The notes: generated from the sequence alone by a model not told the origin. Positions 1 through 64,000 are shown, counted from the stretch's first letter. The stretch: 64,000 bases of DNA from Oscillospiraceae bacterium (GCA_963603365.1 CAVCMI010000037.1:3552-67551); one strand, 5' to 3'. Translations and numbers: made by a program.

Positions 1-2043
1 GGTGACGTTGGCATTAAAGCCGGCGTTGATGTCCATCTCCAGCGTTTTGAACTGGTTGCGGCACTGCATGGTGTCTTGTCCTTGTGTTATGTTGATGTTG
101 GTGGCTGACGCAGTGGTGTAGCTGGCGGTGTCGGCAAAGGTGACGTCCGTGAGGGTTATGAGTCTCGATTCGTATTGGGCATACATGCTCTTCACGGAGG
201 CGATGTCGGCCAAAACGGGGGCTACGGTGCCGGTGTTTCCGGAGGCGGCGCCGAGGTTGCGGGTGGGCACCAGTTCGGTGAGGCCGCGGTAGATCGTGCA
301 GGTGCCATATACGCCGCCGCTGATGACGTCGCCCTCGGTGTAGGTGCCGTCAAGGATGTTGCTTTGGTCATATACCAACAGACCGCCCGTGGCGTCCTGG
401 ATGTAGAAGTTCTTGCCGTTTCTGAACACAAAGGTCACGTCGCCCGTGATTTTGTAAACGGTGGTGTTGGTTTCGGTGTTGGCGGCCTTGAAAGCGGCGA
501 TGTCAGCCACGGTGACCGGGAAGGTGTAGGAAGCCTCTGTGACGTCGCTGGCGAAACTGCCTGTCTTGTAGGCAATGGCCTTGACGGTGGCGTTGGCGGT
601 CAGGGCAAAGGGTGCCGTATAGCGTGTGCCGGCGCTGTCGGGCTGTGTGCCGTCGAGGGTGTAGAAGATGACGGCGTCCTGCGTGGCGCAGGTGATGCTG
701 ACGTTGACGGTGTCGTAATAGAAACCGGCTGCCGGTGCGATGACAGGGTTTGCCACTGCGTCGGAAATGCCGCTCACGACGGCGATGTCGTCAATCTCCC
801 AGGCGGCAGCGCTTGCCGAGTCGCAAGTATAAACAAAGGCGATGTGCAACGGTGCGGTGGCGTTGATGTTGACGGCTCCCGAGGGAGTCCAGGTGAAGTT
901 GCCCGTTGACCATGCTGCCGCGGCGGTGAGGTCAGTCCAGGTGGCGGCGGCGGGGTTGCCGGCGCCGCTGTAGTCGGTGGAGTATTTCAGCTGAACGGCA
1001 GGGCCGTTGTATCTGGTGGCAGAACGGAACGAGAGCGAAATGCCGCCGTCAGCCGACTGCGGCGTGATTTGCGGGGTGATGAGCCAGTCTTCATTCACGC
1101 CTTTGTTGTAACCGTTGGCGTAAGCGTAGTGGTTTCCGCTGTAAGAAGCCACATTCCAAAGCTGGATCGTGTCGTTGACGCTGTAGGTGGTCATTGTGCC
1201 GAAGGTGTCAGCCTCAAAATCCTGGAAGAAGAGGATGGTGTCGTTGGAGAAGACGAGGCTTTTGGCGGTGACGCTGCTGTTGGCAAGGCCGCTCTTGATG
1301 CCGACGGCTTTCACGGTGGCGTTGGCCGATAGGGTGAATGGCGCCGTGTAGAGGGTGGCGGAGTCTGACGGGTTGCTGCCGTCAAGGGTGTAATAGATGG
1401 CGGCGCTGTCGGTGGTGGTGCTGATGCTGACCGTGGCTGTACCGTAGTAGGTGCCGTTGACGGATCTGCCCGCAACCGTGATGACCGGGGCGGCCACCTC
1501 GGTGGCGGTTGCCGGGACAACCGTGATGGCGACGTTGTCGATGACCAGGTGCCCGTCGGCAGCAACGGTGCTTTTCAGAGAGAAGATGAACTCTGCGTCA
1601 GCGGCGGTATGAGTAGCCGTAACCGTGTCGGTGATGCACTGGTAGGCGGCAGAGTTGATGCTATGGTATTCGTTGTAGTCAGAATAGCCGCCGCCGCTCC
1701 TGCCGTCATACAGCGCCGTTCTGATGTCGCCGTGCCCTTTGACGTAGTAAGTGATGAGATACTGCACGCTGGAGTCAACGGCAATGGCCTGCGTGGTGAA
1801 ACGTTTGTGCCCGGTTCCGGTGTTCGCCAGCTGGCAGGCGTAGCTCCCTTGATAGGCAGCGGTGCTCTGCTGGATGTTGGATGCCGACAAATTTGTTTTG
1901 GAGCCTTTCCAGCCGTCGGGCAGGCTGTTGGTCCATGTCTCAAATCCCCCGTTGAGGTTGATCTGTGCAAATCCCGGGAGAGAGATGCTCAACAGCATCA
2001 TCATCGATGCTGCTTTTTTACAGAAAGTGTGAATCTTTTTCAT
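1..2043 (-). CDS. Secreted multidomain cell-surface protein, N-terminal 681 codons only (gene runs off the left edge). It has a signal peptide, a CBM-like N-domain, two chitobiase/hexosaminidase-C-type (Fn3-associated) repeats and a choice-of-anchor-J-like domain.
   Basis: My own minus-strand translation from the ATG at 2043-2041 stays open to position 1. The gene is absent from the ORF track because no stop lies in the window. It begins MKKIHTFCKKAASMMMLLSISLPGFAQINLNGGFETW. Repeated modules are AIYYTLDGSNPSDSATLYTAPFTLSANATVKAVGIK and VIFYTLDGTQPDSAGTRYTAPFALTANATVKAIAYK. The segment WNVASYSGNHYAYANGYNKGVNEDWLITP resembles choice-of-anchor J. The + ORF 175..909 is its antisense shadow. Confidence 0.8.
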   Translation of the reverse strand, partial: MKKIHTFCKKAASMMMLLSISLPGFAQINLNGGFETWTNSLPDGWKGSKTNLSASNIQQSTAAYQGSYACQLANTGTGHKRFTTQAIAVDSSVQYLITYYVKGHGDIRTALYDGRSGGGYSDYNEYHSINSAAYQCITDTVTATHTAADAEFIFSLKSTVAADGHLVIDNVAITVVPATATEVAAPVITVAGRSVNGTYYGTATVSISTTTDSAAIYYTLDGSNPSDSATLYTAPFTLSANATVKAVGIKSGLANSSVTAKSLVFSNDTILFFQDFEADTFGTMTTYSVNDTIQLWNVASYSGNHYAYANGYNKGVNEDWLITPQITPQSADGGISLSFRSATRYNGPAVQLKYSTDYSGAGNPAAATWTDLTAAAAWSTGNFTWTPSGAVNINATAPLHIAFVYTCDSASAAAWEIDDIAVVSGISDAVANPVIAPAAGFYYDTVNVSITCATQDAVIFYTLDGTQPDSAGTRYTAPFALTANATVKAIAYKTGSFASDVTEASYTFPVTVADIAAFKAANTETNTTVYKITGDVTFVFRNGKNFYIQDATGGLLVYDQSNILDGTYTEGDVISGGVYGTCTIYRGLTELVPTRNLGAASGNTGTVAPVLADIASVKSMYAQYESRLITLTDVTFADTASYTTASATNINITQGQDTMQCRNQFKTLEMDINAGFNANVT

Positions 2044-2103
2044 TTTTTTTGTTGTTGAAATGTTTATGTATGAAATATTACGCAAAATGACTGTCCTTTT
2101 GTT

Positions 2104-3225
2104 TTACCTGCTGCTTTCCTTGTAGCTGAGCACGGCGCCGGTGTTGATGATGACGGCCATGACCGCCAACACGACCGTCTCTTTCTGCACGCTGGCGAAC
2201 TCGCTGCCTTTGAGGATGATTTTCTTGATGACTTCAATATAGAACGACATAGGGTTGAGGTAATTGATGCGGTGCGCCCATTCGGGCATTCCTTCAGAAG
2301 GGGTGAACACGCCGCTGAGCAGCACGAACACGATGAACAGGAAGAGCACGATGAACATCGACTGCAACTGATTCTCGGAAACGCTGGAGATGAAGAAGCC
2401 AAGCCCTAACATGACAAGCAGGTAGATGGCGGTGATGCCCAGCAGCAAAGGGATGCTCCCCTGCACCGAGATGCCGAACACGAACTTCATGATGACCAGC
2501 CCGGCGACGAACTCCAACATGCCCAAGAGCCAGAACGGGATCATCTTGCCCGTCAGGAACTGCCACCGTTTGATGGGGGTGACATTGACCTGCTCGATGG
2601 TGCCGATTTCCTTTTCGCGTACAAGGTTGAGCGCCGTGACGTAGCAGCCTATCAGCGTGACCAGGATGACGAGTATGCCCGGGACAATCAGGTTCTTGTA
2701 GTTCATCTGCTCGTTGTACCAGTATATGTTGGAGATGTTGACGTTGGCCGGCACCTGCTTGATGTTGCCCGAAGCATAGTCGGCGACGAACTCCTGTATG
2801 TGGCGGCCGATGATTTCCTGCACATAGCCGGTGCCGATGCCCGCCTTTACGCTGTTGATGGCATTGGCGGTGATCGCAATCCGCGTGGGCTCGTTGCTGA
2901 ACAGGCTCTTCTCGAGGTCGGCCGGAAACTCTACCAAAAGGTCAATCTTGTCGTGCCTCATCAGCTCGTCGGCTTCGTCCTTGCAGTTGATCAGGCCGTG
3001 CGAGATGAAGAGGTCGGAAGCGTTGAAACTGTTGATGATGTCGCCCGATATGCCTGAACGGTCGTTGTCGATGAAGGCGATGTCCAGCACTTTGATCTCA
3101 TAGTCGGCGCAGAACGGGAAAAGCATGAACTCCGCCATCGGGGCAATTACCAAGATGCTGAGCAGCAGGGGATTCCTGAAGACCTGCAAAAACTCTTTCT
3201 TGATGAGGATAAGGATGATTCTCAT
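2104..3225 (-). CDS. ABC-2 type transporter permease
   Basis: 373 aa with an ATG start. It has an N-terminal TM (MRIILILIKKEFLQVFRNPLLL), a large extracytoplasmic loop and then five or more C-terminal TM segments, as in YbhS/YbhR-type permeases. It sits in an operon with a second permease, two ABC ATPases and HlyD. Confidence 0.85.
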   Translation of the reverse strand: MRIILILIKKEFLQVFRNPLLLSILVIAPMAEFMLFPFCADYEIKVLDIAFIDNDRSGISGDIINSFNASDLFISHGLINCKDEADELMRHDKIDLLVEFPADLEKSLFSNEPTRIAITANAINSVKAGIGTGYVQEIIGRHIQEFVADYASGNIKQVPANVNISNIYWYNEQMNYKNLIVPGILVILVTLIGCYVTALNLVREKEIGTIEQVNVTPIKRWQFLTGKMIPFWLLGMLEFVAGLVIMKFVFGISVQGSIPLLLGITAIYLLVMLGLGFFISSVSENQLQSMFIVLFLFIVFVLLSGVFTPSEGMPEWAHRINYLNPMSFYIEVIKKIILKGSEFASVQKETVVLAVMAVIINTGAVLSYKESSR

Positions 3226-3229
3226 AGTC

Positions 3230-4330
3230 TTAGTTCCTTTTGTCCAATCGTTTGATGCTGAAAAGAATGAATGCCACGGCCATGGCGAAAAGGATGAGCA
3301 GGTACATCCAGATGTCGGTGAAGCCGGACCCTTTGATCATGACGTCCTTGATGGACAGGATGAACCATTTGGCGGGGAACAGGTTTGCGATGACCTGAAA
3401 GAACAGAGGCATGCTGTTCAACGGGAACAGGAATCCGGAGAGCAGCACGGTAGGAAGAAACAGCCCCATCATGGTAATCATCATGGCATCCACCTGCGTG
3501 CGGCTGATGGAGGAGATGAGCATGCCGAACGAGGCGGCGGTAAGCATAAAGATGATGCAGAGCGCGAACAGCATGACCAAGTCGCCGTTTACAGGCATCT
3601 TGAAGACGGTGACGCTGATGACGATGATGGTGACGGTGCTGAGCAGCGATATGAGCATATACGGGATCACTTTCCCGATGATGATGTGGATTTTCTTCAC
3701 CGGCGTGATGAGGAGCATCTGCATGGTGCCGGTCTCTTTCTCGCGTGCCAGGGTGATGGAACTCATCAGCGCGGTCACCAGCACCATGATGAGGGTGATG
3801 ATGCCGGGCACGAACATATAGACGCTGTTCAACTCGGGGTTGTAGAGCATTTTTGCGGTGACTTGAAAGTCAGAGCTTTCGATGTCGCTGTTGTATTGCT
3901 CCGTGAAGCTGTAAACCACCGAACGCACGTAGTTGTTGAGGATGGAGGCCACGTTGAGGTCTGACACGTCGTTGATGACCTGAAGGGTGGCGTCGCGCTC
4001 TTTGGAGAGCGATTCCTCAAAGCGGGAGGGTATGATGATGGCCAGCTTGATGCCTTTGTTTTTGAAGTCATTGTCAATTTCCGCCTCGTTCTCGGGGTAA
4101 GAGACGATCTGGAAATAGCCGGAGGCGGAGAGGTCGTTGACCAGGATTTTTGACTGCGAGTCTTTGGCGAGGTCGAGCACCGATATTTTGGCGTTGCGGA
4201 TGTCGGTGCTGATGGTGAAGCCGAAGAGCAGCACCAGCGCCACAGGCATGGCCAGCACCAGTGCGAGTGTGATCTTGTCACGGATGATGTGGATGAACTC
4301 TTTCTTCAATATGATTCGCAGTTCTTTCAT
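3230..4330 (-). CDS. ABC-2 type transporter permease (paralogue of the downstream gene)
   Basis: 366 aa with the same architecture (MKELRIILKKEFIHIIRDKITL, then a loop and a C-terminal TM bundle). A 4-nt gap separates it from the next gene. Confidence 0.85.
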   Translation of the reverse strand: MKELRIILKKEFIHIIRDKITLALVLAMPVALVLLFGFTISTDIRNAKISVLDLAKDSQSKILVNDLSASGYFQIVSYPENEAEIDNDFKNKGIKLAIIIPSRFEESLSKERDATLQVINDVSDLNVASILNNYVRSVVYSFTEQYNSDIESSDFQVTAKMLYNPELNSVYMFVPGIITLIMVLVTALMSSITLAREKETGTMQMLLITPVKKIHIIIGKVIPYMLISLLSTVTIIVISVTVFKMPVNGDLVMLFALCIIFMLTAASFGMLISSISRTQVDAMMITMMGLFLPTVLLSGFLFPLNSMPLFFQVIANLFPAKWFILSIKDVMIKGSGFTDIWMYLLILFAMAVAFILFSIKRLDKRN

Positions 4331-4339
4331 CAGTTTGGC

Positions 4340-5059
4340 TTATCGTTTCACGAATTTGACAAAGACATCGTTGATGGTTTCGGCGCCGGTTCGGGCTTTG
4401 ATCTCGTCAGGGGTGCCGATGATCTTGATCTGGCCGTCGGTCATGATGGAGATGCGGTTGCAGTATTCCGCCTCGTCCATATAGTGGGTGGTCACCAGGA
4501 TGGTGACGCCGCGGGAGGCGGCCTGGTAGATGAGTTTCCAGAACTCGCGGCGCACGATAGGGTCCACGCCCGAGGTGGGCTCGTCGAGGAAGACGATGTG
4601 GGGCCGGTGCAGGATGGCGGTGGCAAATGCCAGCTTTTGTTTCCAGCCCAGCGGGATGGCGTTCACAAGGGTGTTGGCCTGCTTGTCCATGTTGAGTTCG
4701 GCAAGGCTGCCCATGATCCGTTCCTTCAGTTCTTTGCGCGGGATGCGGTAGATGGTGCCGAACAGCTGCATGTTCTCGAATACGGTCAAATCGCCATAGA
4801 GCGAGAAGCGCTGGCTCATGTAGCCGATGTTGCGCTTGATGAGTTTCGACTGCGTGAGGATGTCATAGCCCGCGATGGTCGCGGTGCCGGAGGTGGGCTG
4901 CAGCAGCCCGCTCATCATCTTGATGGCCGTGGTCTTGCCGGCGCCGTTGGCTCCGAGAAAGCCGAAGATCTCACCTTTTTTCACCTGAAAGGAGATGTGG
5001 TCAACAGCGGTGAAATTGCCGAATTGCTTGGTGAGCCGGTTCGCCTCGATGCTGTACAT
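4340..5059 (-). CDS. ABC transporter ATP-binding protein
   Basis: Walker A is GFLGANGAGKTT and Walker B is IVFLDEPTSGVD. The signature motif is degenerate (PLGWKQKLAF rather than LSGGxxQ). Confidence 0.9.
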   Translation of the reverse strand: MYSIEANRLTKQFGNFTAVDHISFQVKKGEIFGFLGANGAGKTTAIKMMSGLLQPTSGTATIAGYDILTQSKLIKRNIGYMSQRFSLYGDLTVFENMQLFGTIYRIPRKELKERIMGSLAELNMDKQANTLVNAIPLGWKQKLAFATAILHRPHIVFLDEPTSGVDPIVRREFWKLIYQAASRGVTILVTTHYMDEAEYCNRISIMTDGQIKIIGTPDEIKARTGAETINDVFVKFVKR

Positions 5060-5062
5060 GTC

Positions 5063-5980
5063 CTATTTCATTTTTACGATTTCAATGAAGCAGTCTTCTA
5101 CGGAGGGACTGATGGCGACAAGCTCTTCGTGGCGCAGCCCGTTGTCCTGCAGGAACCGTTCAAAGGTGGGCAGCGCAGTGTCAAGGCTGTCGTAAAAGGC
5201 AATGTGGCAGTTGTCGCCGTAGGGGTAATAGTTGCAGTTGAGCGGACAGCGCTCCATGGCGGAAAGCAGCGCGAAGATGTTGTCGCAACGGAAGGTGAAC
5301 AATTTCCCCTTGAAGTTCCGGATGAATGTGCCGGGCGGGTTGATGCCGATGATCCTCCCGTCCTGCACCAGCGCGATGCGGTCACAACGGGTGGCTTCGT
5401 CCATATAAGGCGTGGACACCATTACGGTGATGCCTTCGTGCCGTATGGATTTCAAGATGTCCCAGAACTCTTTGCGCGACACGGGGTCCACGCCGGTGGT
5501 GGGCTCGTCGAGGAAAAGGATCCGCGGACGGTGTATCAAGGCACAGCACAAGGCCAGCTTCTGCTTCATGCCGCCGGAGAGTTTCCCCGCCTTGCGGCCC
5601 TTGAATGGCGACAGCTGGTTCCAGATGGGACGAATCAGGTCCATGTTCTCCTCGATGCCGCTTTTGTACATCACGGCAAAGAAGGTCAGGTTCTCCTCCA
5701 CGCTGAGGTCAGGGTAGAGCGAGAAGGTGCCCGGCAGGTAGCCGATGACCTGCCGCACCGCCTTGTAGTCGCGGATCACGTCCATGCCGAAGACGGAAAG
5801 CGTGCCGCTGTCTGGCAGCAGCAGGGTGGTGAGGATATTGAAGAGGGTTGACTTGCCCGCACCGTCGGGGCCCACCAGCCCGAACACCTCCCCCTCGGCC
5901 ACTTCAAGGCTGACGTTGTCCAGCGCGACAGTCTTGCCTTCGTATGTCTTGTTTACGGCCTGGATGGAGATAGCGTTCAT
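5063..5980 (-). CDS. ABC transporter ATP-binding protein
   Basis: Walker A is GLVGPDGAGKST, the signature is LSGGMKQKLAL and Walker B is ILFLDEPTTGVD. There is an extra C-terminal domain of about 90 aa. Confidence 0.9.
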   Translation of the reverse strand: MNAISIQAVNKTYEGKTVALDNVSLEVAEGEVFGLVGPDGAGKSTLFNILTTLLLPDSGTLSVFGMDVIRDYKAVRQVIGYLPGTFSLYPDLSVEENLTFFAVMYKSGIEENMDLIRPIWNQLSPFKGRKAGKLSGGMKQKLALCCALIHRPRILFLDEPTTGVDPVSRKEFWDILKSIRHEGITVMVSTPYMDEATRCDRIALVQDGRIIGINPPGTFIRNFKGKLFTFRCDNIFALLSAMERCPLNCNYYPYGDNCHIAFYDSLDTALPTFERFLQDNGLRHEELVAISPSVEDCFIEIVKMK

Positions 5981-6007
5981 TTTTTCGGCATTCGTAAGTG
6001 TGTTCTG

Positions 6008-6970
6008 CTATTTGAAAAGTACATCGCCCGGCATGCCGATCTTGGCTGAACCGTCGTTCTTGAAACTCACCTTGACGGCATAGACCAGATTGGCGCGCTC
6101 GTCTTTGGTCTGTATCATCTTGGGGGTGAACTCTGCCTTGGGCGAAATCCAGGATATGGTGCCCGGCAGCCTTATCTCTTCGCCGGCTTTGTTGTCAAGC
6201 CGCACCACGGCGCTTTGCCCGAGTTTTACGGTTGAGAGGGCATCTTCGGTGATGTAGACCTTGATGAACATGTTGGTGAGGTCGGCGATTTTGAAAAGCG
6301 GCTTGCCTTGGTAGGCCAGTTCGTTCTCTTCAATGTACTTGTTGATGATGGTGCCCGTGATGGGGGCTTTGATGCGGCAGTTTGCCAGCGCATGCTCCAG
6401 TTGCTTGAGCTGGAAGCGCATGGCTTCAACCTCCTCCGACAGCGAATGGTTCTGGGTGGCGATGTTCGACTTGGCGGCGGCTATCTGGCTCTCGGTGATA
6501 ATGATCTCGGCCTGAATGTCGTCAAGCTGTTTTGTGGAGGCGGCGTTGGCCTCGATCAGCTTGCTGACTCGCTGCTTCTCTTTGTTGAGCGTCGAGAGCT
6601 TGTCTTCCAGCACGCGGGTCTGCGATGACTCGTCAGGACGGCGGGCAAGCGTGGCGTTGATGGACGACTCAAGCTGCTTGATCTGTAAGTATGTCTGGAA
6701 TGTGTCAATGCAGCCCAGTACAGTGCCGGCCTCGTAGGTCTCACCCTCTTTGATGTTGAAAGAGAGCATCTTGCCGTTCCCCTCCGACGACACGATGATT
6801 TCTGTGGCTTCACAGACGCCGTAGGCATCGGCGTCGTCTTTGTTTTTTTTGCATCCGGCCAGTAGAAGTACGCATACCATCGCAGCCAAAACGGCAGTCT
6901 TGGAAAACCTGAACACGCAGACTGTGTTTTTCATAATCGTCCCTGTAACGTTGTTGATATTATAACTCAT
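6008..6970 (-). CDS. HlyD-family membrane fusion / periplasmic adaptor lipoprotein
   Basis: The signal and lipobox are VCVLLLAGC. A central coiled coil (QIKQLESSINA ... QAEIIITESQIAAAKSNI) and a C-terminal beta-barrel region follow. It is the first gene of the ABC exporter operon. An alternative ATG at 6934 (MKNTVCVF) is possible. Confidence 0.85.
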   Translation of the reverse strand: MSYNINNVTGTIMKNTVCVFRFSKTAVLAAMVCVLLLAGCKKNKDDADAYGVCEATEIIVSSEGNGKMLSFNIKEGETYEAGTVLGCIDTFQTYLQIKQLESSINATLARRPDESSQTRVLEDKLSTLNKEKQRVSKLIEANAASTKQLDDIQAEIIITESQIAAAKSNIATQNHSLSEEVEAMRFQLKQLEHALANCRIKAPITGTIINKYIEENELAYQGKPLFKIADLTNMFIKVYITEDALSTVKLGQSAVVRLDNKAGEEIRLPGTISWISPKAEFTPKMIQTKDERANLVYAVKVSFKNDGSAKIGMPGDVLFK

Positions 6971-7030
6971 TATGTTTTAAATGTTTAGTTGAAACTGGCA
7001 ATTGCATTTACAACCACTTTAAAACGAGTG

Positions 7031-7038
7031 CAAAGGTA
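7031..7038 (-). promoter_or_regulatory. Bacteroidetes -7 box (reverse complement TACCTTTG, TAnnTTTG consensus) upstream of the HlyD/ABC operon
   Basis: caaaggta on the + strand, about 60 nt upstream of the 6970 start. Confidence 0.4.
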
Positions 7039-7113
7039 TTCTTTTTTTCGGAACGGCAGCGGTTGCAGATTCGGGCGTCCCGGCAGCCGATGCCCATGCA
7101 TGTCAATGACAAA

Positions 7114-7141
7114 GGAAAGCCCCGCCGCGGCGGGGCTTTCC
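7114..7141 (-). terminator. Hairpin terminator downstream of gcvT
   Basis: Perfect 13-bp palindrome ggaaagccccgcc/ggcggggctttcc, followed on the minus strand by TTTG. It lies 47 nt after the gcvT stop. Confidence 0.6.
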
Positions 7142-7187
7142 TGGACATTTAAACTTCAAAAATTATGAAAAATGACAAATTGCAGTC

Positions 7188-8285
7188 TTATTGTTCACCT
7201 TTATAGAACGGCATTTTCACGGTCACGGCCTTAAGGAGGCGTTCGCGGACCTTGATGAAGATCTCAGTGCCCGACTTGGCGAATTCTTTCTTGATGAGGG
7301 CGGTGCCGATGCCTTTGTTGACAGACGGGCCGAAAGTACCGGAACGGACTTCGCCGATTGTATTCCCTTCGGCGTCGCATACTTCGTAGCCGTTTCTCGG
7401 AATGCCGCGGTCGATCATTTCAAACCCCGTGATTCTGCGGGTGAGGCCGTTGGCTTTGAGGTCTTCCATGAATTTGCGGTCGATGAAGTCTTTGCCGTCC
7501 ACGAATTTGGTGATCCAGCCCAGACCGGCTTCAATGGGGGAGATGGTGTCGTCTATCTCGTGGCCATAGAGGCAGAATCCCATCTCAAGACGCAGCGTGT
7601 CGCGTGCGCCAAGGCCGATCGGCTTGATGTCGAACTCTTTGCCGGCCTCAAACACGGCGTCCCAAATTTTGAGGGCCACCTCGTTGGGGAAGTAGATCTC
7701 GCATCCGCCCGACCCCGTGTATCCCGTTGTGGAGAAGAGGATGTTGTCGATGCCGGCGAAGGTGATGATCTTGTTGGTGTAGTATTCCATGTCAACGACG
7801 TTGGCGTCCGTGAGTTTCTGCATGGCTTTCAGCGCCAGCGGGCCTTGCACGGCCAGTTGGGATATGCTGTCGGAGATGTTGGCGATCTCGGCCCCGAATG
7901 CCTTGTTCTGCTCTACTACCCAAGCCCAGTCTTTGTCGATGTTGGCTGCATTCACCACGAGCAGGTAGTCTTCATCATGCAGGTTATAGACCAGCAGGTC
8001 GTCAACCACGCCGCCTTTGCCGTTGGGGAAGCAGGAGTACTGCACTTTGCCGGGATAGAGGGCGGCCACATCATTGGTGGTGATGTGCTGCAGGAAAGGA
8101 AGAGCCTTGGGTCCCTTGACGGTGAACTCGCCCATGTGCGACACGTCGAAGACGCCGACTTTGGTTCTTACTTGAATGTGCTCTTCGGGGATGCTGCCGT
8201 ATTGGATGGGCATGTAGTATCCGGCAAATTCCATCATTTTGGCACCTGATTTCTCGTGCGTGGCTCTGAATATGGTTTCTTTCAT
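7188..8285 (-). CDS. gcvT: Glycine cleavage system aminomethyltransferase (T protein)
   Basis: 365 aa. [10 protein letters not shown] and [13 protein letters not shown] are typical GcvT motifs, and similarity runs the full length. Confidence 0.95.
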
Positions 8286-8351
8286 AAAGCGTATGGTTAT
8301 GTGTTGTAATTAGATTCTGTTCCGGAACAGTGCAGTTGCATTTGACGGCTG

Positions 8352-8359
8352 CAAAGATA
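8352..8359 (-). promoter_or_regulatory. -7 box (reverse complement TATCTTTG) for gcvT
   Basis: caaagata on the + strand, 67 nt upstream of the gcvT ATG. Confidence 0.4.
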
Positions 8360-8507
8360 CAATTTTATGGCAAGCACGGGAAATGATATTTCGGATAATC
8401 CTTTCGCCAATAAGTATGCCTAAAAGAACATGCAGACGCGCCCCCGATGGGTTAAGGCTCGAGAAATAGAGTCGTCCATTTGCTTTGCCGTCCGGGCCTG
8501 CCTGTTT

Positions 8508-9791
8508 CTATTTCTGTGTCATGATGTCGAGCACCAGGTTGTCGGTGGCTGCCATTCCCTTGATGCCGATGTTGGCCATGTTGAGCACGCATTTGTCCAC
8601 GCTGTCGTCGATGATGCCCTCCACAGAGGAGACGGTCTTGTCCTCGATGGCCAGCATTGCCGAAAGCACGGCAGTGGACACGCCGGTGGCGACTTTGAGC
8701 GAGCAGCTCGGCTTGGCCCCGTCGCAGATCATGCCCGTGATGTTCGCAATCATGTTTTTTACGGCGTAGGAGACCTCCCGGTAGCCTCCGCCCATCAGGT
8801 AGGTGAGCCCGCAGGCGGACCCGGTGGCGGCCACCACACAGCCGCAGAGCGGCGAGAGCCTTCCGAAACTCTGCTTGATGTAGATGACCGCAAGATGACT
8901 GAGCGTCAGGGCGCGGATGAGTTTCTCTTCCGACTTCAGCCGCTCCTCGGCAAACACCCAGACGGGCAGCGTGGCCGCTATGCCTTGGTTGCCGCTGCCG
9001 GAGTTGCTCATGACCGGGATCTTGGCGCCGGCCATCCGCGCGTCGCACGCCGCCGAGGTGTAGGTGAGGATCTTGGCATAGATGCCGTTGCCGAAGAACA
9101 GCTGCGCCTCTGGCTGTATGAAGATGGTTTTGCCAAGCCCGTGGCCGTAGTCGCCCGTCAGCGCCAGCTCGGCGGCTTTCCGGTTCATGTCGGCAGTCGC
9201 CAGTATGAAACGGATGTCCTCGACAGGCGTTTCCATCGCAAAGTCATAGACGTCGCGCAAGGTCAGCGCCGGAACTTCCTCATTGCCTTTTTCTTCTTTG
9301 ACCCGGCTGTCGTCGAGCAGCACCTCGCCGTTCCTGGAGATGTGACTGAAGTGGGTGTGCTCGCCGCTGATGACCACCTTTGCCTTGTCGTCGCCGTTGT
9401 GGCTCACTACTTCAATGTACAGCTTTTCGTCGGTGTCTTTCTTCCGGGCAATCTGTATGCGCTGCTGGCGGATGAATTCCTTGCCTTGCTCCACGCTCTC
9501 CGGGGTGATGTCTTTCAGCACCTCAAGCCGGTATTCCGATTTCCCGACCAGCGCCCCGAGCGCAACGGCTATGGGCAACCCGACCATCCCCGTGCCCGGG
9601 ATGCCGACGCCCATGGCGTTCTTCAGCATATTGGCGCTCAGCGACACGATGATCTGTTTGGGCGTTCCGCCCAGCACCTCCTTGGATTTGGCGACGGCTA
9701 ACGCCACCGCCATGGGTTCTGTGCAACCGATGGCGGGCACTACCTCGTGCTTTATCAGGGCAATTATCTGTTTCTGAAGTTCAGGTGTCAT
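8508..9791 (-). CDS. UPF0597 / serine dehydratase alpha-subunit-like family protein (L-cysteine desulfidase-like)
   Basis: 427 aa. The N-terminus EVVPAIGCTEPMAVALAVA and the segments GNQGIAATLPV and CDGAKPSC are characteristic of the YhaM/UPF0597 family. Confidence 0.85.
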   Translation of the reverse strand: MTPELQKQIIALIKHEVVPAIGCTEPMAVALAVAKSKEVLGGTPKQIIVSLSANMLKNAMGVGIPGTGMVGLPIAVALGALVGKSEYRLEVLKDITPESVEQGKEFIRQQRIQIARKKDTDEKLYIEVVSHNGDDKAKVVISGEHTHFSHISRNGEVLLDDSRVKEEKGNEEVPALTLRDVYDFAMETPVEDIRFILATADMNRKAAELALTGDYGHGLGKTIFIQPEAQLFFGNGIYAKILTYTSAACDARMAGAKIPVMSNSGSGNQGIAATLPVWVFAEERLKSEEKLIRALTLSHLAVIYIKQSFGRLSPLCGCVVAATGSACGLTYLMGGGYREVSYAVKNMIANITGMICDGAKPSCSLKVATGVSTAVLSAMLAIEDKTVSSVEGIIDDSVDKCVLNMANIGIKGMAATDNLVLDIMTQK

Positions 9792-9828
9792 TTTCTGCGT
9801 AAAGAATAGGTTTTCCGAAAGGGAGCCA

Positions 9829-11049
9829 TTATTCTGAATCCCGGTTCTCGTGTGCCATTACGGGTAGAGGCTGGTCGATGACCTCGTGCCAGGGCAAGCC
9901 GTAGGCGCCGATTTCGGCCATAAACGGGTCTGGGTCGAACTGCTCCACGTTGAACACGCCGGTGCCTTTCCAGGTGCCGGTCAGTACCATCTTGGCGCAG
10001 AGCATGGCGGGCACCCCTGTGGTATAAGAAACGGCCTGCGCGCCGATTTCCCGGTAGCAGGCGGCGTGGTCGCAGTTGTTGTAGATATAATAGGTGCGGG
10101 GCTTGCCGTCCTTGACGCCGCTGATCTGGCAGCCGATGGAGGTTTGGCCATGGTAGCCTTCGCCGAGAGACGAGGGCTCGGGCAGCACGGCTTTCAGGAA
10201 CTGCAGCGGCACGATTTCCATGCCTTGATAGACAATCGGCTTGATGCTGGTCATGCCGACCTCCTGCAACACGTTAAGCACGGTGAGGTATTTCTGGCCG
10301 AATGTCATCCAGAAGCGGGCACGCTTGATGGTCGGGAAGCTCTTCACCAGCGATTCGAGCTCTTCATGATAGAGCAGGTACGACTCTCTTTCGCCGATGT
10401 CGGGATAGTTGACAGGGCGGTGCACCGACATGGGGTCAATCTCGACCCATTGGCCGTTTTCCCAGTATTTGCCGCGCTGGGTGATTTCGCGGATGTTGAT
10501 CTCGGGGTTGAAGTTCGTGGCGAAAGCTTTGCCGTGGTCGCCGGCGTTGCAGTCAACGATGTCGAGACAGTGCATCTCGTCAAAATGGTGTTTGGCAGCG
10601 TATGCCGTGTAGATGCTGGTGACGCCGGGGTCGAAGCCGCATCCCAGCAGCGCCATGATGCCGGCCTCTTTGAAACGGTCATGGTATGCCCACTGCCAGC
10701 TGTACTCGAACTTGGCCTTGTCGCGCGGCTCGTAGTTGGCCGTGTCCATGTAGTTGGTCCCGGTGGCCAGACAGGCGTCCATCAACGGGAGATCCTGATA
10801 GGGGAGCGCCACGTTGATCAGCAGGTCGGGGCGGCAACTTTCGATAAGCCGTACCGTCTCCTCGACATTGTCGGCGTCAACCCGGGCGGTTTTCACGTTC
10901 GCGTTCCCGGTCCGGGCGGCTATCTCGTCGCATTTTGACTTGGTGCGGGATGCAATCACGATTTCAGAGAACACTTCCGGCACGGAAGCGCACTTTTGTG
11001 CCACTACGGCCCCTACGCCTCCGGCACCTATGATAAGAACTTTTGCCAT
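9829..11049 (-). CDS. Saccharopine dehydrogenase family protein (carboxynorspermidine synthase/dehydrogenase-like)
   Basis: 406 aa. A Rossmann motif KVLIIGAGGVGAVVAQK is present, and the length and C-terminal domain fit the family. Confidence 0.85.
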   Translation of the reverse strand: MAKVLIIGAGGVGAVVAQKCASVPEVFSEIVIASRTKSKCDEIAARTGNANVKTARVDADNVEETVRLIESCRPDLLINVALPYQDLPLMDACLATGTNYMDTANYEPRDKAKFEYSWQWAYHDRFKEAGIMALLGCGFDPGVTSIYTAYAAKHHFDEMHCLDIVDCNAGDHGKAFATNFNPEINIREITQRGKYWENGQWVEIDPMSVHRPVNYPDIGERESYLLYHEELESLVKSFPTIKRARFWMTFGQKYLTVLNVLQEVGMTSIKPIVYQGMEIVPLQFLKAVLPEPSSLGEGYHGQTSIGCQISGVKDGKPRTYYIYNNCDHAACYREIGAQAVSYTTGVPAMLCAKMVLTGTWKGTGVFNVEQFDPDPFMAEIGAYGLPWHEVIDQPLPVMAHENRDSE

Positions 11050-11271
11050 AACAATGTATTTCTCGTTTTTTTGTTTGAAAGCGGCAAAAATACGATATTA
11101 TCCTGAATGCGCCCTCATCAGAATCGTTTTTTTAGCCCCGATGGCTTACGCCGTGGCGTCATGCCCCCTAATATTTCACAAAGCCGCACAAGGCATTGCG
11201 CATTTTCAGATTTTTTGTTATCTTTGCCGCTCTAAATCACATACGGGCAATAACAACTAACATGAACTGAT

Positions 11272-11616
11272 ATGATAAAGATGCAGCTGGACATGGAAGA
11301 CGTCCATGTCGAAAACACAGGGAACATAGCCGGAACGATGGACAAGCAAATCATACTTACGCCTCCGGAGATGTTCGGAATGGCAAAGATGTTCGCAAAG
11401 ATCACCCTTAAGCCCGGCAGCATGATCAAGGAGCATGCCCATACGGACGATGCGGAAGCCTATTATATCCTGCAGGGCGAAGCCGTGGTCAACGACGGCG
11501 GCGAGCCTCGGGAGCTCCGGGCTGGCGACGCCGTCTTTACGGGGCACGGCAACGCGCACAGCATCGAGAACAAAACGGAAGAAGATGTCGTTTTTCTGGC
11601 CGTGATCTTCAAATAA
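11272..11616 (+). CDS. Cupin domain protein
   Basis: 114 aa with cupin motifs KEHAHTDDAEAYYILQGEAVV and GDAVFTGHGNAHSIEN. A TATCTTTG box lies at 11219-11226. Confidence 0.7.
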   Translation: MIKMQLDMEDVHVENTGNIAGTMDKQIILTPPEMFGMAKMFAKITLKPGSMIKEHAHTDDAEAYYILQGEAVVNDGGEPRELRAGDAVFTGHGNAHSIENKTEEDVVFLAVIFK

Positions 11617-11767
11617 GAATACAAACGCATGACAGTCAATACAATCGCTTGTCCGGGAAATATGGCATGGATGCCGCCAATGGCGTCGTCTCCGCCTGTG
11701 TCTCCGGATGCCGGTGGCTTTGTGCAAGACTCAACCGTATCCTGACTAATCATTTAAGAATACAACT

Positions 11768-13327
11768 ATGGGCTTTTCATTGGAACTTTTGCTGCTGGTC
11801 ATTTCCATACTCTTCTTCGCCAGCATTATCATCAGCAAGGCAGGCAGCCGGTTCGGCGTGCCCGCCCTTTTGCTTTTCTTGGGGGTCGGCATGCTGTTCG
11901 GCAGCGACGGCCTCGGCATCCATTTCGAGAACATCCGCATCGCTCACGTGGTAGGCACCATTTCCCTCTGCATCATCCTCTTCTCCGGCGGCATGGATAC
12001 GAAAATCAGCGACATAAAGCCGATTCTGGCGCAAGGCGTGATTTTGGCCACGGTCGGCGTGCTGCTGACAGCGCTTTCCACAGGGCTGCTCATCTGGTTC
12101 ATATTGGGCAAGACGATGGCCTCGGCCGGGGTGGGGCTGCTCACCTCGCTGCTGCTCGCCGCCACGATGTCGTCAACCGACTCGGCCTCGGTGTTTTCGA
12201 TCCTGCGCTCGCGCGGACTCAACCTCAAGCATAACCTCCAGCCGACGCTGGAACTTGAGAGCGGCAGCAACGACCCTATGGCTTACGTGCTGACCATCAC
12301 GCTCATCGGAATCATCAAGCAGGGCACCGCCCCCAATTACGGCATGGCTGTGCTGATGGTGTTCGTACAACTGGTAGTCGGCGCCGCCGCAGGCATCTTG
12401 CTTGGGAAAGGAATTGTGTTTATCATCAATAAATTGCGTATCGGTAACGCTTCTCTGCACCCGATACTGGTGTTGAGCGCCTGTGTCTTCATCTTCGCCT
12501 CTACCTATTTTATAAAAGGGAACAGCTACTTGGCGGTCTATATTGGCGGCCTGGTGGTGGGCAACGCCAAGTTTGTGCACAAACGCTCTACGCGCAATTT
12601 CTTCGACGGTCTGACATGGCTTTGCCAGCTGCTGATGTTCTTGACGCTTGGCTTGCTGGTGAATCCAAAGGAACTGGGCGACATTGCCGTGCCAGCTCTG
12701 CTGATCAGCGTGTGCATGATTTTCATAACCCGGCCGCTGAGTGTCTTCCTCTCGCTGCTGCCGTTCCGCAAGATGTCTCTCGCCGACAAGACTTTCATCT
12801 CGTGGGTCGGGCTACGCGGCGCCGTGCCGATCATCTTCGCTATCATGACCCTCTCCGAGGGCGTGCCCCAAGCGCGGCTCATTTTCAACATCGTGTTCTT
12901 CTGCACGCTGGTGTCGCTGGTCGTGCAAGGCACAACGCTTCCGCTGATGGCACGCTGGCTCGGGGTGTCCGAAAAACCGAAGCAGTCCGGCGGCCTCCAG
13001 AATTTCGACGTGGAATTTCAAGAGGAGATCAAGTCCGCCACCTCCGAGTTTGAGATTACCGACGAGGTGCTGCGTCACGGCAATACGCTGATGGACTTGG
13101 CCATGCCCGAAAAGACTCTCGTGATTATGGTGAAACGGGGCGATAATTTCTTCGTGCCTACGGGAAAGACCCTGCTGAAAAAAGGCGACCGCCTTATGGT
13201 GCTCTCCGACAATACGGATGCCCTGCGCCAAACTTACGAGAAACTTGAGGTGGCTGTGCCGGAAAATGAAGAGAAACAGCCCCTGCTCGACAAGCTTTTC
13301 TTCGGCAAGGACAAGATGAAGGCCTGA
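11768..13327 (+). CDS. Potassium/proton antiporter (CPA1 family, NhaP2/CvrA-like) with a C-terminal TrkA-C domain
   Basis: 519 aa. About 12 TM segments are followed by the soluble segment VKRGDNFFVPTGKTLLKKGDRLMVL. Confidence 0.9.
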   Translation: MGFSLELLLLVISILFFASIIISKAGSRFGVPALLLFLGVGMLFGSDGLGIHFENIRIAHVVGTISLCIILFSGGMDTKISDIKPILAQGVILATVGVLLTALSTGLLIWFILGKTMASAGVGLLTSLLLAATMSSTDSASVFSILRSRGLNLKHNLQPTLELESGSNDPMAYVLTITLIGIIKQGTAPNYGMAVLMVFVQLVVGAAAGILLGKGIVFIINKLRIGNASLHPILVLSACVFIFASTYFIKGNSYLAVYIGGLVVGNAKFVHKRSTRNFFDGLTWLCQLLMFLTLGLLVNPKELGDIAVPALLISVCMIFITRPLSVFLSLLPFRKMSLADKTFISWVGLRGAVPIIFAIMTLSEGVPQARLIFNIVFFCTLVSLVVQGTTLPLMARWLGVSEKPKQSGGLQNFDVEFQEEIKSATSEFEITDEVLRHGNTLMDLAMPEKTLVIMVKRGDNFFVPTGKTLLKKGDRLMVLSDNTDALRQTYEKLEVAVPENEEKQPLLDKLFFGKDKMKA

Positions 13328-13420
13328 AAAAAAAGAAAAAAAACGAAGACGAGCCGTGGACTTGATTATTTATGTATTTTTGAGCCCTCAAATGAATTTA
13401 TTAAACAAACCAGATTTATT

Positions 13421-15082
13421 ATGAAAAAATTATCCTTGCTTTTAGTTGCCTTCGCGCTTTCTTTCTGCGCAAAAGCACAATTGGACGACTACTCCATCGC
13501 TCCCGACTTCTCGCTCTATGAGATTGACAAGACAAACGGGAACATCATCTCCACCAATCCTTACACGGTTTACCAATATACGGATGCCGGGAAGTGTGTG
13601 TTCCTCGATTTCTTTGCGACATGGTGCGGACCATGCTGGAGTTACCATAATACCGGGGCTTTTGAGAGCCTTTATTCCCAATACGGTCCGGACGGCACCA
13701 ACGAAGTGATGGTGTTCGGCATTGAAGGCTCATACGGAAACTATGCAAGTTTGAGCGGCACCGGAGCGGACGCCGCAGGGAGCCAGACCCAGGGCAACTG
13801 GCTTCAAGGTGTTGAATATCCTATCCTTCCTACCCGAATGAGCCCCAACACAAGTGCTGCGGTTTCGGCTTACAGTATCGGCTATTTCCCGACCATTTAT
13901 ATGGTTTGCCCCAATCGCACGGTGTTTGAAGTCGGGCAGAAATCTGCAGCAAACCTCTATGCCGCCACCACTTCGGTGTGCCCGCAGTACGATATGACAT
14001 TAGACAACAACGCCATGCTGCTGAAAGTGGAAGGCCTCAATCCGATGTATTACGCCGCCTCCGTTACGGAAACTCCTGTCGTCACTTTGCAGAACGTGGG
14101 CAACAATGCCCTCACATCCGCTGATTTCACTATCACGTTAGACGGCCAAACCACCCAGTACTCCTGGACCGGAAACCTCGCCAAATATGCAACTGCACTG
14201 GTTACGCTTCCGCAGGTGAGCACGTCTTCCAACGGTGAACACGCTTACAGCGTTACATTGGTTAACGTGAACGGCCAGGCAGATGCCGATACCGCAAACG
14301 GTACGTTCGCCACATCTTTCCTGATACAGAATGTCGGCACAACCGCTGATATTGATGAGGCTTTCTCTAACGGGATTCCCGGCGATTGGTATTCCGAGTA
14401 TGGGATTATGGGCCTGTATGACGGCGCACTCTATTTCTTCGGATATGGTTTGTCGGCAGGAGAAAAAGAGAATCTATACATGCCGCTGATGGATCTTACC
14501 CGCTTCCAGCACCCCGTCCTGAAATTCGACTTGGCTTACAAAATGTACAATGCAAGTGCCAAGGAGAGACTGAAAGTCCAAGGTTCTACCAATTTAGGCA
14601 CGACCTATGCGACACTCTACAACAAGAGCGGCGCAGATTTGGCTACCGTTTCGGGCTACACTACTTCACAATACATTCCTGAGGCTAACGACTGGCGTAC
14701 CGAGACTGTTGACCTGATGGAACTTGCATCGGGCGGAGATGTCTCTACCCTTAACAGCGTCCTTTTGAGATTTGCCTTCGTCAGCGGATACGGAAACATC
14801 GTATGGATCGACAATGTGCGGGTGGTTGAAGGCGTAGGCATCGATGATGCTGAACTGGCAAGCCTCGAAATCTATCCGAATCCTACTTCCGGCCTGCTGA
14901 ACATCAACAGCCCCGAAGAGATTGACCAGGTCCAGATCCTCAACTTGCAGGGCCAGCAGATCCGTTCAGAGAACGGTAACGTCAGAACACTCTCTCTGAC
15001 AGACCTCTCCAGCGGAGTATATATGCTGAAAGTCATCACCAAGAGCGGCGCTTCTTCTATGCAGAAAATCGTGAAAGAGTAA
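13421..15082 (+). CDS. T9SS-sorted secreted protein with an N-terminal thioredoxin-fold domain and a choice-of-anchor-J/MAM-like domain
   Basis: Signal peptide MKKLSLLLVAFALSFCAKAQ. The redox motif is FFATWCGPCW. The C-terminal Por sorting domain is EIYPNPTSGLLNI...GVYMLKVITKSGASSMQKIVKE. A TATTTTTG box lies at 13375-13382. Confidence 0.85.
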   Translation: MKKLSLLLVAFALSFCAKAQLDDYSIAPDFSLYEIDKTNGNIISTNPYTVYQYTDAGKCVFLDFFATWCGPCWSYHNTGAFESLYSQYGPDGTNEVMVFGIEGSYGNYASLSGTGADAAGSQTQGNWLQGVEYPILPTRMSPNTSAAVSAYSIGYFPTIYMVCPNRTVFEVGQKSAANLYAATTSVCPQYDMTLDNNAMLLKVEGLNPMYYAASVTETPVVTLQNVGNNALTSADFTITLDGQTTQYSWTGNLAKYATALVTLPQVSTSSNGEHAYSVTLVNVNGQADADTANGTFATSFLIQNVGTTADIDEAFSNGIPGDWYSEYGIMGLYDGALYFFGYGLSAGEKENLYMPLMDLTRFQHPVLKFDLAYKMYNASAKERLKVQGSTNLGTTYATLYNKSGADLATVSGYTTSQYIPEANDWRTETVDLMELASGGDVSTLNSVLLRFAFVSGYGNIVWIDNVRVVEGVGIDDAELASLEIYPNPTSGLLNINSPEEIDQVQILNLQGQQIRSENGNVRTLSLTDLSSGVYMLKVITKSGASSMQKIVKE

Positions 15083-15180
15083 TGATAATGAACTTTTTTG
15101 CTGTGCCTGCTTAAACCTTCCGGCAAAACAGACATCTGCAATGTGTTTTTATTATTAATCACTAAAATTAAAGAATTACG

Positions 15181-15762
15181 ATGAAAAGATTATTTGTATT
15201 GTTCAGCCTCTGTGCTGTTCTGGCTGCAGGCTCTTCTGTACAGGCACAATGCACAAAAGATGCTAACAAATGCCAAAAGGAAAACAATGAGTGTGGAAAA
15301 AAATGCCATCCCAGCCTGATGACTCCCGCCACCGTGGATCTTCTCAAGGAAGCTTACTTGAAAGAGAACCTCAAACTTAACGACAATCAAAAGGACGCTT
15401 TCTGGAAATCCTACAACAAATACGGCGAAGCCCAAAAGCAAGCGGCAGAGAACAAGAAACAGGCAATGTTGAAAGCCGGCTTCTCCGGAGCTTGCTGCAA
15501 AATGGACACGGTGAAGCCTACTGACGAGAAAATCGTGGCTTGCCACAACATCAAGTTGGAATACCAACAGGCATTGCTCAAGGCTGAACAGACTTTCTTC
15601 AACGAGATTTCAAAGAACCTCTCAAAAGAACAGATTGCCCAATACATCCGTCTTGAAAAGGGCTTTGAAATGGAGATGAAAGGGCTGATGAAGAAAGACT
15701 GCTGCAAAAAGGGAGAGAACAGCCCCGCTCAACAAAAGCACGGCGGCTGCCACGGCAGATAG
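15181..15762 (+). CDS. Secreted Cys/His-rich helical protein of unknown function (possibly a Spy/CpxP-like periplasmic protein)
   Basis: Signal peptide MKRLFVLFSLCAVLAAGSSVQAQ. Cys clusters sit at both ends (CTKDANKCQKENNECGKKCH ... DCCKKGENSPAQQKHGGCHGR). The core is helical and K/E/Q-rich. A terminator follows. Confidence 0.6.
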   Translation: MKRLFVLFSLCAVLAAGSSVQAQCTKDANKCQKENNECGKKCHPSLMTPATVDLLKEAYLKENLKLNDNQKDAFWKSYNKYGEAQKQAAENKKQAMLKAGFSGACCKMDTVKPTDEKIVACHNIKLEYQQALLKAEQTFFNEISKNLSKEQIAQYIRLEKGFEMEMKGLMKKDCCKKGENSPAQQKHGGCHGR

Positions 15763-15783
15763 TCCTCTCAAACCTTAATCCCC

Positions 15784-15821
15784 AAAAGGCTGTACGGAAA
15801 CATCTCCTTACAGCCTTTTTT
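15784..15821 (+). terminator. Rho-independent terminator
   Basis: Stem aaaaggctgta/tacagcctttt with a 14-nt loop, ending in a T run. Confidence 0.65.
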
Positions 15822-15978
15822 ATAAGAACAACGTCAACGAGACCATGGCGCATTGTCTGTCACTGAATGCAATCGTGCGGTTTTCCACGTGTTTTTCCAT
15901 CAAAATCTCATTTAAAGGTCAGCAATGAAAAAAAATGTATATTTGCAGCCTGATATAAACTATAACCAATAATATATT

Positions 15979-17082
15979 ATGAAAAGAAATTCTTTAGCGG
16001 TCAGTTTAGTTGGGATTTTCATCCTTTTGTTTTGCGTTACAGCAAGTTATGCACAATGTGACGGTTCTGGGAGCAGCCATCTTTATGTTAAAGGGAAACA
16101 GAACAACGCCTGTAAGTCAGGTTTTGCATTGGTGAAAGCCGACTCTAACGGCCAGCACACGACTCCTACGGCAGCCCTGACACTTCCCACATTCAAGGGC
16201 GGGAACAAGGAAATGTGCCGCTATATCAACAAGGAAAAAGTGTATCCGGCCAACCTGAAAAGCCAACGTGTCTCCGGCACTGCCACAGTGCAGGCTGTTG
16301 TGAAAGCCGACAGCACCCTTTCCGACATTCAGGTGGTGAAGAGTTCCGGCTATCAGGAATTTGACGACGAGGCAATCCGCATTGTGAAGTCTTTCCCGAA
16401 AATGAGACCGGCAACCCAGAGCTGCGAGAGCCAAGACATGACCGTGCAATTCCCGGTGATTTTCAATATAGAGGAAGAAGATGCACGCGACAAGAAAAAG
16501 GCTGAAATGGCTGAAACGAAAGCGCTTCAAGACGAGATTGACAAGGTTTCTCCCATAGCGCTTTATTTTGACAACGACCAACCGGACCCGGGTACCGTAA
16601 AGGAAACGACCAACAAGGATTTCATGGCTCTCTATGATAACTATAAGGGCAAGAAAGATGTCTATGCCCAGAAGTCCGGCAACAATGCCCAGGCCAAGTC
16701 TGCCATCGCCTCGTTTTTTGACAATGAAGTGGCAGGCGGCAAAGACAGACTCGTTAAGGTGACAAGATACATTGCTGACGCGCTTTCAAAGGGCAAGACG
16801 GTTTCGTTCAACATCAGCGGATACGCCAGTCCGCTGAGCGGCAAGGATTACAACAAGCATCTTTCCGCCCGCCGCATCGAAAGCATCCTCAATTACATGA
16901 AAACAGCAGAAGGCGGTGTGCTCGAACCTTACATCACCGGTCAGAAGCCAGGACTCAGCATCTATAAGAACGCTTGCGGCTCAACCACAGCCAAAGGCGA
17001 CAATTCAGCTGTAAAGGGCGTTTATGGCCTCGAAGCCGCCAAGGACAGAAGAATTGTCATCGACAACATCGTGGTCCGCTAA
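15979..17082 (+). CDS. TonB C-terminal-domain protein with an additional C-terminal OmpA-like region
   Basis: A signal peptide is present. The TonB_C-like segment is YPANLKSQRVSGTATVQAVVKADSTLSDIQVVKSSGYQEFDDEAIRIVKSFPKMRPA. The C-terminal part VSFNISGYASPLSGKDYNKHLSARRIESILNYM is OmpA-like. A TATATTTG box lies at 15938-15945. Confidence 0.7.
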   Translation: MKRNSLAVSLVGIFILLFCVTASYAQCDGSGSSHLYVKGKQNNACKSGFALVKADSNGQHTTPTAALTLPTFKGGNKEMCRYINKEKVYPANLKSQRVSGTATVQAVVKADSTLSDIQVVKSSGYQEFDDEAIRIVKSFPKMRPATQSCESQDMTVQFPVIFNIEEEDARDKKKAEMAETKALQDEIDKVSPIALYFDNDQPDPGTVKETTNKDFMALYDNYKGKKDVYAQKSGNNAQAKSAIASFFDNEVAGGKDRLVKVTRYIADALSKGKTVSFNISGYASPLSGKDYNKHLSARRIESILNYMKTAEGGVLEPYITGQKPGLSIYKNACGSTTAKGDNSAVKGVYGLEAAKDRRIVIDNIVVR

Positions 17083-17122
17083 ACGGACAGAGATTTGAAC
17101 GCCTGACTGTATATCAGAAAAT

Positions 17123-17146
17123 AAGCCCTGTTATGGGCTTTTTTTT
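17123..17146 (+). terminator. Rho-independent terminator
   Basis: aagccc tgttat gggctt followed by T8. Confidence 0.65.
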
Positions 17147-17147
17147 G

Positions 17148-17155
17148 TATTTTTG
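17148..17155 (+). promoter_or_regulatory. -7 box TATTTTTG for the TPR gene
   Basis: An exact TAnnTTTG match overlaps the track's 17153 start, which argues for the ATG at 17174. Confidence 0.45.
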
Positions 17156-17173
17156 CAGCCTTTATTTGACAAT

Positions 17174-18667
17174 ATGGCATCTATTGATAGCAACGATTTT
17201 ATGGAAGCGGAATATTTAGCCCGCAAGTTCAAACAGGCCGTTGACGCCAACAAGCCCGTTTTCCTGGATAGCGAAGAAGTGCAGACGGTGGTTGACTACT
17301 ATATGAACATCGCCCCCGACAATATCGATTATGCCTCAAAAGCTATCGTATATGGACTGAAGCATTACCCGGTTGACCCTTACCTGCGACTCTGCCGGTT
17401 CAGATTGTTCCTGTACAATTACAATTTCGAAGAAGCAGAAAAGGAACTGGACTACGTGGCCGCCCACTGCGAACTGGTGCCCGATTTTTATATGGAAAAG
17501 GCCCGTCTTGCCCGCATCCGCTGCGAGGCGGACAAAACGATTCCGCTCCTCAAGAAATCACTTGCCATGGATGATGCCAATTCGGAAGCCCATTTTATGC
17601 TTGCACAAGAGTATGTGCTGATCGGGAAAAAGGATGAAGCCGTCGCACATACCGTTAAGGCTATTGAGGTCGATAAACTGTCTGAAGACGAACTGAAAGA
17701 TATTATCCCTAACTTTTTGGGACAAATCCAAGACGACTTGAATCCGATTTACTACGATGCTTTTGTGGAGTACTTCAAAGATATGACTGAAATCATGCCT
17801 CTGGTCAGCTCCTTTTGGGAAGGCCTCGGCAGAGCATACCTGATCCGCGGAGACTTTAAACTCTGTTACGATGATTATGCGAACGCCCTTGCGTCGTTTC
17901 AGTATCAACAGTCTTTGGATGAGGACAGTGCGACGGTTGTTCCCTACATTGCCGATGCTTATTTCGGCATGAAGGAGTACCGCAAGGCTATAAGTTGCTA
18001 CGAAGTGGCCGTCAAAGCCAATCCGGACCTTGATCTTGACTTTGACTTAGGCCGTTGCTACCTTGGTTTGAATGAATATACAACGGCTTTACACTATTTT
18101 CTCAAGGCATTGCACCAAGATACGGGTCCAGTTCTCACCATACTCATCATCGAGTATGTTGTCGATATTCTGACAACCTTGGACAAGTATGACGAAGCGC
18201 GCGCATTTCTTCGCAAATGTCTCGCCACTTTAAAGGATGGCACTCCGGTCACCATTAGAGAACTTATTACCCTGTTGAAACCTGCCGCCGATTATGAAGA
18301 ACTCCATGAACTCTGCCTTAAAGCAATAGAGTTGTCTCTTGAAACAGACAATGACCTTCATTTTTTCTTCACATTCATAGTTGTGTACTGCTATGAAGAG
18401 GATTGTCCTGACTTGGGACTCGAACTGTGCACACGCCATTCCGACCATGCGTCGCTGCAGCACAGCATCCACTATTTCCAGTCCTTGCTATACTTGAAGA
18501 AAGGGTGCTTTTCAGAAGCGTTCCGCCATCTTGAGACGGCTCTTTCGTTTGACAATACCCGTATGGGCGTCGACTTTCTCGACGTGGATGAAAACTTGAG
18601 GAATATTCCCGAAGTAATAAGGTTAATGAAGCAGTATGAGGCCGACAAGTACATTGATTTCCGCTAA
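17174..18667 (+). CDS. Tetratricopeptide-repeat protein
   Basis: About 497 aa, all helical, with repeated TPR-like units (e.g. AHFMLAQEYVLIGKKDEAVAHTVKAIEVD and GRCYLGLNEYTTALHYFLKAL). The start was moved to MASIDSN because the promoter box covers 17153. Confidence 0.75.
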   Translation: MASIDSNDFMEAEYLARKFKQAVDANKPVFLDSEEVQTVVDYYMNIAPDNIDYASKAIVYGLKHYPVDPYLRLCRFRLFLYNYNFEEAEKELDYVAAHCELVPDFYMEKARLARIRCEADKTIPLLKKSLAMDDANSEAHFMLAQEYVLIGKKDEAVAHTVKAIEVDKLSEDELKDIIPNFLGQIQDDLNPIYYDAFVEYFKDMTEIMPLVSSFWEGLGRAYLIRGDFKLCYDDYANALASFQYQQSLDEDSATVVPYIADAYFGMKEYRKAISCYEVAVKANPDLDLDFDLGRCYLGLNEYTTALHYFLKALHQDTGPVLTILIIEYVVDILTTLDKYDEARAFLRKCLATLKDGTPVTIRELITLLKPAADYEELHELCLKAIELSLETDNDLHFFFTFIVVYCYEEDCPDLGLELCTRHSDHASLQHSIHYFQSLLYLKKGCFSEAFRHLETALSFDNTRMGVDFLDVDENLRNIPEVIRLMKQYEADKYIDFR

Positions 18668-18679
18668 ACAAACAAACTG

Positions 18680-19474
18680 ATGATAAAAAAAGCATTATGC
18701 CTCTCTTTTTTGCTTTTGATTGCTGGTTTTTGCGCAATGGGCAAAGATACCGCAGTCTCTGAAACAGAGGTTCAAACACCGACGGATTCTTCCATCACCG
18801 ACCGGGTGATCAGTTGGTACAACCAGCATCTCAACTATGGAACGATTACCTTGCTGATGACGATAGAGAGTTCGTTCATACCTTTCCCATCCGAAGTTGT
18901 GGTTCCGCCTGCCGCCTATCAGGCCTGCAACGAGGACAATCCCGCATTATACAAGACGGATTCCAAAATCATAAATGTCCTGTTTGTCGTTCTCTTTTCC
19001 ACACTCGGCGCACTGTCAGGCGCCTTAGTCAACTATTTCCTGGCCTTGTTCTTAGGACGTCCCATCATTTACTGGTTCGCAGACAGCAAGGTGGGACATC
19101 TGTTGATGCTTGACAGCGAGAAGATAAAAAAGGCGGAGGCCTATTTTGTGAAACATGGCAAGAGCTCGACGCTGATAGGACGCCTTATTCCGGCCATCAG
19201 GCAGTTGATTTCAATACCTGCCGGACTTGCCCGCATGAACCTCGGCGTGTTCGTGCTGTTCACGGCTTTGGGTGCGACACTATGGAATATCATCCTTGCA
19301 CTTCTGGGCTATCTGGCACATGGTCAGCAAGACTTGATAGACAAATACAACGGCGAACTGAAGGTAGTTTTGTGGGGTCTGTGTATAGCGTTTGTGGCCT
19401 ATCTGGTCTATAAGGGCGTGAAATCATCGCGTTCCGCCAAGAAGTCTGCCGACGACACTGCCGCCCAAGCATGA
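18680..19474 (+). CDS. DedA family (SNARE-associated) membrane protein
   Basis: 264 aa. The DedA motif is IGRLIPAIRQLISIPAGLARMN, with several TM segments. Confidence 0.85.
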   Translation: MIKKALCLSFLLLIAGFCAMGKDTAVSETEVQTPTDSSITDRVISWYNQHLNYGTITLLMTIESSFIPFPSEVVVPPAAYQACNEDNPALYKTDSKIINVLFVVLFSTLGALSGALVNYFLALFLGRPIIYWFADSKVGHLLMLDSEKIKKAEAYFVKHGKSSTLIGRLIPAIRQLISIPAGLARMNLGVFVLFTALGATLWNIILALLGYLAHGQQDLIDKYNGELKVVLWGLCIAFVAYLVYKGVKSSRSAKKSADDTAAQA

Positions 19475-20214
19475 CAAGGCAGTTCGGACTGGTCGGCAAA
19501 ACATTGTCTCACAGTTTTTCTAAACTTTTTTTTGAAGACAAATTCACGGAAATCGGACTTGACGGTTCATACAGTCTCTTTGAATTGCCGGAAATAGCAT
19601 TAGTGCCTTGTTTTCTTGATGCGCACCCCCAATTAGAGGGTTTTAATGTGACCATACCGTACAAGCAGACGATAGTGCCCTATTTAGACGCACTTTCTGA
19701 CGAGGCGGCAGCAATAGGGGCTGTGAACACGGTATTGGTAGAAAGGAGCGGCACGGCACGAAAACTGGTTGGTTTCAATACGGATGCAGAGGGATTTGCC
19801 GCGTCCCTGCAAGGGCAGCCGATTCCGGCAGCAGCGTTAGTGTTAGGAACCGGCGGCGCAGCGGCAGCCGTGTCGTATGCCTTGAAGCGCATGCTTGTGC
19901 CGCACCGGTTTGTGTCGCGTTCAGAACGCTCGGAACTGCTGACATATCGCCAGTTGTCTGACGAAACCTTGCAGGCGTTTCCCTTTGTCATCAATTGCAC
20001 GCCGCTTGGAACGGCTCACGGTCTGGAAGACAAAATGCCCCCCTTGCCGTACGGCAGCCTTTCTGAAAACAATTTCCTATATGACCTGGTTTACAACCCG
20101 CCAGTCACCCGTTTTTTGCAGGAAGGCAAACATTATGGCGCTCGCATTCAAAACGGCTTGCAGATGTTGCACTTGCAAGCCGATGCCTCGTGGAGGATAT
20201 GGAACGGCCTATAA
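19471..20214 (+). CDS. aroE: Shikimate dehydrogenase
   Basis: 247 aa with GFNVTIPYKQ and LVLGTGGAAAAV (NADP site). An ATGA overlap links it to dedA. Confidence 0.85.
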   Translation: MTRQFGLVGKTLSHSFSKLFFEDKFTEIGLDGSYSLFELPEIALVPCFLDAHPQLEGFNVTIPYKQTIVPYLDALSDEAAAIGAVNTVLVERSGTARKLVGFNTDAEGFAASLQGQPIPAAALVLGTGGAAAAVSYALKRMLVPHRFVSRSERSELLTYRQLSDETLQAFPFVINCTPLGTAHGLEDKMPPLPYGSLSENNFLYDLVYNPPVTRFLQEGKHYGARIQNGLQMLHLQADASWRIWNGL

Positions 20215-20502
20215 GAATACGATGTCTTTGATCACCTGAAATTGGTAGTCTGCGTTAATCTTGTCAATGACCAACTTTTTCTGGGCATTCAGTTCAAATC
20301 GGAGAGCCGCGTTGGTGACCTTGACTTTCAGGATGCCGTTCGTGATGGCGAGACATTTGGTCTTGGGGGCGAAGAAAGCGCCGACATAGTCGGGCCAACG
20401 TTCCAGCACGGTACGTTCTGCAAAAAGCTGCTGTTTGCCCATCGTGCCGATGTACTGTAAAGCCATGTCTTTCAGGAGATGTTCGTTGCGGTCGTTATTC
20501 AT
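20209..20502 (-). CDS. DUF721-like small protein
   Basis: 97 aa. The size and the pattern (WPDYVG ... GILKVKVTNAALRFEL) fit DUF721. It converges on aroE with a 6-nt overlap. Confidence 0.6.
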   Translation of the reverse strand: MNNDRNEHLLKDMALQYIGTMGKQQLFAERTVLERWPDYVGAFFAPKTKCLAITNGILKVKVTNAALRFELNAQKKLVIDKINADYQFQVIKDIVFL

Positions 20503-20510
20503 AGTTGTAA

Positions 20511-22667
20511 TTAGTTTCTTGCCAGTTCAAAGTCCATCTGCTTCTTCATGAGGTCAACGGCTACGACTTTCACCTTGATGCTGTCGCCGAAGCGGAGCGA
20601 GTGTCCGTGGTGCAGTCCCACCAGCGTGTAGTTTTCTTCGTCGATATAGTAAAAGTCGTCGTCAAAACTCCTCATCGGAATCATTCCTTCGCATTTGGAC
20701 TCGGTAAGTTCTGCATAAACGCCCCATTTAGAGATGCCGGAAACGGTAGCGTCGAATACCTGTCCGATCTTGTCTGCCAGATATTCGGCCTGCTTGTACT
20801 TGACGGAGTCTCGTTCTGCCTGCGTGGCCTGTTGTTCCATTTGGGAGCAGTGTTTGCAGTATTCCTCATACTCGTCTTTTTTGACAGGTTCCTTGTGTGC
20901 CAGGTAGCGGTCGAGAAGGCGGTGTACCATAAGGTCGGGGTATCGGCGGATCGGGGATGTGAAATGAGTATAATAGGGGAATGCGAGCCCGTAGTGGCCG
21001 ATGTTGTCGGTAGAGTAGCAGGCACGCGCCATTATACGGATGGAGAGTTTGCTGAGCATGTTATAGTCGGCTTTCCCTTTTTGGTCGGCGAGCATGGCAT
21101 TCAGCGACTTGTTGAAGGCTTTCCTGGAAGTGGTTTTCAGGTCGAACCCAAGTTTCTTGACGAAGTTGCGGAAGGTGGTCAGTTTCTCGTCGAGGGGTTT
21201 GTCGTGGATACGATAGACGAAAGTGTCGGGTTCTTTCTTCAAGGAGCGTCTGCGTCCTACCTTTTCAGCCACTTTCTTGTTGGCGAGCAGCATAAATTCT
21301 TCAATCAACCAGTTGGCTTCTTTCTGCACTTTGAGGTAAACGCCGACAGGGTGCCCGTTTTCGTCGAGGTTGAATTTCACCTCTTCGGTTTCAAAGTTGA
21401 CGGCGTTGTTTTCGAAGCGGCGTTTGCGCAGCAGTTGGGCGAGATTGTTGAGCACGCCGATCTCTCCGGCAAAGTCGCCTTCGCCCGTTTCGATGATTGT
21501 CTGAGCCTCATCGTAATTGAAACGGCGGTTAGAGTGGATGACGGTGTGTCCGAACCATTCTTTGTGGACTTTGGCATCGGAGTCCATGTCAAAAACGGCG
21601 CTGTAGCAGAGTTTGTCTTCATCAGGGCGGAGGGAGCATAGGTTGTTGCAGAGCGTTTCAGGAAGCATCGGGATGGTTCTGTCCACCAGATACACAGAGG
21701 TGCCGCGCAGGTAGGCCTCACGGTCAAGGTCGGTGCCGGGATGCACATAATGTGACACGTCGGCGATGTGTATGCCGATGCGGAACATGCCGTTATCCAG
21801 TTTTTCGAACGAGAGTGCGTCGTCAAAGTCTTTGGCGTCTGACGGGTCGATGGTGAAGGTTACGGCCCCGCGGAAATCGCGGCGGCGTGCAATCTCCTCT
21901 TGGGGGATGTCTGTCGGGATGGCGGCGGCCTCCTCCTCGACATTGTCGGGGAACTTGAGCGGGAAGTCGTTTTCTGCCAGTATCGAGAGCATCTCGACAT
22001 TGTTGTTTCCGGGCTTGCCCAGCACATGCTTCACTTCGCCTAACGGGCTTCGTGTGCCGCTGGGCCAGTCCACAATCTGCACCACCACTTTCTCCCCGTT
22101 GTGGGCTTTCCTCAGAAGGCGGGCGGGTATGATGATGTCGCGCCTGTAATAGGCATTGTCGGGGATGAAATAGGCGATGCCTTTCTTGATGGAGACAATG
22201 CCGACCAGCTGTTTCTTGCTGCGTTCAAGCACCTCCACCACTTGACCCTCAGGGCGTTTTCCTTTGCGGGTGGGGAAAACAGCCACCTTGACGAGGTCGT
22301 TGTTGAGGGCGTTCCCCAAGTTGCCGTCCGCAATGAAAACGTCTTGGGAGAGCGATTCGTCTGTTGTCTCTTCGCTGTCGTTCTGCGGTATGACAAAGGC
22401 CATTCCGCTGCGTTTCATCTCAACGCGTCCGGTCATGAAGTTGCGCCCGGTCTCTTTACGGTTTATCTTCTTGTAATTGAGGCGGTACTTGCCGCGTCCT
22501 GTTTTCAGCAGCAGGTTAGACTCTGTCAGCCTGTCAATCTGTTCCTTGACCTCATCACGGCCTTTTTTGTCATAAATGCCGACTTTGGCGGCAATCTGCT
22601 TGTAGTTGAATTGCTCGTTCTTGCCCGTCAGCAGGGCTTCTATGATTCTCTTGCCTAATTCGTGCAT
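20511..22667 (-). CDS. rnr: Ribonuclease R
   Basis: 718 aa with cold-shock/OB N-domains, an RNB catalytic core (DPSDAKDFDDALS) and a C-terminal S1 domain (GQVFDATVSGISKWGVYAEL). Confidence 0.95.
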   Translation of the reverse strand: MHELGKRIIEALLTGKNEQFNYKQIAAKVGIYDKKGRDEVKEQIDRLTESNLLLKTGRGKYRLNYKKINRKETGRNFMTGRVEMKRSGMAFVIPQNDSEETTDESLSQDVFIADGNLGNALNNDLVKVAVFPTRKGKRPEGQVVEVLERSKKQLVGIVSIKKGIAYFIPDNAYYRRDIIIPARLLRKAHNGEKVVVQIVDWPSGTRSPLGEVKHVLGKPGNNNVEMLSILAENDFPLKFPDNVEEEAAAIPTDIPQEEIARRRDFRGAVTFTIDPSDAKDFDDALSFEKLDNGMFRIGIHIADVSHYVHPGTDLDREAYLRGTSVYLVDRTIPMLPETLCNNLCSLRPDEDKLCYSAVFDMDSDAKVHKEWFGHTVIHSNRRFNYDEAQTIIETGEGDFAGEIGVLNNLAQLLRKRRFENNAVNFETEEVKFNLDENGHPVGVYLKVQKEANWLIEEFMLLANKKVAEKVGRRRSLKKEPDTFVYRIHDKPLDEKLTTFRNFVKKLGFDLKTTSRKAFNKSLNAMLADQKGKADYNMLSKLSIRIMARACYSTDNIGHYGLAFPYYTHFTSPIRRYPDLMVHRLLDRYLAHKEPVKKDEYEEYCKHCSQMEQQATQAERDSVKYKQAEYLADKIGQVFDATVSGISKWGVYAELTESKCEGMIPMRSFDDDFYYIDEENYTLVGLHHGHSLRFGDSIKVKVVAVDLMKKQMDFELARN

Positions 22668-22676
22668 ATTTGGGGG

Positions 22677-23669
22677 TTAATGATTTGACTTGATGTGTGT
22701 TGTTTTGAATTTTCCCTTTTCGTCATAGATAAAATAGGCTTCCAGCCCGGGGGTTTGCCGGATGATTCTTTCCGCTTTGTTCATGCCGAGCACCATAAAG
22801 GCGGTGGCGTAAGCATCTGCTGTCATGCAGTCGGGGGCTATCACGGAGACGCTCAGCAGGTTGGTCTGCTCCGGCCGTCCTGTGGTGGGGTCGAGGATGT
22901 GGGTATAACGTACGCCGTTCTCCTCGAAATAGTTGCGGTAGTTGCCGGATGTGGCTACAGCCTTGTCCTGCAGTTTGAAGTGACGCATGCTTTCCACGGA
23001 GCCGTCTGCCGTTTCGGTGGGTGTCTGGATGCCTACTTTCCAGGCCTTGCCGTGTTTGTTGCCACATGCGACAATCTCCCCGCCAATCTCCACAATGTGG
23101 TCTTTGTATCCGTTGGCTTTCAAGAAATTGGAAACCCGGTCTGCTGCATAACCTTTGGCTATGGCGTTGAAATTGAGTTGGATTCGAGAGTCCGCCTTGA
23201 CGAGGCTGTCGCCTTGCAGGGAGACGAGCCGGTAGCCGGTATGTTGCTTTACCGAGTCAATGGAGGCTTGCGGCACCGTTTCCCGGACGTTGTTTTTTCC
23301 GAACCCCCACAGTTCTACCAGCGGCTGGCAGGTGCAGTCGAACGCGCCGCCGGTCTTTTGGGAGAGATCCAGCGACGTCTGCAGCACGGTGATGAAGTCG
23401 CGGTTGAGTTCGGCCTGTTCCCCGCGGTTAAGGCGATAGAGCAGGGAAGTGGTGTCAAAGATTGAAAAGGTGGCGTTCAGTTCGGCGAGTATGGAGTCCG
23501 TTTGTCGGCGAAGCACAGGGATCTCTTTATTCGGCCCGAAGTAGTAGATATGGTAAAGCGTGCCGAAAGCAGCACCCTCAAAATGCTGTTCAGGTTCTCT
23601 GTTGCATGAACATAACAATGAAAATATCAGCAAGTTAAGAAAGATTATTGAAGCAATGTTCTTTTTCAT
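22677..23669 (-). CDS. apbE: FAD:protein FMN transferase
   Basis: 330 aa lipoprotein (LLCSC) with the AIAKGYAADRV motif. A -7 box (reverse complement TACTTTTG) lies at 23705-23712. Confidence 0.9.
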   Translation of the reverse strand: MKKNIASIIFLNLLIFSLLCSCNREPEQHFEGAAFGTLYHIYYFGPNKEIPVLRRQTDSILAELNATFSIFDTTSLLYRLNRGEQAELNRDFITVLQTSLDLSQKTGGAFDCTCQPLVELWGFGKNNVRETVPQASIDSVKQHTGYRLVSLQGDSLVKADSRIQLNFNAIAKGYAADRVSNFLKANGYKDHIVEIGGEIVACGNKHGKAWKVGIQTPTETADGSVESMRHFKLQDKAVATSGNYRNYFEENGVRYTHILDPTTGRPEQTNLLSVSVIAPDCMTADAYATAFMVLGMNKAERIIRQTPGLEAYFIYDEKGKFKTTHIKSNH

Positions 23670-23796
23670 GTTGTGTCATTGGTATCCGCTGAAAAACGGA
23701 CACGCAAAAGTAATGAAAAACAACGTAGGGCGGACGGGCCTGAAAAGAGGGAACTGCAATGTCACCAAAACTTAACGGGAAACATAAAGGCAAGAG

Positions 23797-23828
23797 CAGA
23801 ATGCCGTAAAACAATTTGCAGCATTCTG
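23797..23828 (-). terminator. Hairpin at the distal end of the defence operon
   Basis: 8-bp stem cagaatgc/gcattctg with a 16-nt loop and T-rich flanks on both strands. It lies 24 nt after the stop at 23852. Confidence 0.45.
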
Positions 23829-23851
23829 TTCCTTTTGTGTCTTAACAGCGG

Positions 23852-24436
23852 CTAAGTCAGCGTTTCCAGTACATCGTCCTCGTCGTAGGCATTGCCGGTG
23901 TCATCGCCTGGAGTGTCGGTAAAGGAGAGGAAAAGTTTCAAGAAAGCGCTTTCCCCGGAGAAGCAATTGGGGTTTTCTTCCATCTTTTCCAGCATAAAGG
24001 AGAACCCGAAATTGGCATACTGCTCCATTTTGTCTATCAGCAGGTCCACGACTTTCCGTTCTGTGATCTCGCCCTTGTCCAGTGCGATGAAGTCGATGTC
24101 GGTGCGGGCGATGAGGGCGGCAAAAAGGTATTCCCGGATTTGCCCGTAGGCAGTGCGCCCGAATCGGTTTTCCTGATTTCCCCAATATTGTATGGGCTGT
24201 CCGCAGACTTTCCGTTTCGCCTTGTCCTCGGTCAGCGGGATGGTCTTGTTGGAATACAGTCCGATGAAGAAGGCCAGGATGAAGACCTCATAGCCTGCCC
24301 CGAAAATCTTTCCCCTCGATTCTTGGTATGGTGTGGAACCGCGCCCGAAGTCGGAAAAAATGTCCATGATGGATTCTTGATAGCGCGTTTCCCATTGTGG
24401 GTTTCTTTTGCCCCAAAGGGTATATAAGGATTCCAT
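23852..24436 (-). CDS. 194-aa protein of unknown function, last gene of the Ssp-like operon (possibly related to dnd-system-associated small proteins)
   Basis: ATG start 2 nt after the upstream stop. One hydrophobic segment (YEVFILAFFIGLY) and an acidic tail (GDDTGNAYDEDDVLETLT). I recognise no catalytic motif. Confidence 0.7.
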   Translation of the reverse strand: MESLYTLWGKRNPQWETRYQESIMDIFSDFGRGSTPYQESRGKIFGAGYEVFILAFFIGLYSNKTIPLTEDKAKRKVCGQPIQYWGNQENRFGRTAYGQIREYLFAALIARTDIDFIALDKGEITERKVVDLLIDKMEQYANFGFSFMLEKMEENPNCFSGESAFLKLFLSFTDTPGDDTGNAYDEDDVLETLT

Positions 24437-24438
24437 AA

Positions 24439-26175
24439 TTATTTTATTTTTTCGATTGTTGTACGTATTGTTGCCATGTTCCGCTCGTCAAAGTCCGGGG
24501 CTTTTTTGAGACGATAGACGCTGCAAGTCAGCGCGTCGATGTCGTTAAGGCGCAGTTGCCCCTTGGTGATGAAGTCTTTGGTTACGATGATGCACTGTTT
24601 CTCGAGTTTGTCGATTACGTTGTAGAACTGTTCTTCTTTGGAGTCACCGAACGAGGAGGTGGCGGCATCGAAGATGAGGGGATAGGCTTCATCTCGCTTT
24701 TGGTTGGTGAAGTCCGAGATGGCAAAAAGCACTGACATATACATTACGGTCTTCTGCGATCCTGAAGGGCTCTTGATTTCGGTTCCATTGGAACTGAAAA
24801 GGTCAATTCTTGTGGATTCGTCAGCGGTTTGCCGCAATCGGATCTCTCCGTGAAAGTCGTTGGCGCTCAGCTTGTCCAGGTATTTGTTGGCGCAATCTTC
24901 CAACTCTCCGAGAAAACGGCGCAGGTTTTCGCTCTTGGCATGCTGAAACGCTTTGGCAATGGCCTCAAGCGTGCGGTGTATCTCCCGGTATACTTTGGCT
25001 TGGCTGCTCTGAGGGTCTAATTGGTCAAATGCCTTCTGCAGATTTGCTCTATCTTCGGAGAGCTTTTTGTGTTCGTGTTGCAGTTCCGCCAGACACAACT
25101 CCGCTCTTTCCTTTTGTTCGAACATCCCTTTGTAGTCTGTAAACTGTTTCTTGAGAAGATCTTCCGGGATGTTCGCCTGAATGAGCAAACGCGCCTTTTC
25201 GTCTTGCATTTCTTGGATTTTCCTTTTTTCTTCTTCGATTTCCTTCCTCAGTTTCGCCTCAAGGTCAAGGCGGTCGGTTATTTCTTCCTTTATGCCGGAT
25301 ATCTCTTTTTCTCTGTTCCCGCTCAGCTGCACGCTGAGATTATGGATCTTTTCAATGTGATTTGTCGTGAACAGTTCCTTCTTTTCCAGTTTTTCCAGTT
25401 CGCTTTCTTTCTCTTTCCGGCTGGCGACTTGTGCTTTGTACTCTTCGAGTTTGTCAACCATAAAGCGGTAGGCTTCCGAATCTTCAGGAGCGGGGCGTCC
25501 GCAGACCTTGCAGACATGGTCGTGGATCATTTCTTCCATGGTTTCCTCGTCAGGCAGATACCAGGGGAGTTTTGTCGCTCCGTTTTCAAACGTCCCGCAA
25601 AGTTCTTTTATGGCTTCGAGTTTCCCTTTCTCCATTGCTTTCTGTTTGATGAAGTCCTCATTCTGCCTGCGTCTCTCTTTGCTGAAAGCCGCGCTCTTTG
25701 CTTTGAATTCTTTCAGGATGGGCGGAAATGCGCAAAGTATCCAGAGTTTGTCAAAAAGTGCCGTGTTCTTGTCCACGGATTTAACAGTGCCCTCTTTCTT
25801 GGCTTTCTTCTCTTTCAGGTTCTCAAGACGGTCGCATACCGCTTTGTACCGTTCTGAGGTCTCTTGATGCTGTTCTATGTCAGCAAGACTGGAGGAGTAT
25901 TTGGAGACGCTTTCCTCTTTCTTGCTTATTTCCTTTTCTTTGTTGTCGATGTCATTGTCCAACTGCTCTATTCTTGATTTCAGCTCCTTGGCCGCTTCTG
26001 CAATTTGTTTGTCAGAGGTGCACTCTTTCACATAGGCCTTGTTTGACTTTTTCTCCATTTCGGAAGAGATGTTCACGAGCTCGTCAAACTTCCGGATGTC
26101 GGAGAACTTTTCGACGAGCTGTTTGAGCGCAGATTTGTCGTTGAAGACATCCAGTGTGGATTCCCCTTTGAACAT
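24439..26175 (-). CDS. SMC/Rad50/DndD-like ATPase, C-terminal 578-aa part (coiled coil, signature motif and Walker B)
   Basis: A long K/E-rich coiled coil with a CxxC hook-like element (HVCKVCGRP). The signature-like motif is SGSQKTVMYMSVLFAI and Walker B is PLIFDAATSSFGD. It is in the same frame as ORF 26185..26601, separated from it only by TAA plus 3 codons. Confidence 0.75.
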   Translation of the reverse strand: MFKGESTLDVFNDKSALKQLVEKFSDIRKFDELVNISSEMEKKSNKAYVKECTSDKQIAEAAKELKSRIEQLDNDIDNKEKEISKKEESVSKYSSSLADIEQHQETSERYKAVCDRLENLKEKKAKKEGTVKSVDKNTALFDKLWILCAFPPILKEFKAKSAAFSKERRRQNEDFIKQKAMEKGKLEAIKELCGTFENGATKLPWYLPDEETMEEMIHDHVCKVCGRPAPEDSEAYRFMVDKLEEYKAQVASRKEKESELEKLEKKELFTTNHIEKIHNLSVQLSGNREKEISGIKEEITDRLDLEAKLRKEIEEEKRKIQEMQDEKARLLIQANIPEDLLKKQFTDYKGMFEQKERAELCLAELQHEHKKLSEDRANLQKAFDQLDPQSSQAKVYREIHRTLEAIAKAFQHAKSENLRRFLGELEDCANKYLDKLSANDFHGEIRLRQTADESTRIDLFSSNGTEIKSPSGSQKTVMYMSVLFAISDFTNQKRDEAYPLIFDAATSSFGDSKEEQFYNVIDKLEKQCIIVTKDFITKGQLRLNDIDALTCSVYRLKKAPDFDERNMATIRTTIEKIK

Positions 26176-26184
26176 GCTGAACCG

Positions 26185-26601
26185 TTAGATGAAGGCATCG
26201 AAGCAGCGGTTGATGAGGTTTTTCCCGTCAACGGTCAGCCGTTCTGCCCCTTGCTCCTCAAAACCCCGGAATGTGGCCGGCTTGGACAAGAATCTGCCCT
26301 CGTGGTTCTTTTCAAAGGTGAACCGTTTTTCAATGAGCTTCTCTCCGTCGTGGTCAAACAGCATGGCCACTTTAACTTCATCGCTCTCACCGAAACTCAT
26401 TTCAGACTTGCGCATCTCTGACACGTTGTCGATGCTGTTGCTGGTGTTGACGACGTCGAACAGCCATTGCAGTGCTTCAAAGAACGTGGTTTTCCCGTCG
26501 CCGTTGTCGCCGATGAGGAGCGTCAGCCCGTTGGAGAACTCAAAACGGTTTTCGCCATAGTAACTGCGGAAGTTTTTGATGGTGATTTCCTTGATTGTCA
26601 T
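26185..26601 (-). CDS. SMC/Rad50/DndD-like ATPase, N-terminal 138-aa part (Walker A head)
   Basis: MTIKEITIKNFRSYYGENRFEFSNGLTLLIGDNGDGKTTFFEALQWLF is a typical AAA_23/SbcC-type N-terminus. It ends at the in-frame TAA (26185-26187). Confidence 0.7.
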   Translation of the reverse strand: MTIKEITIKNFRSYYGENRFEFSNGLTLLIGDNGDGKTTFFEALQWLFDVVNTSNSIDNVSEMRKSEMSFGESDEVKVAMLFDHDGEKLIEKRFTFEKNHEGRFLSKPATFRGFEEQGAERLTVDGKNLINRCFDAFI

Positions 26602-26605
26602 AGGT

Positions 26606-26836
26606 TCATACGTTTTTGTTTAAATAGTCGGTTATCTCTTTGTATATTTCTTTTTCCGTGGCGCCTTCTGAAGCGCGCTTGATAATTTGCGCCACGGTGC
26701 AGATTACGGTGTTGTCTGAACACAGGGCCAGAAGCAGAGGGGGAATTTCAGCGCAACTGTATTTCCCGAACGCCATGAGTTCAGGATTGCTCAGCACGGC
26801 TTCAAGCATTTTGTCGTTGTTTGTTTGATAGGCCAT
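26606..26836 (-). CDS. 76-aa protein of unknown function within the defence operon
   Basis: ATG start 2 nt after the upstream stop, and its own stop lies 4 nt before the next ATG. The sequence is helical and non-repetitive. I recognise no family. Confidence 0.55.
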   Translation of the reverse strand: MAYQTNNDKMLEAVLSNPELMAFGKYSCAEIPPLLLALCSDNTVICTVAQIIKRASEGATEKEIYKEITDYLNKNV

Positions 26837-26838
26837 AG

Positions 26839-29136
26839 TTATAGGATTGATAAATTGTAATATGTCAAGGTTTCGTCAAGTTCTTCGAGGGCGGCGTTCG
26901 CATTTTCCGACAGCAAGGCGAAGTCACTGACGCGCTTGAGTTCGCCCATTAGCATTTTGCGCTCCATAGCGTATGATTCTGCCGTCGGGTCAATGACAGG
27001 CACTACAATCAGGTCGTGGATGACAGCATGGTATTTGCCATTGCAGGTGCGCAGAATGCGGCCCCTGCGTTGGATGAACTGCCTGGGGTTGCCTGTGCTG
27101 GCACAGAATATGGCCATTTCGCTGCGGGGCACATCGACGCCTTCGTCCAGACATTTCATCGAGGTGAGCACTTCGATGTCGCCGCTCGCGAATCCGGACA
27201 GCAACTGCTTCCGCTCTCTGCTGTCGGCGGTGAATTTGCGCACAGTAGTGGTTTTGCTGACCTCTTGCACTATTTTGGTGTATCGGTCGATGAGCCGCTC
27301 GGTCTCCTCGTCCGGGTCAAGGGTCTCTTTAGTGTCGTAGAGGTCGGCCTCATAGTCGGGACGGTTGCCCTCGGGCACATAGACGAGCGTGTATTTCAGA
27401 TTTCCCTTTTCACGGTATCGCTCCTCAAGGATGCTCCGGAATATTTCCGTTTTGTTGGCGGCTTTCTGTATGATGCGCTTGCGCTTGATGAGCTGCATCT
27501 TTACTATCTCATTTTTTTCAGGGAACGGGGACTTGCCGTCCTCATTGATGAAGAACCCTTTCAGTTTGTCGCTTATTTCGATGTATTCTGTCATCTCGGC
27601 TTCGTTAAGGTAAACCAAGTGAGGATAGTAGTAATAACGGCACAGAAAACCGTTGTCGATGGCATCTTTCATGCTGTATTCAAAGGTGTAATGCTCTTCG
27701 ATGCCGAAAAAGTCGTTCAGTATGTTGTTTCCGGTTTCGTCAAATGGCCGGTCTGGAGTGGCAGAGAGTCCTATTCGCCGTTTGAAACGGATGTACCCCA
27801 AGAGGTCGAGAATCCTGCTGGCGCCCATATTGTGCGCTTCGTCTGCAATGAGAAGGGATTTCTTGCCCAATTGGTTCAGCGTTGCGAATACATTTTGGCG
27901 GGCAAAGGAGGCGTATGTCGAAATGATGATGAACGATTGCGGCGTCTCAGAAATGCCGAGTCTCTCTTTAATGAGGATGTTGTCAATTTCCTGCTCCCAA
28001 GTCCGGTTTTGTGAATAGATGTTGCAGATGTGCCCGAAATTGAATTTCTTGCACTCTTCGTCCCATTGCTCCACAAGGGTCTGGGTGGGCACCAATATTA
28101 GGGCGCGGTAGTAGCCGCATTGTTTGTATATCTCCAACAGGCAGTTGAGGGCGGTCAAGGTTTTGCCCGTGCCGGTAGCCATGGCAAAAAGCCCATTCTG
28201 TTTGTTTTTCCAGTTGTCGAAAGCTTGTCTCTGGTAGCCTCTCGGTCCGGAAGGGTACGGGAATTGCGGCTCGTGCAATGGCGCCGCGGATGCGTCTTCT
28301 GGCTCCCGGGTCCTGTCGATGGCGGCTTCCACTTTTTCACGGGCTCTGACAAGACACCTTTTCACCGTCGCCGACATTGCGGTTGACGTGTGGCTCGAAA
28401 CCAGTTCCTGCTCCTCTTTGAGCAGTTCGTGGACGTTTTTCTGTCCGAAGGCGTCCGTGATACGGGTTCTGATGTCTTGCGGGGCAATGTAGGCGACGTT
28501 CCCGTCTCTCTGTTCAAAGGTGCGGTTGAAGTCCTCTGCGATATCTTTGATTTTGTAGATGTCGTTGCCGCCGTCCCAGTCGCAGAATGCGGTGATGCTT
28601 TCGATGTTGTCGAGGAGCGCAGTTCGCGAAAAGTTGCATGACCCGTCAAAGGCCACCCGGTTTATGCCGTCGCTGAAGAGCCCGCACTTGGTGTGGGCGA
28701 TGCCGTGGCTGCCGACGGGAGCGATGACCTTTATGGCGATGCGGTCGTGGCGTATCAGAAAGGCAAGGCAGTTGAAGAAATGCCGGTCGCGGGCGGAAAG
28801 AGTGTTCTTTAACGATTCTATGTCGTTGAGGTTGAAGGCGGGCAGCGGGTTGCCGGACAGCCCCTCGTTGATCGACTGCTTGTCCTGCTCTGACAGGATG
28901 TCGTTGATGATCAAGCGCATTCTTCCGCCGTTGTAGATGAAGCACGCAAACCCGTCGCAAAGCACGTTGATGGCAGAAGATGAGAAGAATCCCAGTTTCA
29001 GGTCGAATGTGGTGGCATTGCAGAGGCCTTCGGAGAAAAAACCGATCGGTTCCCACTCGCTCTGCGACTGGAAGCGTCTGCTTTTGGGCCATATCACGTT
29101 TGTCTTCAGCATTTTTATATGAAACAGTTTGAACAT
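26839..29136 (-). CDS. PLD-family nuclease domain fused to an SF2 (DEAH, ResIII-type) helicase; putative restriction effector
   Basis: The HKD motif is HTKCGLFSDGINRVAFDGSCNFS. Helicase motif I is AMATGTGKT, II is LLIADEAHNMG, III is GLSATP and VI is QFIQRRGRILR. The alternative ATG at 29112 removes the 22-nt overlap with the upstream gene. Confidence 0.9.
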   Translation of the reverse strand: MFKLFHIKMLKTNVIWPKSRRFQSQSEWEPIGFFSEGLCNATTFDLKLGFFSSSAINVLCDGFACFIYNGGRMRLIINDILSEQDKQSINEGLSGNPLPAFNLNDIESLKNTLSARDRHFFNCLAFLIRHDRIAIKVIAPVGSHGIAHTKCGLFSDGINRVAFDGSCNFSRTALLDNIESITAFCDWDGGNDIYKIKDIAEDFNRTFEQRDGNVAYIAPQDIRTRITDAFGQKNVHELLKEEQELVSSHTSTAMSATVKRCLVRAREKVEAAIDRTREPEDASAAPLHEPQFPYPSGPRGYQRQAFDNWKNKQNGLFAMATGTGKTLTALNCLLEIYKQCGYYRALILVPTQTLVEQWDEECKKFNFGHICNIYSQNRTWEQEIDNILIKERLGISETPQSFIIISTYASFARQNVFATLNQLGKKSLLIADEAHNMGASRILDLLGYIRFKRRIGLSATPDRPFDETGNNILNDFFGIEEHYTFEYSMKDAIDNGFLCRYYYYPHLVYLNEAEMTEYIEISDKLKGFFINEDGKSPFPEKNEIVKMQLIKRKRIIQKAANKTEIFRSILEERYREKGNLKYTLVYVPEGNRPDYEADLYDTKETLDPDEETERLIDRYTKIVQEVSKTTTVRKFTADSRERKQLLSGFASGDIEVLTSMKCLDEGVDVPRSEMAIFCASTGNPRQFIQRRGRILRTCNGKYHAVIHDLIVVPVIDPTAESYAMERKMLMGELKRVSDFALLSENANAALEELDETLTYYNLSIL

Positions 29137-30215
29137 AGGATGTCGTCGCCGAAAAGGTCGGCGAGGGTGGTTCCTTTTTGTTTGGCTTTGTTCTCTTCCT
29201 GCCGTTTGATGACATCCAGTTTTATTTTGCGTACCCGTTCCGGCTTTATCAGGTCGGCAAGGCTCTCGCCCTGGTTCCAGGTGTAGCCGTCTTTTTCAAA
29301 GGCCATAGCCTTTTTGTAAAGGTCAGGGTGCTGTTCGTAAAGCCAAATCCATTCTATTTTTTGCTGGAAGAAGCAGAAATAGCAGCCGGAGCGGCTGCGG
29401 CAGTAGGTGCCCCTTTTGCCGTCCACCTCAAATGGAATCTCTTCGTAATAGGCGGGGACGCCGACACCGCTTTCCCGTAGCAGTCTGAATATGTCTTCTT
29501 TTACCAGCACGTCATCGTTGTCCACCAATGCAAAAGTGTCGAGTTTGCCTATAGGGTAGTCGGTTGTTTTCAGAAACTCAAACACGAGTCGGTTGAATGC
29601 TTTAATGTCGATGTCAAGCAACGCGTTCAGTTTTTTGGAATAATAGAACTGTTTGGAGAGCGGACGTTTCAGCATTTTCAGCATCTCCTCCTGCTTGCTG
29701 CCGGAGCAGAGCCTCGTGCAGAGGTCTATCATCTGTTCTTGCCGGTTGTTGTGCAGCACTTTGTTTATTACATCGAGACTCCAGATGTTGCGCCTGAACG
29801 GGAATACGGCCTGTATGTTCGGTTTGGAGGAGATGTACCCGTCTCGCTCTTCGTCGCCCCGGATGCCCACGTATGACACGGCATAGTCGTTACCTACATA
29901 TCGTTCAAACTCGGCGAGTTTCATTTTTTTTGTGCACCAGCGCGACTGCGGGGAGGGCAAGTATCCGCCTGCCGCTTTCAGGAAATGCTCGAACGGCGTG
30001 GCCTCTGGACTGCCTTCTGCCGCCCTCAGGCGCTTGATGGTGCCAAGATAGGCGGCAAGCCGGTCAATGAGCAGTTCGGTCTCCGCCAACTCGCAGCCCG
30101 TGTCTGAATTGTAGTACTCAATCTTGAGTTGCGGGTATTTCTGTTTCAGGTAGATGGCCAGCGCAGCGCTGTCTTTGCCGCCGGAAATGCCTAAGATATG
30201 TCTGACTGCGCTCAT
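29115..30215 (-). CDS. PAPS-reductase-family PP-loop ATP pyrophosphatase (SspD/DndC-like)
   Basis: The PP-loop is LGISGGKDSAALAIYL. A C-terminal Cys cluster is YCRSRSGCYFCFFQ. An ATGA overlap links it to the upstream ATPase gene. Confidence 0.9.
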   Translation of the reverse strand: MSAVRHILGISGGKDSAALAIYLKQKYPQLKIEYYNSDTGCELAETELLIDRLAAYLGTIKRLRAAEGSPEATPFEHFLKAAGGYLPSPQSRWCTKKMKLAEFERYVGNDYAVSYVGIRGDEERDGYISSKPNIQAVFPFRRNIWSLDVINKVLHNNRQEQMIDLCTRLCSGSKQEEMLKMLKRPLSKQFYYSKKLNALLDIDIKAFNRLVFEFLKTTDYPIGKLDTFALVDNDDVLVKEDIFRLLRESGVGVPAYYEEIPFEVDGKRGTYCRSRSGCYFCFFQQKIEWIWLYEQHPDLYKKAMAFEKDGYTWNQGESLADLIKPERVRKIKLDVIKRQEENKAKQKGTTLADLFGDDILCSNCFI

Positions 30216-33200
30216 TGCATTTTCTTCTTTAATAGGTTCATAAGGGTGTAGATGTCGAGGTTGGCATTGCCTGTCAGGACGGCGTCTATTTGATGTTCAA
30301 GTGTTTCTGATTTCTTCTTGTCGTTTTCTGTGATTCGGTAGTCCATGGCTTCCGACAATACGCAACATTTTTCGCACTCTTTGAAAAGGAAAACGATGTT
30401 GTCAGCCAGTTGCTCTTCCTGCTCATCACGCAGCCGTTCCAGGGGCTGGTCGAGGGCCGCATAGCTGATGCTCTGGAACCATTCTGTCCGGTCGTCGAAG
30501 GTTGTCATGGCATGGCGGTAAAAGTCGAGCTGCTTGTCTGAAAGCAGTTGCTCTTTGATGTGGGAGAGGCGTTCCCTGATTTCCACGATGTATTCGGCAT
30601 AATGCTGCGATTGGAGGCCGAGACGGTCCACGAGTTGCCGTTCCAGCCGGTTGATGAGTTCGGCATAGCAAGAGCGCAGTTCCCGCACGGCTTGCTGTAT
30701 GAGGGCGCAATAGCCGGCCACAAACGTTTCGTCGTTCAGGGTCTCTTTCCGGTATCCGAGCGCTTGCGGCAGGTCTTCAAAGAAAGTCTTTTCCGGATCC
30801 TTGGCATCGGCAAGCACGTCCCTGAAGCGCAGGGTTGTGCTGTGGTCAAATTTGCGCGTATGCCGGGCATAGTCGTTCAGGCGGCTGTAAAAGAAAAAGA
30901 ACGGCCGGATAGTTTCAATGAATTTGTCTCCCTTGATTCCGCTCTCCGTACCGGCATGGATGAATTTGCGGTATTGGTTGAAGAAGGCCGTCTTTATGCC
31001 GTCTTCGGAATAGGCTTTAATGCTGAATGAGTCGGGATGTTTCTTCAGCAGGTCGAAGAATTCCATGTTGATGTTGGGGATGTAAGCCCCATTGCCCCCG
31101 AAAAGGCTGTAGTCCAGTCTTTTTATGAACAGGTAGGTGGGGATCCAGAAATCAAGCACGCCGGCTTTGAGTTTGAAAGGCCGGGCGGAAAGGATGGCGA
31201 TGAGTTCAGAGATTTTCCGCCTCCGTTCACAAGTGCTGCGCAGGAAATCCTCGCTGGCTTTCCACAAGGTCATGATTTCACCGTTGCATGGTGCATCGGC
31301 GAAAGTGCCGTTTACATGTATGCCGGTTGTTTTCAGCAGGGTGCAATAGATGGTTTTCTCCGGCGGATACTTGTCTTTCTCAAAGCCGAGGTCTTCAACT
31401 TCGCTCCGTTCAACCAGGGCCTGAAGGTATTTTGACTTTGCCGCCGAGATGCTGCTGCTCAGTTTGTGGCGGTTGATGAGCTCGTTGTTGATGACAGGGG
31501 TGTCCGGATAAACATCGTCACAGATTTCAGACAGCAGCGCGTTGAAACCGCGAAGGCTTCTGATGCTCTTTTCTTCCCCTTTGTAAAACCAGACAACATC
31601 TCCGCTGTAGTTGAAAAGGTTCTCTTTTACAAGTTTGTTGAGAAGTGTCTGTTCGTATGACTTGAGCCTTTCCACCTCCTGAATGGCTACACGGTCTGAC
31701 TTGTCTATGAGTACTTTGTTGAGGATATAGTCATAGATGCTGATTCTGTGGAGATGCCGGATGATGTTGTCGGCATGGATGAAAACGGCAAACAGTACCG
31801 CATGGGTGCAGCCGGCGCTGAAATGCTTGACACATTCCGGCATTGTTGCGCTGTTCTGCGAGAACACGAGTTCTATGAATCCGTCTATGTCTCCCGACGG
31901 GGACATGTCGAGAGGCGTGTCCAGAAGGATATACTCGAAAAAGCGAGGTGTGCCCCGGTGGTAATAGCAGGCTTTTGCCGGGGCTACCATGCCGTTGAAG
32001 TTGGCGCGAAGCTCGTCCACGGGATTTGCCGGAGCCGGCACGGCGGCGGCAGCCTTGGCTATCTCCTCGTCAATGTTGAAGTCAGTGCCCTCAAAAAGGA
32101 TGTGGCGGCCTTTGTACTCTGCATAGCGGATAATTTTCAGCTGTTTCAGTCTGTCGATGACGGTTTCTGCCGCTCTGCAGTCCATAGCCCTTGACGAATA
32201 TCCGGAAAGTTGGGCGCACGACATCTTGAAGCCGGCATTGCCGAACAGGTTGAGCAAGCCGACGGCCTTGACAATCTTCAGGGCCTCTTGCAGGATGTTC
32301 TCATCTTGCCAGTCTGCCGTTTCAATGCGCTCTATGGCCGAGCGGATGGCTCTCCATCCGGTCGAGTCGGCATGGGGTTCGTTGAGGTATGCGTGGAAAG
32401 TGTTGACAAGGTAATCGTAAACGTCAGAGAGACTGTATGTTTTGTTTTCGGAACTGTGGAAGCGCCTGATCGAATGTTCCCCATCGGCGGCGAGGAAAGA
32501 GAAGAGAGAGCGCTCGTTCTGCCCATACCGCTGTATGGCTTTCGTGAGAACGGCGGCTGAAAAGGCATCAAGCGGCCAGAGACGGCAAACGGTTTCTGAA
32601 GTGAGCGACGGCGAGATGAACCTGCTCTCTTGGGCAATCTTGAAGATTTCGCCGGAACAGCCTTTTGCGCTGTGCCCGTTCCGCTCGGCAGCCAGAAAAA
32701 GCAGTTGCTCTACGGGCTCTGAAAAAACCACTTCATGGAACCGGCCTTTCACCTTTGTCCATTCGTTTTTCTGTGACAAGGAGAGCCGAGAGGCGTAAGC
32801 GCTGAAGTTCTGGTGAAGCGTGGTGAGCAGCAGGATATCGCGTCGGGGCACGTTGGCAAATTCGGCCAGCTGCTGCAGGAAATAGAGTTCCTCTTCGGGG
32901 TTGTTGGCGGCAGCATGCTCTAACGTCTTCCCGAACTCATCAATGACGAGGACGAACATTTTGCCTTGGCTTTTGAGCTGGTCGTAGCGCAGCTTCAGTG
33001 TCGTCATCACCGAGTCTCCGGTGCATCCCAGCCTGTCGGCCAGGAGGCTTTTCAGCGGTTTGTATTGTCCTACGATGTTGAGGATGTCGAAGCCCGAAGC
33101 CCATGTCAGCGACTTTGGGTCTTTGAGCAGAAGCCGGCGCTTCGTCAGTCCGAGCAGGTCGTTCTCCAGATTGACGAGGAAACAGGATTTCCCGGTGCCG

Positions 33201-33349
33201 TAGGTCCCGATGATAGTGAATGAATGAATGCCAATATGGTATTGGTTCACAATTTCCGCCAAGGCTTCCTGTACGTTCGGGGTGACAATGTAGGTGTCGT
33301 TGCCGGAGACCCCGGTTTCAATGTTTGCTGAAAGGTTAAATTGTCTCAT
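30212..33349 (-). CDS. Large P-loop NTPase, 1045 aa (SspC-like)
   Basis: Walker A is IIGTYGTGKSCF and Walker B is VLVIDEFGKTLE. A helical C-terminal region of about 750 aa follows. ATGA overlaps occur on both sides. Confidence 0.85.
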   Translation of the reverse strand: MRQFNLSANIETGVSGNDTYIVTPNVQEALAEIVNQYHIGIHSFTIIGTYGTGKSCFLVNLENDLLGLTKRRLLLKDPKSLTWASGFDILNIVGQYKPLKSLLADRLGCTGDSVMTTLKLRYDQLKSQGKMFVLVIDEFGKTLEHAAANNPEEELYFLQQLAEFANVPRRDILLLTTLHQNFSAYASRLSLSQKNEWTKVKGRFHEVVFSEPVEQLLFLAAERNGHSAKGCSGEIFKIAQESRFISPSLTSETVCRLWPLDAFSAAVLTKAIQRYGQNERSLFSFLAADGEHSIRRFHSSENKTYSLSDVYDYLVNTFHAYLNEPHADSTGWRAIRSAIERIETADWQDENILQEALKIVKAVGLLNLFGNAGFKMSCAQLSGYSSRAMDCRAAETVIDRLKQLKIIRYAEYKGRHILFEGTDFNIDEEIAKAAAAVPAPANPVDELRANFNGMVAPAKACYYHRGTPRFFEYILLDTPLDMSPSGDIDGFIELVFSQNSATMPECVKHFSAGCTHAVLFAVFIHADNIIRHLHRISIYDYILNKVLIDKSDRVAIQEVERLKSYEQTLLNKLVKENLFNYSGDVVWFYKGEEKSIRSLRGFNALLSEICDDVYPDTPVINNELINRHKLSSSISAAKSKYLQALVERSEVEDLGFEKDKYPPEKTIYCTLLKTTGIHVNGTFADAPCNGEIMTLWKASEDFLRSTCERRRKISELIAILSARPFKLKAGVLDFWIPTYLFIKRLDYSLFGGNGAYIPNINMEFFDLLKKHPDSFSIKAYSEDGIKTAFFNQYRKFIHAGTESGIKGDKFIETIRPFFFFYSRLNDYARHTRKFDHSTTLRFRDVLADAKDPEKTFFEDLPQALGYRKETLNDETFVAGYCALIQQAVRELRSCYAELINRLERQLVDRLGLQSQHYAEYIVEIRERLSHIKEQLLSDKQLDFYRHAMTTFDDRTEWFQSISYAALDQPLERLRDEQEEQLADNIVFLFKECEKCCVLSEAMDYRITENDKKKSETLEHQIDAVLTGNANLDIYTLMNLLKKKMQ

Positions 33350-34200
33350 TGTCTTGAATAGTAGTGGTCGAGTGCCGTGTCGGGGCTGATGATGTTGGTG
33401 AATTGCAGTTGCCTCAGTCCGGCGGTGTCTGAGTACCGGATGTGGTCAGGGTACTGTTCCTGAAGCGCGGCCAGCGCGGCCACGGTTTCCATATCGTTCA
33501 TGCAGAACACGAGCCCGATGTCCTGCAGGGTGTCGTATTCCACGCTGTTGTCGTTGCCTTTCTCTTTGAGGATGGCATAGAGGAGAATGTCCGGCGGTAT
33601 CGGTCTTTTGCCTTCTATGTTGAAGAGGAAAGTCCTGCCGTTGGATGTGCGAATGAGGTCCAGGTCGATGAGCAGGGCTGAATACTCGTCGGTGTTGTTT
33701 GAGTTTTGCGGAAGAACGTAGTTGGAAAGCATGACACGGATGTCCTTTTTGACGGTGTTTTCGTTGAATGATTTCAGTTTGCCGTCTTCGGCCATGGCGC
33801 GTTTTGCCAAAGCGAGCAGATGTTGCCGGTCAAAAGAGAGCCGTTCTTTCTGCAGCCGTGTGAACAGCAGGTGATAGAGGGTCGCCTCCTTGGCAGATAC
33901 CAGCAGATAGTGTAGCAGCCATAGGGTGCCGAGGTCTTCCAGATAGGGGTCGTATCCCGTTTCGGTGTCAAGGAGTTGCCGGGCGATGTTAGTGAGCCGG
34001 TCGTTGCAGGTCATCCCGAAAGCCTTCATCCAGTAGCGGATGGAGGATACCATGTTTTTGCCTACGCCGAGATGCACCACGGCATCTGGGACATTGAAGT
34101 TATATCCGTCTTTGATGAAATCGTAGCCTTTTTTCAGCCATAACGTTTTGCAGGCGAAAGATTCGTGTCCTGAGAAGGTGTATTTTGCGGTCGGTTGCAT
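33346..34200 (-). CDS. DUF4007-like protein (SspB-like)
   Basis: From the ATG at 34200 the protein begins MQPTAKYTFSGHESFACKTLWLKKGYDF, the typical DUF4007 N-terminus, and gives 284 aa. The track ORF extends to a TTG at 34542, with another ATG at 34482. That 114-aa extension is Cys/Arg/Trp-rich and not protein-like. Confidence 0.75.
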   Translation of the reverse strand: MQPTAKYTFSGHESFACKTLWLKKGYDFIKDGYNFNVPDAVVHLGVGKNMVSSIRYWMKAFGMTCNDRLTNIARQLLDTETGYDPYLEDLGTLWLLHYLLVSAKEATLYHLLFTRLQKERLSFDRQHLLALAKRAMAEDGKLKSFNENTVKKDIRVMLSNYVLPQNSNNTDEYSALLIDLDLIRTSNGRTFLFNIEGKRPIPPDILLYAILKEKGNDNSVEYDTLQDIGLVFCMNDMETVAALAALQEQYPDHIRYSDTAGLRQLQFTNIISPDTALDHYYSRQ

Positions 34201-34618
34201 GCCTTGATGCGGTCGTTCGGGTCTGTTCCGGATACACTTCCCTTCTCTCCGGGCGTTCGTCGTTCGTTTTCGCTTGTACAGAATGAAAAAAGCGTGGGAA
34301 ATCTTGCCTGTTGCCCATCTGTCTGCTCGGGGCCTTAGCATTGCCCAAATCGTCAAGACGGACAACGCAAAAGCCCACGCGTGGCATATATCAATCCTGC
34401 GTTCCGGGCAGCCGCAGCACCCGCAGACGGAGGGCAGCGACAAACCGCGGCAGGGAAAGACATACCTACCGTGAACATTCATCGTTGTCTTGTCCTTTGA
34501 CGATTTTTCGACAGTTGCTAAGTTTCGAGCAGCCAAAGACAAGCGTCAGATAAACGCTCAATTCAAAAAGTAGCATCAGCAAGTTTGACCCTCTCGGGCT
34601 TCCGCTTGAAGATGCGCG

Positions 34619-34626
34619 CAAAGATA
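34619..34626 (-). promoter_or_regulatory. Candidate -7 box (reverse complement TATCTTTG) for the defence operon
   Basis: caaagata on the + strand. It is the only exact TAnnTTTG match I found upstream of the operon, and it implies a leader of about 410 nt if the ATG at 34200 is used. Confidence 0.35.
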
Positions 34627-34701
34627 TGTTTTTTTTGAAAGAATGATAATATGACAGAAAAACAATTGGGGCAATCGAAAGAATCTCTGATTAGTTTTTG
34701 T

Positions 34702-34709
34702 TATATTTG
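34702..34709 (+). promoter_or_regulatory. Candidate -7 box TATATTTG directly upstream of an inverted repeat
   Basis: An exact TAnnTTTG match ends 2 nt before the 13/14-nt inverted repeat at 34711-34777. Confidence 0.35.
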
Positions 34710-34710
34710 C

Positions 34711-34777
34711 CGCGCTGGTCTCTTTGGATTATGTCCTGCCTGTCGGCGGCCTTCACAAGGTTCAGAGAACCAGCGCG
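34711..34777 (+). repeat. Imperfect inverted repeat enclosing 40 nt (candidate structured small RNA or protein-binding site)
   Basis: cgcgctggtctct (34711-34723) pairs with agagaaccagcgcg (34764-34777), with one bulged A. An inner hairpin is ggccttcacaaggtt. Confidence 0.6.
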
Positions 34778-34893
34778 AAAAGGTTAAAGACAGAAGTCCA
34801 CATAAAGTTATGAAGCCATGAAATCGGCATGCAATACATTATTTTTGACATCCAACATCCAATGGCTTGGAAAGAATAACCACGCACAGTGAC

Positions 34894-34930
34894 CCCCATA
34901 CGACGGTTCCGTGTTTTCAGTCGTATGGGG
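34894..34930 (+). other. Perfect 11-bp stem hairpin with a 15-nt loop
   Basis: ccccatacgac (34894-34904) pairs with gtcgtatgggg (34920-34930). No U-tract follows on either strand. Confidence 0.5.
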
Positions 34931-35032
34931 ACTACAAATCATCCCAATGTTGCCCAAAGCACGCCTTGCAGAACATTGATCAGGTGCAACGGGATTCTAT
35001 ATTTATTATTTCAAACAAAAAAACAGATTAAA

Positions 35033-35536
35033 ATGAAAAAGATTATTATATGGGTGCTTTCATTTGTGGCATTGTTTTGTGCATGTGACAAAACGGATGG
35101 CATTTCAGACAGCCTTGATGCCGCCAAGGTGTCGCTTAAACCCGAAAATCCGAGAACTTGTTGTTGTCCGTATGAGACTCAGATAAAAGAGGAAAGCAAT
35201 AGTTATTGCTGTGAAAAAGGGAAAGGCTGTGCGCCATGTGTGGTGATAACACCTGTTCAGTCCGGCGACGGTGAGTTCAGCAGTTCGAATCATCTGACAA
35301 TGGCAACTGATTTGTTGGGAGAAGAACCGGCAGAAGTGGCTGCGTTTTTTTCAAATAAATCGTATTTCGATGACATTTTCCCTCTCCTCTATGGCACAGA
35401 AATACACAGCAAATTGTGTACGGGCGACTATGTCATGAGCGACATTGTACAGGCATACCGGTCCAACAATCGCGTGTTTTTGTTTACGAACATTAAGGAT
35501 AATTCCAAAGTTGCCGTGCCGTATGCAGAAGAATAG
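35033..35536 (+). CDS. Lipoprotein with a Cys-rich segment, function unknown
   Basis: The ATG at 35033 gives MKKIIIWVLSFVALFCAC (lipobox). The Cys-rich stretch is CCCPYETQIKEESNSYCCEKGKGCAPC. The upstream part of the track ORF (GTG at 34889) covers the hairpin and is unlikely to be coding. Confidence 0.65.
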   Translation: MKKIIIWVLSFVALFCACDKTDGISDSLDAAKVSLKPENPRTCCCPYETQIKEESNSYCCEKGKGCAPCVVITPVQSGDGEFSSSNHLTMATDLLGEEPAEVAAFFSNKSYFDDIFPLLYGTEIHSKLCTGDYVMSDIVQAYRSNNRVFLFTNIKDNSKVAVPYAEE

Positions 35537-36689
35537 TCACTTTATCAACTGTGCAAAGGCAGGTGCATGTCTTTGCACAGTTGTTTCCTTGTTTGTCGCA
35601 CTGATTTCTCAGTCTGCCTCCTGCTCTCGCAAGCAGATGACGCTGCATTACGTTGACACATTGTCCATACCCCACGACATCGGAATGTACTATTCATTTT
35701 ACTCCCCTTTTGAGGGCGATCTTATAAATACGTACTATTATACGACAGACAGCGGATACGCTGTTTTGAATTACTGCAAAGGATCAATTTTCCCCGCCAC
35801 ACAATTCAAGCACAGGAATTATATCCAGAACTGCATTATAGAGAACGACTCAAGCCTCATTATCCAGTTCCCTAAAGACAGTTTCCTGCTTAGAATTGAC
35901 AACCGGGGTTTTGTGAAAGACACGTTGTCAAGCAACATGAGATATGTGAAAGATGAAAAGTTCATTATGAACACGTTCTTTAAACACTATTATTTACCTG
36001 TAAAGGCCGATTCGGGGATTTTATATTGCGACTGTTTTATTCTCAATGAACTTGATTATGTAACCAACTATAATTCCCGGAAAAGCATGTTCTCAAGGCC
36101 TGTTTTTTCACAATGTATCGTCGGGGGAAAACAGATAGACCAGACCGCCTCAGGAATCGGCAGATTTCCCTATACTCATTTGCAGAAAGACACTTCCAGG
36201 TATTTTTTCAGCGTCATGTCAACCATGAACAAAGACACGTCCATTGTGGCAGTATATGCATTTGTGGATTCTGTTTTTGTGATACACCTTGACGGTTCTC
36301 AAGAGAGCCACTATTTCCGCAGCAAATACCAGAAACATGAGAACGAAATGCTCGATGTTTCCGTCTATGACTATGTGGGATTAGAGAAACTCAGCTGTTC
36401 GCAAACGAAATATTCGGGCATACTGTACGACCCCTACAGGAATTATTACTATGTCGTTGTGACAAAACCTATGAATCCCGAAAATGAAGATGGGACAAAA
36501 AACTCCTCAGATGAAAGGCCATGGTCGCTGATTGTTTTGGATTCCGGATTCAGGCAGCTTGCAGAAATTGACATGCCTGACAATTTTGGAGCCTTTGACT
36601 GTATGGTGACTCGCGAAGGACTTGCAGTTATGGATTATTCGTTAACAGAAAGCAACAATAATGTTTTTGTGATATGCGATATATATTGA
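35523..36689 (+). CDS. Putative lipoprotein, about 388 aa, possibly a beta-propeller of the Bacteroidales DUF4221/BF3164-like type
   Basis: The ATG at 35523 gives MQKNSHFINCAKAGACLCTVVSLFVALISQSASC. The rest is rich in beta-strand-like Y/F/D/S repeats. The family assignment comes from memory of size and composition only. Confidence 0.6.
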   Translation: MQKNSHFINCAKAGACLCTVVSLFVALISQSASCSRKQMTLHYVDTLSIPHDIGMYYSFYSPFEGDLINTYYYTTDSGYAVLNYCKGSIFPATQFKHRNYIQNCIIENDSSLIIQFPKDSFLLRIDNRGFVKDTLSSNMRYVKDEKFIMNTFFKHYYLPVKADSGILYCDCFILNELDYVTNYNSRKSMFSRPVFSQCIVGGKQIDQTASGIGRFPYTHLQKDTSRYFFSVMSTMNKDTSIVAVYAFVDSVFVIHLDGSQESHYFRSKYQKHENEMLDVSVYDYVGLEKLSCSQTKYSGILYDPYRNYYYVVVTKPMNPENEDGTKNSSDERPWSLIVLDSGFRQLAEIDMPDNFGAFDCMVTREGLAVMDYSLTESNNNVFVICDIY

Positions 36690-37174
36690 AACCAAGTAAC
36701 GTTACGACCATGGCGTTTGCAACAATGATACTGTTGATGTCATGCACGGCAAAGAATGCAGCAACGGAACAAGAGAACGACTTACAGAAACGGAGCCGTT
36801 TTTTCAATTCCTATATGGCAGAAGCCTTCCCCTCCTTCACAATAACGGACGGAGAATACTTGTTCATCCTGCCTAACGGGTGTACAAACTGCACGGAATC
36901 TACATGTTCCATGTTGTCGGTAAGCCCGGCACTCGTAAAAGGGAAATACAACGCCATCCTGATTTCAAAAGCCACATTAGACAGACTCTCCTATGAGTTT
37001 TTTTCGGAAGCCGACAATGTTTTGATAGACTCCACCAACAAGCTGGACAAAATGGCTTTTGACATTGCAGGCATTGCCGTAATGAAAATAGAAAACAGAC
37101 AGATTGTGGCAAAAAAAAGCATGACCGCCAAAGATTTTCAGAACAACCCGGAAGCGTTTTTCAGCCCGATGTAA
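36674..37174 (+). CDS. Small lipoprotein, function unknown
   Basis: The lipobox is ILLMSC and a CxxC-like element is PNGCTNCTESTC. The alternative ATG at 36710 avoids the 16-nt overlap with the upstream gene. Confidence 0.6.
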   Translation: MRYILKPSNVTTMAFATMILLMSCTAKNAATEQENDLQKRSRFFNSYMAEAFPSFTITDGEYLFILPNGCTNCTESTCSMLSVSPALVKGKYNAILISKATLDRLSYEFFSEADNVLIDSTNKLDKMAFDIAGIAVMKIENRQIVAKKSMTAKDFQNNPEAFFSPM

Positions 37175-37256
37175 AGCGTCTCAAGTTCTGCCCTGCCGCA
37201 GCCCAGCGATGAAGACCTCTACATGACTTTGACAAGTCAGAATATCTTTCTCATTT

Positions 37257-38348
37257 CTAAACTCTAAATTCTATAATCCCGCCTCCGATGAGGTCGTCGC
37301 CTTCGTAGAAGACTGCACTCTGTCCCGGCGTGACTGATTCGACAGGGGTGTTGAACTCTACACGCACGCCATCGCCGCTGTGATAAAGGCGCGCGCCGGC
37401 ACCGGCACTACGGTAGCGCACTCGGCATTCTATAGGCATGCCGTCTTCAAAGTCGTCATATTTTGTCAGTTTATAGTCTTGCAGGAAGAGTGAAGCGGAG
37501 GCAAGGTCTTCTTTGGAGCCCAGCACCACGTTGTTGTGTGCTTTGTCGAGCGCCACCACGTATGCGGGTACGCCCAATGCGACGCCCAGGCCTTTGCGCT
37601 GGCCGATGGTATAATGGTACAAGCCTTGATGCCGGCCAAGTATGGTGCCGTCTTTGGCGACAAAGTTGCCCGCCGGCGACAGACTCTTTAAGTCCGGCAC
37701 TTCGATGTGCAGGAAGTTGCGGTAGTCGTTGTCGGTGACGAAACATATCTCTTCGCTCTCTTTTTTCTGTGAGAGTTGCATAAAGCCATGTTCTGCGGCT
37801 ATGTTGCGCACTTCCGGCTTGGTGAGTTCGCCGAGTGGGAAGATCGTCTTTTGCAGCTGTTCGGAGGACAGTCTCCACAGGAAATAGGTCTGGTCTTTTC
37901 CGAGGTCTTTGCCTTTGCGCAGGAATGTGCGGCCGTTGAGTGTGCCGATGCGGGCATAATGGCCGGTGGCGAGCAGGTCGCAGTGCATTTCGTCGGCAAA
38001 TTCGAGCAGCCTTCCCCATTTGATGACGGGGTTGCAAAGCACACAAGGGTTCGGGGTACGGCAGTTGAGGTATTCGTCGATGAAATTCCGGATGACGGTT
38101 TCCCGGAACAGGTCGCGGGCATCTACGATGTGGTGCTCAAAGCCGAGGCGCTGCGCCAGGTGGCGGGCTTCAGCGATGGAGTCCATCGAGCAGCACCCCT
38201 TTTCGCGTGCCATGCAGCTTTCCGAGATGGAATCAAAAGTCCTGAATGTGGCTCCGATGAGTTCGTATCCCTGTTCTTGCAGCAAAATGGCGGCCACGCT
38301 GCTGTCAATGCCGCCGCTCATGGCTATCAATACTCTTTTCTTCGTCAT
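37257..38348 (-). CDS. mnmA: tRNA 2-thiouridine(34) synthase
   Basis: 363 aa with PP-loop AMSGGIDSSVAA, and similarity runs the full length. Confidence 0.95.
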   Translation of the reverse strand: MTKKRVLIAMSGGIDSSVAAILLQEQGYELIGATFRTFDSISESCMAREKGCCSMDSIAEARHLAQRLGFEHHIVDARDLFRETVIRNFIDEYLNCRTPNPCVLCNPVIKWGRLLEFADEMHCDLLATGHYARIGTLNGRTFLRKGKDLGKDQTYFLWRLSSEQLQKTIFPLGELTKPEVRNIAAEHGFMQLSQKKESEEICFVTDNDYRNFLHIEVPDLKSLSPAGNFVAKDGTILGRHQGLYHYTIGQRKGLGVALGVPAYVVALDKAHNNVVLGSKEDLASASLFLQDYKLTKYDDFEDGMPIECRVRYRSAGAGARLYHSGDGVRVEFNTPVESVTPGQSAVFYEGDDLIGGGIIEFRV

Positions 38349-38815
38349 CCTGCTGTCGTCGTGTTAGGTTTCTCTCCGGTGGTGTCCAACGGTGTTTCAG
38401 ACGGCGGCACAGGGGCAGTGACATCTGCCGAAATGTCAACCTGTTGGGTGACGGTGTCCTGCAAGGCCATTTCCTTTTTCTTTTTCATGATAAGGGTTGA
38501 GGCCTCTGACAGGAGTTTTTCGGCATCCTCTTCGTCGCCCATATAGTATTCGACGGATCGGTTGAACTGTTCGCGCGTGACGCTGTACCGGTCAAAGAGG
38601 TCTTTGTAGTATTCTTTGGTGCTCCTGAAGCGGTCCAAGGTGTCTTCAGGGTTCATTCCTACGACGCTTTCAATAAGGTAGCTTTCGGCTATAAGTTTAA
38701 CCATAGTGCTTCGCCCGATCAGGTTTTCGGGCTTTTCTTGCACCTGTTTCTTGTGGCAGCCGGCAAAGAGCAGCATTGACAGGATCAGCGGCAGAAAGGC
38801 AATGTTACGTTTCAT
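38345..38815 (-). CDS. Lipoprotein, DUF4296-like
   Basis: The lipobox is LLFAGC. A helical body (MVKLIAESYLIESV...) follows. An ATGA overlap links it to mnmA. Confidence 0.6.
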   Translation of the reverse strand: MKRNIAFLPLILSMLLFAGCHKKQVQEKPENLIGRSTMVKLIAESYLIESVVGMNPEDTLDRFRSTKEYYKDLFDRYSVTREQFNRSVEYYMGDEEDAEKLLSEASTLIMKKKKEMALQDTVTQQVDISADVTAPVPPSETPLDTTGEKPNTTTAG

Positions 38816-38844
38816 AAGGATAAGGGCGTTAGCGGTTTATTCGG

Positions 38845-40278
38845 TTATTCTGGGGTGTTGACAACGGTCAATCCTAATTTTTCTCCCTCGACGACCATCT
38901 GTTTCAAGGCATTTTCACGGGTGTTTTCAATTGCGCCGTCGAGGATGGCGTTGCATACAGCCTCTTTTATGATGCCGATTTCGCGGCAGGGCCTGATGCC
39001 GAAAGCATGCATGATGTCTTCGCCCGTGAATGGCGGCCTCCAGTTCCGCACTTTGTCTTTTTCCTCTATCTCGGCAAGCTTTTCACGCACATGGGCAAAA
39101 TTCCGGAAGCATTTCTGGATTTTGGCCGAGTTTTTGGAGGTCACATCCGCTTCGCAGAGCATCATCAGGTCGTCAATGTCATCGCCGGCCTCGAACAGCA
39201 GCCGCCTGACGGCAGAATCTGTGATGGTGTCTTCTACAAGGGCGATGGGGCGCAGGTGCAGCCCGACAAGTTTCTGCACGTATTTCAGTTTTTCGTTGTT
39301 GGGCAGATGCAGCCGCCGGAAGATGTCGGCTGCCATACGTGCGCCTACGGCGTCGTGTCCGTGAAAGGTCCAGCCAACCGCCGGCACAAACCGTTTGGTG
39401 ACAGGCTTGGCGATGTCGTGGAGCAGCGCTGCCCATACCAGCCAGACGTTGGGCGAAGTCATCGCGATGTTGTCCACAACTTCAAGTGTGTGCAGGTAGT
39501 TGTCTTTATGACCTTTGCCGTTGATGGTCTGTACACCTTTCAAGGCGGTGAGTTCAGGAATGAAACGCTCCAGCAGCCCGCAATCGTCCAACAGTCTGAT
39601 GCCGGTGGAGGGTCGCAGACAATGCAGTATCTTGTTGAACTCTTCCATGATGCGCTCTTTGGAGATGATGTCCAAACGGGCGGCGTTGCGCCGGATAGAC
39701 TCTTGTGTTCCGGGGCAGATGTTGAAATTGAGCTGCGTGGCGAAACGTATGGCTCGCATCATCCTCAAAGGGTCGTCCGAAAAGGTCTTGTCTGGGTCGC
39801 AAGGGGTACGGATAAGTTTGCTTTTGATGTCTCCGATGCCGTTGAACGGGTCAATCAGTGTGTGGGCGCTGTTGCCGTTCAGGGAGATGGCCATGGCGTT
39901 TATGGTGAAGTCGCGGCGCAGCTGGTCGTCTTCCAGCGTGCCGTCCTCCACGACGGGCTTGCGGGAGTCGTGGCTGTATGACTCGCGGCGCGCCCCGACA
40001 AACTCTATGACGTAGCCGTCGTAGTTGAATTGTGCCGTGCCGAAGTTGCGATAGACGTTCACGTGCAAGTCGGGGGATATGAGTTCGGCGCTTTTCCGGG
40101 CAAGCTGGATGCCACTGCCCACGGTGACGATGTCGATGTCGGTGTTGTGCCGGTGCATGATGATGTCGCGCACGACGCCGCCGACAACGTATGCTTCGAG
40201 CCCGAGCATGTCTGCGGCTTTCGCCACAATGCCGTAAATGGGGTGTGCCAATGCTTTTTCGTAGTTCGTAGAGTTCAT
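38845..40278 (-). CDS. tRNA nucleotidyltransferase (CCA-adding) / poly(A) polymerase family protein with an HD domain
   Basis: The start is set at MNSTNYEK (ATG at 40278, ATGA overlap with aroC). The head motif is YVVGGVVRDIIM and the HD motif is ALLHDIAKP. Confidence 0.85.
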   Translation of the reverse strand: MNSTNYEKALAHPIYGIVAKAADMLGLEAYVVGGVVRDIIMHRHNTDIDIVTVGSGIQLARKSAELISPDLHVNVYRNFGTAQFNYDGYVIEFVGARRESYSHDSRKPVVEDGTLEDDQLRRDFTINAMAISLNGNSAHTLIDPFNGIGDIKSKLIRTPCDPDKTFSDDPLRMMRAIRFATQLNFNICPGTQESIRRNAARLDIISKERIMEEFNKILHCLRPSTGIRLLDDCGLLERFIPELTALKGVQTINGKGHKDNYLHTLEVVDNIAMTSPNVWLVWAALLHDIAKPVTKRFVPAVGWTFHGHDAVGARMAADIFRRLHLPNNEKLKYVQKLVGLHLRPIALVEDTITDSAVRRLLFEAGDDIDDLMMLCEADVTSKNSAKIQKCFRNFAHVREKLAEIEEKDKVRNWRPPFTGEDIMHAFGIRPCREIGIIKEAVCNAILDGAIENTRENALKQMVVEGEKLGLTVVNTPE

Positions 40279-41225
40279 GGTAGCGTCTTGCTGATGAGTA
40301 AAAAGTCGGCGGAGACCATGGCGGCCATGGCTTCCACTACGGGAAGCACGCGCGGGGCGACACAAAGGTCGTTCCGGTCAGAGCCTGCGCAAACGGCCGG
40401 TTTCCCGTCAAAGCCGATGCTCTGCTGGCTGAAACGCAGGGTAGGGACGGGCTTGAACGCCACGGTGAAATAGACCTCTTCGCCGTTGGTGATGCCGGCC
40501 TGAATGCCGCCGTCGTGGTTGGTTTTGTATGAGAAGTCGCAGTTCTGCACGTCATTGTATTGGCTTCCGCACATTTGCGCCGCCTGATAGCCTAATCCTA
40601 TTTCAAAGCCTTTGGCGGCATTGATGGACAATGCGGCGTAGGCAAGCCGTGCCGAGAATTTGTCGTAGACCGGTTCGCCGAGCCCGGCGGGAAGTCCTTT
40701 GATGTGGCATCCGACGACAGTTCCTACGCTGTCTCCCTCGCGTAAGGCCTTGCCCCGGCGCAGCACTTCCGAGTTGATTGTGATGCCGTGCCCTCTCAGG
40801 AAGGTTTTGGCAAACACGCCGCCAACGACGCGGCAAGCCGTCTCGCGCGCCGAAGACCTGCCGCAAAGCTCGTTGTCCTTGAATCCGTATTTCCTGAAAT
40901 AGGTGTAGGAGGCATGAGACGGGCGGATGACGTGGCGGTTGGCCTCGTTGATTATCACGTCTTTGTTCGGGATGAAGAAGTGAATCGGGTCTCCGGTCGT
41001 GACGTCGCTGGAGTCCAAGCCGGAAAGGAATGTGACCGGGTCTCTTTCTTTCCGCTGTGTGGAGGAGACAGAAGCGTCAGGGGCGCGCCGTGCCATTTCC
41101 TCGGCAAGGAATGTCCTGTCAAGGACAAGCCCCCGGGGACAGCCCTCGACCAGTCCCTCGATGCGGTCGCCGTGGGTGTCTCCCCAATCAGAGAACTTGA
41201 ATATTTTCCCGAAGCTGTCTGTCAT
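40275..41225 (-). CDS. aroC: Chorismate synthase (compact form, about 316 aa)
   Basis: Motifs are GRSSARETACRVVGG, LSINAAKGFEIG, HDGGIQAGITNG and VAPRVLPVVEAMAAM. The start is the ATG at 41225, one codon after the TTG at 41228. Confidence 0.85.
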   Translation of the reverse strand: MTDSFGKIFKFSDWGDTHGDRIEGLVEGCPRGLVLDRTFLAEEMARRAPDASVSSTQRKERDPVTFLSGLDSSDVTTGDPIHFFIPNKDVIINEANRHVIRPSHASYTYFRKYGFKDNELCGRSSARETACRVVGGVFAKTFLRGHGITINSEVLRRGKALREGDSVGTVVGCHIKGLPAGLGEPVYDKFSARLAYAALSINAAKGFEIGLGYQAAQMCGSQYNDVQNCDFSYKTNHDGGIQAGITNGEEVYFTVAFKPVPTLRFSQQSIGFDGKPAVCAGSDRNDLCVAPRVLPVVEAMAAMVSADFLLISKTLP

Positions 41226-41237
41226 CAATGTTGACCT

Positions 41238-42035
41238 TTACATGGCTTTTATCTTGCGTGCGATGTATGCGCAAAGTCCAGGGAAGAAGCGTTTGATGTA
41301 AACCATGACCAGTTCTCCGCTGCCCACTAATACTTCGCGTTTCTGTTTGGCGATGGCGCGCACAATCTTGTCGGCAGCCTTTTCGGGCGATATCCCGTTG
41401 GCCTGTCCGGCATCCATCTTGCCATGTTTCCCTCCGTCTTTTTCCAGGGCATTGATGGAGATGTTTGTCCGTACCCGGCCCGGGGTCACGACAGTGACAT
41501 GGATGTTGTCGGATGCGTTTTCGGCTGCAATGGTCTCGAAAAAGCCGTAAAGGGCATGTTTCGCCGACGAGTAGGCACACCGTAGCGGAAAGCCGAACAG
41601 CCCGTTTATGCTGGTGGTTACGGCCAGCTGGCCTCCGCCGCGTGCAATCATCTTTGGCAAGATGCTTTTGGTAAGGATGACCGGTGCGTAAAAGTCAATG
41701 TCCATGACTTTGCGGATGACTGCCATGTCGGTTTCGACGGCGGTGCCGCGTTGGCTGATGCCCGCGTTGTTGTACAGGATGTCGATGCGTCCGAATGCGT
41801 CCCAGGCTTTTTCGGCCAGGCAGGTCAGTTCGTCGGTTTCGGAAAGGTCGAAAGGCAGAATCGCCGCGTCGGGTGCGCCGGCGTCAAGACACGCTTTCTG
41901 TACATCTTGCAGCAGGTCTTCTTCCAATGCGGTCAGCACAAGGGTGGCTTTTTCTTGGGCGAAGCGAATTGCTGTTGCACGTCCTATGCCGGAGGAGGCT
42001 CCTGTTATCCAGATTACCTTGTCGGAGAAAGTCAT
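41238..42035 (-). CDS. SDR-family oxidoreductase
   Basis: The motifs are ITGASSGIGRATA and YSSAKHAL. Confidence 0.9.
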   Translation of the reverse strand: MTFSDKVIWITGASSGIGRATAIRFAQEKATLVLTALEEDLLQDVQKACLDAGAPDAAILPFDLSETDELTCLAEKAWDAFGRIDILYNNAGISQRGTAVETDMAVIRKVMDIDFYAPVILTKSILPKMIARGGGQLAVTTSINGLFGFPLRCAYSSAKHALYGFFETIAAENASDNIHVTVVTPGRVRTNISINALEKDGGKHGKMDAGQANGISPEKAADKIVRAIAKQKREVLVGSGELVMVYIKRFFPGLCAYIARKIKAM

Positions 42036-42036
42036 G

Positions 42037-43275
42037 CTATATATTGTTGTCTATTAAGTTCTTGAAGAAACGGGCTCTTGCCGCGCCCTCGCCTGTGTTC
42101 AGGAGGACGGTTTCGCCGTCATGGATTTGGCCGGACTCGAGGGCCTTGTAGAAGCCGGCGAGGCACACAATGGAGGCGGGTCCGAGGTAGATGCCGCGCT
42201 CCTGCTTTACGGCGCGCCCGATCTTTACGAGGTCGCTTTCCAAGACTTGCAGGAATGTTCCGCCGCTTTTCCGGACGATGGGGGCGAGGACCGGAAACAT
42301 GCCCGGGTTGCCGGTGGAGAGGATCGACACGATGGTCTTCGGGTCAGCAATTACGGGAAAGTTGTTCTCGTAGCCCTCCGGGAAGCCGGCGGCAACGGCA
42401 TTGTTCCATCCTTGCACCATAGGGTCGCAGGTGTCTTGCTGTATCAGGATCATTCGCGGCAGCGGCGTCTCGGGGAATGTAGCGCGCATTTCCCGCACGC
42501 CCTTGTCGAGGGCTATGGGGCCGGTGCCGCCTGCCACGGCCTGCACATAGACATCGGGCATCTTGCCCAACTGGCGCAGGAATTCGAACACCATGGTCTT
42601 CTTGGCCTCTACCCGGATGGGGTCGATGTTGCCGGCTGACATGAGCACGCGGTTCTGCTCGTGGAAGTCGGCGGCCTCTTTCTTGGCGGCGGCGTAGTTG
42701 CCTTTGCTGATGACAACGTTTTGGCCGTACGAAAGGATGGCTTCAACGGTGTCGGGGCAGACGTCGTTCGGCACGAATACGGTGAACCGGATGCCGGCGG
42801 CGGCCAGATAACGGCTGTATGCCGTGGCGGTGTTGCCTGTGGAGGCGACGCAGAACTCTTTGACACCGTTCTCTTTGAACAGCGATGCGGCCAACGAGGC
42901 TGCGATGTCTTTGAAGGTGTTGGTGCCGCCGTTAAGGTCGTTGCGGTAAACCATCACTTGGCAACGGATGCCGTATTGCTGCAGGGCGTACCGCTCCAGA
43001 AAGCCCCACTCTTCAATCGGGATGGCCCCTTCGCCGAAAGAGACGATGTTCTGCTTGTCAAGCAACGGAAGAAAGTCGAAATAGTGGTAGAAGCTTTCGG
43101 GCGAATGATACTTTGCTGTGGCTTGCGTCAGGGTGCTGTAGTCGGAATGGTAGGTCACTTCGGCGCGTTTGCAGCCGCAGGTGCATTGCTGGTCCATGCT
43201 GAACCATGTGCCGAAATCGGGGATTGTGTTGCCGCATTTCGTGCACGTCAGTGTATATTTTGATTGTTTGTACAT
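42037..43275 (-). CDS. Threonine-synthase-like PLP-dependent enzyme (Trp-synthase beta superfamily) with an N-terminal zinc ribbon
   Basis: The zinc ribbon is CTKCGNTIP...CTCGC. The PLP-lysine context is GTNTFKDIAAS. The gene sits 1 nt upstream of the SDR gene. Confidence 0.8.
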   Translation of the reverse strand: MYKQSKYTLTCTKCGNTIPDFGTWFSMDQQCTCGCKRAEVTYHSDYSTLTQATAKYHSPESFYHYFDFLPLLDKQNIVSFGEGAIPIEEWGFLERYALQQYGIRCQVMVYRNDLNGGTNTFKDIAASLAASLFKENGVKEFCVASTGNTATAYSRYLAAAGIRFTVFVPNDVCPDTVEAILSYGQNVVISKGNYAAAKKEAADFHEQNRVLMSAGNIDPIRVEAKKTMVFEFLRQLGKMPDVYVQAVAGGTGPIALDKGVREMRATFPETPLPRMILIQQDTCDPMVQGWNNAVAAGFPEGYENNFPVIADPKTIVSILSTGNPGMFPVLAPIVRKSGGTFLQVLESDLVKIGRAVKQERGIYLGPASIVCLAGFYKALESGQIHDGETVLLNTGEGAARARFFKNLIDNNI

Positions 43276-43310
43276 CGTGTGGAGATTCTTGCAGTTAAAT
43301 AGTCGGTTGA

Positions 43311-44996
43311 TTAACGGGCGATCAGTTCTTTGACGGCATTTTCCAGTGCGGAGCCCCTGAGGTCTTTGGCCACAATGCGCCCTTCACGGTCCAGAAGGAA
43401 GGTGGAAGGGATGGAACGCACGCCGTATATGGCGGCGCCTTCCGACTGCCATTGCTTGAGGTCGCTGACATGGTTTGGCCACACCAGACCGTCGTCTGCA
43501 ATGGCCTTTTTCCAGTTTGCGGCGTCGCGGTCAAGGGATACGCTGTAGATCTCGAAACCCTGGTCGTGGTATTTGGCGTAGATGTTCCGCACGTTAGGGT
43601 TCTCGCGTCTGCACGGCCCGCACCACGATGCCCAGAAGTCGATGAGTACGATTTTGCCCTTGAGGTCAGAGAGTTTCCGGACGTTACCGTCAGGGTCTTT
43701 GAACGCCAGCTCCGGCGCCATGGCTCCGATTGCGGTCTTGTTGGCCGGTGAGTTCATGATCTTCCACCGCTCTTTGACGATGGGATGCTCAGGGTATTTC
43801 TCGTGCAGCGCTGTGATGACGGCCTTGTGCAGTTCGGCATTCTGCTCTTTCGGGTAAAGGTCGAGAAACATCATGACGGCAATGTCGCTTTTGTTGTCCA
43901 TGATGTATTGCTTGTTCTGTCCGTTCAGGCTGTTCTCGGCATCGTTGTAGGCGGTCTGGTACCTGTTGACGATGGCCTTTACGTTCTGCTGTGCTTCCGA
44001 AACGATGGTGTTGCCGGCGGCTTTCTGTAGGGCAGCGCTGGTGGCGAAAGAGGAATGTGCGCCGGCGGCGGTCTTCAACAGGGGGGCGAGACGGTTCACC
44101 GCGTCCGTACACCATGCCGTTTTGTTGCCCTTTTTGTCAAAGAGGTTGGAATAGCTCAGGCTGTCTTTTCTGTCGAGGAGTTCCGTGACGGCGGACATGC
44201 AGTTGCCCAGTGTTTTCTCCGCCGCGCTGTACCGGCTTTCGGCTTCGGCTACATAATTGTCAAGCATGGCAAAGTACTCGTCATGCCCTTCGGAACGCCC
44301 GCTCTGGGTGTAGTAGGCGAACATCTCCGAGTTCTCACGGTACGACGAGAACGGACGGTAGTTGTTCTCCATCTCTTTCATGAATTTGGAGACGGAGGAG
44401 ACAAATACGTCGGCGTTTCCGCTTTTCACCTTCCCGCCGGGCGCGTATTCGCGGAACAGGCTGTTCAGGGAGTCGACACTGGCGTATGCGGCCAGAACGT
44501 AGTTGTCGGTCTCTTGGCAGGCCTGCTTGAAGTTGGTGACCTCTTGCGTGAGTTTGCTCCAGTAGCGTTGCTCGTGGTCTGTCTGCAAAGAGGAGTTGAG
44601 ACTGTCGATGATCTCGCTCTTCCGCCTGTCGTTGTCGATGATGTCCTGAACGAACGACATGGAGGGGGAGTTGGTGACGCTGACGATCTGCAGCAGGTCT
44701 TGGGCATCTATGGTAAGTTCCATGTTTTCTCCCGGCGTGATGACGACGAGGAAATAGTTTTCGTCGCCGAAATCAAAACGGTAGATGTCGTTCGGGATGT
44801 TCAATTTCAGGGTGAATGTGTTGTCCTTGATGTCTGTGGAGGCGTAGACCTTACGTTCGTTGCCGTAGGCGTTGACCAGGTCTGCATGGGAGAACCCGTT
44901 GTTTTGCAGAGTAACCTTGACAGTCGAGGCGTTGTTCTGCGCATACGAGCAAAGGCTTGCTGCCAGGACAAATAAAAGCAGGATGTTTTTCTTCAT
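43311..44996 (-). CDS. TlpA-family thiol:disulfide oxidoreductase with a long N-terminal domain
   Basis: The ATG at 44996 gives signal peptide MKKNILLLFVLAASLCSYAQ. The C-terminal thioredoxin fold is IDFWASWCGPCRRENP. A -7 box (reverse complement TACTTTTG) lies at 45031-45038. Confidence 0.85.
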   Translation of the reverse strand: MKKNILLLFVLAASLCSYAQNNASTVKVTLQNNGFSHADLVNAYGNERKVYASTDIKDNTFTLKLNIPNDIYRFDFGDENYFLVVITPGENMELTIDAQDLLQIVSVTNSPSMSFVQDIIDNDRRKSEIIDSLNSSLQTDHEQRYWSKLTQEVTNFKQACQETDNYVLAAYASVDSLNSLFREYAPGGKVKSGNADVFVSSVSKFMKEMENNYRPFSSYRENSEMFAYYTQSGRSEGHDEYFAMLDNYVAEAESRYSAAEKTLGNCMSAVTELLDRKDSLSYSNLFDKKGNKTAWCTDAVNRLAPLLKTAAGAHSSFATSAALQKAAGNTIVSEAQQNVKAIVNRYQTAYNDAENSLNGQNKQYIMDNKSDIAVMMFLDLYPKEQNAELHKAVITALHEKYPEHPIVKERWKIMNSPANKTAIGAMAPELAFKDPDGNVRKLSDLKGKIVLIDFWASWCGPCRRENPNVRNIYAKYHDQGFEIYSVSLDRDAANWKKAIADDGLVWPNHVSDLKQWQSEGAAIYGVRSIPSTFLLDREGRIVAKDLRGSALENAVKELIAR

Positions 44997-45116
44997 TTTT
45001 GAAAGATACAGATTTCGTGTAAAAAGTTGGCAAAAGTACAAAAAAAGCGGCAGAAACGTATGTGGTTTTTTTTGTATGTTTGCACGCTTTTTTATCTGAA
45101 ATTATCTGACAGGATT

Positions 45117-46202
45117 ATGAAATTCACAATTATAGGAAGCGGCAACTCCGGGCTTATCCATGCCGCCAAGCTGATAGAGAACGGTTTCGGGGAGGTCGGC
45201 ATCCTGAAGACTTCCAATGCGGGGAACAACGATTTCTTTGACGTGATCAGGCAGGAGGGCGGCTATAACGTGAAGGACGAGACGAACGGAGGGCGCCGTT
45301 TCTTTGTGCGTCCGCGCTTCATCACGAAGGACGTGCAGCTCGCCGTGGAGCATGCCGACGTGCTAATGGTGACCACGACGACGATCCAGCACGATAATGT
45401 GGCCCGCCTCATCGCCCCTTACGTCAAAGACGGCCAGGTCATCATCCTTTGCCCGGGCTATATGGGCAGCCTTATTTTCAGGAAGCATATCCGCAAGGAT
45501 GTGGTTTACAGCGAATGGGAGACTACCGCCTACAACGGTCGCATCGTGGACTCGATGTATGTGCGCATCACGTTCTACAATCCCCGGAATGCCATATCGG
45601 TTTCGCCCGTGTCAAGACTGGATACGGTGCTCGAACTGCTTTCGCATTGCTTTGCCAATACGCACTATTCGCGTCGCCACATCCTCGAATCTGCCATGCA
45701 CAACCCGAATATGATTGTACATCCCATCGGGCTGCTTTTCTCTGCCGCCCGCATCGAATACAGCAAAGGGGAGTTCTGGATGTACAAGGAGGCTTTCACC
45801 GATTCGGTGCTGCGTGTCATCAATGCCTTCGATCTGCAGAAGAACCGCATCCTGGAAGCTTTCGGCTGCGACCCGCTCAACTATTTCGAGGCCGCAAAGT
45901 GGCGCAACGAGGAGAACCTCAACATTGACGCCATGGACGTTTTCCGGTCTTTCGCGGAATCTTCAAACAAGGGGCCCTCTTTCATCGACCACCGTTACCT
46001 GAACGAGGATGTGCCTGTCGGACTCGGCCTGTTTATATCTATCGGCAAGATCGTCGGCGTTGAAACCGCTATACCGGAGTCTGTCACTACACTGGCTTCT
46101 GCTTTGGTGGGCAGAGACTTGTCGGCTCAGGCACGTACAATACAGAGCCTTTTGCAGAAAGAATCCGTGAGTATCGACGACATAAAAGAGGCCATAAGGT
46201 AG
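45117..46202 (+). CDS. NAD/NADP octopine/nopaline dehydrogenase family protein
   Basis: The ATG at 45117 gives MKFTIIGSGNSGLIHAAKL (Rossmann fold). A TATGTTTG box lies at 45075-45082. Confidence 0.75.
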   Translation: MKFTIIGSGNSGLIHAAKLIENGFGEVGILKTSNAGNNDFFDVIRQEGGYNVKDETNGGRRFFVRPRFITKDVQLAVEHADVLMVTTTTIQHDNVARLIAPYVKDGQVIILCPGYMGSLIFRKHIRKDVVYSEWETTAYNGRIVDSMYVRITFYNPRNAISVSPVSRLDTVLELLSHCFANTHYSRRHILESAMHNPNMIVHPIGLLFSAARIEYSKGEFWMYKEAFTDSVLRVINAFDLQKNRILEAFGCDPLNYFEAAKWRNEENLNIDAMDVFRSFAESSNKGPSFIDHRYLNEDVPVGLGLFISIGKIVGVETAIPESVTTLASALVGRDLSAQARTIQSLLQKESVSIDDIKEAIR

Positions 46203-46208
46203 GGACGG

Positions 46209-46802
46209 TTACAGCAGTTCTGCCGTCCTGGTCATTTTGCGGTAGGTTTGGTTGAATATGTTGATGTCGTGCTTGTAACGGAAGCCGATGGATTCATACA
46301 GGCGCTGCGCTTGGGGCTTCAGGGGGCTGACCACCAACGAAACGGTCGGGATGTTGAGTCCGGCGGCATGCGATATGCCGGCTTTCAGCATCTTGGAGGC
46401 GATGCCGTGTTTGCGGATCTCCGGCAAGACGGCCATCGAGTCGAGGTAGAACTCGCCGGGTTCTGTCTCCATGTCCATGTCGCGGAAGTCTTCGCCGGAA
46501 TAGCGGGCAATCAGGATCATGGTGGTTCTGCGCAGGGCGGCATAGTCTTCCCCTCTGTAGCAGGTGAGGCTGCCGACGGGGCGTTCACCCAGTACCGCGA
46601 CAATGCTGTTTTTCCAACTGTACAGCACATCGGTGCGGCTGCATAGCAAACGCGACATACGCAGCATCTCTTCGGTGGGGCTTTCGATGCCGGCAGCGGT
46701 CATCACGGCCCAAGAGATGAAAGGCACGTCCTCTGCGGTGGCGGGCCTGAGCCGGGTCGGGATATCAGAAATCTCGGCTTGGATGTCTTTCGGTTTTTTC
46801 AA
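46209..46802 (-). CDS. GNAT-family N-acetyltransferase
   Basis: The acetyl-CoA motif is EIRKHGIASKMLKAG. The start is an apparent TTG, since no in-frame ATG lies upstream of the conserved LRPATAEDV. Confidence 0.8.
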   Translation of the reverse strand: MKKPKDIQAEISDIPTRLRPATAEDVPFISWAVMTAAGIESPTEEMLRMSRLLCSRTDVLYSWKNSIVAVLGERPVGSLTCYRGEDYAALRRTTMILIARYSGEDFRDMDMETEPGEFYLDSMAVLPEIRKHGIASKMLKAGISHAAGLNIPTVSLVVSPLKPQAQRLYESIGFRYKHDINIFNQTYRKMTRTAELL

Positions 46803-46814
46803 TCTTTGAGGTTT

Positions 46815-47741
46815 TTATTCGTTGATGATTTCAAAGTCAGGGCTCTCTAAGATTTTCTTTGCGAAAGCGGTATTGGCGAAGTGACCGGGGCGGTTGGCGG
46901 TGATTTCAGCGCACAGAGGACATCCCAGCAGGTAGAGGTCGCCGATGAGGTCAAGCAGCTTGTGGCGAGCCGGCTCGTTCTCGTGGCGTAACGACACGTT
47001 GTTCAAGATATGGTCGGGGGTGACGGTGATGTTGTCTTTGTCGAAGAAGCGGGCGAGTTGGTGCAGCACTTTCGGCTCCGGCACTTTGTCAACGAAGACG
47101 ATGGCATTGTCGAGGTCGCCTCCTTTCACGAGCTGGTTCTGTATGAGGAACTGAAGTTCGTTCAGGAACACGAATGTCCGGCAGTCGTAGATTTCCGGGT
47201 AGAAGTTTGCCATGTCGTCGAGCATGGCTTGTTGCGCGGCCAGCACTTTGGTGCCGTAGTCCACGTTGACGGTCATTTTGAAGTGGGCTGCCGGCTTTAT
47301 GGTCAGCGTCACTTGCTGTTCGGGGATGTCAAGGGATATCTCTTTCTTGACGATGCCGGTGCGGCGGGGCGCGTCAAGTCTCTGCAGTCCTGCGCTTTTG
47401 AGCATTTCGATGTATATCTGCGCGCTTCCGTCGAGGATTGGGGTTTCGGGGCCCGCGGTCTTGACGAGCACGTTGTCGATTCCGAGACCTGCCAATGCGG
47501 CCATAAGGTGCTCAATGGTGTGCACTTCAGCTTTGCCGTCGCGGACGGATGTGCCGCGCGAGGTGTCGAACACGTTCTGCGGAACGGCCCTGACTTCAGG
47601 AACCCCTGGCAAGTCAATGCGCGAGAAGCGTATCCCGAAGCCGGCGGGCGCCGGCTCAAACGACACCGTGACCTGTTTCCCGGTATGCAAACCCTTTCCC
47701 GATATCGAAATCGGCGTCAAGATGGTGGTCTGAAAATTCAT
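46815..47741 (-). CDS. lpxC: UDP-3-O-acyl-N-acetylglucosamine deacetylase (stand-alone, no FabZ fusion)
   Basis: 308 aa with GKGLHTGK, HTIEHLMAAL and HKLLDLIGDL. Confidence 0.9.
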   Translation of the reverse strand: MNFQTTILTPISISGKGLHTGKQVTVSFEPAPAGFGIRFSRIDLPGVPEVRAVPQNVFDTSRGTSVRDGKAEVHTIEHLMAALAGLGIDNVLVKTAGPETPILDGSAQIYIEMLKSAGLQRLDAPRRTGIVKKEISLDIPEQQVTLTIKPAAHFKMTVNVDYGTKVLAAQQAMLDDMANFYPEIYDCRTFVFLNELQFLIQNQLVKGGDLDNAIVFVDKVPEPKVLHQLARFFDKDNITVTPDHILNNVSLRHENEPARHKLLDLIGDLYLLGCPLCAEITANRPGHFANTAFAKKILESPDFEIINE

Positions 47742-47915
47742 TGGATGTTAAATAAATGTTTCAAGTTGACAGGACTTCTGTTCTTTTTCCGTAGTCTTAG
47801 CAAAAAACCCTGTGCCGTGAAGTCCGTTAAACGGAATGCGGGTGCTTTGCCGGATGCGATGGGCATTTTCTGTTTTGTTTCTTTCAGGAAGAGGGCAGGG
47901 CATCTACCGCGGAAA

Positions 47916-48941
47916 CTATTCTTTGTTGCCGTTTTTGCCGAGGTCGTTCACTTGCCGGAACAGTTCGGGCAGTTTGCGGCGATATACGATCAGGCGTCTT
48001 TCCTCGCTGAGCGGCACGGCAGGGTTCCCGAGATACATGCCCTGTTTCAGCGAATGGGACACGCCGGCCTGCGCGCCGACAACCACGCCGTCGTCAAGGC
48101 TGATGTGGCCGGCAATGCCGACTTGCCCGGCCAAGATGCAGTGCTTGCCCACTTTTGACGAACCGGCAATGCCGACTTGGGCTGCCATGCCGGTGCCTTC
48201 GCCGACGCTGACGTTGTGCGCTATCTGTACAAGGTTGTCAATCTTGACATTGTCTTCGATGCGGGTCGAACCCATCGTGGCACGGTCAATGCAGGTGTTG
48301 GCCCCGATCTCCACATTGTTTCCGATTTCCACATTGCCGACCTGCGGAATTTTGAGGTACTGCCCGTCTTGTGCGGCAAATCCGAAGCCGTCGGCCCCGA
48401 TGACGCTGCCCGCGTGCAAGATGCAGTCCATGCCGATGACACAGCCGGCATATACCTTGACGCCCGAGTTCAGGACGGTGCGGTCTCCGATTTTCACGTT
48501 GTCTCCTAAGCAGACTTGCGGATACAGCCGCACACCGTTCCCGACTGTCACGTTTTCTCCGATGCTGACAAATTCGCCGATATAGACATTTTCGCCGATG
48601 TGGGCGGTGGGGGAAATGCATGCCTTGTCAGAGATGCCGGTTTTCTGGTTCTGCTGCATTGTCTCCTGATAAAAGCTGAGCAGTTTGGCGAATGCCAAAT
48701 AGGAATTGTCAACCTTTATCAAGGTGCAGGGCACAGGATGCTCCGGTACGAAGCCTTGATTGACGATGACCGCAGTGGCCTTCGTGTCGTATATGTAATG
48801 TGTGTATTTCGGGTTCGAGAGGAATGAAAGCCCGCCGGGCATTCCTTCCTCAATCTTGCAGACTGTTGTGATGATTCCGTCCGGATTTCCTGCAATTTCA
48901 GCCGAAAGCAGTTCGGCTATTTGAGAAACGGTATATTTCAT
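47916..48941 (-). CDS. lpxD: UDP-3-O-(3-hydroxyacyl)glucosamine N-acyltransferase
   Basis: The N-domain is MKYTVSQIAELL, followed by long left-handed beta-helix hexapeptide repeats. The start was moved to the ATG at 48941 because a -7 box (reverse complement TATTTTTG, 48963-48970) covers the TTG at 48965. Confidence 0.9.
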   Translation of the reverse strand: MKYTVSQIAELLSAEIAGNPDGIITTVCKIEEGMPGGLSFLSNPKYTHYIYDTKATAVIVNQGFVPEHPVPCTLIKVDNSYLAFAKLLSFYQETMQQNQKTGISDKACISPTAHIGENVYIGEFVSIGENVTVGNGVRLYPQVCLGDNVKIGDRTVLNSGVKVYAGCVIGMDCILHAGSVIGADGFGFAAQDGQYLKIPQVGNVEIGNNVEIGANTCIDRATMGSTRIEDNVKIDNLVQIAHNVSVGEGTGMAAQVGIAGSSKVGKHCILAGQVGIAGHISLDDGVVVGAQAGVSHSLKQGMYLGNPAVPLSEERRLIVYRRKLPELFRQVNDLGKNGNKE

Positions 48942-49037
48942 TGCATTTTTTGAATTAGCGCGCAAAAATACAAAAAAATGCTGTCCGATATGATTCCTTC
49001 AGAGGGTGTCCAGGGCTTGTGCCTTTGCCGTAAAACA

Positions 49038-49073
49038 AACGTGGTCTGAACGTTTGCTCGTTCAGACCACGTT
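49038..49073 (-). terminator. Strong hairpin terminator after korB
   Basis: 15-bp perfect stem aacgtggtctgaacg/cgttcagaccacgtt with a 6-nt loop. TGTTTTAC follows on the minus strand. Confidence 0.6.
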
Positions 49074-49126
49074 ATCCCAAAAACTTTTCCGATGCTTTAT
49101 TGAATGCAAATAAAGCCCGTAGAGGG

Positions 49127-50164
49127 TTACACCTCCCAAGTGTCGCCGCTGTTCAGCAGGTCGTCCACGCAGGAGTAGGTTGCTTTGGACTTCACCTCTT
49201 CCATCTGTTTTTCAAACAGTTCGGTGTAGATCGGTTTTTTGACGGAACGGATGACGCCGAGAGCCACGGGCATATCGCCTTTCATGCGGGCCAGCATCAT
49301 GTGGATGCCCGTATCTTCGGTGGTCTCGTCATGCACGAGCAGGTCTTTCTCGGTGATGCCGTTTTCGCCCAGCTTGACCACTTCGAGTGCGGTGCCGTTA
49401 AAGCGGATGCCCTTGTCGCGGTTCTTGCCGAAGATCATAGGCTTTCCGTGTTCAAGCACGATGGTGCGGTCTTCCCTCCATTCGCGGTTGGTGACGGCGT
49501 CGTGCGTCTTGTCGTTGAAGATTACGCAGTTCTGCAGCACTTCCACGACAGAGGTGCCGAAATGGTCTGCGGCCTGTTCCATGATGTCAGAAATGAGTTT
49601 CGGGTTCACGTCGATGGCGCGGGCGAAGAATGTGCCCTGGGCGCCCATGATCAGTTCGCCGGGAATGAAAGGGTACTCGATGGTTCCGTAAGGGGATGTC
49701 TTTGTAATCTTCCCGAACTTTGTGGTAGGGGAGTACTGGCCTTTGGTGAGGCCGTAGATCTCGTTGTTGAAAAGCGTGATGTTCACGTCAAGGTTGCGGC
49801 GCACGATGTGGATGAGGTGGTTGCCGCCGATGGCCATAGAGTCGCCGTCGCCCATGTTGATCCAGACGCTCAGCGACGGGTTGGCGATTTTCATGCCCGT
49901 GGCAATGGCGCAGGCGCGGCCGTGGATGCCGTGGAAGCCGTAAGTCTCAACATAATACGGGATACGCGACGAACAGCCGATGCCGGAAACCATGACGATA
50001 TTCTCTTTCTTGTGGCGTGTCTTAGGGAATGTCTGCTGCAACGAGGCGAGGATGGCATGGTTGCCGCATCCGGGACACCATTTCACCATCTGGTCGTTGA
50101 GGAAATCTGCTTTTACTAAATCTACGTCCGTTTCAGGAACATAATGTCTTTCCATCTGTTTCAT
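49127..50164 (-). CDS. korB: 2-oxoacid:ferredoxin oxidoreductase beta subunit (TPP-binding)
   Basis: 345 aa with WCPGCGNH and NMGDGDSMAIGGNH. Confidence 0.9.
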   Translation of the reverse strand: MKQMERHYVPETDVDLVKADFLNDQMVKWCPGCGNHAILASLQQTFPKTRHKKENIVMVSGIGCSSRIPYYVETYGFHGIHGRACAIATGMKIANPSLSVWINMGDGDSMAIGGNHLIHIVRRNLDVNITLFNNEIYGLTKGQYSPTTKFGKITKTSPYGTIEYPFIPGELIMGAQGTFFARAIDVNPKLISDIMEQAADHFGTSVVEVLQNCVIFNDKTHDAVTNREWREDRTIVLEHGKPMIFGKNRDKGIRFNGTALEVVKLGENGITEKDLLVHDETTEDTGIHMMLARMKGDMPVALGVIRSVKKPIYTELFEKQMEEVKSKATYSCVDDLLNSGDTWEV

Positions 50165-50167
50165 CGC

Positions 50168-52012
50168 TTATTCTCCTAATATTTCGTTAAACTTTTCTTT
50201 TAATTCATGTATCTCGAACGGCAGCCCCATGACTTTGTTGTACTGGTGCATAGGATACTGCGGGAATTTGCTTCTCAGATAGCCGAGGAATTGTCCGCAG
50301 TTGAGTTCGCAAACCACGATTTTCTTGTATTTCTTCAGGATGTCCTCGGTATTTCTGGGCAGCGGGGAGATGTAGTTGAAGTGGGCGTATGCCACTTTCT
50401 TGCCTTCGGCGTTCATTTCGTTCACGGCCAAGGTCAGGGCGCCGGCAGTGCCGCCCCATCCGATCACCAGCAAGTCGCCGTCCGGGTCGCCTTTCACTTC
50501 CTGTTCCGGAATGCAGTTGGCGACACGGTTCACTTTCTCCTGTCTGCAGTAAACCATCGTTGCGTGGTTCTCCGGGTCTGTGGATAGGTTGCCTTTACCG
50601 TTCTCCTTCTCCAGGCCGCCAACACGGTGACGCAGACCTGCCATGCCGGGGATTGCCCATTGGCGAGCCAATGTTTCCGGGTCGCGGCGGTAAGGCTGGA
50701 AGTCAGGGTCGTTTTCTTTTGCGAACGGCGGATGTATTTCAGGGAGGTCGGCCACTTTGGGGATTCTGAACAGTTGGGAGCCGTTGCCGAGGTAGCCGTC
50801 AGAGAGCAGGATGGCAGGGGTCATGTGCTCCAAGGAGAGTTTGGCAGCCATGTATGCCCAATAGAAGCAGTTGGCCGAGGAGGAAGCGGCTACCACGATG
50901 CATGGCGCTTCGCCGTTCCTGCCGTACAGGGCCTGGGCAAGGTCAGACTGCTCTGTCTTGGTGGGAAGGCCGGTAGATGGTCCGCCGCGCTGCACGTCGA
51001 TGACCACAAGCGGCAGCTCGGTCATGACGGCCAGGCCGAGGGCTTCGCTCTTCAGAGAGAGCCCGGGGCCGGAAGTGGATGTGCAGGCAAGCGCGCCGGC
51101 ATAGGAGGCGCCAATGGCCGAACAGATGCCGGCAATCTCGTCTTCGGCCTGGAAGACACGCGCGCCGAGCGGTTTGTGCTTGGCCAGTTCCACCATGATG
51201 TCCGTGGCCGGCGTGATAGGATATGATCCCAAAAACAAGGTGAGCCCCGCTCTCTCGGCAGCAGCCAAAAGACCCCACGCCGTGGCTACGTTGCCCGTGA
51301 TGTTGCGGTATCGGCCTTTCTGCATGTGCGTGTGCGAAATCTCAACTACACGAGGACGGATGAGCTCGAGCTTCTCGGCAAATTCAAATCCCTCGTTCAG
51401 TACGGCCTTGTTCAACGCGATGATTTCAGGCTTCTTTGCGAACTTCCTCTCCAGATAGGCCTCGGTCTGCTTGAGCGTCTTGTGCGTCAAGAAGAAGACG
51501 ATGCCCAATGCAAACATGTTGCGGCATTTCTCCGAAGTCTTCAGGTCTGCACCCATGTCCTTGCCTATCCGTTTGGTGAATGAGGTGATCGGGGCTTTCA
51601 CAATCAGATATTCGCGCTCCAGCTCATCGGTGAACGGCGACTCGGTGTAGCCCGCTTTCTCAAGGGCTTCGGAAGTGAAGGTGTCGATGTCAACAATGAC
51701 TGTCGAGCCTTTCTTCGCCCATTTGAGGTTTGACTTGAATGAGGCCGGGTTCATCGCCACTAAAAAGTCGCACTTGTCGCCAGAACTGTAGATGTGTGAG
51801 CCGACGTGGACCTGATATCCGGAAACGCCGGCAATGGTGTTGTGCGGCGCGCGGATCTCGGCAGGATAGTCAGGAAACGTGGCTATGTCGTTGCCTGTCA
51901 ACGCTGCAGTATCCGAAAACAGCGTGCCGGAAAGCTGCATTCCGTCACCAGAGTCTCCAACAAACTTGACGACAATGTCGTCTCTGTTTTGAATGTTCGT
52001 GTCTGTTGCCAT
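50168..52012 (-). CDS. korA: 2-oxoacid:ferredoxin oxidoreductase alpha subunit
   Basis: 614 aa with a fused gamma/alpha-type architecture. A 3-nt gap separates it from korB. A -7 box (reverse complement TACTTTTG) lies at 52091-52098. Confidence 0.9.
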   Translation of the reverse strand: MATDTNIQNRDDIVVKFVGDSGDGMQLSGTLFSDTAALTGNDIATFPDYPAEIRAPHNTIAGVSGYQVHVGSHIYSSGDKCDFLVAMNPASFKSNLKWAKKGSTVIVDIDTFTSEALEKAGYTESPFTDELEREYLIVKAPITSFTKRIGKDMGADLKTSEKCRNMFALGIVFFLTHKTLKQTEAYLERKFAKKPEIIALNKAVLNEGFEFAEKLELIRPRVVEISHTHMQKGRYRNITGNVATAWGLLAAAERAGLTLFLGSYPITPATDIMVELAKHKPLGARVFQAEDEIAGICSAIGASYAGALACTSTSGPGLSLKSEALGLAVMTELPLVVIDVQRGGPSTGLPTKTEQSDLAQALYGRNGEAPCIVVAASSSANCFYWAYMAAKLSLEHMTPAILLSDGYLGNGSQLFRIPKVADLPEIHPPFAKENDPDFQPYRRDPETLARQWAIPGMAGLRHRVGGLEKENGKGNLSTDPENHATMVYCRQEKVNRVANCIPEQEVKGDPDGDLLVIGWGGTAGALTLAVNEMNAEGKKVAYAHFNYISPLPRNTEDILKKYKKIVVCELNCGQFLGYLRSKFPQYPMHQYNKVMGLPFEIHELKEKFNEILGE

Positions 52013-52219
52013 AAATTTTTTTGGTTTATGTATTTAATTATTTGATTGTCTGTAATTTAAAATAAAAATGTTCCCTGTTTTAAAACGCCGCAAAAGTAAT
52101 TATTTCTTTTAATAAAACAAAGACTTGTCTTTTAAGTGATTTTTGGCATATTTCAGGAAAAATGAAGATGCAAAAAGACCACAAGACGTTTTTTTGTGAT
52201 ATCTTTGCATTCCCGAATT

Positions 52220-52921
52220 ATGCCAGTCAATGATACGATAACAATTGCCTCCGGCAGTGCCGGAAACATACAGCGCTGCACGATGCTTTTGCTGCGTTCC
52301 GATGAGAGTTTCCTGAAGTTTATGCTGCGGCTGGAGCATTTGCTGGATGTGGACATCTCCTTTCTGAAGTTCGTCCCTGAACTTGGCCCCGAAGAGACCG
52401 CTTTCCCGGCGTCTTGGGCTTTCACCCTCTCTGCCGGCAAGTTCAAGAATGTGACGGCGAAGATGGCTGTGATGGCCAACAAGACCACGCTGGACGGTGA
52501 CGCCGCCGCCGACGGGGCCGGCGTGTGGAGCCTGTTCGATGAGCTGCAGTTTTTCATCAACAGCAACGGCAGGAGGTTTTATACCGCCGCCCACACGGAT
52601 TACGATTACCTTATTATGCTTTATGGCGGCAAGTCCGATTTTGCGGAAAAAGCGAAAACGGCGCTTTCGCGGCATAAGGATTTTGACCTGCATGACTTGT
52701 CTGTCAACAATTACGAAGACATTATGCCAAGCAAGACCTCATTGCCTCCGATCACGGATTGGGTTGACTATATGGAACAGTGCATCGATGAGGCATTGGA
52801 GGGGGTTACAAGGCTGAAAACCCGCGATAGGCAAATACCTAAATGCAACAGAATGTATGACCGCGATTTCCCTGTCAGCCAGACGATAACAAGTCCGTTG
52901 CTTTACCGCGAGGATGTCTGA
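52220..52921 (+). CDS. Hypothetical protein
   Basis: A TATCTTTG box at 52200-52207 precedes the ATG at 52220. The composition is more protein-like than the competing Arg-rich minus ORF 52109..52693. I recognise no family. Confidence 0.5.
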   Translation: MPVNDTITIASGSAGNIQRCTMLLLRSDESFLKFMLRLEHLLDVDISFLKFVPELGPEETAFPASWAFTLSAGKFKNVTAKMAVMANKTTLDGDAAADGAGVWSLFDELQFFINSNGRRFYTAAHTDYDYLIMLYGGKSDFAEKAKTALSRHKDFDLHDLSVNNYEDIMPSKTSLPPITDWVDYMEQCIDEALEGVTRLKTRDRQIPKCNRMYDRDFPVSQTITSPLLYREDV

Positions 52922-52947
52922 GATGCGTTTCCGCGATGGAATGCCCG

Positions 52948-53457
52948 TTATTTCCGCTTCCCGTCAGCCGGGACAACGCGCAAGGTGAGGCTGCTGAAGC
53001 CGTAGTTGTCGTATTTCTCGGATTTCCGGTAGAAACTGATGCGGTAGTTGCCCGGCTGGTTGAGCCTTTTCCTTGGGAATGCCACCAAAGTGCGGGAACA
53101 TCCGCTGCCTTTGTGCTCCGTCGGGATGACAACCCCGCGCTCGGGCGCCCTGAGGTCGATGAGACTGGACACGTAAGTCTTCATGCTGTCCGGATAGACT
53201 AACGTGATGGAGACGGGGATCTCGGAAAGCACAGCTACGGCGCTGTCGTATGCAAGCGTGAACTCAATGCGGTAGTCTTTTGACGTGTCTGTTATGGTGA
53301 AGGGAAAATCGATGACTTGTTCGGGGTATGACCAGTTCTGTTGCTTGAAGGTGTGTGTCACCTCGATGTCTTCCTGCTTCTGGGAAGAATGGCAGGCGGA
53401 CAGCAACAAGAGCGGGGCGGCAATCAGCGCAATTGTTGTTTTTATTATGTTTTTCAT
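52948..53457 (-). CDS. Small lipoprotein, GldH-like
   Basis: The lipobox is LLLSAC. The size (169 aa) and the pattern (QQNWSYPEQVIDFPFTITDTSKDYRIEF ... GNYRISFY) resemble gliding-motility lipoprotein GldH, but the assignment is tentative. A -7 box (reverse complement TATTTTTG) lies at 53521-53528. Confidence 0.55.
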   Translation of the reverse strand: MKNIIKTTIALIAAPLLLLSACHSSQKQEDIEVTHTFKQQNWSYPEQVIDFPFTITDTSKDYRIEFTLAYDSAVAVLSEIPVSITLVYPDSMKTYVSSLIDLRAPERGVVIPTEHKGSGCSRTLVAFPRKRLNQPGNYRISFYRKSEKYDNYGFSSLTLRVVPADGKRK

Positions 53458-53543
53458 ATCTGAATTTTAAAAAATAATTTTATTTTTGCATCCATTTTGG
53501 CGACTGGGCGAAAAGAGCCGCAAAAATACGAAATTAACGAAAG

Positions 53544-54185
53544 ATGACAGAAAAGAAAAAATACTATGTGGTTTGGGACGGTTTAAAGACCGGTGTTTTC
53601 GACAATTGGCCGGAGTGCCGGAAGCAGGTTTTCAAATACAATCACGCTAAATACAAGTCGTTCGACAAGATCGAGGATGCGAAGTCCGCATTCAGCGAGG
53701 GGTATGAGGTCTATTACCGGAATCACCCCTCTCCTGCGAGCGGCATTCCTGTGCGAATGCTGCACGAGGGCGACGCCAAGCCGGTATTGGACAGCCTATG
53801 CGTGGATGCGGCATGCAACATGGTGACCAAGGTGATGGAATACCGGGGGGTATATGCGGCAACCCGTGAAGTGTGGTTCCACAAAGGCCCTTTCGTCAAT
53901 GCCTCCAACAATATCGGCGAGTTTTTGGCGCTGGTGCACGGCCTCGCCTTGTTGAAACAGAAGAATCTCAGCATCCCGGTCTATACCGACAGCATTACGG
54001 CCATTTCGTGGGTCCGGCACAAGAAGCACAAGTCAATCGTGTTGCCTACCGCAGAGAACGCCTTGCTTTTCGACTTGCTGGAGCGCGCCGAGAACTGGCT
54101 GAAGAACAATACGTTCACTAATCCTATTTATAAGTGGAACACCCCCCTTTGGGGCGAAATCCCCGCCGACTTCGGGCGGAAGTAG
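53544..54185 (+). CDS. rnhA: Ribonuclease HI with an N-terminal hybrid-binding (caulimovirus viroplasmin-type) domain
   Basis: The N-domain is KYYVVWDGLKTGVFDNWPECRKQV...KSF. The RNase H catalytic residues lie in VDAACN, NNIGEFLAL and VYTDS. A TATTTTTG box lies at 53481-53488. Confidence 0.9.
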   Translation: MTEKKKYYVVWDGLKTGVFDNWPECRKQVFKYNHAKYKSFDKIEDAKSAFSEGYEVYYRNHPSPASGIPVRMLHEGDAKPVLDSLCVDAACNMVTKVMEYRGVYAATREVWFHKGPFVNASNNIGEFLALVHGLALLKQKNLSIPVYTDSITAISWVRHKKHKSIVLPTAENALLFDLLERAENWLKNNTFTNPIYKWNTPLWGEIPADFGRK

Positions 54186-55947
54186 GCCTGTCGTTGTTCC
54201 GGGCTTTTTTTTCAGGGAAAAAACAACTGTGTTGCCTGCGCCGTTCCTCAAGGCTGTGTGCCGTATGCACCGGCTTGCCGGTATAGGGGTCGTAGCCAAG
54301 ATAATAGACCGCTGTCGAGAATGTCATAGGGGTTGGGGTGAAGGCTTGCACATGGTCGGTGACCAGTCGGTATTTGCGGGCGGTCTTGCTCAAGGCAGCC
54401 ATCTTCTGCACGGTGCAGCCGGGGTGCGAGGAGATGAAGTAAGGTATTAACTGCTGCCTTTTGCCGCATTTCCGGTTCTCTTCGTTGAATCTGTCCAGGA
54501 AATCGACAAAGGCTTCAAATGCGGGCTTGCGCATTAAGGTCAGAACCTCATCGTCGGTGTGCTCGGGCGCGACTTTCAGCCTCCCCGAAACGTGTCTGCC
54601 CACCACTTGGTGCAGGTATTCGCCGGTCCCGTTCTGCCGTTCGTTGTCGCTGCCGTGCCCGAGCAGCATTTCGTAGCGTATGCCGCTGCCGATGGTGACA
54701 TGCCGCACCCCGTCCAACTGTTCAACCTTTTGGTACAGCCGGGTGAGCGGATGGTGGTCCGTCTGCAGATTCGGGCAGATGCGCGGCGTCAGGCAGGACG
54801 GACGAGGGCATCTGTTGCACTTTCCGGTGTCTTTGCCTCCCATCCGGAACATGTTGGCAGAGGGCCCGCCAAGGTCGCTGATGTGCCCCTTAAAGTAGTC
54901 TCTTCGGATGAGGTCCGCGACTTCGGCGAGGATTGACTCTTCGGAGCGTGACGATATCTGCTTGCCCTGATGTGCGGCGATGGCACAGAACCCGCATCCG
55001 CCGAAACATCCACGGTGTATGGTGACGGAGTTCTTGATCATCTCGAAAGCAGGGATGTCCCCGCGCTTGAGGTATTTGGGATGCGGCGCATTCATCATGC
55101 GGTCAAACAGGGCGAAACGGTCCATCTCCTCTTCGGTGGCGGGAGGGTAGGGCGGGTTCACGATGATGTAGCGGCCGTTGCAAGGCTGTATGATCATTCG
55201 TTGCTCCCGTTTGTTGGATTCTGTTTCAAAACGCACGAAATCCTCGCCGTACTTATGTTTGTCCAGCAGTTCTTCCTCGTAGGCGTGAAGCAGGACGGGA
55301 TTGTCCCCGGCGTAAGGCTCAAGGTTTGTGTCAAGGAAGGCGATCTGCGGGCAGCGGTGCAGGTTCTGCCGCCAGTCAGGGTGGCGCAGCATCCGGGCAA
55401 GTTCAACTATTGGGCGCTCGCCCATGCCGTAAACCAGGATGTCGGCCCGGCTGTCTGACAATACCGACGGCTTGAGGCTGTCGCTCCAATAGTCGTAATG
55501 GGAGAGCCGCCTCATGGAAGCCTCAATCCCGCCGATCACGACGGGCACGTCGGGGAACAGTTCCTTCAGGATGCGCGAATAGACGGTGACGGCATAGTCG
55601 GGGCGGAACCCCGCCGCGCCGCCTGCCGTGTAGGCGTCGTCGCTGCGCAGACGCTTGTCGGCTGTGTAGTGGTTGACCATCGAATCCATATTGCCGGAGG
55701 TGACGCCGAAGAAAAGTCTTGGCTTGCCCAGCTTCTTGAAGTCGCGGAGGTCGTCTTGCCAGTTGGGTTGCGGCAGGATGGCCACACGCAGCCCCTCCCG
55801 TTCCAGGGTGCGCCCGATGACGGCGGCGGCGAATGAGGGGTGGTCAACGTAAGCGTCGCCGCTGACTATGACAACGTCAACATAGTCCCAGCCGAGATAG
55901 TCGAGCTCTTTTTTGGTGATAGGGAGGAAATGTTTGCGTTCCGGCAT
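54124..55947 (-). CDS. ygiQ: YgiQ-family radical SAM protein
   Basis: The N-terminus is FLPITKKELDYLGWDYVDVVIVSGDAYVDHPSF. The Cys cluster is RGCFGGCGFCAI. The start is set at the ATG at 55947 because the rocD terminator covers the longer ORF start. The basic C-terminal tail overlaps rnhA by 62 nt. Confidence 0.9.
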   Translation of the reverse strand: MPERKHFLPITKKELDYLGWDYVDVVIVSGDAYVDHPSFAAAVIGRTLEREGLRVAILPQPNWQDDLRDFKKLGKPRLFFGVTSGNMDSMVNHYTADKRLRSDDAYTAGGAAGFRPDYAVTVYSRILKELFPDVPVVIGGIEASMRRLSHYDYWSDSLKPSVLSDSRADILVYGMGERPIVELARMLRHPDWRQNLHRCPQIAFLDTNLEPYAGDNPVLLHAYEEELLDKHKYGEDFVRFETESNKREQRMIIQPCNGRYIIVNPPYPPATEEEMDRFALFDRMMNAPHPKYLKRGDIPAFEMIKNSVTIHRGCFGGCGFCAIAAHQGKQISSRSEESILAEVADLIRRDYFKGHISDLGGPSANMFRMGGKDTGKCNRCPRPSCLTPRICPNLQTDHHPLTRLYQKVEQLDGVRHVTIGSGIRYEMLLGHGSDNERQNGTGEYLHQVVGRHVSGRLKVAPEHTDDEVLTLMRKPAFEAFVDFLDRFNEENRKCGKRQQLIPYFISSHPGCTVQKMAALSKTARKYRLVTDHVQAFTPTPMTFSTAVYYLGYDPYTGKPVHTAHSLEERRRQHSCFFPEKKARNNDRPTSARSRRGFRPKGGCSTYK

Positions 55948-55971
55948 GTTTGTTTGCGGGTGTTTGTGGAG

Positions 55972-56010
55972 AAAAAACAAGAGGGTAACGCCCCTTCCGG
56001 GGGTACCCTC
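55972..56010 (-). terminator. Rho-independent terminator of rocD
   Basis: Hairpin gagggta..cccc / gggg.taccctc (55981-56010), followed on the minus strand by CTTGTTTTTTC. Confidence 0.6.
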
Positions 56011-56034
56011 TGTGCAATGATACGGCTGCGGCTT

Positions 56035-57261
56035 TTATTCAAAGGAGAGTATGGCATCCTTGATCCGGCCGATGGCTTCGCGCAGCTCTTCTTCGGTGAT
56101 GACCAACGGCGGGGCGAAGCGGATGATGTGCTGGTGGGTAGGTTTGGCAAGCACGCCGAGCTCTTTCATCTTCACGCACACGTCCCATGCCTCCTTGCCG
56201 TTTGTGGGTTGGATGATGACGGCGTTGAGCAGACCTTTGCCGCGCACCTGCTTGATGAGCGGGCTGTTGATTTTGCCCATCTCTTCGCGGAAGATCTTGC
56301 CGAGGTATTCGGCGCGCTCGGCGAGTTTCTCTTCTTTCACGACTTCCAGGGCGGCGATGCCTACACGGCAGGCAACGGGGTTGCCTCCGAAAGTGGAGCC
56401 GTGTTCGCCGGGCTTGATGTTCAGCATGATGTCGTCGTCGGCCAGAACGGCAGATACCGGCATTGTGCCTCCGGAGAGCGCTTTCCCTAAAATCAGGATG
56501 TCCGGACGAACGCCCTCATGGTCGCAAGCGAGCATCTTTCCCGTGCGGGCGATGCCGGTCTGTACCTCGTCGGCCATGAAAAGCACGTTGTGTGCCTTGC
56601 AGAGGTCGTAGCACTTCTTGAGGTATCCCTCGTCGGGCACATAGACGCCGGCCTCTCCTTGTATGGGTTCAACCAGGAAACCGCACACCATCGGGTCTTC
56701 CAGCGCTTTGGCGAGTGCGTCCACATCGTTGTAAGGTATCTTGACGAATCCCGGCGTGAATGGGCCGAAACCGGCATAGGCGTCCGGATCCACAGAGAGG
56801 GAGATGATGGTGATGGTGCGTCCGTGGAAGTTGCCTTCGCATACGATGATCTTGGCTTGGTTCTCGGGAATGCCTTTCTTGTCGTATCCCCATCTGCGCG
56901 CAAGCTTCAGTGCGGTCTCGTCGGCTTCTGCGCCGGAGTTCATCGGCAGAACCTTGTCGTAGCCGAAAGTCTCGGTCATGTATTTCTCGTAAGGTCCAAG
57001 GCAGTCGTTGTAAAATGCGCGCGAAGTCAGGCATACCTTCTGGGCCTGGTCAATCATTGCCCCCACAATCTTCGGGTGGCAATGCCCTTGGTTGACTGCG
57101 GAGTAGGCGGAAAGGAAATCGAAATACTTCTTCCCTTCCACATCCCATACGAAAGGTCCTTGACCGCGTGCAATGACCACGTCGAGCGGGTGGTAATTGT
57201 GAGCGCCGTACTTTGCTTCCATTTCGATGGCTTGCTGGCTGGATGTAATTTTTTCTACCAT
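56035..57261 (-). CDS. rocD: Ornithine aminotransferase (ornithine--oxo-acid transaminase)
   Basis: 408 aa with [28 protein letters not shown] and [14 protein letters not shown] -7 box (reverse complement TATATTTG) lies at 57316-57323. Confidence 0.9.
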
Positions 57262-57377
57262 AATTGCTGAATTTTATAAATGACTATTTCTTGTTTGCCT
57301 TATGTAAGCAGGGCGCAAATATAGAATTTTTTTCATAAATGCCGCGAACGTTTTTTTTCCGTATGTTTGTCGCCATT

Positions 57378-58556
57378 ATGGAAAACGACGAGAATTGCTT
57401 TTTTATAGCGAAAACATACGCCGGCCTGGAAACCTTGTTGGCCAGGGAACTGGCTTCGCTTGGCGCCCGGAATTGCCGTCCCTTGAGCCGCTCGGTGAGC
57501 TTTGAGGGGGACCTGGAACTGATGTACCGGGCCAATTACTGCAGCCGTCTTGCCTTGCGCATCCTCTGGCGGCAGAAAACGTTCACTTTCATGAACAACC
57601 GCCAGTTCTATGAACAGCTGTTCGAATTCCCCGCCGAAAGATTCCTCCGCGACGAGGGCACGATGGCGGTTAACACCACTAACGTCGATTCGATTTTCTC
57701 TACGCCGCTGTTCGCTTCCGTACTGGCGAAAGACGCGGTATGCGACCGTTTCAGGGACATGTGCGGCCGCCGCCCTTCTGTGGACAAGGACAACCCTGAT
57801 GTGCGTTTCTGCCTCCATATTTATAAAAATGAGGCGCAGCTTTTCCTGGACAGTTCCGGCGACTCGCTGCACAGGCGAGGCTACCGGGTGCGCAACCATC
57901 CCGCCCCCGTCAGCGAGGTGACCGCCGCCGCCATGATCGAACTCAGCGGCTGGAACGGCGAGTGTGATTTCATCGACCCTATGTGCGGAAGCGGCACCCT
58001 GCTGATAGAAGCCGCCATGAAAGCGCTGCAGATACCCGCCGGCTTCTACCGCCGCGAGTTCGGCTTCTTCCGTTGGAAGGATTTCGACTCCCGGCTGTGG
58101 ACCAAGGTCAGGCACGATGCCGACATCAAGGAGGATGTGCCCGTGAACTTCTACGGCTCCGACATCAATGCCGCCTTCCTGAACATGGCGCAGGCCAACA
58201 TTGACCGTGCGCGCCTCTCCGACTTTGTCTCGCTCAAGAAAATGGACTTCCGCCAGATGCGGCCGCCACGCTTGCCCGCAGTCGCCATGATGAACCCGCC
58301 CTACGGAGAACGCCTCGCATTGGATGACATTGCCGCTTTCTATGCCGACATGGGCGACACTTTCAAGGGCAACCTCCAAGGATGCCGCGCCTTTGTCATC
58401 AGTTCTGACATGGACGCGCTCAAGCATATAGGCCTCAAGCCATGTTTGAAAGCCACGGTGTTCAACGGCCCGCTGGAGTGCAGGTTCTTAGGATTTGAAC
58501 TGTTCTCCGGGTCTCACAAGGATTTTGTCAGACATAAAAAAGAAGACGGGCAATGA
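57378..58556 (+). CDS. THUMP-domain class I SAM-dependent RNA methyltransferase (RlmL/UPF0020-like)
   Basis: Motif I is DPMCGSGTLLIEAA and motif IV is MNPPYGERL. The N-terminus is THUMP-like. Alternative ATGs lie at 57339 and 57363. Confidence 0.85.
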   Translation: MENDENCFFIAKTYAGLETLLARELASLGARNCRPLSRSVSFEGDLELMYRANYCSRLALRILWRQKTFTFMNNRQFYEQLFEFPAERFLRDEGTMAVNTTNVDSIFSTPLFASVLAKDAVCDRFRDMCGRRPSVDKDNPDVRFCLHIYKNEAQLFLDSSGDSLHRRGYRVRNHPAPVSEVTAAAMIELSGWNGECDFIDPMCGSGTLLIEAAMKALQIPAGFYRREFGFFRWKDFDSRLWTKVRHDADIKEDVPVNFYGSDINAAFLNMAQANIDRARLSDFVSLKKMDFRQMRPPRLPAVAMMNPPYGERLALDDIAAFYADMGDTFKGNLQGCRAFVISSDMDALKHIGLKPCLKATVFNGPLECRFLGFELFSGSHKDFVRHKKEDGQ

Positions 58557-59650
58557 AGACACGGAAGACAATTGCCGCGCTGCTGGCCATGTCGCTATGC
58601 TCGCTTGCAGGCCATGCGCAGAACAAATACAGCAACGAGTTCCTCTCTATAGGCGTCGGCGCACGCGGCCTTGCCCTGTCCGGGGCCTATTGCGCCATGA
58701 CGGACGACGTGACATCTGCGTACTGGAATCCTGCCGGGCTTTCAAGGATGGACAAACGCTGCCAATTGTCGCTGATGCATGCGGAGTATTTCGCCGGCGC
58801 CGCCAAGTACGACTATGCCGCAATAGGCTATAAAATCGACAAGCGCTCTACCGTTGCGCTGACCTATGTCCGCTTCGGCGTGGACAATATCATGAACACG
58901 ACAGAACTGATAGACGCACAGGGAAATGTGGATTATGACAGGATTTCGCTCTTCTCGGCTTCAGACAATGCCGTGCTCCTCGACTATGCTTATGCATTTG
59001 AACAGGCGCCCGGGCTCTCATTGGGCGGCGGCGCCAAGATCGTTTGCCGCAAGATCGGACAGTTCGCCAACGCCTGGGGCTTCGGGCTGGATGCCGGGCT
59101 GCAGTACGTGCGAAAGGGCTGGCAAGCCGGCCTGATGCTGCGCGACATGACATCCACTTTCAATGTTTGGAACTATCACCTCACCGACCAGGTGGCAGAG
59201 GTCTTCAGACAGACAGGGAACACTATACCGGAGAACGCCACGGAACTTACGCTGCCGTCGGTTCAACTCGGCGGCGCCAAACACGTCGACTTCGGCAAAG
59301 GCTTCAACGCTGCTTTCGCCGTTGGGTTCAACTGCACGTTTGACGGGAAAAGGAATGTGCTCATCCGCAGCAAGACGGCCAGCATAGATCCACATTTGGG
59401 AATGGAGTTCGGGTACAAGAAGATAGTGGCGCTGCGCATGGGCATAGGCAACCTGCAGCAGGAAACCGACTTTGACGGCTCCCGGAAGACAACCCTCCAG
59501 ATCAACGCCGGCCTTGGCGTGTGCATCAAGAACATGGTTTCCATCGACTACGCCTTTACCGACCTCGGCAACCTTTCCATAGCACAATATTCACACATCT
59601 TTTCCCTGAAGGTCGGGATTGACCGTTTCCGAAAACAGACAAAAGAATAG
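58553..59650 (+). CDS. Outer-membrane beta-barrel protein, PorV/PorQ-family-like
   Basis: A signal peptide is present. NEFLSIGVGARGLALSGAYCAMTDDVTSAYWNPAGLS matches the PorV/PorQ/FadL-like N-terminal pattern. The body has alternating beta-strand sequence and a C-terminal aromatic residue. An ATGA overlap links it to the upstream gene. Confidence 0.7.
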   Translation: MKTRKTIAALLAMSLCSLAGHAQNKYSNEFLSIGVGARGLALSGAYCAMTDDVTSAYWNPAGLSRMDKRCQLSLMHAEYFAGAAKYDYAAIGYKIDKRSTVALTYVRFGVDNIMNTTELIDAQGNVDYDRISLFSASDNAVLLDYAYAFEQAPGLSLGGGAKIVCRKIGQFANAWGFGLDAGLQYVRKGWQAGLMLRDMTSTFNVWNYHLTDQVAEVFRQTGNTIPENATELTLPSVQLGGAKHVDFGKGFNAAFAVGFNCTFDGKRNVLIRSKTASIDPHLGMEFGYKKIVALRMGIGNLQQETDFDGSRKTTLQINAGLGVCIKNMVSIDYAFTDLGNLSIAQYSHIFSLKVGIDRFRKQTKE

Positions 59651-59684
59651 ATTCTCACGTGTCAATTATCAAACAGAGAATACA

Positions 59685-60527
59685 ATGAAAGAATTGAAAC
59701 ATTATCCTTTGAGCGAACAGGAGTTGAAACAACGCATAGAATCGTATTTGCAAAAAGGGAATCCTTACATGGATGCGCAGGAGACGTACCGGTTCATCCT
59801 GAACAGTATAGACCTCACCTCGCTGGAGGGGTCTGACACGCCGGGCCGGATACGGGAACTGTGCCGCACGGCTGTCTCTTTCAGGAACGACGAGCATGGC
59901 GTGAAACCCGTGGCGGCGGTATGCGTATATCCGCCCTTTGTCGCTCTGGCCAAGGAAATTCTTGCCGGCACCGGCATCAAGGTGGCGTCCGTGGCCGGGG
60001 CTTTCCCTGCCGGACAGAGTCCCCTGCCGGTGAAACTCGCCGAGGTCGCTTATGCGCTTGAACAAGGGGCAGACGAGATTGACACGGTCATCTCACGCGG
60101 CAAGTTCCTCGACGGCCGCCACGAGGAGGTCCAAGACGAAATCCAAGCCATCCGCGACCTCTGCAAAGCGGCGACACTCAAGGTGATACTCGAGACCGGC
60201 GAACTCAAGACGCCAGACAACATCTACCGGGCATCGCAGCTTGCCATAGCCGCCGGCGCCGACTTCATCAAGACCTCCACGGGGAAGGCGGCCGTGAACG
60301 CGACACCCGAAGCCTTTGTCGTGATGATGGACGCCATAAAGGACCATTTTCTCGAAACAGGACAAAGAGTGGCCGTCAAAGCCGCCGGCGGAATATCCGG
60401 TCCCGACACGGCTTGCCAATATGTGGCGCTGCTGGCCAACGGGCTGGGCAAGGAGTGGCTCTGCAATGAACAATTCAGGTTCGGGGCCAGCCGTCTTGCA
60501 ACCCGTATTCCCGAATTTATCAAATAA
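59685..60527 (+). CDS. deoC: Deoxyribose-phosphate aldolase (long form)
   Basis: The Schiff-base lysine context is ADFIKTSTGK, and CVYPPFV is present. The start is set at MKELKHYP. Confidence 0.9.
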   Translation: MKELKHYPLSEQELKQRIESYLQKGNPYMDAQETYRFILNSIDLTSLEGSDTPGRIRELCRTAVSFRNDEHGVKPVAAVCVYPPFVALAKEILAGTGIKVASVAGAFPAGQSPLPVKLAEVAYALEQGADEIDTVISRGKFLDGRHEEVQDEIQAIRDLCKAATLKVILETGELKTPDNIYRASQLAIAAGADFIKTSTGKAAVNATPEAFVVMMDAIKDHFLETGQRVAVKAAGGISGPDTACQYVALLANGLGKEWLCNEQFRFGASRLATRIPEFIK

Positions 60528-60611
60528 AAAAATGCAAGTGGTGGAAAGTGAACAAAATAATTGTATTTTTGCCGGCTGAAAATAAACATTATATTTTAAA
60601 TTGTAAGAATT

Positions 60612-60896
60612 ATGACAAAAGCAGAAATCGTAAACGAAATCGCGAGCAAAAACGGGCTTGAGAAAGGTCTTGTGCAGAGTGTCGTTGAGTCTTTTATGGA
60701 AACGGTACGTTCTTCTATGATCAAGGGCGATAATGTGTATCTGAGAGGTTTCGGAAGTTTCATTATCAAGCATAGAGCACAGAAAACAGCAAGAAACATC
60801 TCCAAGAAGGAGACCATCACCATCCCCGCTCACAATATCCCCTCATTCAAGCCTTGCAAGACCTTTGTGAACAGGGTGAAGAATTCCACGAAATAA
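60612..60896 (+). CDS. hup: HU-family DNA-binding protein
   Basis: 94 aa, MTKAEIVNEIASKNGL...LRGFGSFIIKHRAQKTARNI...IPAHNIPSFKP. A TATTTTTG box lies at 60564-60571. Confidence 0.9.
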   Translation: MTKAEIVNEIASKNGLEKGLVQSVVESFMETVRSSMIKGDNVYLRGFGSFIIKHRAQKTARNISKKETITIPAHNIPSFKPCKTFVNRVKNSTK

Positions 60897-60934
60897 GAAT
60901 TAAACAATTATCAACACATTAAATACAATAAGAT

Positions 60935-61024
60935 ATGCCAAGTGGAAAAAAGCGCAAACGCGCCAAAATGAACACACACAAACGCAAAAAAAGACTGAGA
61001 AAGAACAGACACAAGAACAGATAA
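60935..61024 (+). CDS. 29-aa highly basic peptide, bS22-like (AURKAIP1/COX24-type small ribosomal protein candidate)
   Basis: My own translation is MPSGKKRKRAKMNTHKRKKRLRKNRHKNR followed by a stop. It is below the ORF-track size cutoff. It lies between HU and a terminator hairpin. The KRKR.KM..HKRKKRLRK pattern resembles mycobacterial bS22. Confidence 0.5.
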   Translation: MPSGKKRKRAKMNTHKRKKRLRKNRHKNR

Positions 61025-61046
61025 CCTGTTGTGCGTTTGGCCAGAT

Positions 61047-61087
61047 TGAAACTAAATGTCCGTTTTGACGGCGGATGTTTAGTTTCA
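61047..61087 (+). terminator. Hairpin terminator after the HU / small-peptide pair
   Basis: 16-bp stem tgaaactaaatgtccg/cggatgtttagtttca (two G-U pairs), followed by GTTGTTTTA. Confidence 0.5.
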
Positions 61088-61112
61088 GTTGTTTTATAAC
61101 GTAATAGTTTTT

Positions 61113-62693
61113 ATGAGTGAAACTGGAATAACAAAAGAACTTGTTATTACGTCCCATGACAATGAAGTCCAGGTGGCGCTGCTCGAAGACAAACGTCTTG
61201 TGGAAATCCACACGGAGAAGTTCTCGTCGCAGTTTTCCGTCGGAGACATCTATTTGGGGAAAGTCAAGAAAATAATGCCGGGGCTCAATGCGGCTTTCGT
61301 GGATGTAGGCAGCGAGAAAGACGCTTTCCTGCACTACCTTGACCTTGGCGTGCACGCCCGTACGGTCAATGCTTTCGTGAGCCAAGCCGTCACGACGGGG
61401 AAAAGGAGCATCAACCGCGTGCAGTATCTCGACGAGGTGCCCAAGAACGGCAAGATCAGCGATGTGATCACTTCCGGACAGCAGATCATGGTGCAAGTGG
61501 CAAAGGAGCCGATCTCAACAAAAGGTCCGCGCGTCACGACTGAAATCTCTTTTGCAGGCCGCTATTTGGTACTTGTCCCTTTTTGCGACAAGGTGTCGGT
61601 GTCTCAGAAAATCAGAAGCTCCGCAGAACGCAAACGGCTCCGCTCGCTGGTGCAGGGCATAAAGCCCCGCAACTTCGGTGTCATCATCCGCACCGTGGCG
61701 GAAAACAAGAAACTCGAAGACCTCTCTGCCGACCTCGACATGCTGCGCTACAAATGGGACACGGCAGTCGAGAACCTCTTCGCCTCCAAAGCCCCGATGC
61801 GCATTGTGCAAGAGTCAGACTGCATCATCTCCCTGATGCGTGACCTGCTGAACGATTCGTTCCATGCCATCTTTGTGGACTCGCGCGAAACGTTCAAGGA
61901 GGTGAAGAACTATATGCACCTCTACGCCCCGGAACAGGAGGATATTGTACGCCTGTATGACGAAAAACAGCCGATCTTCCAGAAATTCAACGTCTCGAAG
62001 CAGATCAAGGGCTCTTTCGGCAAGGTGGTCACGATAAAGAACGGCGTATATCTTATCATCGAGCATACCGAGGCCATGCACGTCATTGACGTCAACAGCG
62101 GCAACAGGGTCAAGTCGAACCAGACTCCCGAAGAGAACGCCTTGAACACGAACATGTTGGCGGCGGCAGAGATAGCCCGCCAGCTCAGGCTCCGCGACAT
62201 GGGCGGCATCATCACCATCGATTTCGTGGACCTCCACGACGCCCGTAACAAGGTAGCCCTCAACAAAGCCATGACAGAGTTCATGAAGAACGACCGGGCA
62301 CGGCACACGATACTTCCCCTTAACAAATTCTGCCTGATGCAGATAACCAGACAACGGGTGCGCCAGGCAACCGTAATCGAGACCACAGAGCAATGCCCTA
62401 CCTGCAAGGGCACAGGCAAGATAAAACCGCCTGTGTTGATAGAGGACCTGCTCGCCAATACGCTCGATTTCCTTTTTGAAAAACAGCAGGAGTCCAAGAT
62501 CACCATTATGCTGCACCCTTTTGTGTATGCCTATCTGCGGTACGGGTTCCCCTCTGTCCTGCTGAAATGGAAATTCAAATACAAGAAAAACATACGGCTG
62601 ATAGCCAACCAGAACTATCATCTGTTCGAGTACAAGTTCTTCAACTCCCAAATGGACGAAATAGTGCTTTGGAACGAGCCGACCAGCGAATAG
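61113..62693 (+). CDS. rng: Rne/Rng-family ribonuclease (RNase G/E)
   Basis: The S1 domain is GDIYLGKVKKIMPGLNAAFVDVG. The catalytic region is VIDVNSG and GGIITIDFVD. The start is set at MSETGITKE. Confidence 0.9.
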   Translation: MSETGITKELVITSHDNEVQVALLEDKRLVEIHTEKFSSQFSVGDIYLGKVKKIMPGLNAAFVDVGSEKDAFLHYLDLGVHARTVNAFVSQAVTTGKRSINRVQYLDEVPKNGKISDVITSGQQIMVQVAKEPISTKGPRVTTEISFAGRYLVLVPFCDKVSVSQKIRSSAERKRLRSLVQGIKPRNFGVIIRTVAENKKLEDLSADLDMLRYKWDTAVENLFASKAPMRIVQESDCIISLMRDLLNDSFHAIFVDSRETFKEVKNYMHLYAPEQEDIVRLYDEKQPIFQKFNVSKQIKGSFGKVVTIKNGVYLIIEHTEAMHVIDVNSGNRVKSNQTPEENALNTNMLAAAEIARQLRLRDMGGIITIDFVDLHDARNKVALNKAMTEFMKNDRARHTILPLNKFCLMQITRQRVRQATVIETTEQCPTCKGTGKIKPPVLIEDLLANTLDFLFEKQQESKITIMLHPFVYAYLRYGFPSVLLKWKFKYKKNIRLIANQNYHLFEYKFFNSQMDEIVLWNEPTSE

Positions 62694-62714
62694 GGAAACA
62701 TTATAAAGGCAAGC

Positions 62715-63176
62715 ATGTCAGACTTACGCGAAATATTGGGCAAGATGGAACGCTATTGCGCCGGCCAGGAGCGTTGCGAACAGGACGTGCGCAGGAAACT
62801 TGCCCCTTTCGCGCTGCCGTCTGTGCAGCTTGAAGACATCATAGGGCGGCTCAAAGCGTCTGACTTCCTCAACGAGACCCGCTATACGGAACTCTTCGTG
62901 CGCAGCAAACTGAAAGACCAATGGGGGAAACTTAAAATACGGCAGGCTTTGTCTTTGAAAAGGATTGCGCCCGAAACGATTGACGGCATCATCGACGGCA
63001 TAGACCCTGAACTATACCGCAAGATGTTGGATGACACAATCGCGAAATGGCTTCGGCTGCATCCGGAAGAACCTGTGAACGGGCGCGCGAAACTCATCCG
63101 CGCAATGCTCACCAAAGGATTTGCCATTGAAGAGGTGATGCCGGCAATAAGAGAACAGAACGGAACGGAAAGATGA
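62715..63176 (+). CDS. recX: RecX-family regulatory protein
   Basis: 153 aa with helical repeats. YCAGQERCEQDVRRKL and LNETRYTELFVRSKL are typical RecX patterns. Confidence 0.8.
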   Translation: MSDLREILGKMERYCAGQERCEQDVRRKLAPFALPSVQLEDIIGRLKASDFLNETRYTELFVRSKLKDQWGKLKIRQALSLKRIAPETIDGIIDGIDPELYRKMLDDTIAKWLRLHPEEPVNGRAKLIRAMLTKGFAIEEVMPAIREQNGTER

Positions 63177-63213
63177 TTGCAGAAATAACTGTACAAACTG
63201 CTAAAATATAAAT

Positions 63214-64000
63214 ATGACAACGACAGAACAGATAAAAGAACTCCATAACAGGCTCGGTGAGCTAAGGAGGTATCTTTGACATTGACGCGAAGATTTCAGA
63301 AATAGAGGAAAAAGAAAAGGTAACGCAAACGGACGGCTTCTGGAACGACCCCAAGGAGGCGGAAAAGACGATGCGCGAAATCAGTGCAGTCAAGAATTGG
63401 GTGTCTGACTACGAGAAAGCCCGGGAACTCTGCGAGGAATTGTCCGTGCTCAACGAATTCTACGGAGAAGGACAAGCCACTGAAGAGGAACTGGACGCTT
63501 CTTACGCTGCAGCGCTGGACGCAACCGAAAAGCTGGAGTTCCGCAACATGATGCGTGCCGAAGAGGATTCGCTTAACGTAATCGTGAACATCAACTCCGG
63601 CGCCGGCGGCACCGAAAGCTGCGACTGGGCCGAGATGCTGCTTCGCATGTACACGCGCTGGGCCGAACGCAACAGCTATTCTGTGAAACTGCTTGACCGT
63701 CAGGAGGGCGATGTCGTGGGCATCAAGTCGGCCTCCATCGAACTTGACGGCCCCTTTGCCTACGGCTATCTCAAAAGCGAAATCGGCGTGCACCGGCTTG
63801 TGCGCCTCTCTCCGTTCGATTCTGCAAACCGCCGCCACACAACGTTCGCCTCCGTGTTCGCCTATCCTGTCATCAACGACGACATAGTCATCGATATCAA
63901 CCCCGCCGACATCAGCTGGGACACCTACCGTTCGAGCGGACACGGCGGCCAGAACGTCAACAAGGTGGAAACCGCCGTGCGCCTTCACCATCATCCCTCG
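63214..64000 (+). CDS. prfB: Peptide chain release factor 2, made by a programmed +1 frameshift (frame 0 is 63214-63276, the +1 frame runs from 63278; the 3' end runs off the window)
   Basis: Frame 0 reads MTTTEQIKELHNRLGELRRYL followed by TGA. After skipping T63277 the reading continues DIDAKISEIEEKEK...RLSPFDS (RF2-specific SPF) ...SGHGGQNVNK (GGQ), and stays open to 64000. It is not in the ORF track. Confidence 0.9.
63265..63280 (+). promoter_or_regulatory. RF2 autoregulatory +1 frameshift site
   Basis: AGGAGG TAT CTT TGA C: an SD-like stimulator, a 3-nt spacer, the slippery CTT and an in-frame TGA followed by C. Confidence 0.8.

Follow-up and report, generated by a model that had tools for sequence, protein, structure and literature searches.

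A putative SspBCD–PbeABCD operon behind a structured RNA leader in gut Bacteroidales

The sspBCD genes, which write DNA phosphorothioation (PT), mostly occur without a known restriction partner, 83.9% of their loci having neither sspE nor sspFGH, and the question raised by the operon described here, from a window of 64,000 nucleotides (the whole stretch of DNA that was analysed), is what serves as the other half of such a system. The operon runs on the minus strand from 34200 down to 23852, and its genes are tightly packed, overlapping or sitting 2–10 nt apart, with one promoter-leader serving all of them. Every ORF of the first-pass annotation is present, but the eight that it counted reduce to seven genes, as two pieces of an SMC-like ATPase are a single pbeC interrupted by a TAA codon at 26185–26187. 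The features, in the order of transcription, are as follows.

34619..34626, minus strand: -7 promoter box TATCTTTG of the Bacteroidota type (TAnnTTTG), by direct reading
34286..34616, minus strand: structured RNA leader of ~330 nt, an elongated rod of 13 helices, from a covariance model and RNAalifold
33346..34200, minus strand: sspB, DUF4007 DNA-binding subunit, 284 aa, from Pfam DUF4007 and PADLOC SspB
30212..33349, minus strand: sspC, P-loop ATPase related to BrxC, 1045 aa, from PADLOC SspC
29115..30215, minus strand: sspD, PP-loop/PAPS-reductase-type sulfurtransferase, 366 aa, from PADLOC SspD
26839..29112, minus strand: pbeA, HKD/PLD nuclease-SF2 helicase fusion, 757 aa (765 aa from the 29136 start), from PADLOC PbeA
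26606..26836, minus strand: small protein in the pbeB position, 76 aa, placed by position and size
24439..26601, minus strand: pbeC pseudogene, CxC-type ABC ATPase, 720 codons, with the in-frame TAA at codon 139
23852..24436, minus strand: pbeD, 194 aa, from hhalign against canonical PbeD
23797..23828, minus strand: hairpin 3' of pbeD, a 10-bp stem CAGAAUGCUG/CGGCAUUCUG, then a U-rich tail

The ATGA overlaps that had been reported at 33346–33349 and 30212–30215 can both be read in the sequence, and further along the gaps are 2 nt between pbeA and pbeB, 4 nt between pbeB and pbeC, and 2 nt between pbeC and pbeD. At the junction of sspD (stop codon at 29115–29117) and pbeA, the earlier choice between a 22-nt overlap from a start at 29136 and a 2-nt gap from a start at 29112 was correctly drawn, and the orthologues and gene callers use 29112. 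The box that had been proposed upstream does read TATCTTTG at 34626..34619 and is kept in homologous leaders, an equivalent -7 box standing at the same offset before every aligned homologous RNA copy. The downstream hairpin is likewise real, with a folding z of -2.8, and is the probable terminator of the operon; a simple terminator scan made no call on it at ~23828–23797.

A trio of DUF4007 protein, P-loop NTPase and PP-loop enzyme had been put forward as SspB, SspC and SspD, and the PADLOC models for the three agree with 299, 1117 and 285 bits, respectively. For SspB (E = 7e-90), Pfam DUF4007 matched over its full model length at E = 2e-75; SspC was covered over model positions 9–1010 of 1039, had a weaker BrxC match and carries the Walker A sequence GTYGTGKS; SspD (E = 2e-85) has the motif SGGKDS and weak matches to PAPS_reduct and DndC. 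A 398-aa ORF that opens with TTG and reaches 34542 was considered as an extended SspB and rejected, since it overruns the non-coding RNA and the profiles begin at its residue ~121 (121 exactly for the PADLOC SspB model); gene callers on sibling strains give 284 aa, the frame of the N-terminal extension is not kept between lineages, and synonymous to non-synonymous changes stand at ~4:8 in every frame. Neither sspA nor a cysteine desulfurase was found in the operon, among ten ORFs of suitable size elsewhere in the window, or in related loci; SspA is often replaced by IscS and is dispensable where IscS substitutes. The operon also encodes no methyltransferase, as had been noted. With SspBCD as the writer, the expected mark is a single-strand PT, and gut isolates bearing sspBCD are reported to carry CpsC.

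As for the partner, it had been held not to be SspE, and this was borne out: no model for SspE, SspF/G/H or DndF/G/H was among the PADLOC matches listed for any operon protein (for two of the proteins, the best 25). The further suggestion of an SspFGH-type or undescribed effector gave way to a different answer, as this half of the operon is, by sequence comparison, a module of the PbeABCD type, also known as CxC ABC-ATPase, which has already been described. The case begins with PbeA, whose PADLOC model (PDLC02706) matched end to end, over positions 2–722 of 722, with 1045 bits, in contrast to the 402 bits obtained with TIGR04095 (dnd_restrict_1), under that model's 600-bit cutoff. The helicase part of the PLD-helicase fusion first proposed is clear (ResIII/DEAD/Helicase_C, with MATGTGKT and DEAH kept relative to canonical PbeA), and the PLD part is a weak match in Pfam (E = 0.002), yet its H-x-K...D...G-S-x-N residues are also those of canonical PbeA. 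The PbeD family was matched to canonical PbeD ("DNA phosphorothioation-associated protein 4") by hhalign with a probability of 89.9% (E = 1.7e-6), the two having in common the motif E-x-Y-[AT]-N-x-G-[LF]; the PADLOC PbeD model was matched by two of 41 family members at E = 0.011, and the 194-aa protein itself had no Pfam, NCBIfam or PDB match. The relationship to DndE that has been claimed for PbeD found no backing in Pfam DndE (0 of 41 members), in PDB sequences, or in Foldseek with a model of mean pLDDT 62. The 76-aa protein, the gene of which is less conserved than any other in the operon (77% identity to the L001 counterpart), had no family match and an hhalign probability of 2% against canonical PbeB, which in the type system is 66 aa, and we infer that it is PbeB by position only.

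Between these two small genes lies pbeC. Intact pbeC orthologues in the loci L017 and L001 encode 720–722 aa and have CAA (Gln139) at codon 139, where the window has TAA, so that the supposed two pieces of an ATPase reflect a CAA-to-TAA nonsense mutation, and the same TAA is found in an independent assembly (L018). In three others (L005, L006 and L007), pbeC carries an insertion sequence with a DDE_Tnp_1 transposase at window position 26311. Within one species, at 99.4–99.6% nucleotide identity, the gene is intact (L017), stopped (the window and L018) or disrupted by an IS (L005–L007). Five of the six assemblies of the species have thus lost it, to one or other of two lesions, and the set of alleles amounts to a natural experiment on the cost and function of the effector. 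The intact protein has Walker A N-terminal, the signature and Walker B C-terminal, and an invariant mid-protein CxxC hook, CK[VI]CGRPA, at residue ~364 of 720. It scored 60–72 bits with the PADLOC PbeC models and 73 bits with LmuB of Lamassu, and for that reason its sequence assignment, taken alone, is not exclusive. That Gln139 is the Q-loop of the ABC ATPase is not claimed, the orthologue in L011 having Arg there. In the type system, all four pbe genes are needed for protection, and a PT-modified virus escapes; given that requirement and the TAA, the restriction half is probably dead in this strain, which most likely would still modify its DNA and no longer restrict. Should translation restart at Met143, the two parts of PbeC might nevertheless assemble.

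The nearest described relative is the DndCDEA-PbeABCD system of Haloterrigena jeotgali (Xiong et al. 2019), which Krishnan et al. (2020) and Rakesh et al. (2024) describe as the CxC ABC-ATPase-DndE system. The effector genes of the two agree in order and size: PbeA, with its HKD and SF2 parts, comes first, then a small protein, then an ABC ATPase that has coiled coils and a Cys hook midway along its length, and last the small PbeD. Homology is demonstrated for PbeA and PbeD. The two systems differ in the writer, which here is SspBCD, with its ORC/BrxC-like ATPase and DUF4007 protein, rather than DndCDE; in PbeB and PbeD, which here have diverged beyond the reach of the PADLOC and NCBIfam models; in the host, which is of the Bacteroidales; and in the RNA leader on the operon. 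With SspABCD-SspE and SspABCD-SspFGH, the operon shares the SspB/C/D core and the placing of writer and effector in one operon, but it has a PbeABCD-type effector in place of SspE (DUF262-DUF1524) or SspF/G/H and no linked sspA. A third comparison is with BREX type 4 (brxP-brxC-pglZ-brxL), the PT writer of Bacteroides (Nat Commun 2026, PMC12914056), in which BrxP amounts to SspD fused to SspB and BrxC is a homologue of SspC; there, the same structured leader RNA of ~330 nt stands at the same spacing to the first gene, and the partners are PglZ and BrxL rather than PbeABCD. The PbeABCD modules described so far adjoin dndCDEA or methylases, or stand alone. The module also occurs in the complete absence of PT genes, and whether it reads PT at all is doubted in one comparative study.

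A survey of gene neighbourhoods showed that the arrangement is not peculiar to one strain. The sspBCD-pbeABCD cassette, with an intact pbeC of 720–730 aa, lies in at least five different flanking contexts of gut Bacteroidales: apbE-rnr (L001 and L017), ArdC/IS66 (L008–L010), a sigma-54 activator and LptE (L011–L013, the PbeD of which is listed in 580 collection blocks), FtsK/DnaX (L014 and L015), and integrases with a relaxase (L016). Every Bacteroidales PbeA that is at least 59% identical and has enough upstream sequence has sspBCD directly upstream. More distant PbeA proteins (25–34% identical) adjoin dndCDE and a desulfurase, or a methyltransferase, or no modification gene annotated within 9 kb, neighbourhoods that show the Pbe module to re-pair with different marking systems; an Accumulibacter helicase (L004, 25% identical) was dropped as not belonging to a Pbe locus. 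No SspBCD-PbeABCD pairing was described in the literature searched, where reviews to December 2025 list only Dnd-FGH, Dnd-Pbe, Ssp-E, Ssp-FGH and Tdp, and its operonic form thus appears to be undescribed. The cassette, abundant in Bacteroidales of human and animal guts, offers the sspBCD loci a restriction partner, and that the Pbe module pairs with a PT writer of either kind, Dnd or Ssp, bears on the dispute over whether Pbe/CxC reads PT.

Judged from its sequence, the operon is quite probably one transcription unit that joins a PT self-marking machine to a PbeABCD-type effector. Transcription would start from the Bacteroidota -7 box and pass through the structured RNA; a housekeeping desulfurase would supply sulfur, and SspBCD would mark the chromosome with single-strand PT, predicted to be CpsC. 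On the model of DndCDEA-PbeABCD, PbeA, the small protein in the PbeB position, the coiled-coil, Zn-hook PbeC and PbeD would together scan DNA and block or cut that which lacks PT. It is not far-fetched, though unlikely, that the two halves have separate occupations, SspBCD being an orphan epigenetic PT writer and Pbe/CxC a PT-independent stand-alone system, for example an abortive-infection nuclease restrained by the small protein. In the argument of Rakesh et al. (2024), CxC systems work on their own and may cut the DNA of their own cell. Plasmid examples have a methylase or no annotated modification gene nearby; ~58% of PbeAC pairs are without dndCD nearby, and the similarity rates of DndCD and PbeAC correlate weakly (rho = 0.107). 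Against such independence stand the close packing of the genes behind a single promoter-leader and the travel of all seven together through the unrelated contexts, with sspBCD consistently upstream of the nearer PbeA proteins. Still less likely is that the cassette is a decaying relic with no current function in this species: the repeated loss of pbeC would suit that reading, but one strain keeps the gene intact, and the other genes of the operon are full length, with 77–93% protein identity to their L001 orthologues. With the lesions confined to pbeC, the pattern looks like a selective loss of restriction, not general decay, and the joined marking and effector machine remains the preferred reading.

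The covariance model of the leader matched with 313 bits (E = 6e-104), in contrast to 14.8 bits on the opposite strand, and RNAalifold gave 87 pairs, of which 29 show compensatory changes; in the alignment, 97.9% of cells are paired, as against 31–48% when the partners are slid, and none of 500 shuffles reached the observed values. The leader has no coding signature, Rfam 15 had nothing above its gathering thresholds anywhere in the window and, at E up to 10 over 34100–34750, chance-level matches only, and no tRNA or tmRNA was found upstream of the operon. Considered as a repeat within the window, it proved to be single-copy. Its other occurrences are in BREX type 4 operons, immediately before brxP. 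Each locus has one copy, which is always oriented alike and has a promoter box to itself, and 79–95 nt separate it from the start of brxP or sspB; upstream of the ssp-pbe cassettes of L008–L016, the RNA was absent by blastn, nhmmer profile and covariance model. The BREX type 4 copies keep a strong terminator hairpin that the ssp-linked copies have lost, the stem being eroded in the present lineage and the 3' U-tract kept. In the BREX type 4 loci, predicted alternative pairings set this terminator in competition with the base of the RNA rod, and from that competition we infer that the leader may attenuate PT-writer genes in cis; the BREX4-type terminator hairpin itself showed no significant covariation. 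The leader might work by metabolite sensing, or by binding the DUF4007 writer in autoregulation.

Why modification in PT systems is partial and tightly dosed has long been a puzzle, and the shared leader, by which the Ssp and BREX type 4 writers are connected in their regulation, provides a route to the study of how PT writing is controlled. We would place somewhat short of even our confidence in a broader proposal, namely that the RNA at 34286–34616 is the founding member, on the ssp side, of a class of structured cis-regulatory RNA as yet undescribed, one that gates the transcription of PT-writer operons (BREX type 4 brxPCZL and sspBCD-pbeABCD) in gut Bacteroidales, and that SspBCD-PbeABCD is a third, very common Ssp effector pairing. 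As such a pairing, it would explain some of the 84% of sspBCD loci regarded as "orphan", and the leader would be the first RNA-level controller of DNA-backbone modification and defence known to us. That the element is instead a feature of the DNA itself (a MITE, for example, or a site of recombination) is very improbable: its folding as an imperfect hairpin of ~300 nt and the sharp boundaries of its conservation are what such a feature might show, but its single copy per locus, fixed orientation, promoter box and regular distance from brxP or sspB speak for a functional RNA, as do the compensatory changes and the many invariant G-U pairs, which fit one strand only.

Homology shows a phosphorothioate (PT) writer trio and a Pbe-type effector encoded together in a single operon. 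The uninterrupted series of minus-strand ORFs (34542-23852) described in the first-pass annotation is present in the sequence, as are its -7 box, its downstream hairpin and both of its ATGA overlaps, which were seen in the junction sequences and in translation, and the junction sequence bears out the ambiguity in the start of pbeA. The close spacing of the remaining junctions also holds, with gaps of 2-4 nt. The eight ORFs counted previously are seven genes, since the 138-aa and 578-aa ORFs taken for two pieces of an SMC-like ATPase constitute a single gene, pbeC, split by an in-frame stop codon. The features are as follows:

34626-34619, minus strand: -7 box, TATCTTTG
34616-34286, minus strand: leader element
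34200-23852, minus strand: sspB-sspC-sspD-pbeA-pbeB-pbeC-pbeD
33349-33346 and 30215-30212, minus strand: ATGA overlaps
29136 or 29112, minus strand: start of pbeA
26187-26185, minus strand: in-frame TAA within pbeC
about 23828-23797: downstream 10-bp hairpin (folding z = -2.8)

A start for sspB further upstream, giving a longer ORF, was rejected, as the SspB and DUF4007 profiles all begin at about residue 121 of that ORF; the profile boundaries place the start at the ATG at 34200, for a protein of 284 aa. Profile searches identified the genes downstream of the operon as the housekeeping genes apbE and rnr. Between the leader and mnmA lies a plus-strand block of low GC content (34889-37174, 42-45%) with three divergently oriented ORFs of 215, 414 and 166 aa, of which only the middle one was matched (DUF4221).

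The earlier assignment of the DUF4007, ATPase and PP-loop proteins to SspB, SspC and SspD was upheld by PADLOC, with scores of 299, 1117 (nearly end to end) and 285 bits, respectively, and SspB matched Pfam DUF4007 at E = 2e-75. The restriction half had been thought possibly undescribed, but comparisons of PbeA, PbeC and PbeD showed it to be of the PbeABCD type and not a new effector. PbeA matched PADLOC model PDLC02706 over positions 2-722 of 722 (1045 bits) and reached 402 bits against TIGR04095 ("DNA phosphorothioation system restriction enzyme"), under that model's 600-bit cutoff, and its H-x-K...D...G-S-x-N nuclease motif and MATGTGKT and DEAH helicase motifs align with those of canonical plasmid PbeA proteins. 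The intact orthologue of PbeC scored 60-72 bits against many of the PbeC models in PADLOC, and 73 bits against Lamassu LmuB. The "CxC" ABC ATPases, i.e., PbeC, are defined via a Cys hook at the coiled-coil apex (Krishnan et al., Rakesh et al.), and the invariant CK[VI]CGRPA found exactly mid-protein (residue 364 of 720) is that hook. The 76-aa PbeB fits its assignment by position, size and fast evolution only. The last protein, PbeD (194 aa), had no match in Pfam, NCBIfam, PADLOC or PDB, and its family is small (229 clusters); the family profile matched canonical PbeD, represented by "DNA phosphorothioation-associated protein 4" from three annotated plasmids, with 89.9% probability (E = 1.7e-6), and the two have E-x-Y-[AT]-N-x-G-[LF] in common. 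PbeD has been published as a cognate of DndE, a claim that was not reproduced here. Four 190-aa homologues of PbeD (P0156, P0183, P0204 and P0237) bear the NCBI/UniRef name 'glycoside hydrolase family 15', which, given the PbeD profile match and the operon position, looks like a propagated misannotation.

When the contigs of PbeA and PbeD relatives were traced for gene neighbourhoods, the order sspB-sspC-sspD-pbeA-pbeB-pbeC-pbeD recurred in five settings, with pbeC intact (720-730 aa) in all: flanked by apbE and rnr (related loci L001 and L017); adjoining ArdC and IS66 on Parabacteroides goldsteinii-type contigs (L008-L010); adjoining a sigma-54 activator and LptE on Prevotella-type contigs, the PbeD sequence of which is present in 580 collection blocks; adjoining FtsK and DnaX; and within an element with integrases and a relaxase (L016). 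Alongside such recurrence, it is rather unlikely that SspBCD and Pbe are two independent systems that happen to be neighbours. Distant PbeA proteins (25-34% identical) adjoin dndC-dndD-dndE and a desulfurase, or a methyltransferase, and some lack any annotated modification gene within 9 kb. The recurring cassettes and these other partners together establish the Pbe module as portable, and as coupled to SspBCD in gut Bacteroidales. In the searchable literature PbeABCD either is paired with DndCDEA or with methylases or stands alone, and an Ssp-Pbe system is absent from reviews up to December 2025; the novelty is therefore the combination of SspBCD and Pbe, each of a known kind, and not a new effector. 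According to the SspFGH paper, a known effector is missing from 83.9% of 2,678 sspBCD loci. In the coupled system, sulfur would be supplied by a housekeeping desulfurase, the mark would be CpsC, and the Pbe module would act against PT-free DNA.

The cassettes themselves vary. Those of L008-L010 have two additional genes between sspD and pbeA (8200-9993), one for an unmatched protein of 178 aa and one for a protein of 414 aa with a DndB domain (PADLOC DndB, E = 3e-24), and in L008 and L009 sspC is called in two pieces of 192 and 897 aa. L016 has an additional 198-aa gene after pbeD (15256-15852), and immediately 5' of its sspB, in the position of the RNA in the window, a 74-aa Xre-type HTH gene (4606-4830), which suggests that the same cassette has alternative regulators.

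The TAA of the window is CAA (Gln139) in L001 and in L017, the latter from the same species and 99.6% identical to the window over 20.6 kb. The stop is not a one-off assembly error: the independent assembly L018, which shares 100% identity with the window across 5.3 kb and may derive from the same strain or sample, has the same TAA. In three further assemblies, from sibling strains (L005, 12803-12933; L006, 9558-10140; L007, 2891-3026) homology ends inside pbeC at window position 26311, and the foreign sequence beyond the break encodes a DDE_Tnp_1 transposase of an IS element, a second and different knock-out of pbeC within the species. Hence a single species has intact, nonsense-mutated and IS-disrupted alleles of pbeC, with all other genes full length, a pattern beside which the idea of a relic in general decay is improbable. 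Loss of pbeC function in the window is quite probable, with possible re-initiation at Met143 as the main caveat. Since deletion of any single pbe gene impairs protection in the type system (DndCDEA-PbeABCD), a strain with the TAA would be expected to modify its DNA and no longer to restrict.

The leader is a structured RNA of about 330 nt with its own -7 box. Among the window, L001 and L002, the 440 nt upstream of sspB show 90-99% identity, as against 79-84% for the coding DNA of these loci, and the leader has no coding signature. The 14 non-redundant copies gave a consensus with 13 helices and 87 pairs, with standard pairs in 97.9% of cells (31-48% when partners were slid by 1-3 columns), compensatory changes at 29 pairs (2-8 when slid) and a covariation score of 0.315 (at most 0.087 when slid); on four of five measures, none of 500 shuffles reached the observed values. 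The covariance model scored 313 bits on the window copy and 14.8 bits on the opposite strand, and next to this it is highly improbable that the element is a repeat acting at the DNA level. The model found no copy 5' of the other ssp-pbe cassettes, Rfam 15 held nothing comparable, and no mention of the RNA was found in the literature.

One leader 20-mer retrieved 45 metagenome contigs (L019-L063), with a homologue of 270-350 nt in 44. None of these copies adjoins sspB; BrxP lies immediately downstream in 38, and of the other six contigs five break off no more than 200 nt from the RNA. The alignment to BrxP begins 79-95 nt after the RNA in most, a distance that matches the 85 nt between RNA and sspB in the window. 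The one such locus checked in full is brxP-brxC-pglZ-brxL, i.e., BREX type 4; this system has recently been demonstrated to write PT in Bacteroides, and its BrxP is effectively an SspD-SspB fusion (PMC12914056). In BREX type 4 the copies terminate with a hairpin of 7-8 bp (CGUGGGAU/AUCCCACG) and then a U-tract, the invariance of this hairpin being built in by retrieval through one exact 20-mer. Its 5' arm does double duty as the 3' arm of the rod's base, which comprises helices 4 and 5 of the consensus. A transcription attenuator would be expected to have such an arrangement, and the RNA would thereby control read-through into the writer genes. Covariation within the terminator itself was not significant, and the three ssp-linked copies differ from those of BREX type 4 in having lost three terminator-hairpin pairs. 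In L022, L026, L029 and similar contigs, the tblastn alignment of BrxP starts at residue 1, about 85 nt past the RNA, and the first ATG of the ORF is about 390 nt downstream; brxP there may have a non-ATG start or be mis-called. In L024 a protein of 618 aa that PADLOC does not match is encoded between the RNA and brxP (about 1800-3656).

An uncultured gut Bacteroidales bacterium is indicated as the host by the absence of Shine-Dalgarno sequences, by a promoter box that follows TAnnTTTG, by a gene for a Por_Secre_tail (type IX secretion) protein flanking the sibling-strain locus L017, and by the closest relatives with names, which are Prevotella, Paraprevotella, Parabacteroides and Bacteroidaceae. 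L001 (CAVEXN010000012.1), titled 'Oscillospiraceae bacterium', is syntenic with the Bacteroidota-like window, with proteins 84-93% identical, and its MAG is probably mis-binned or mislabelled.
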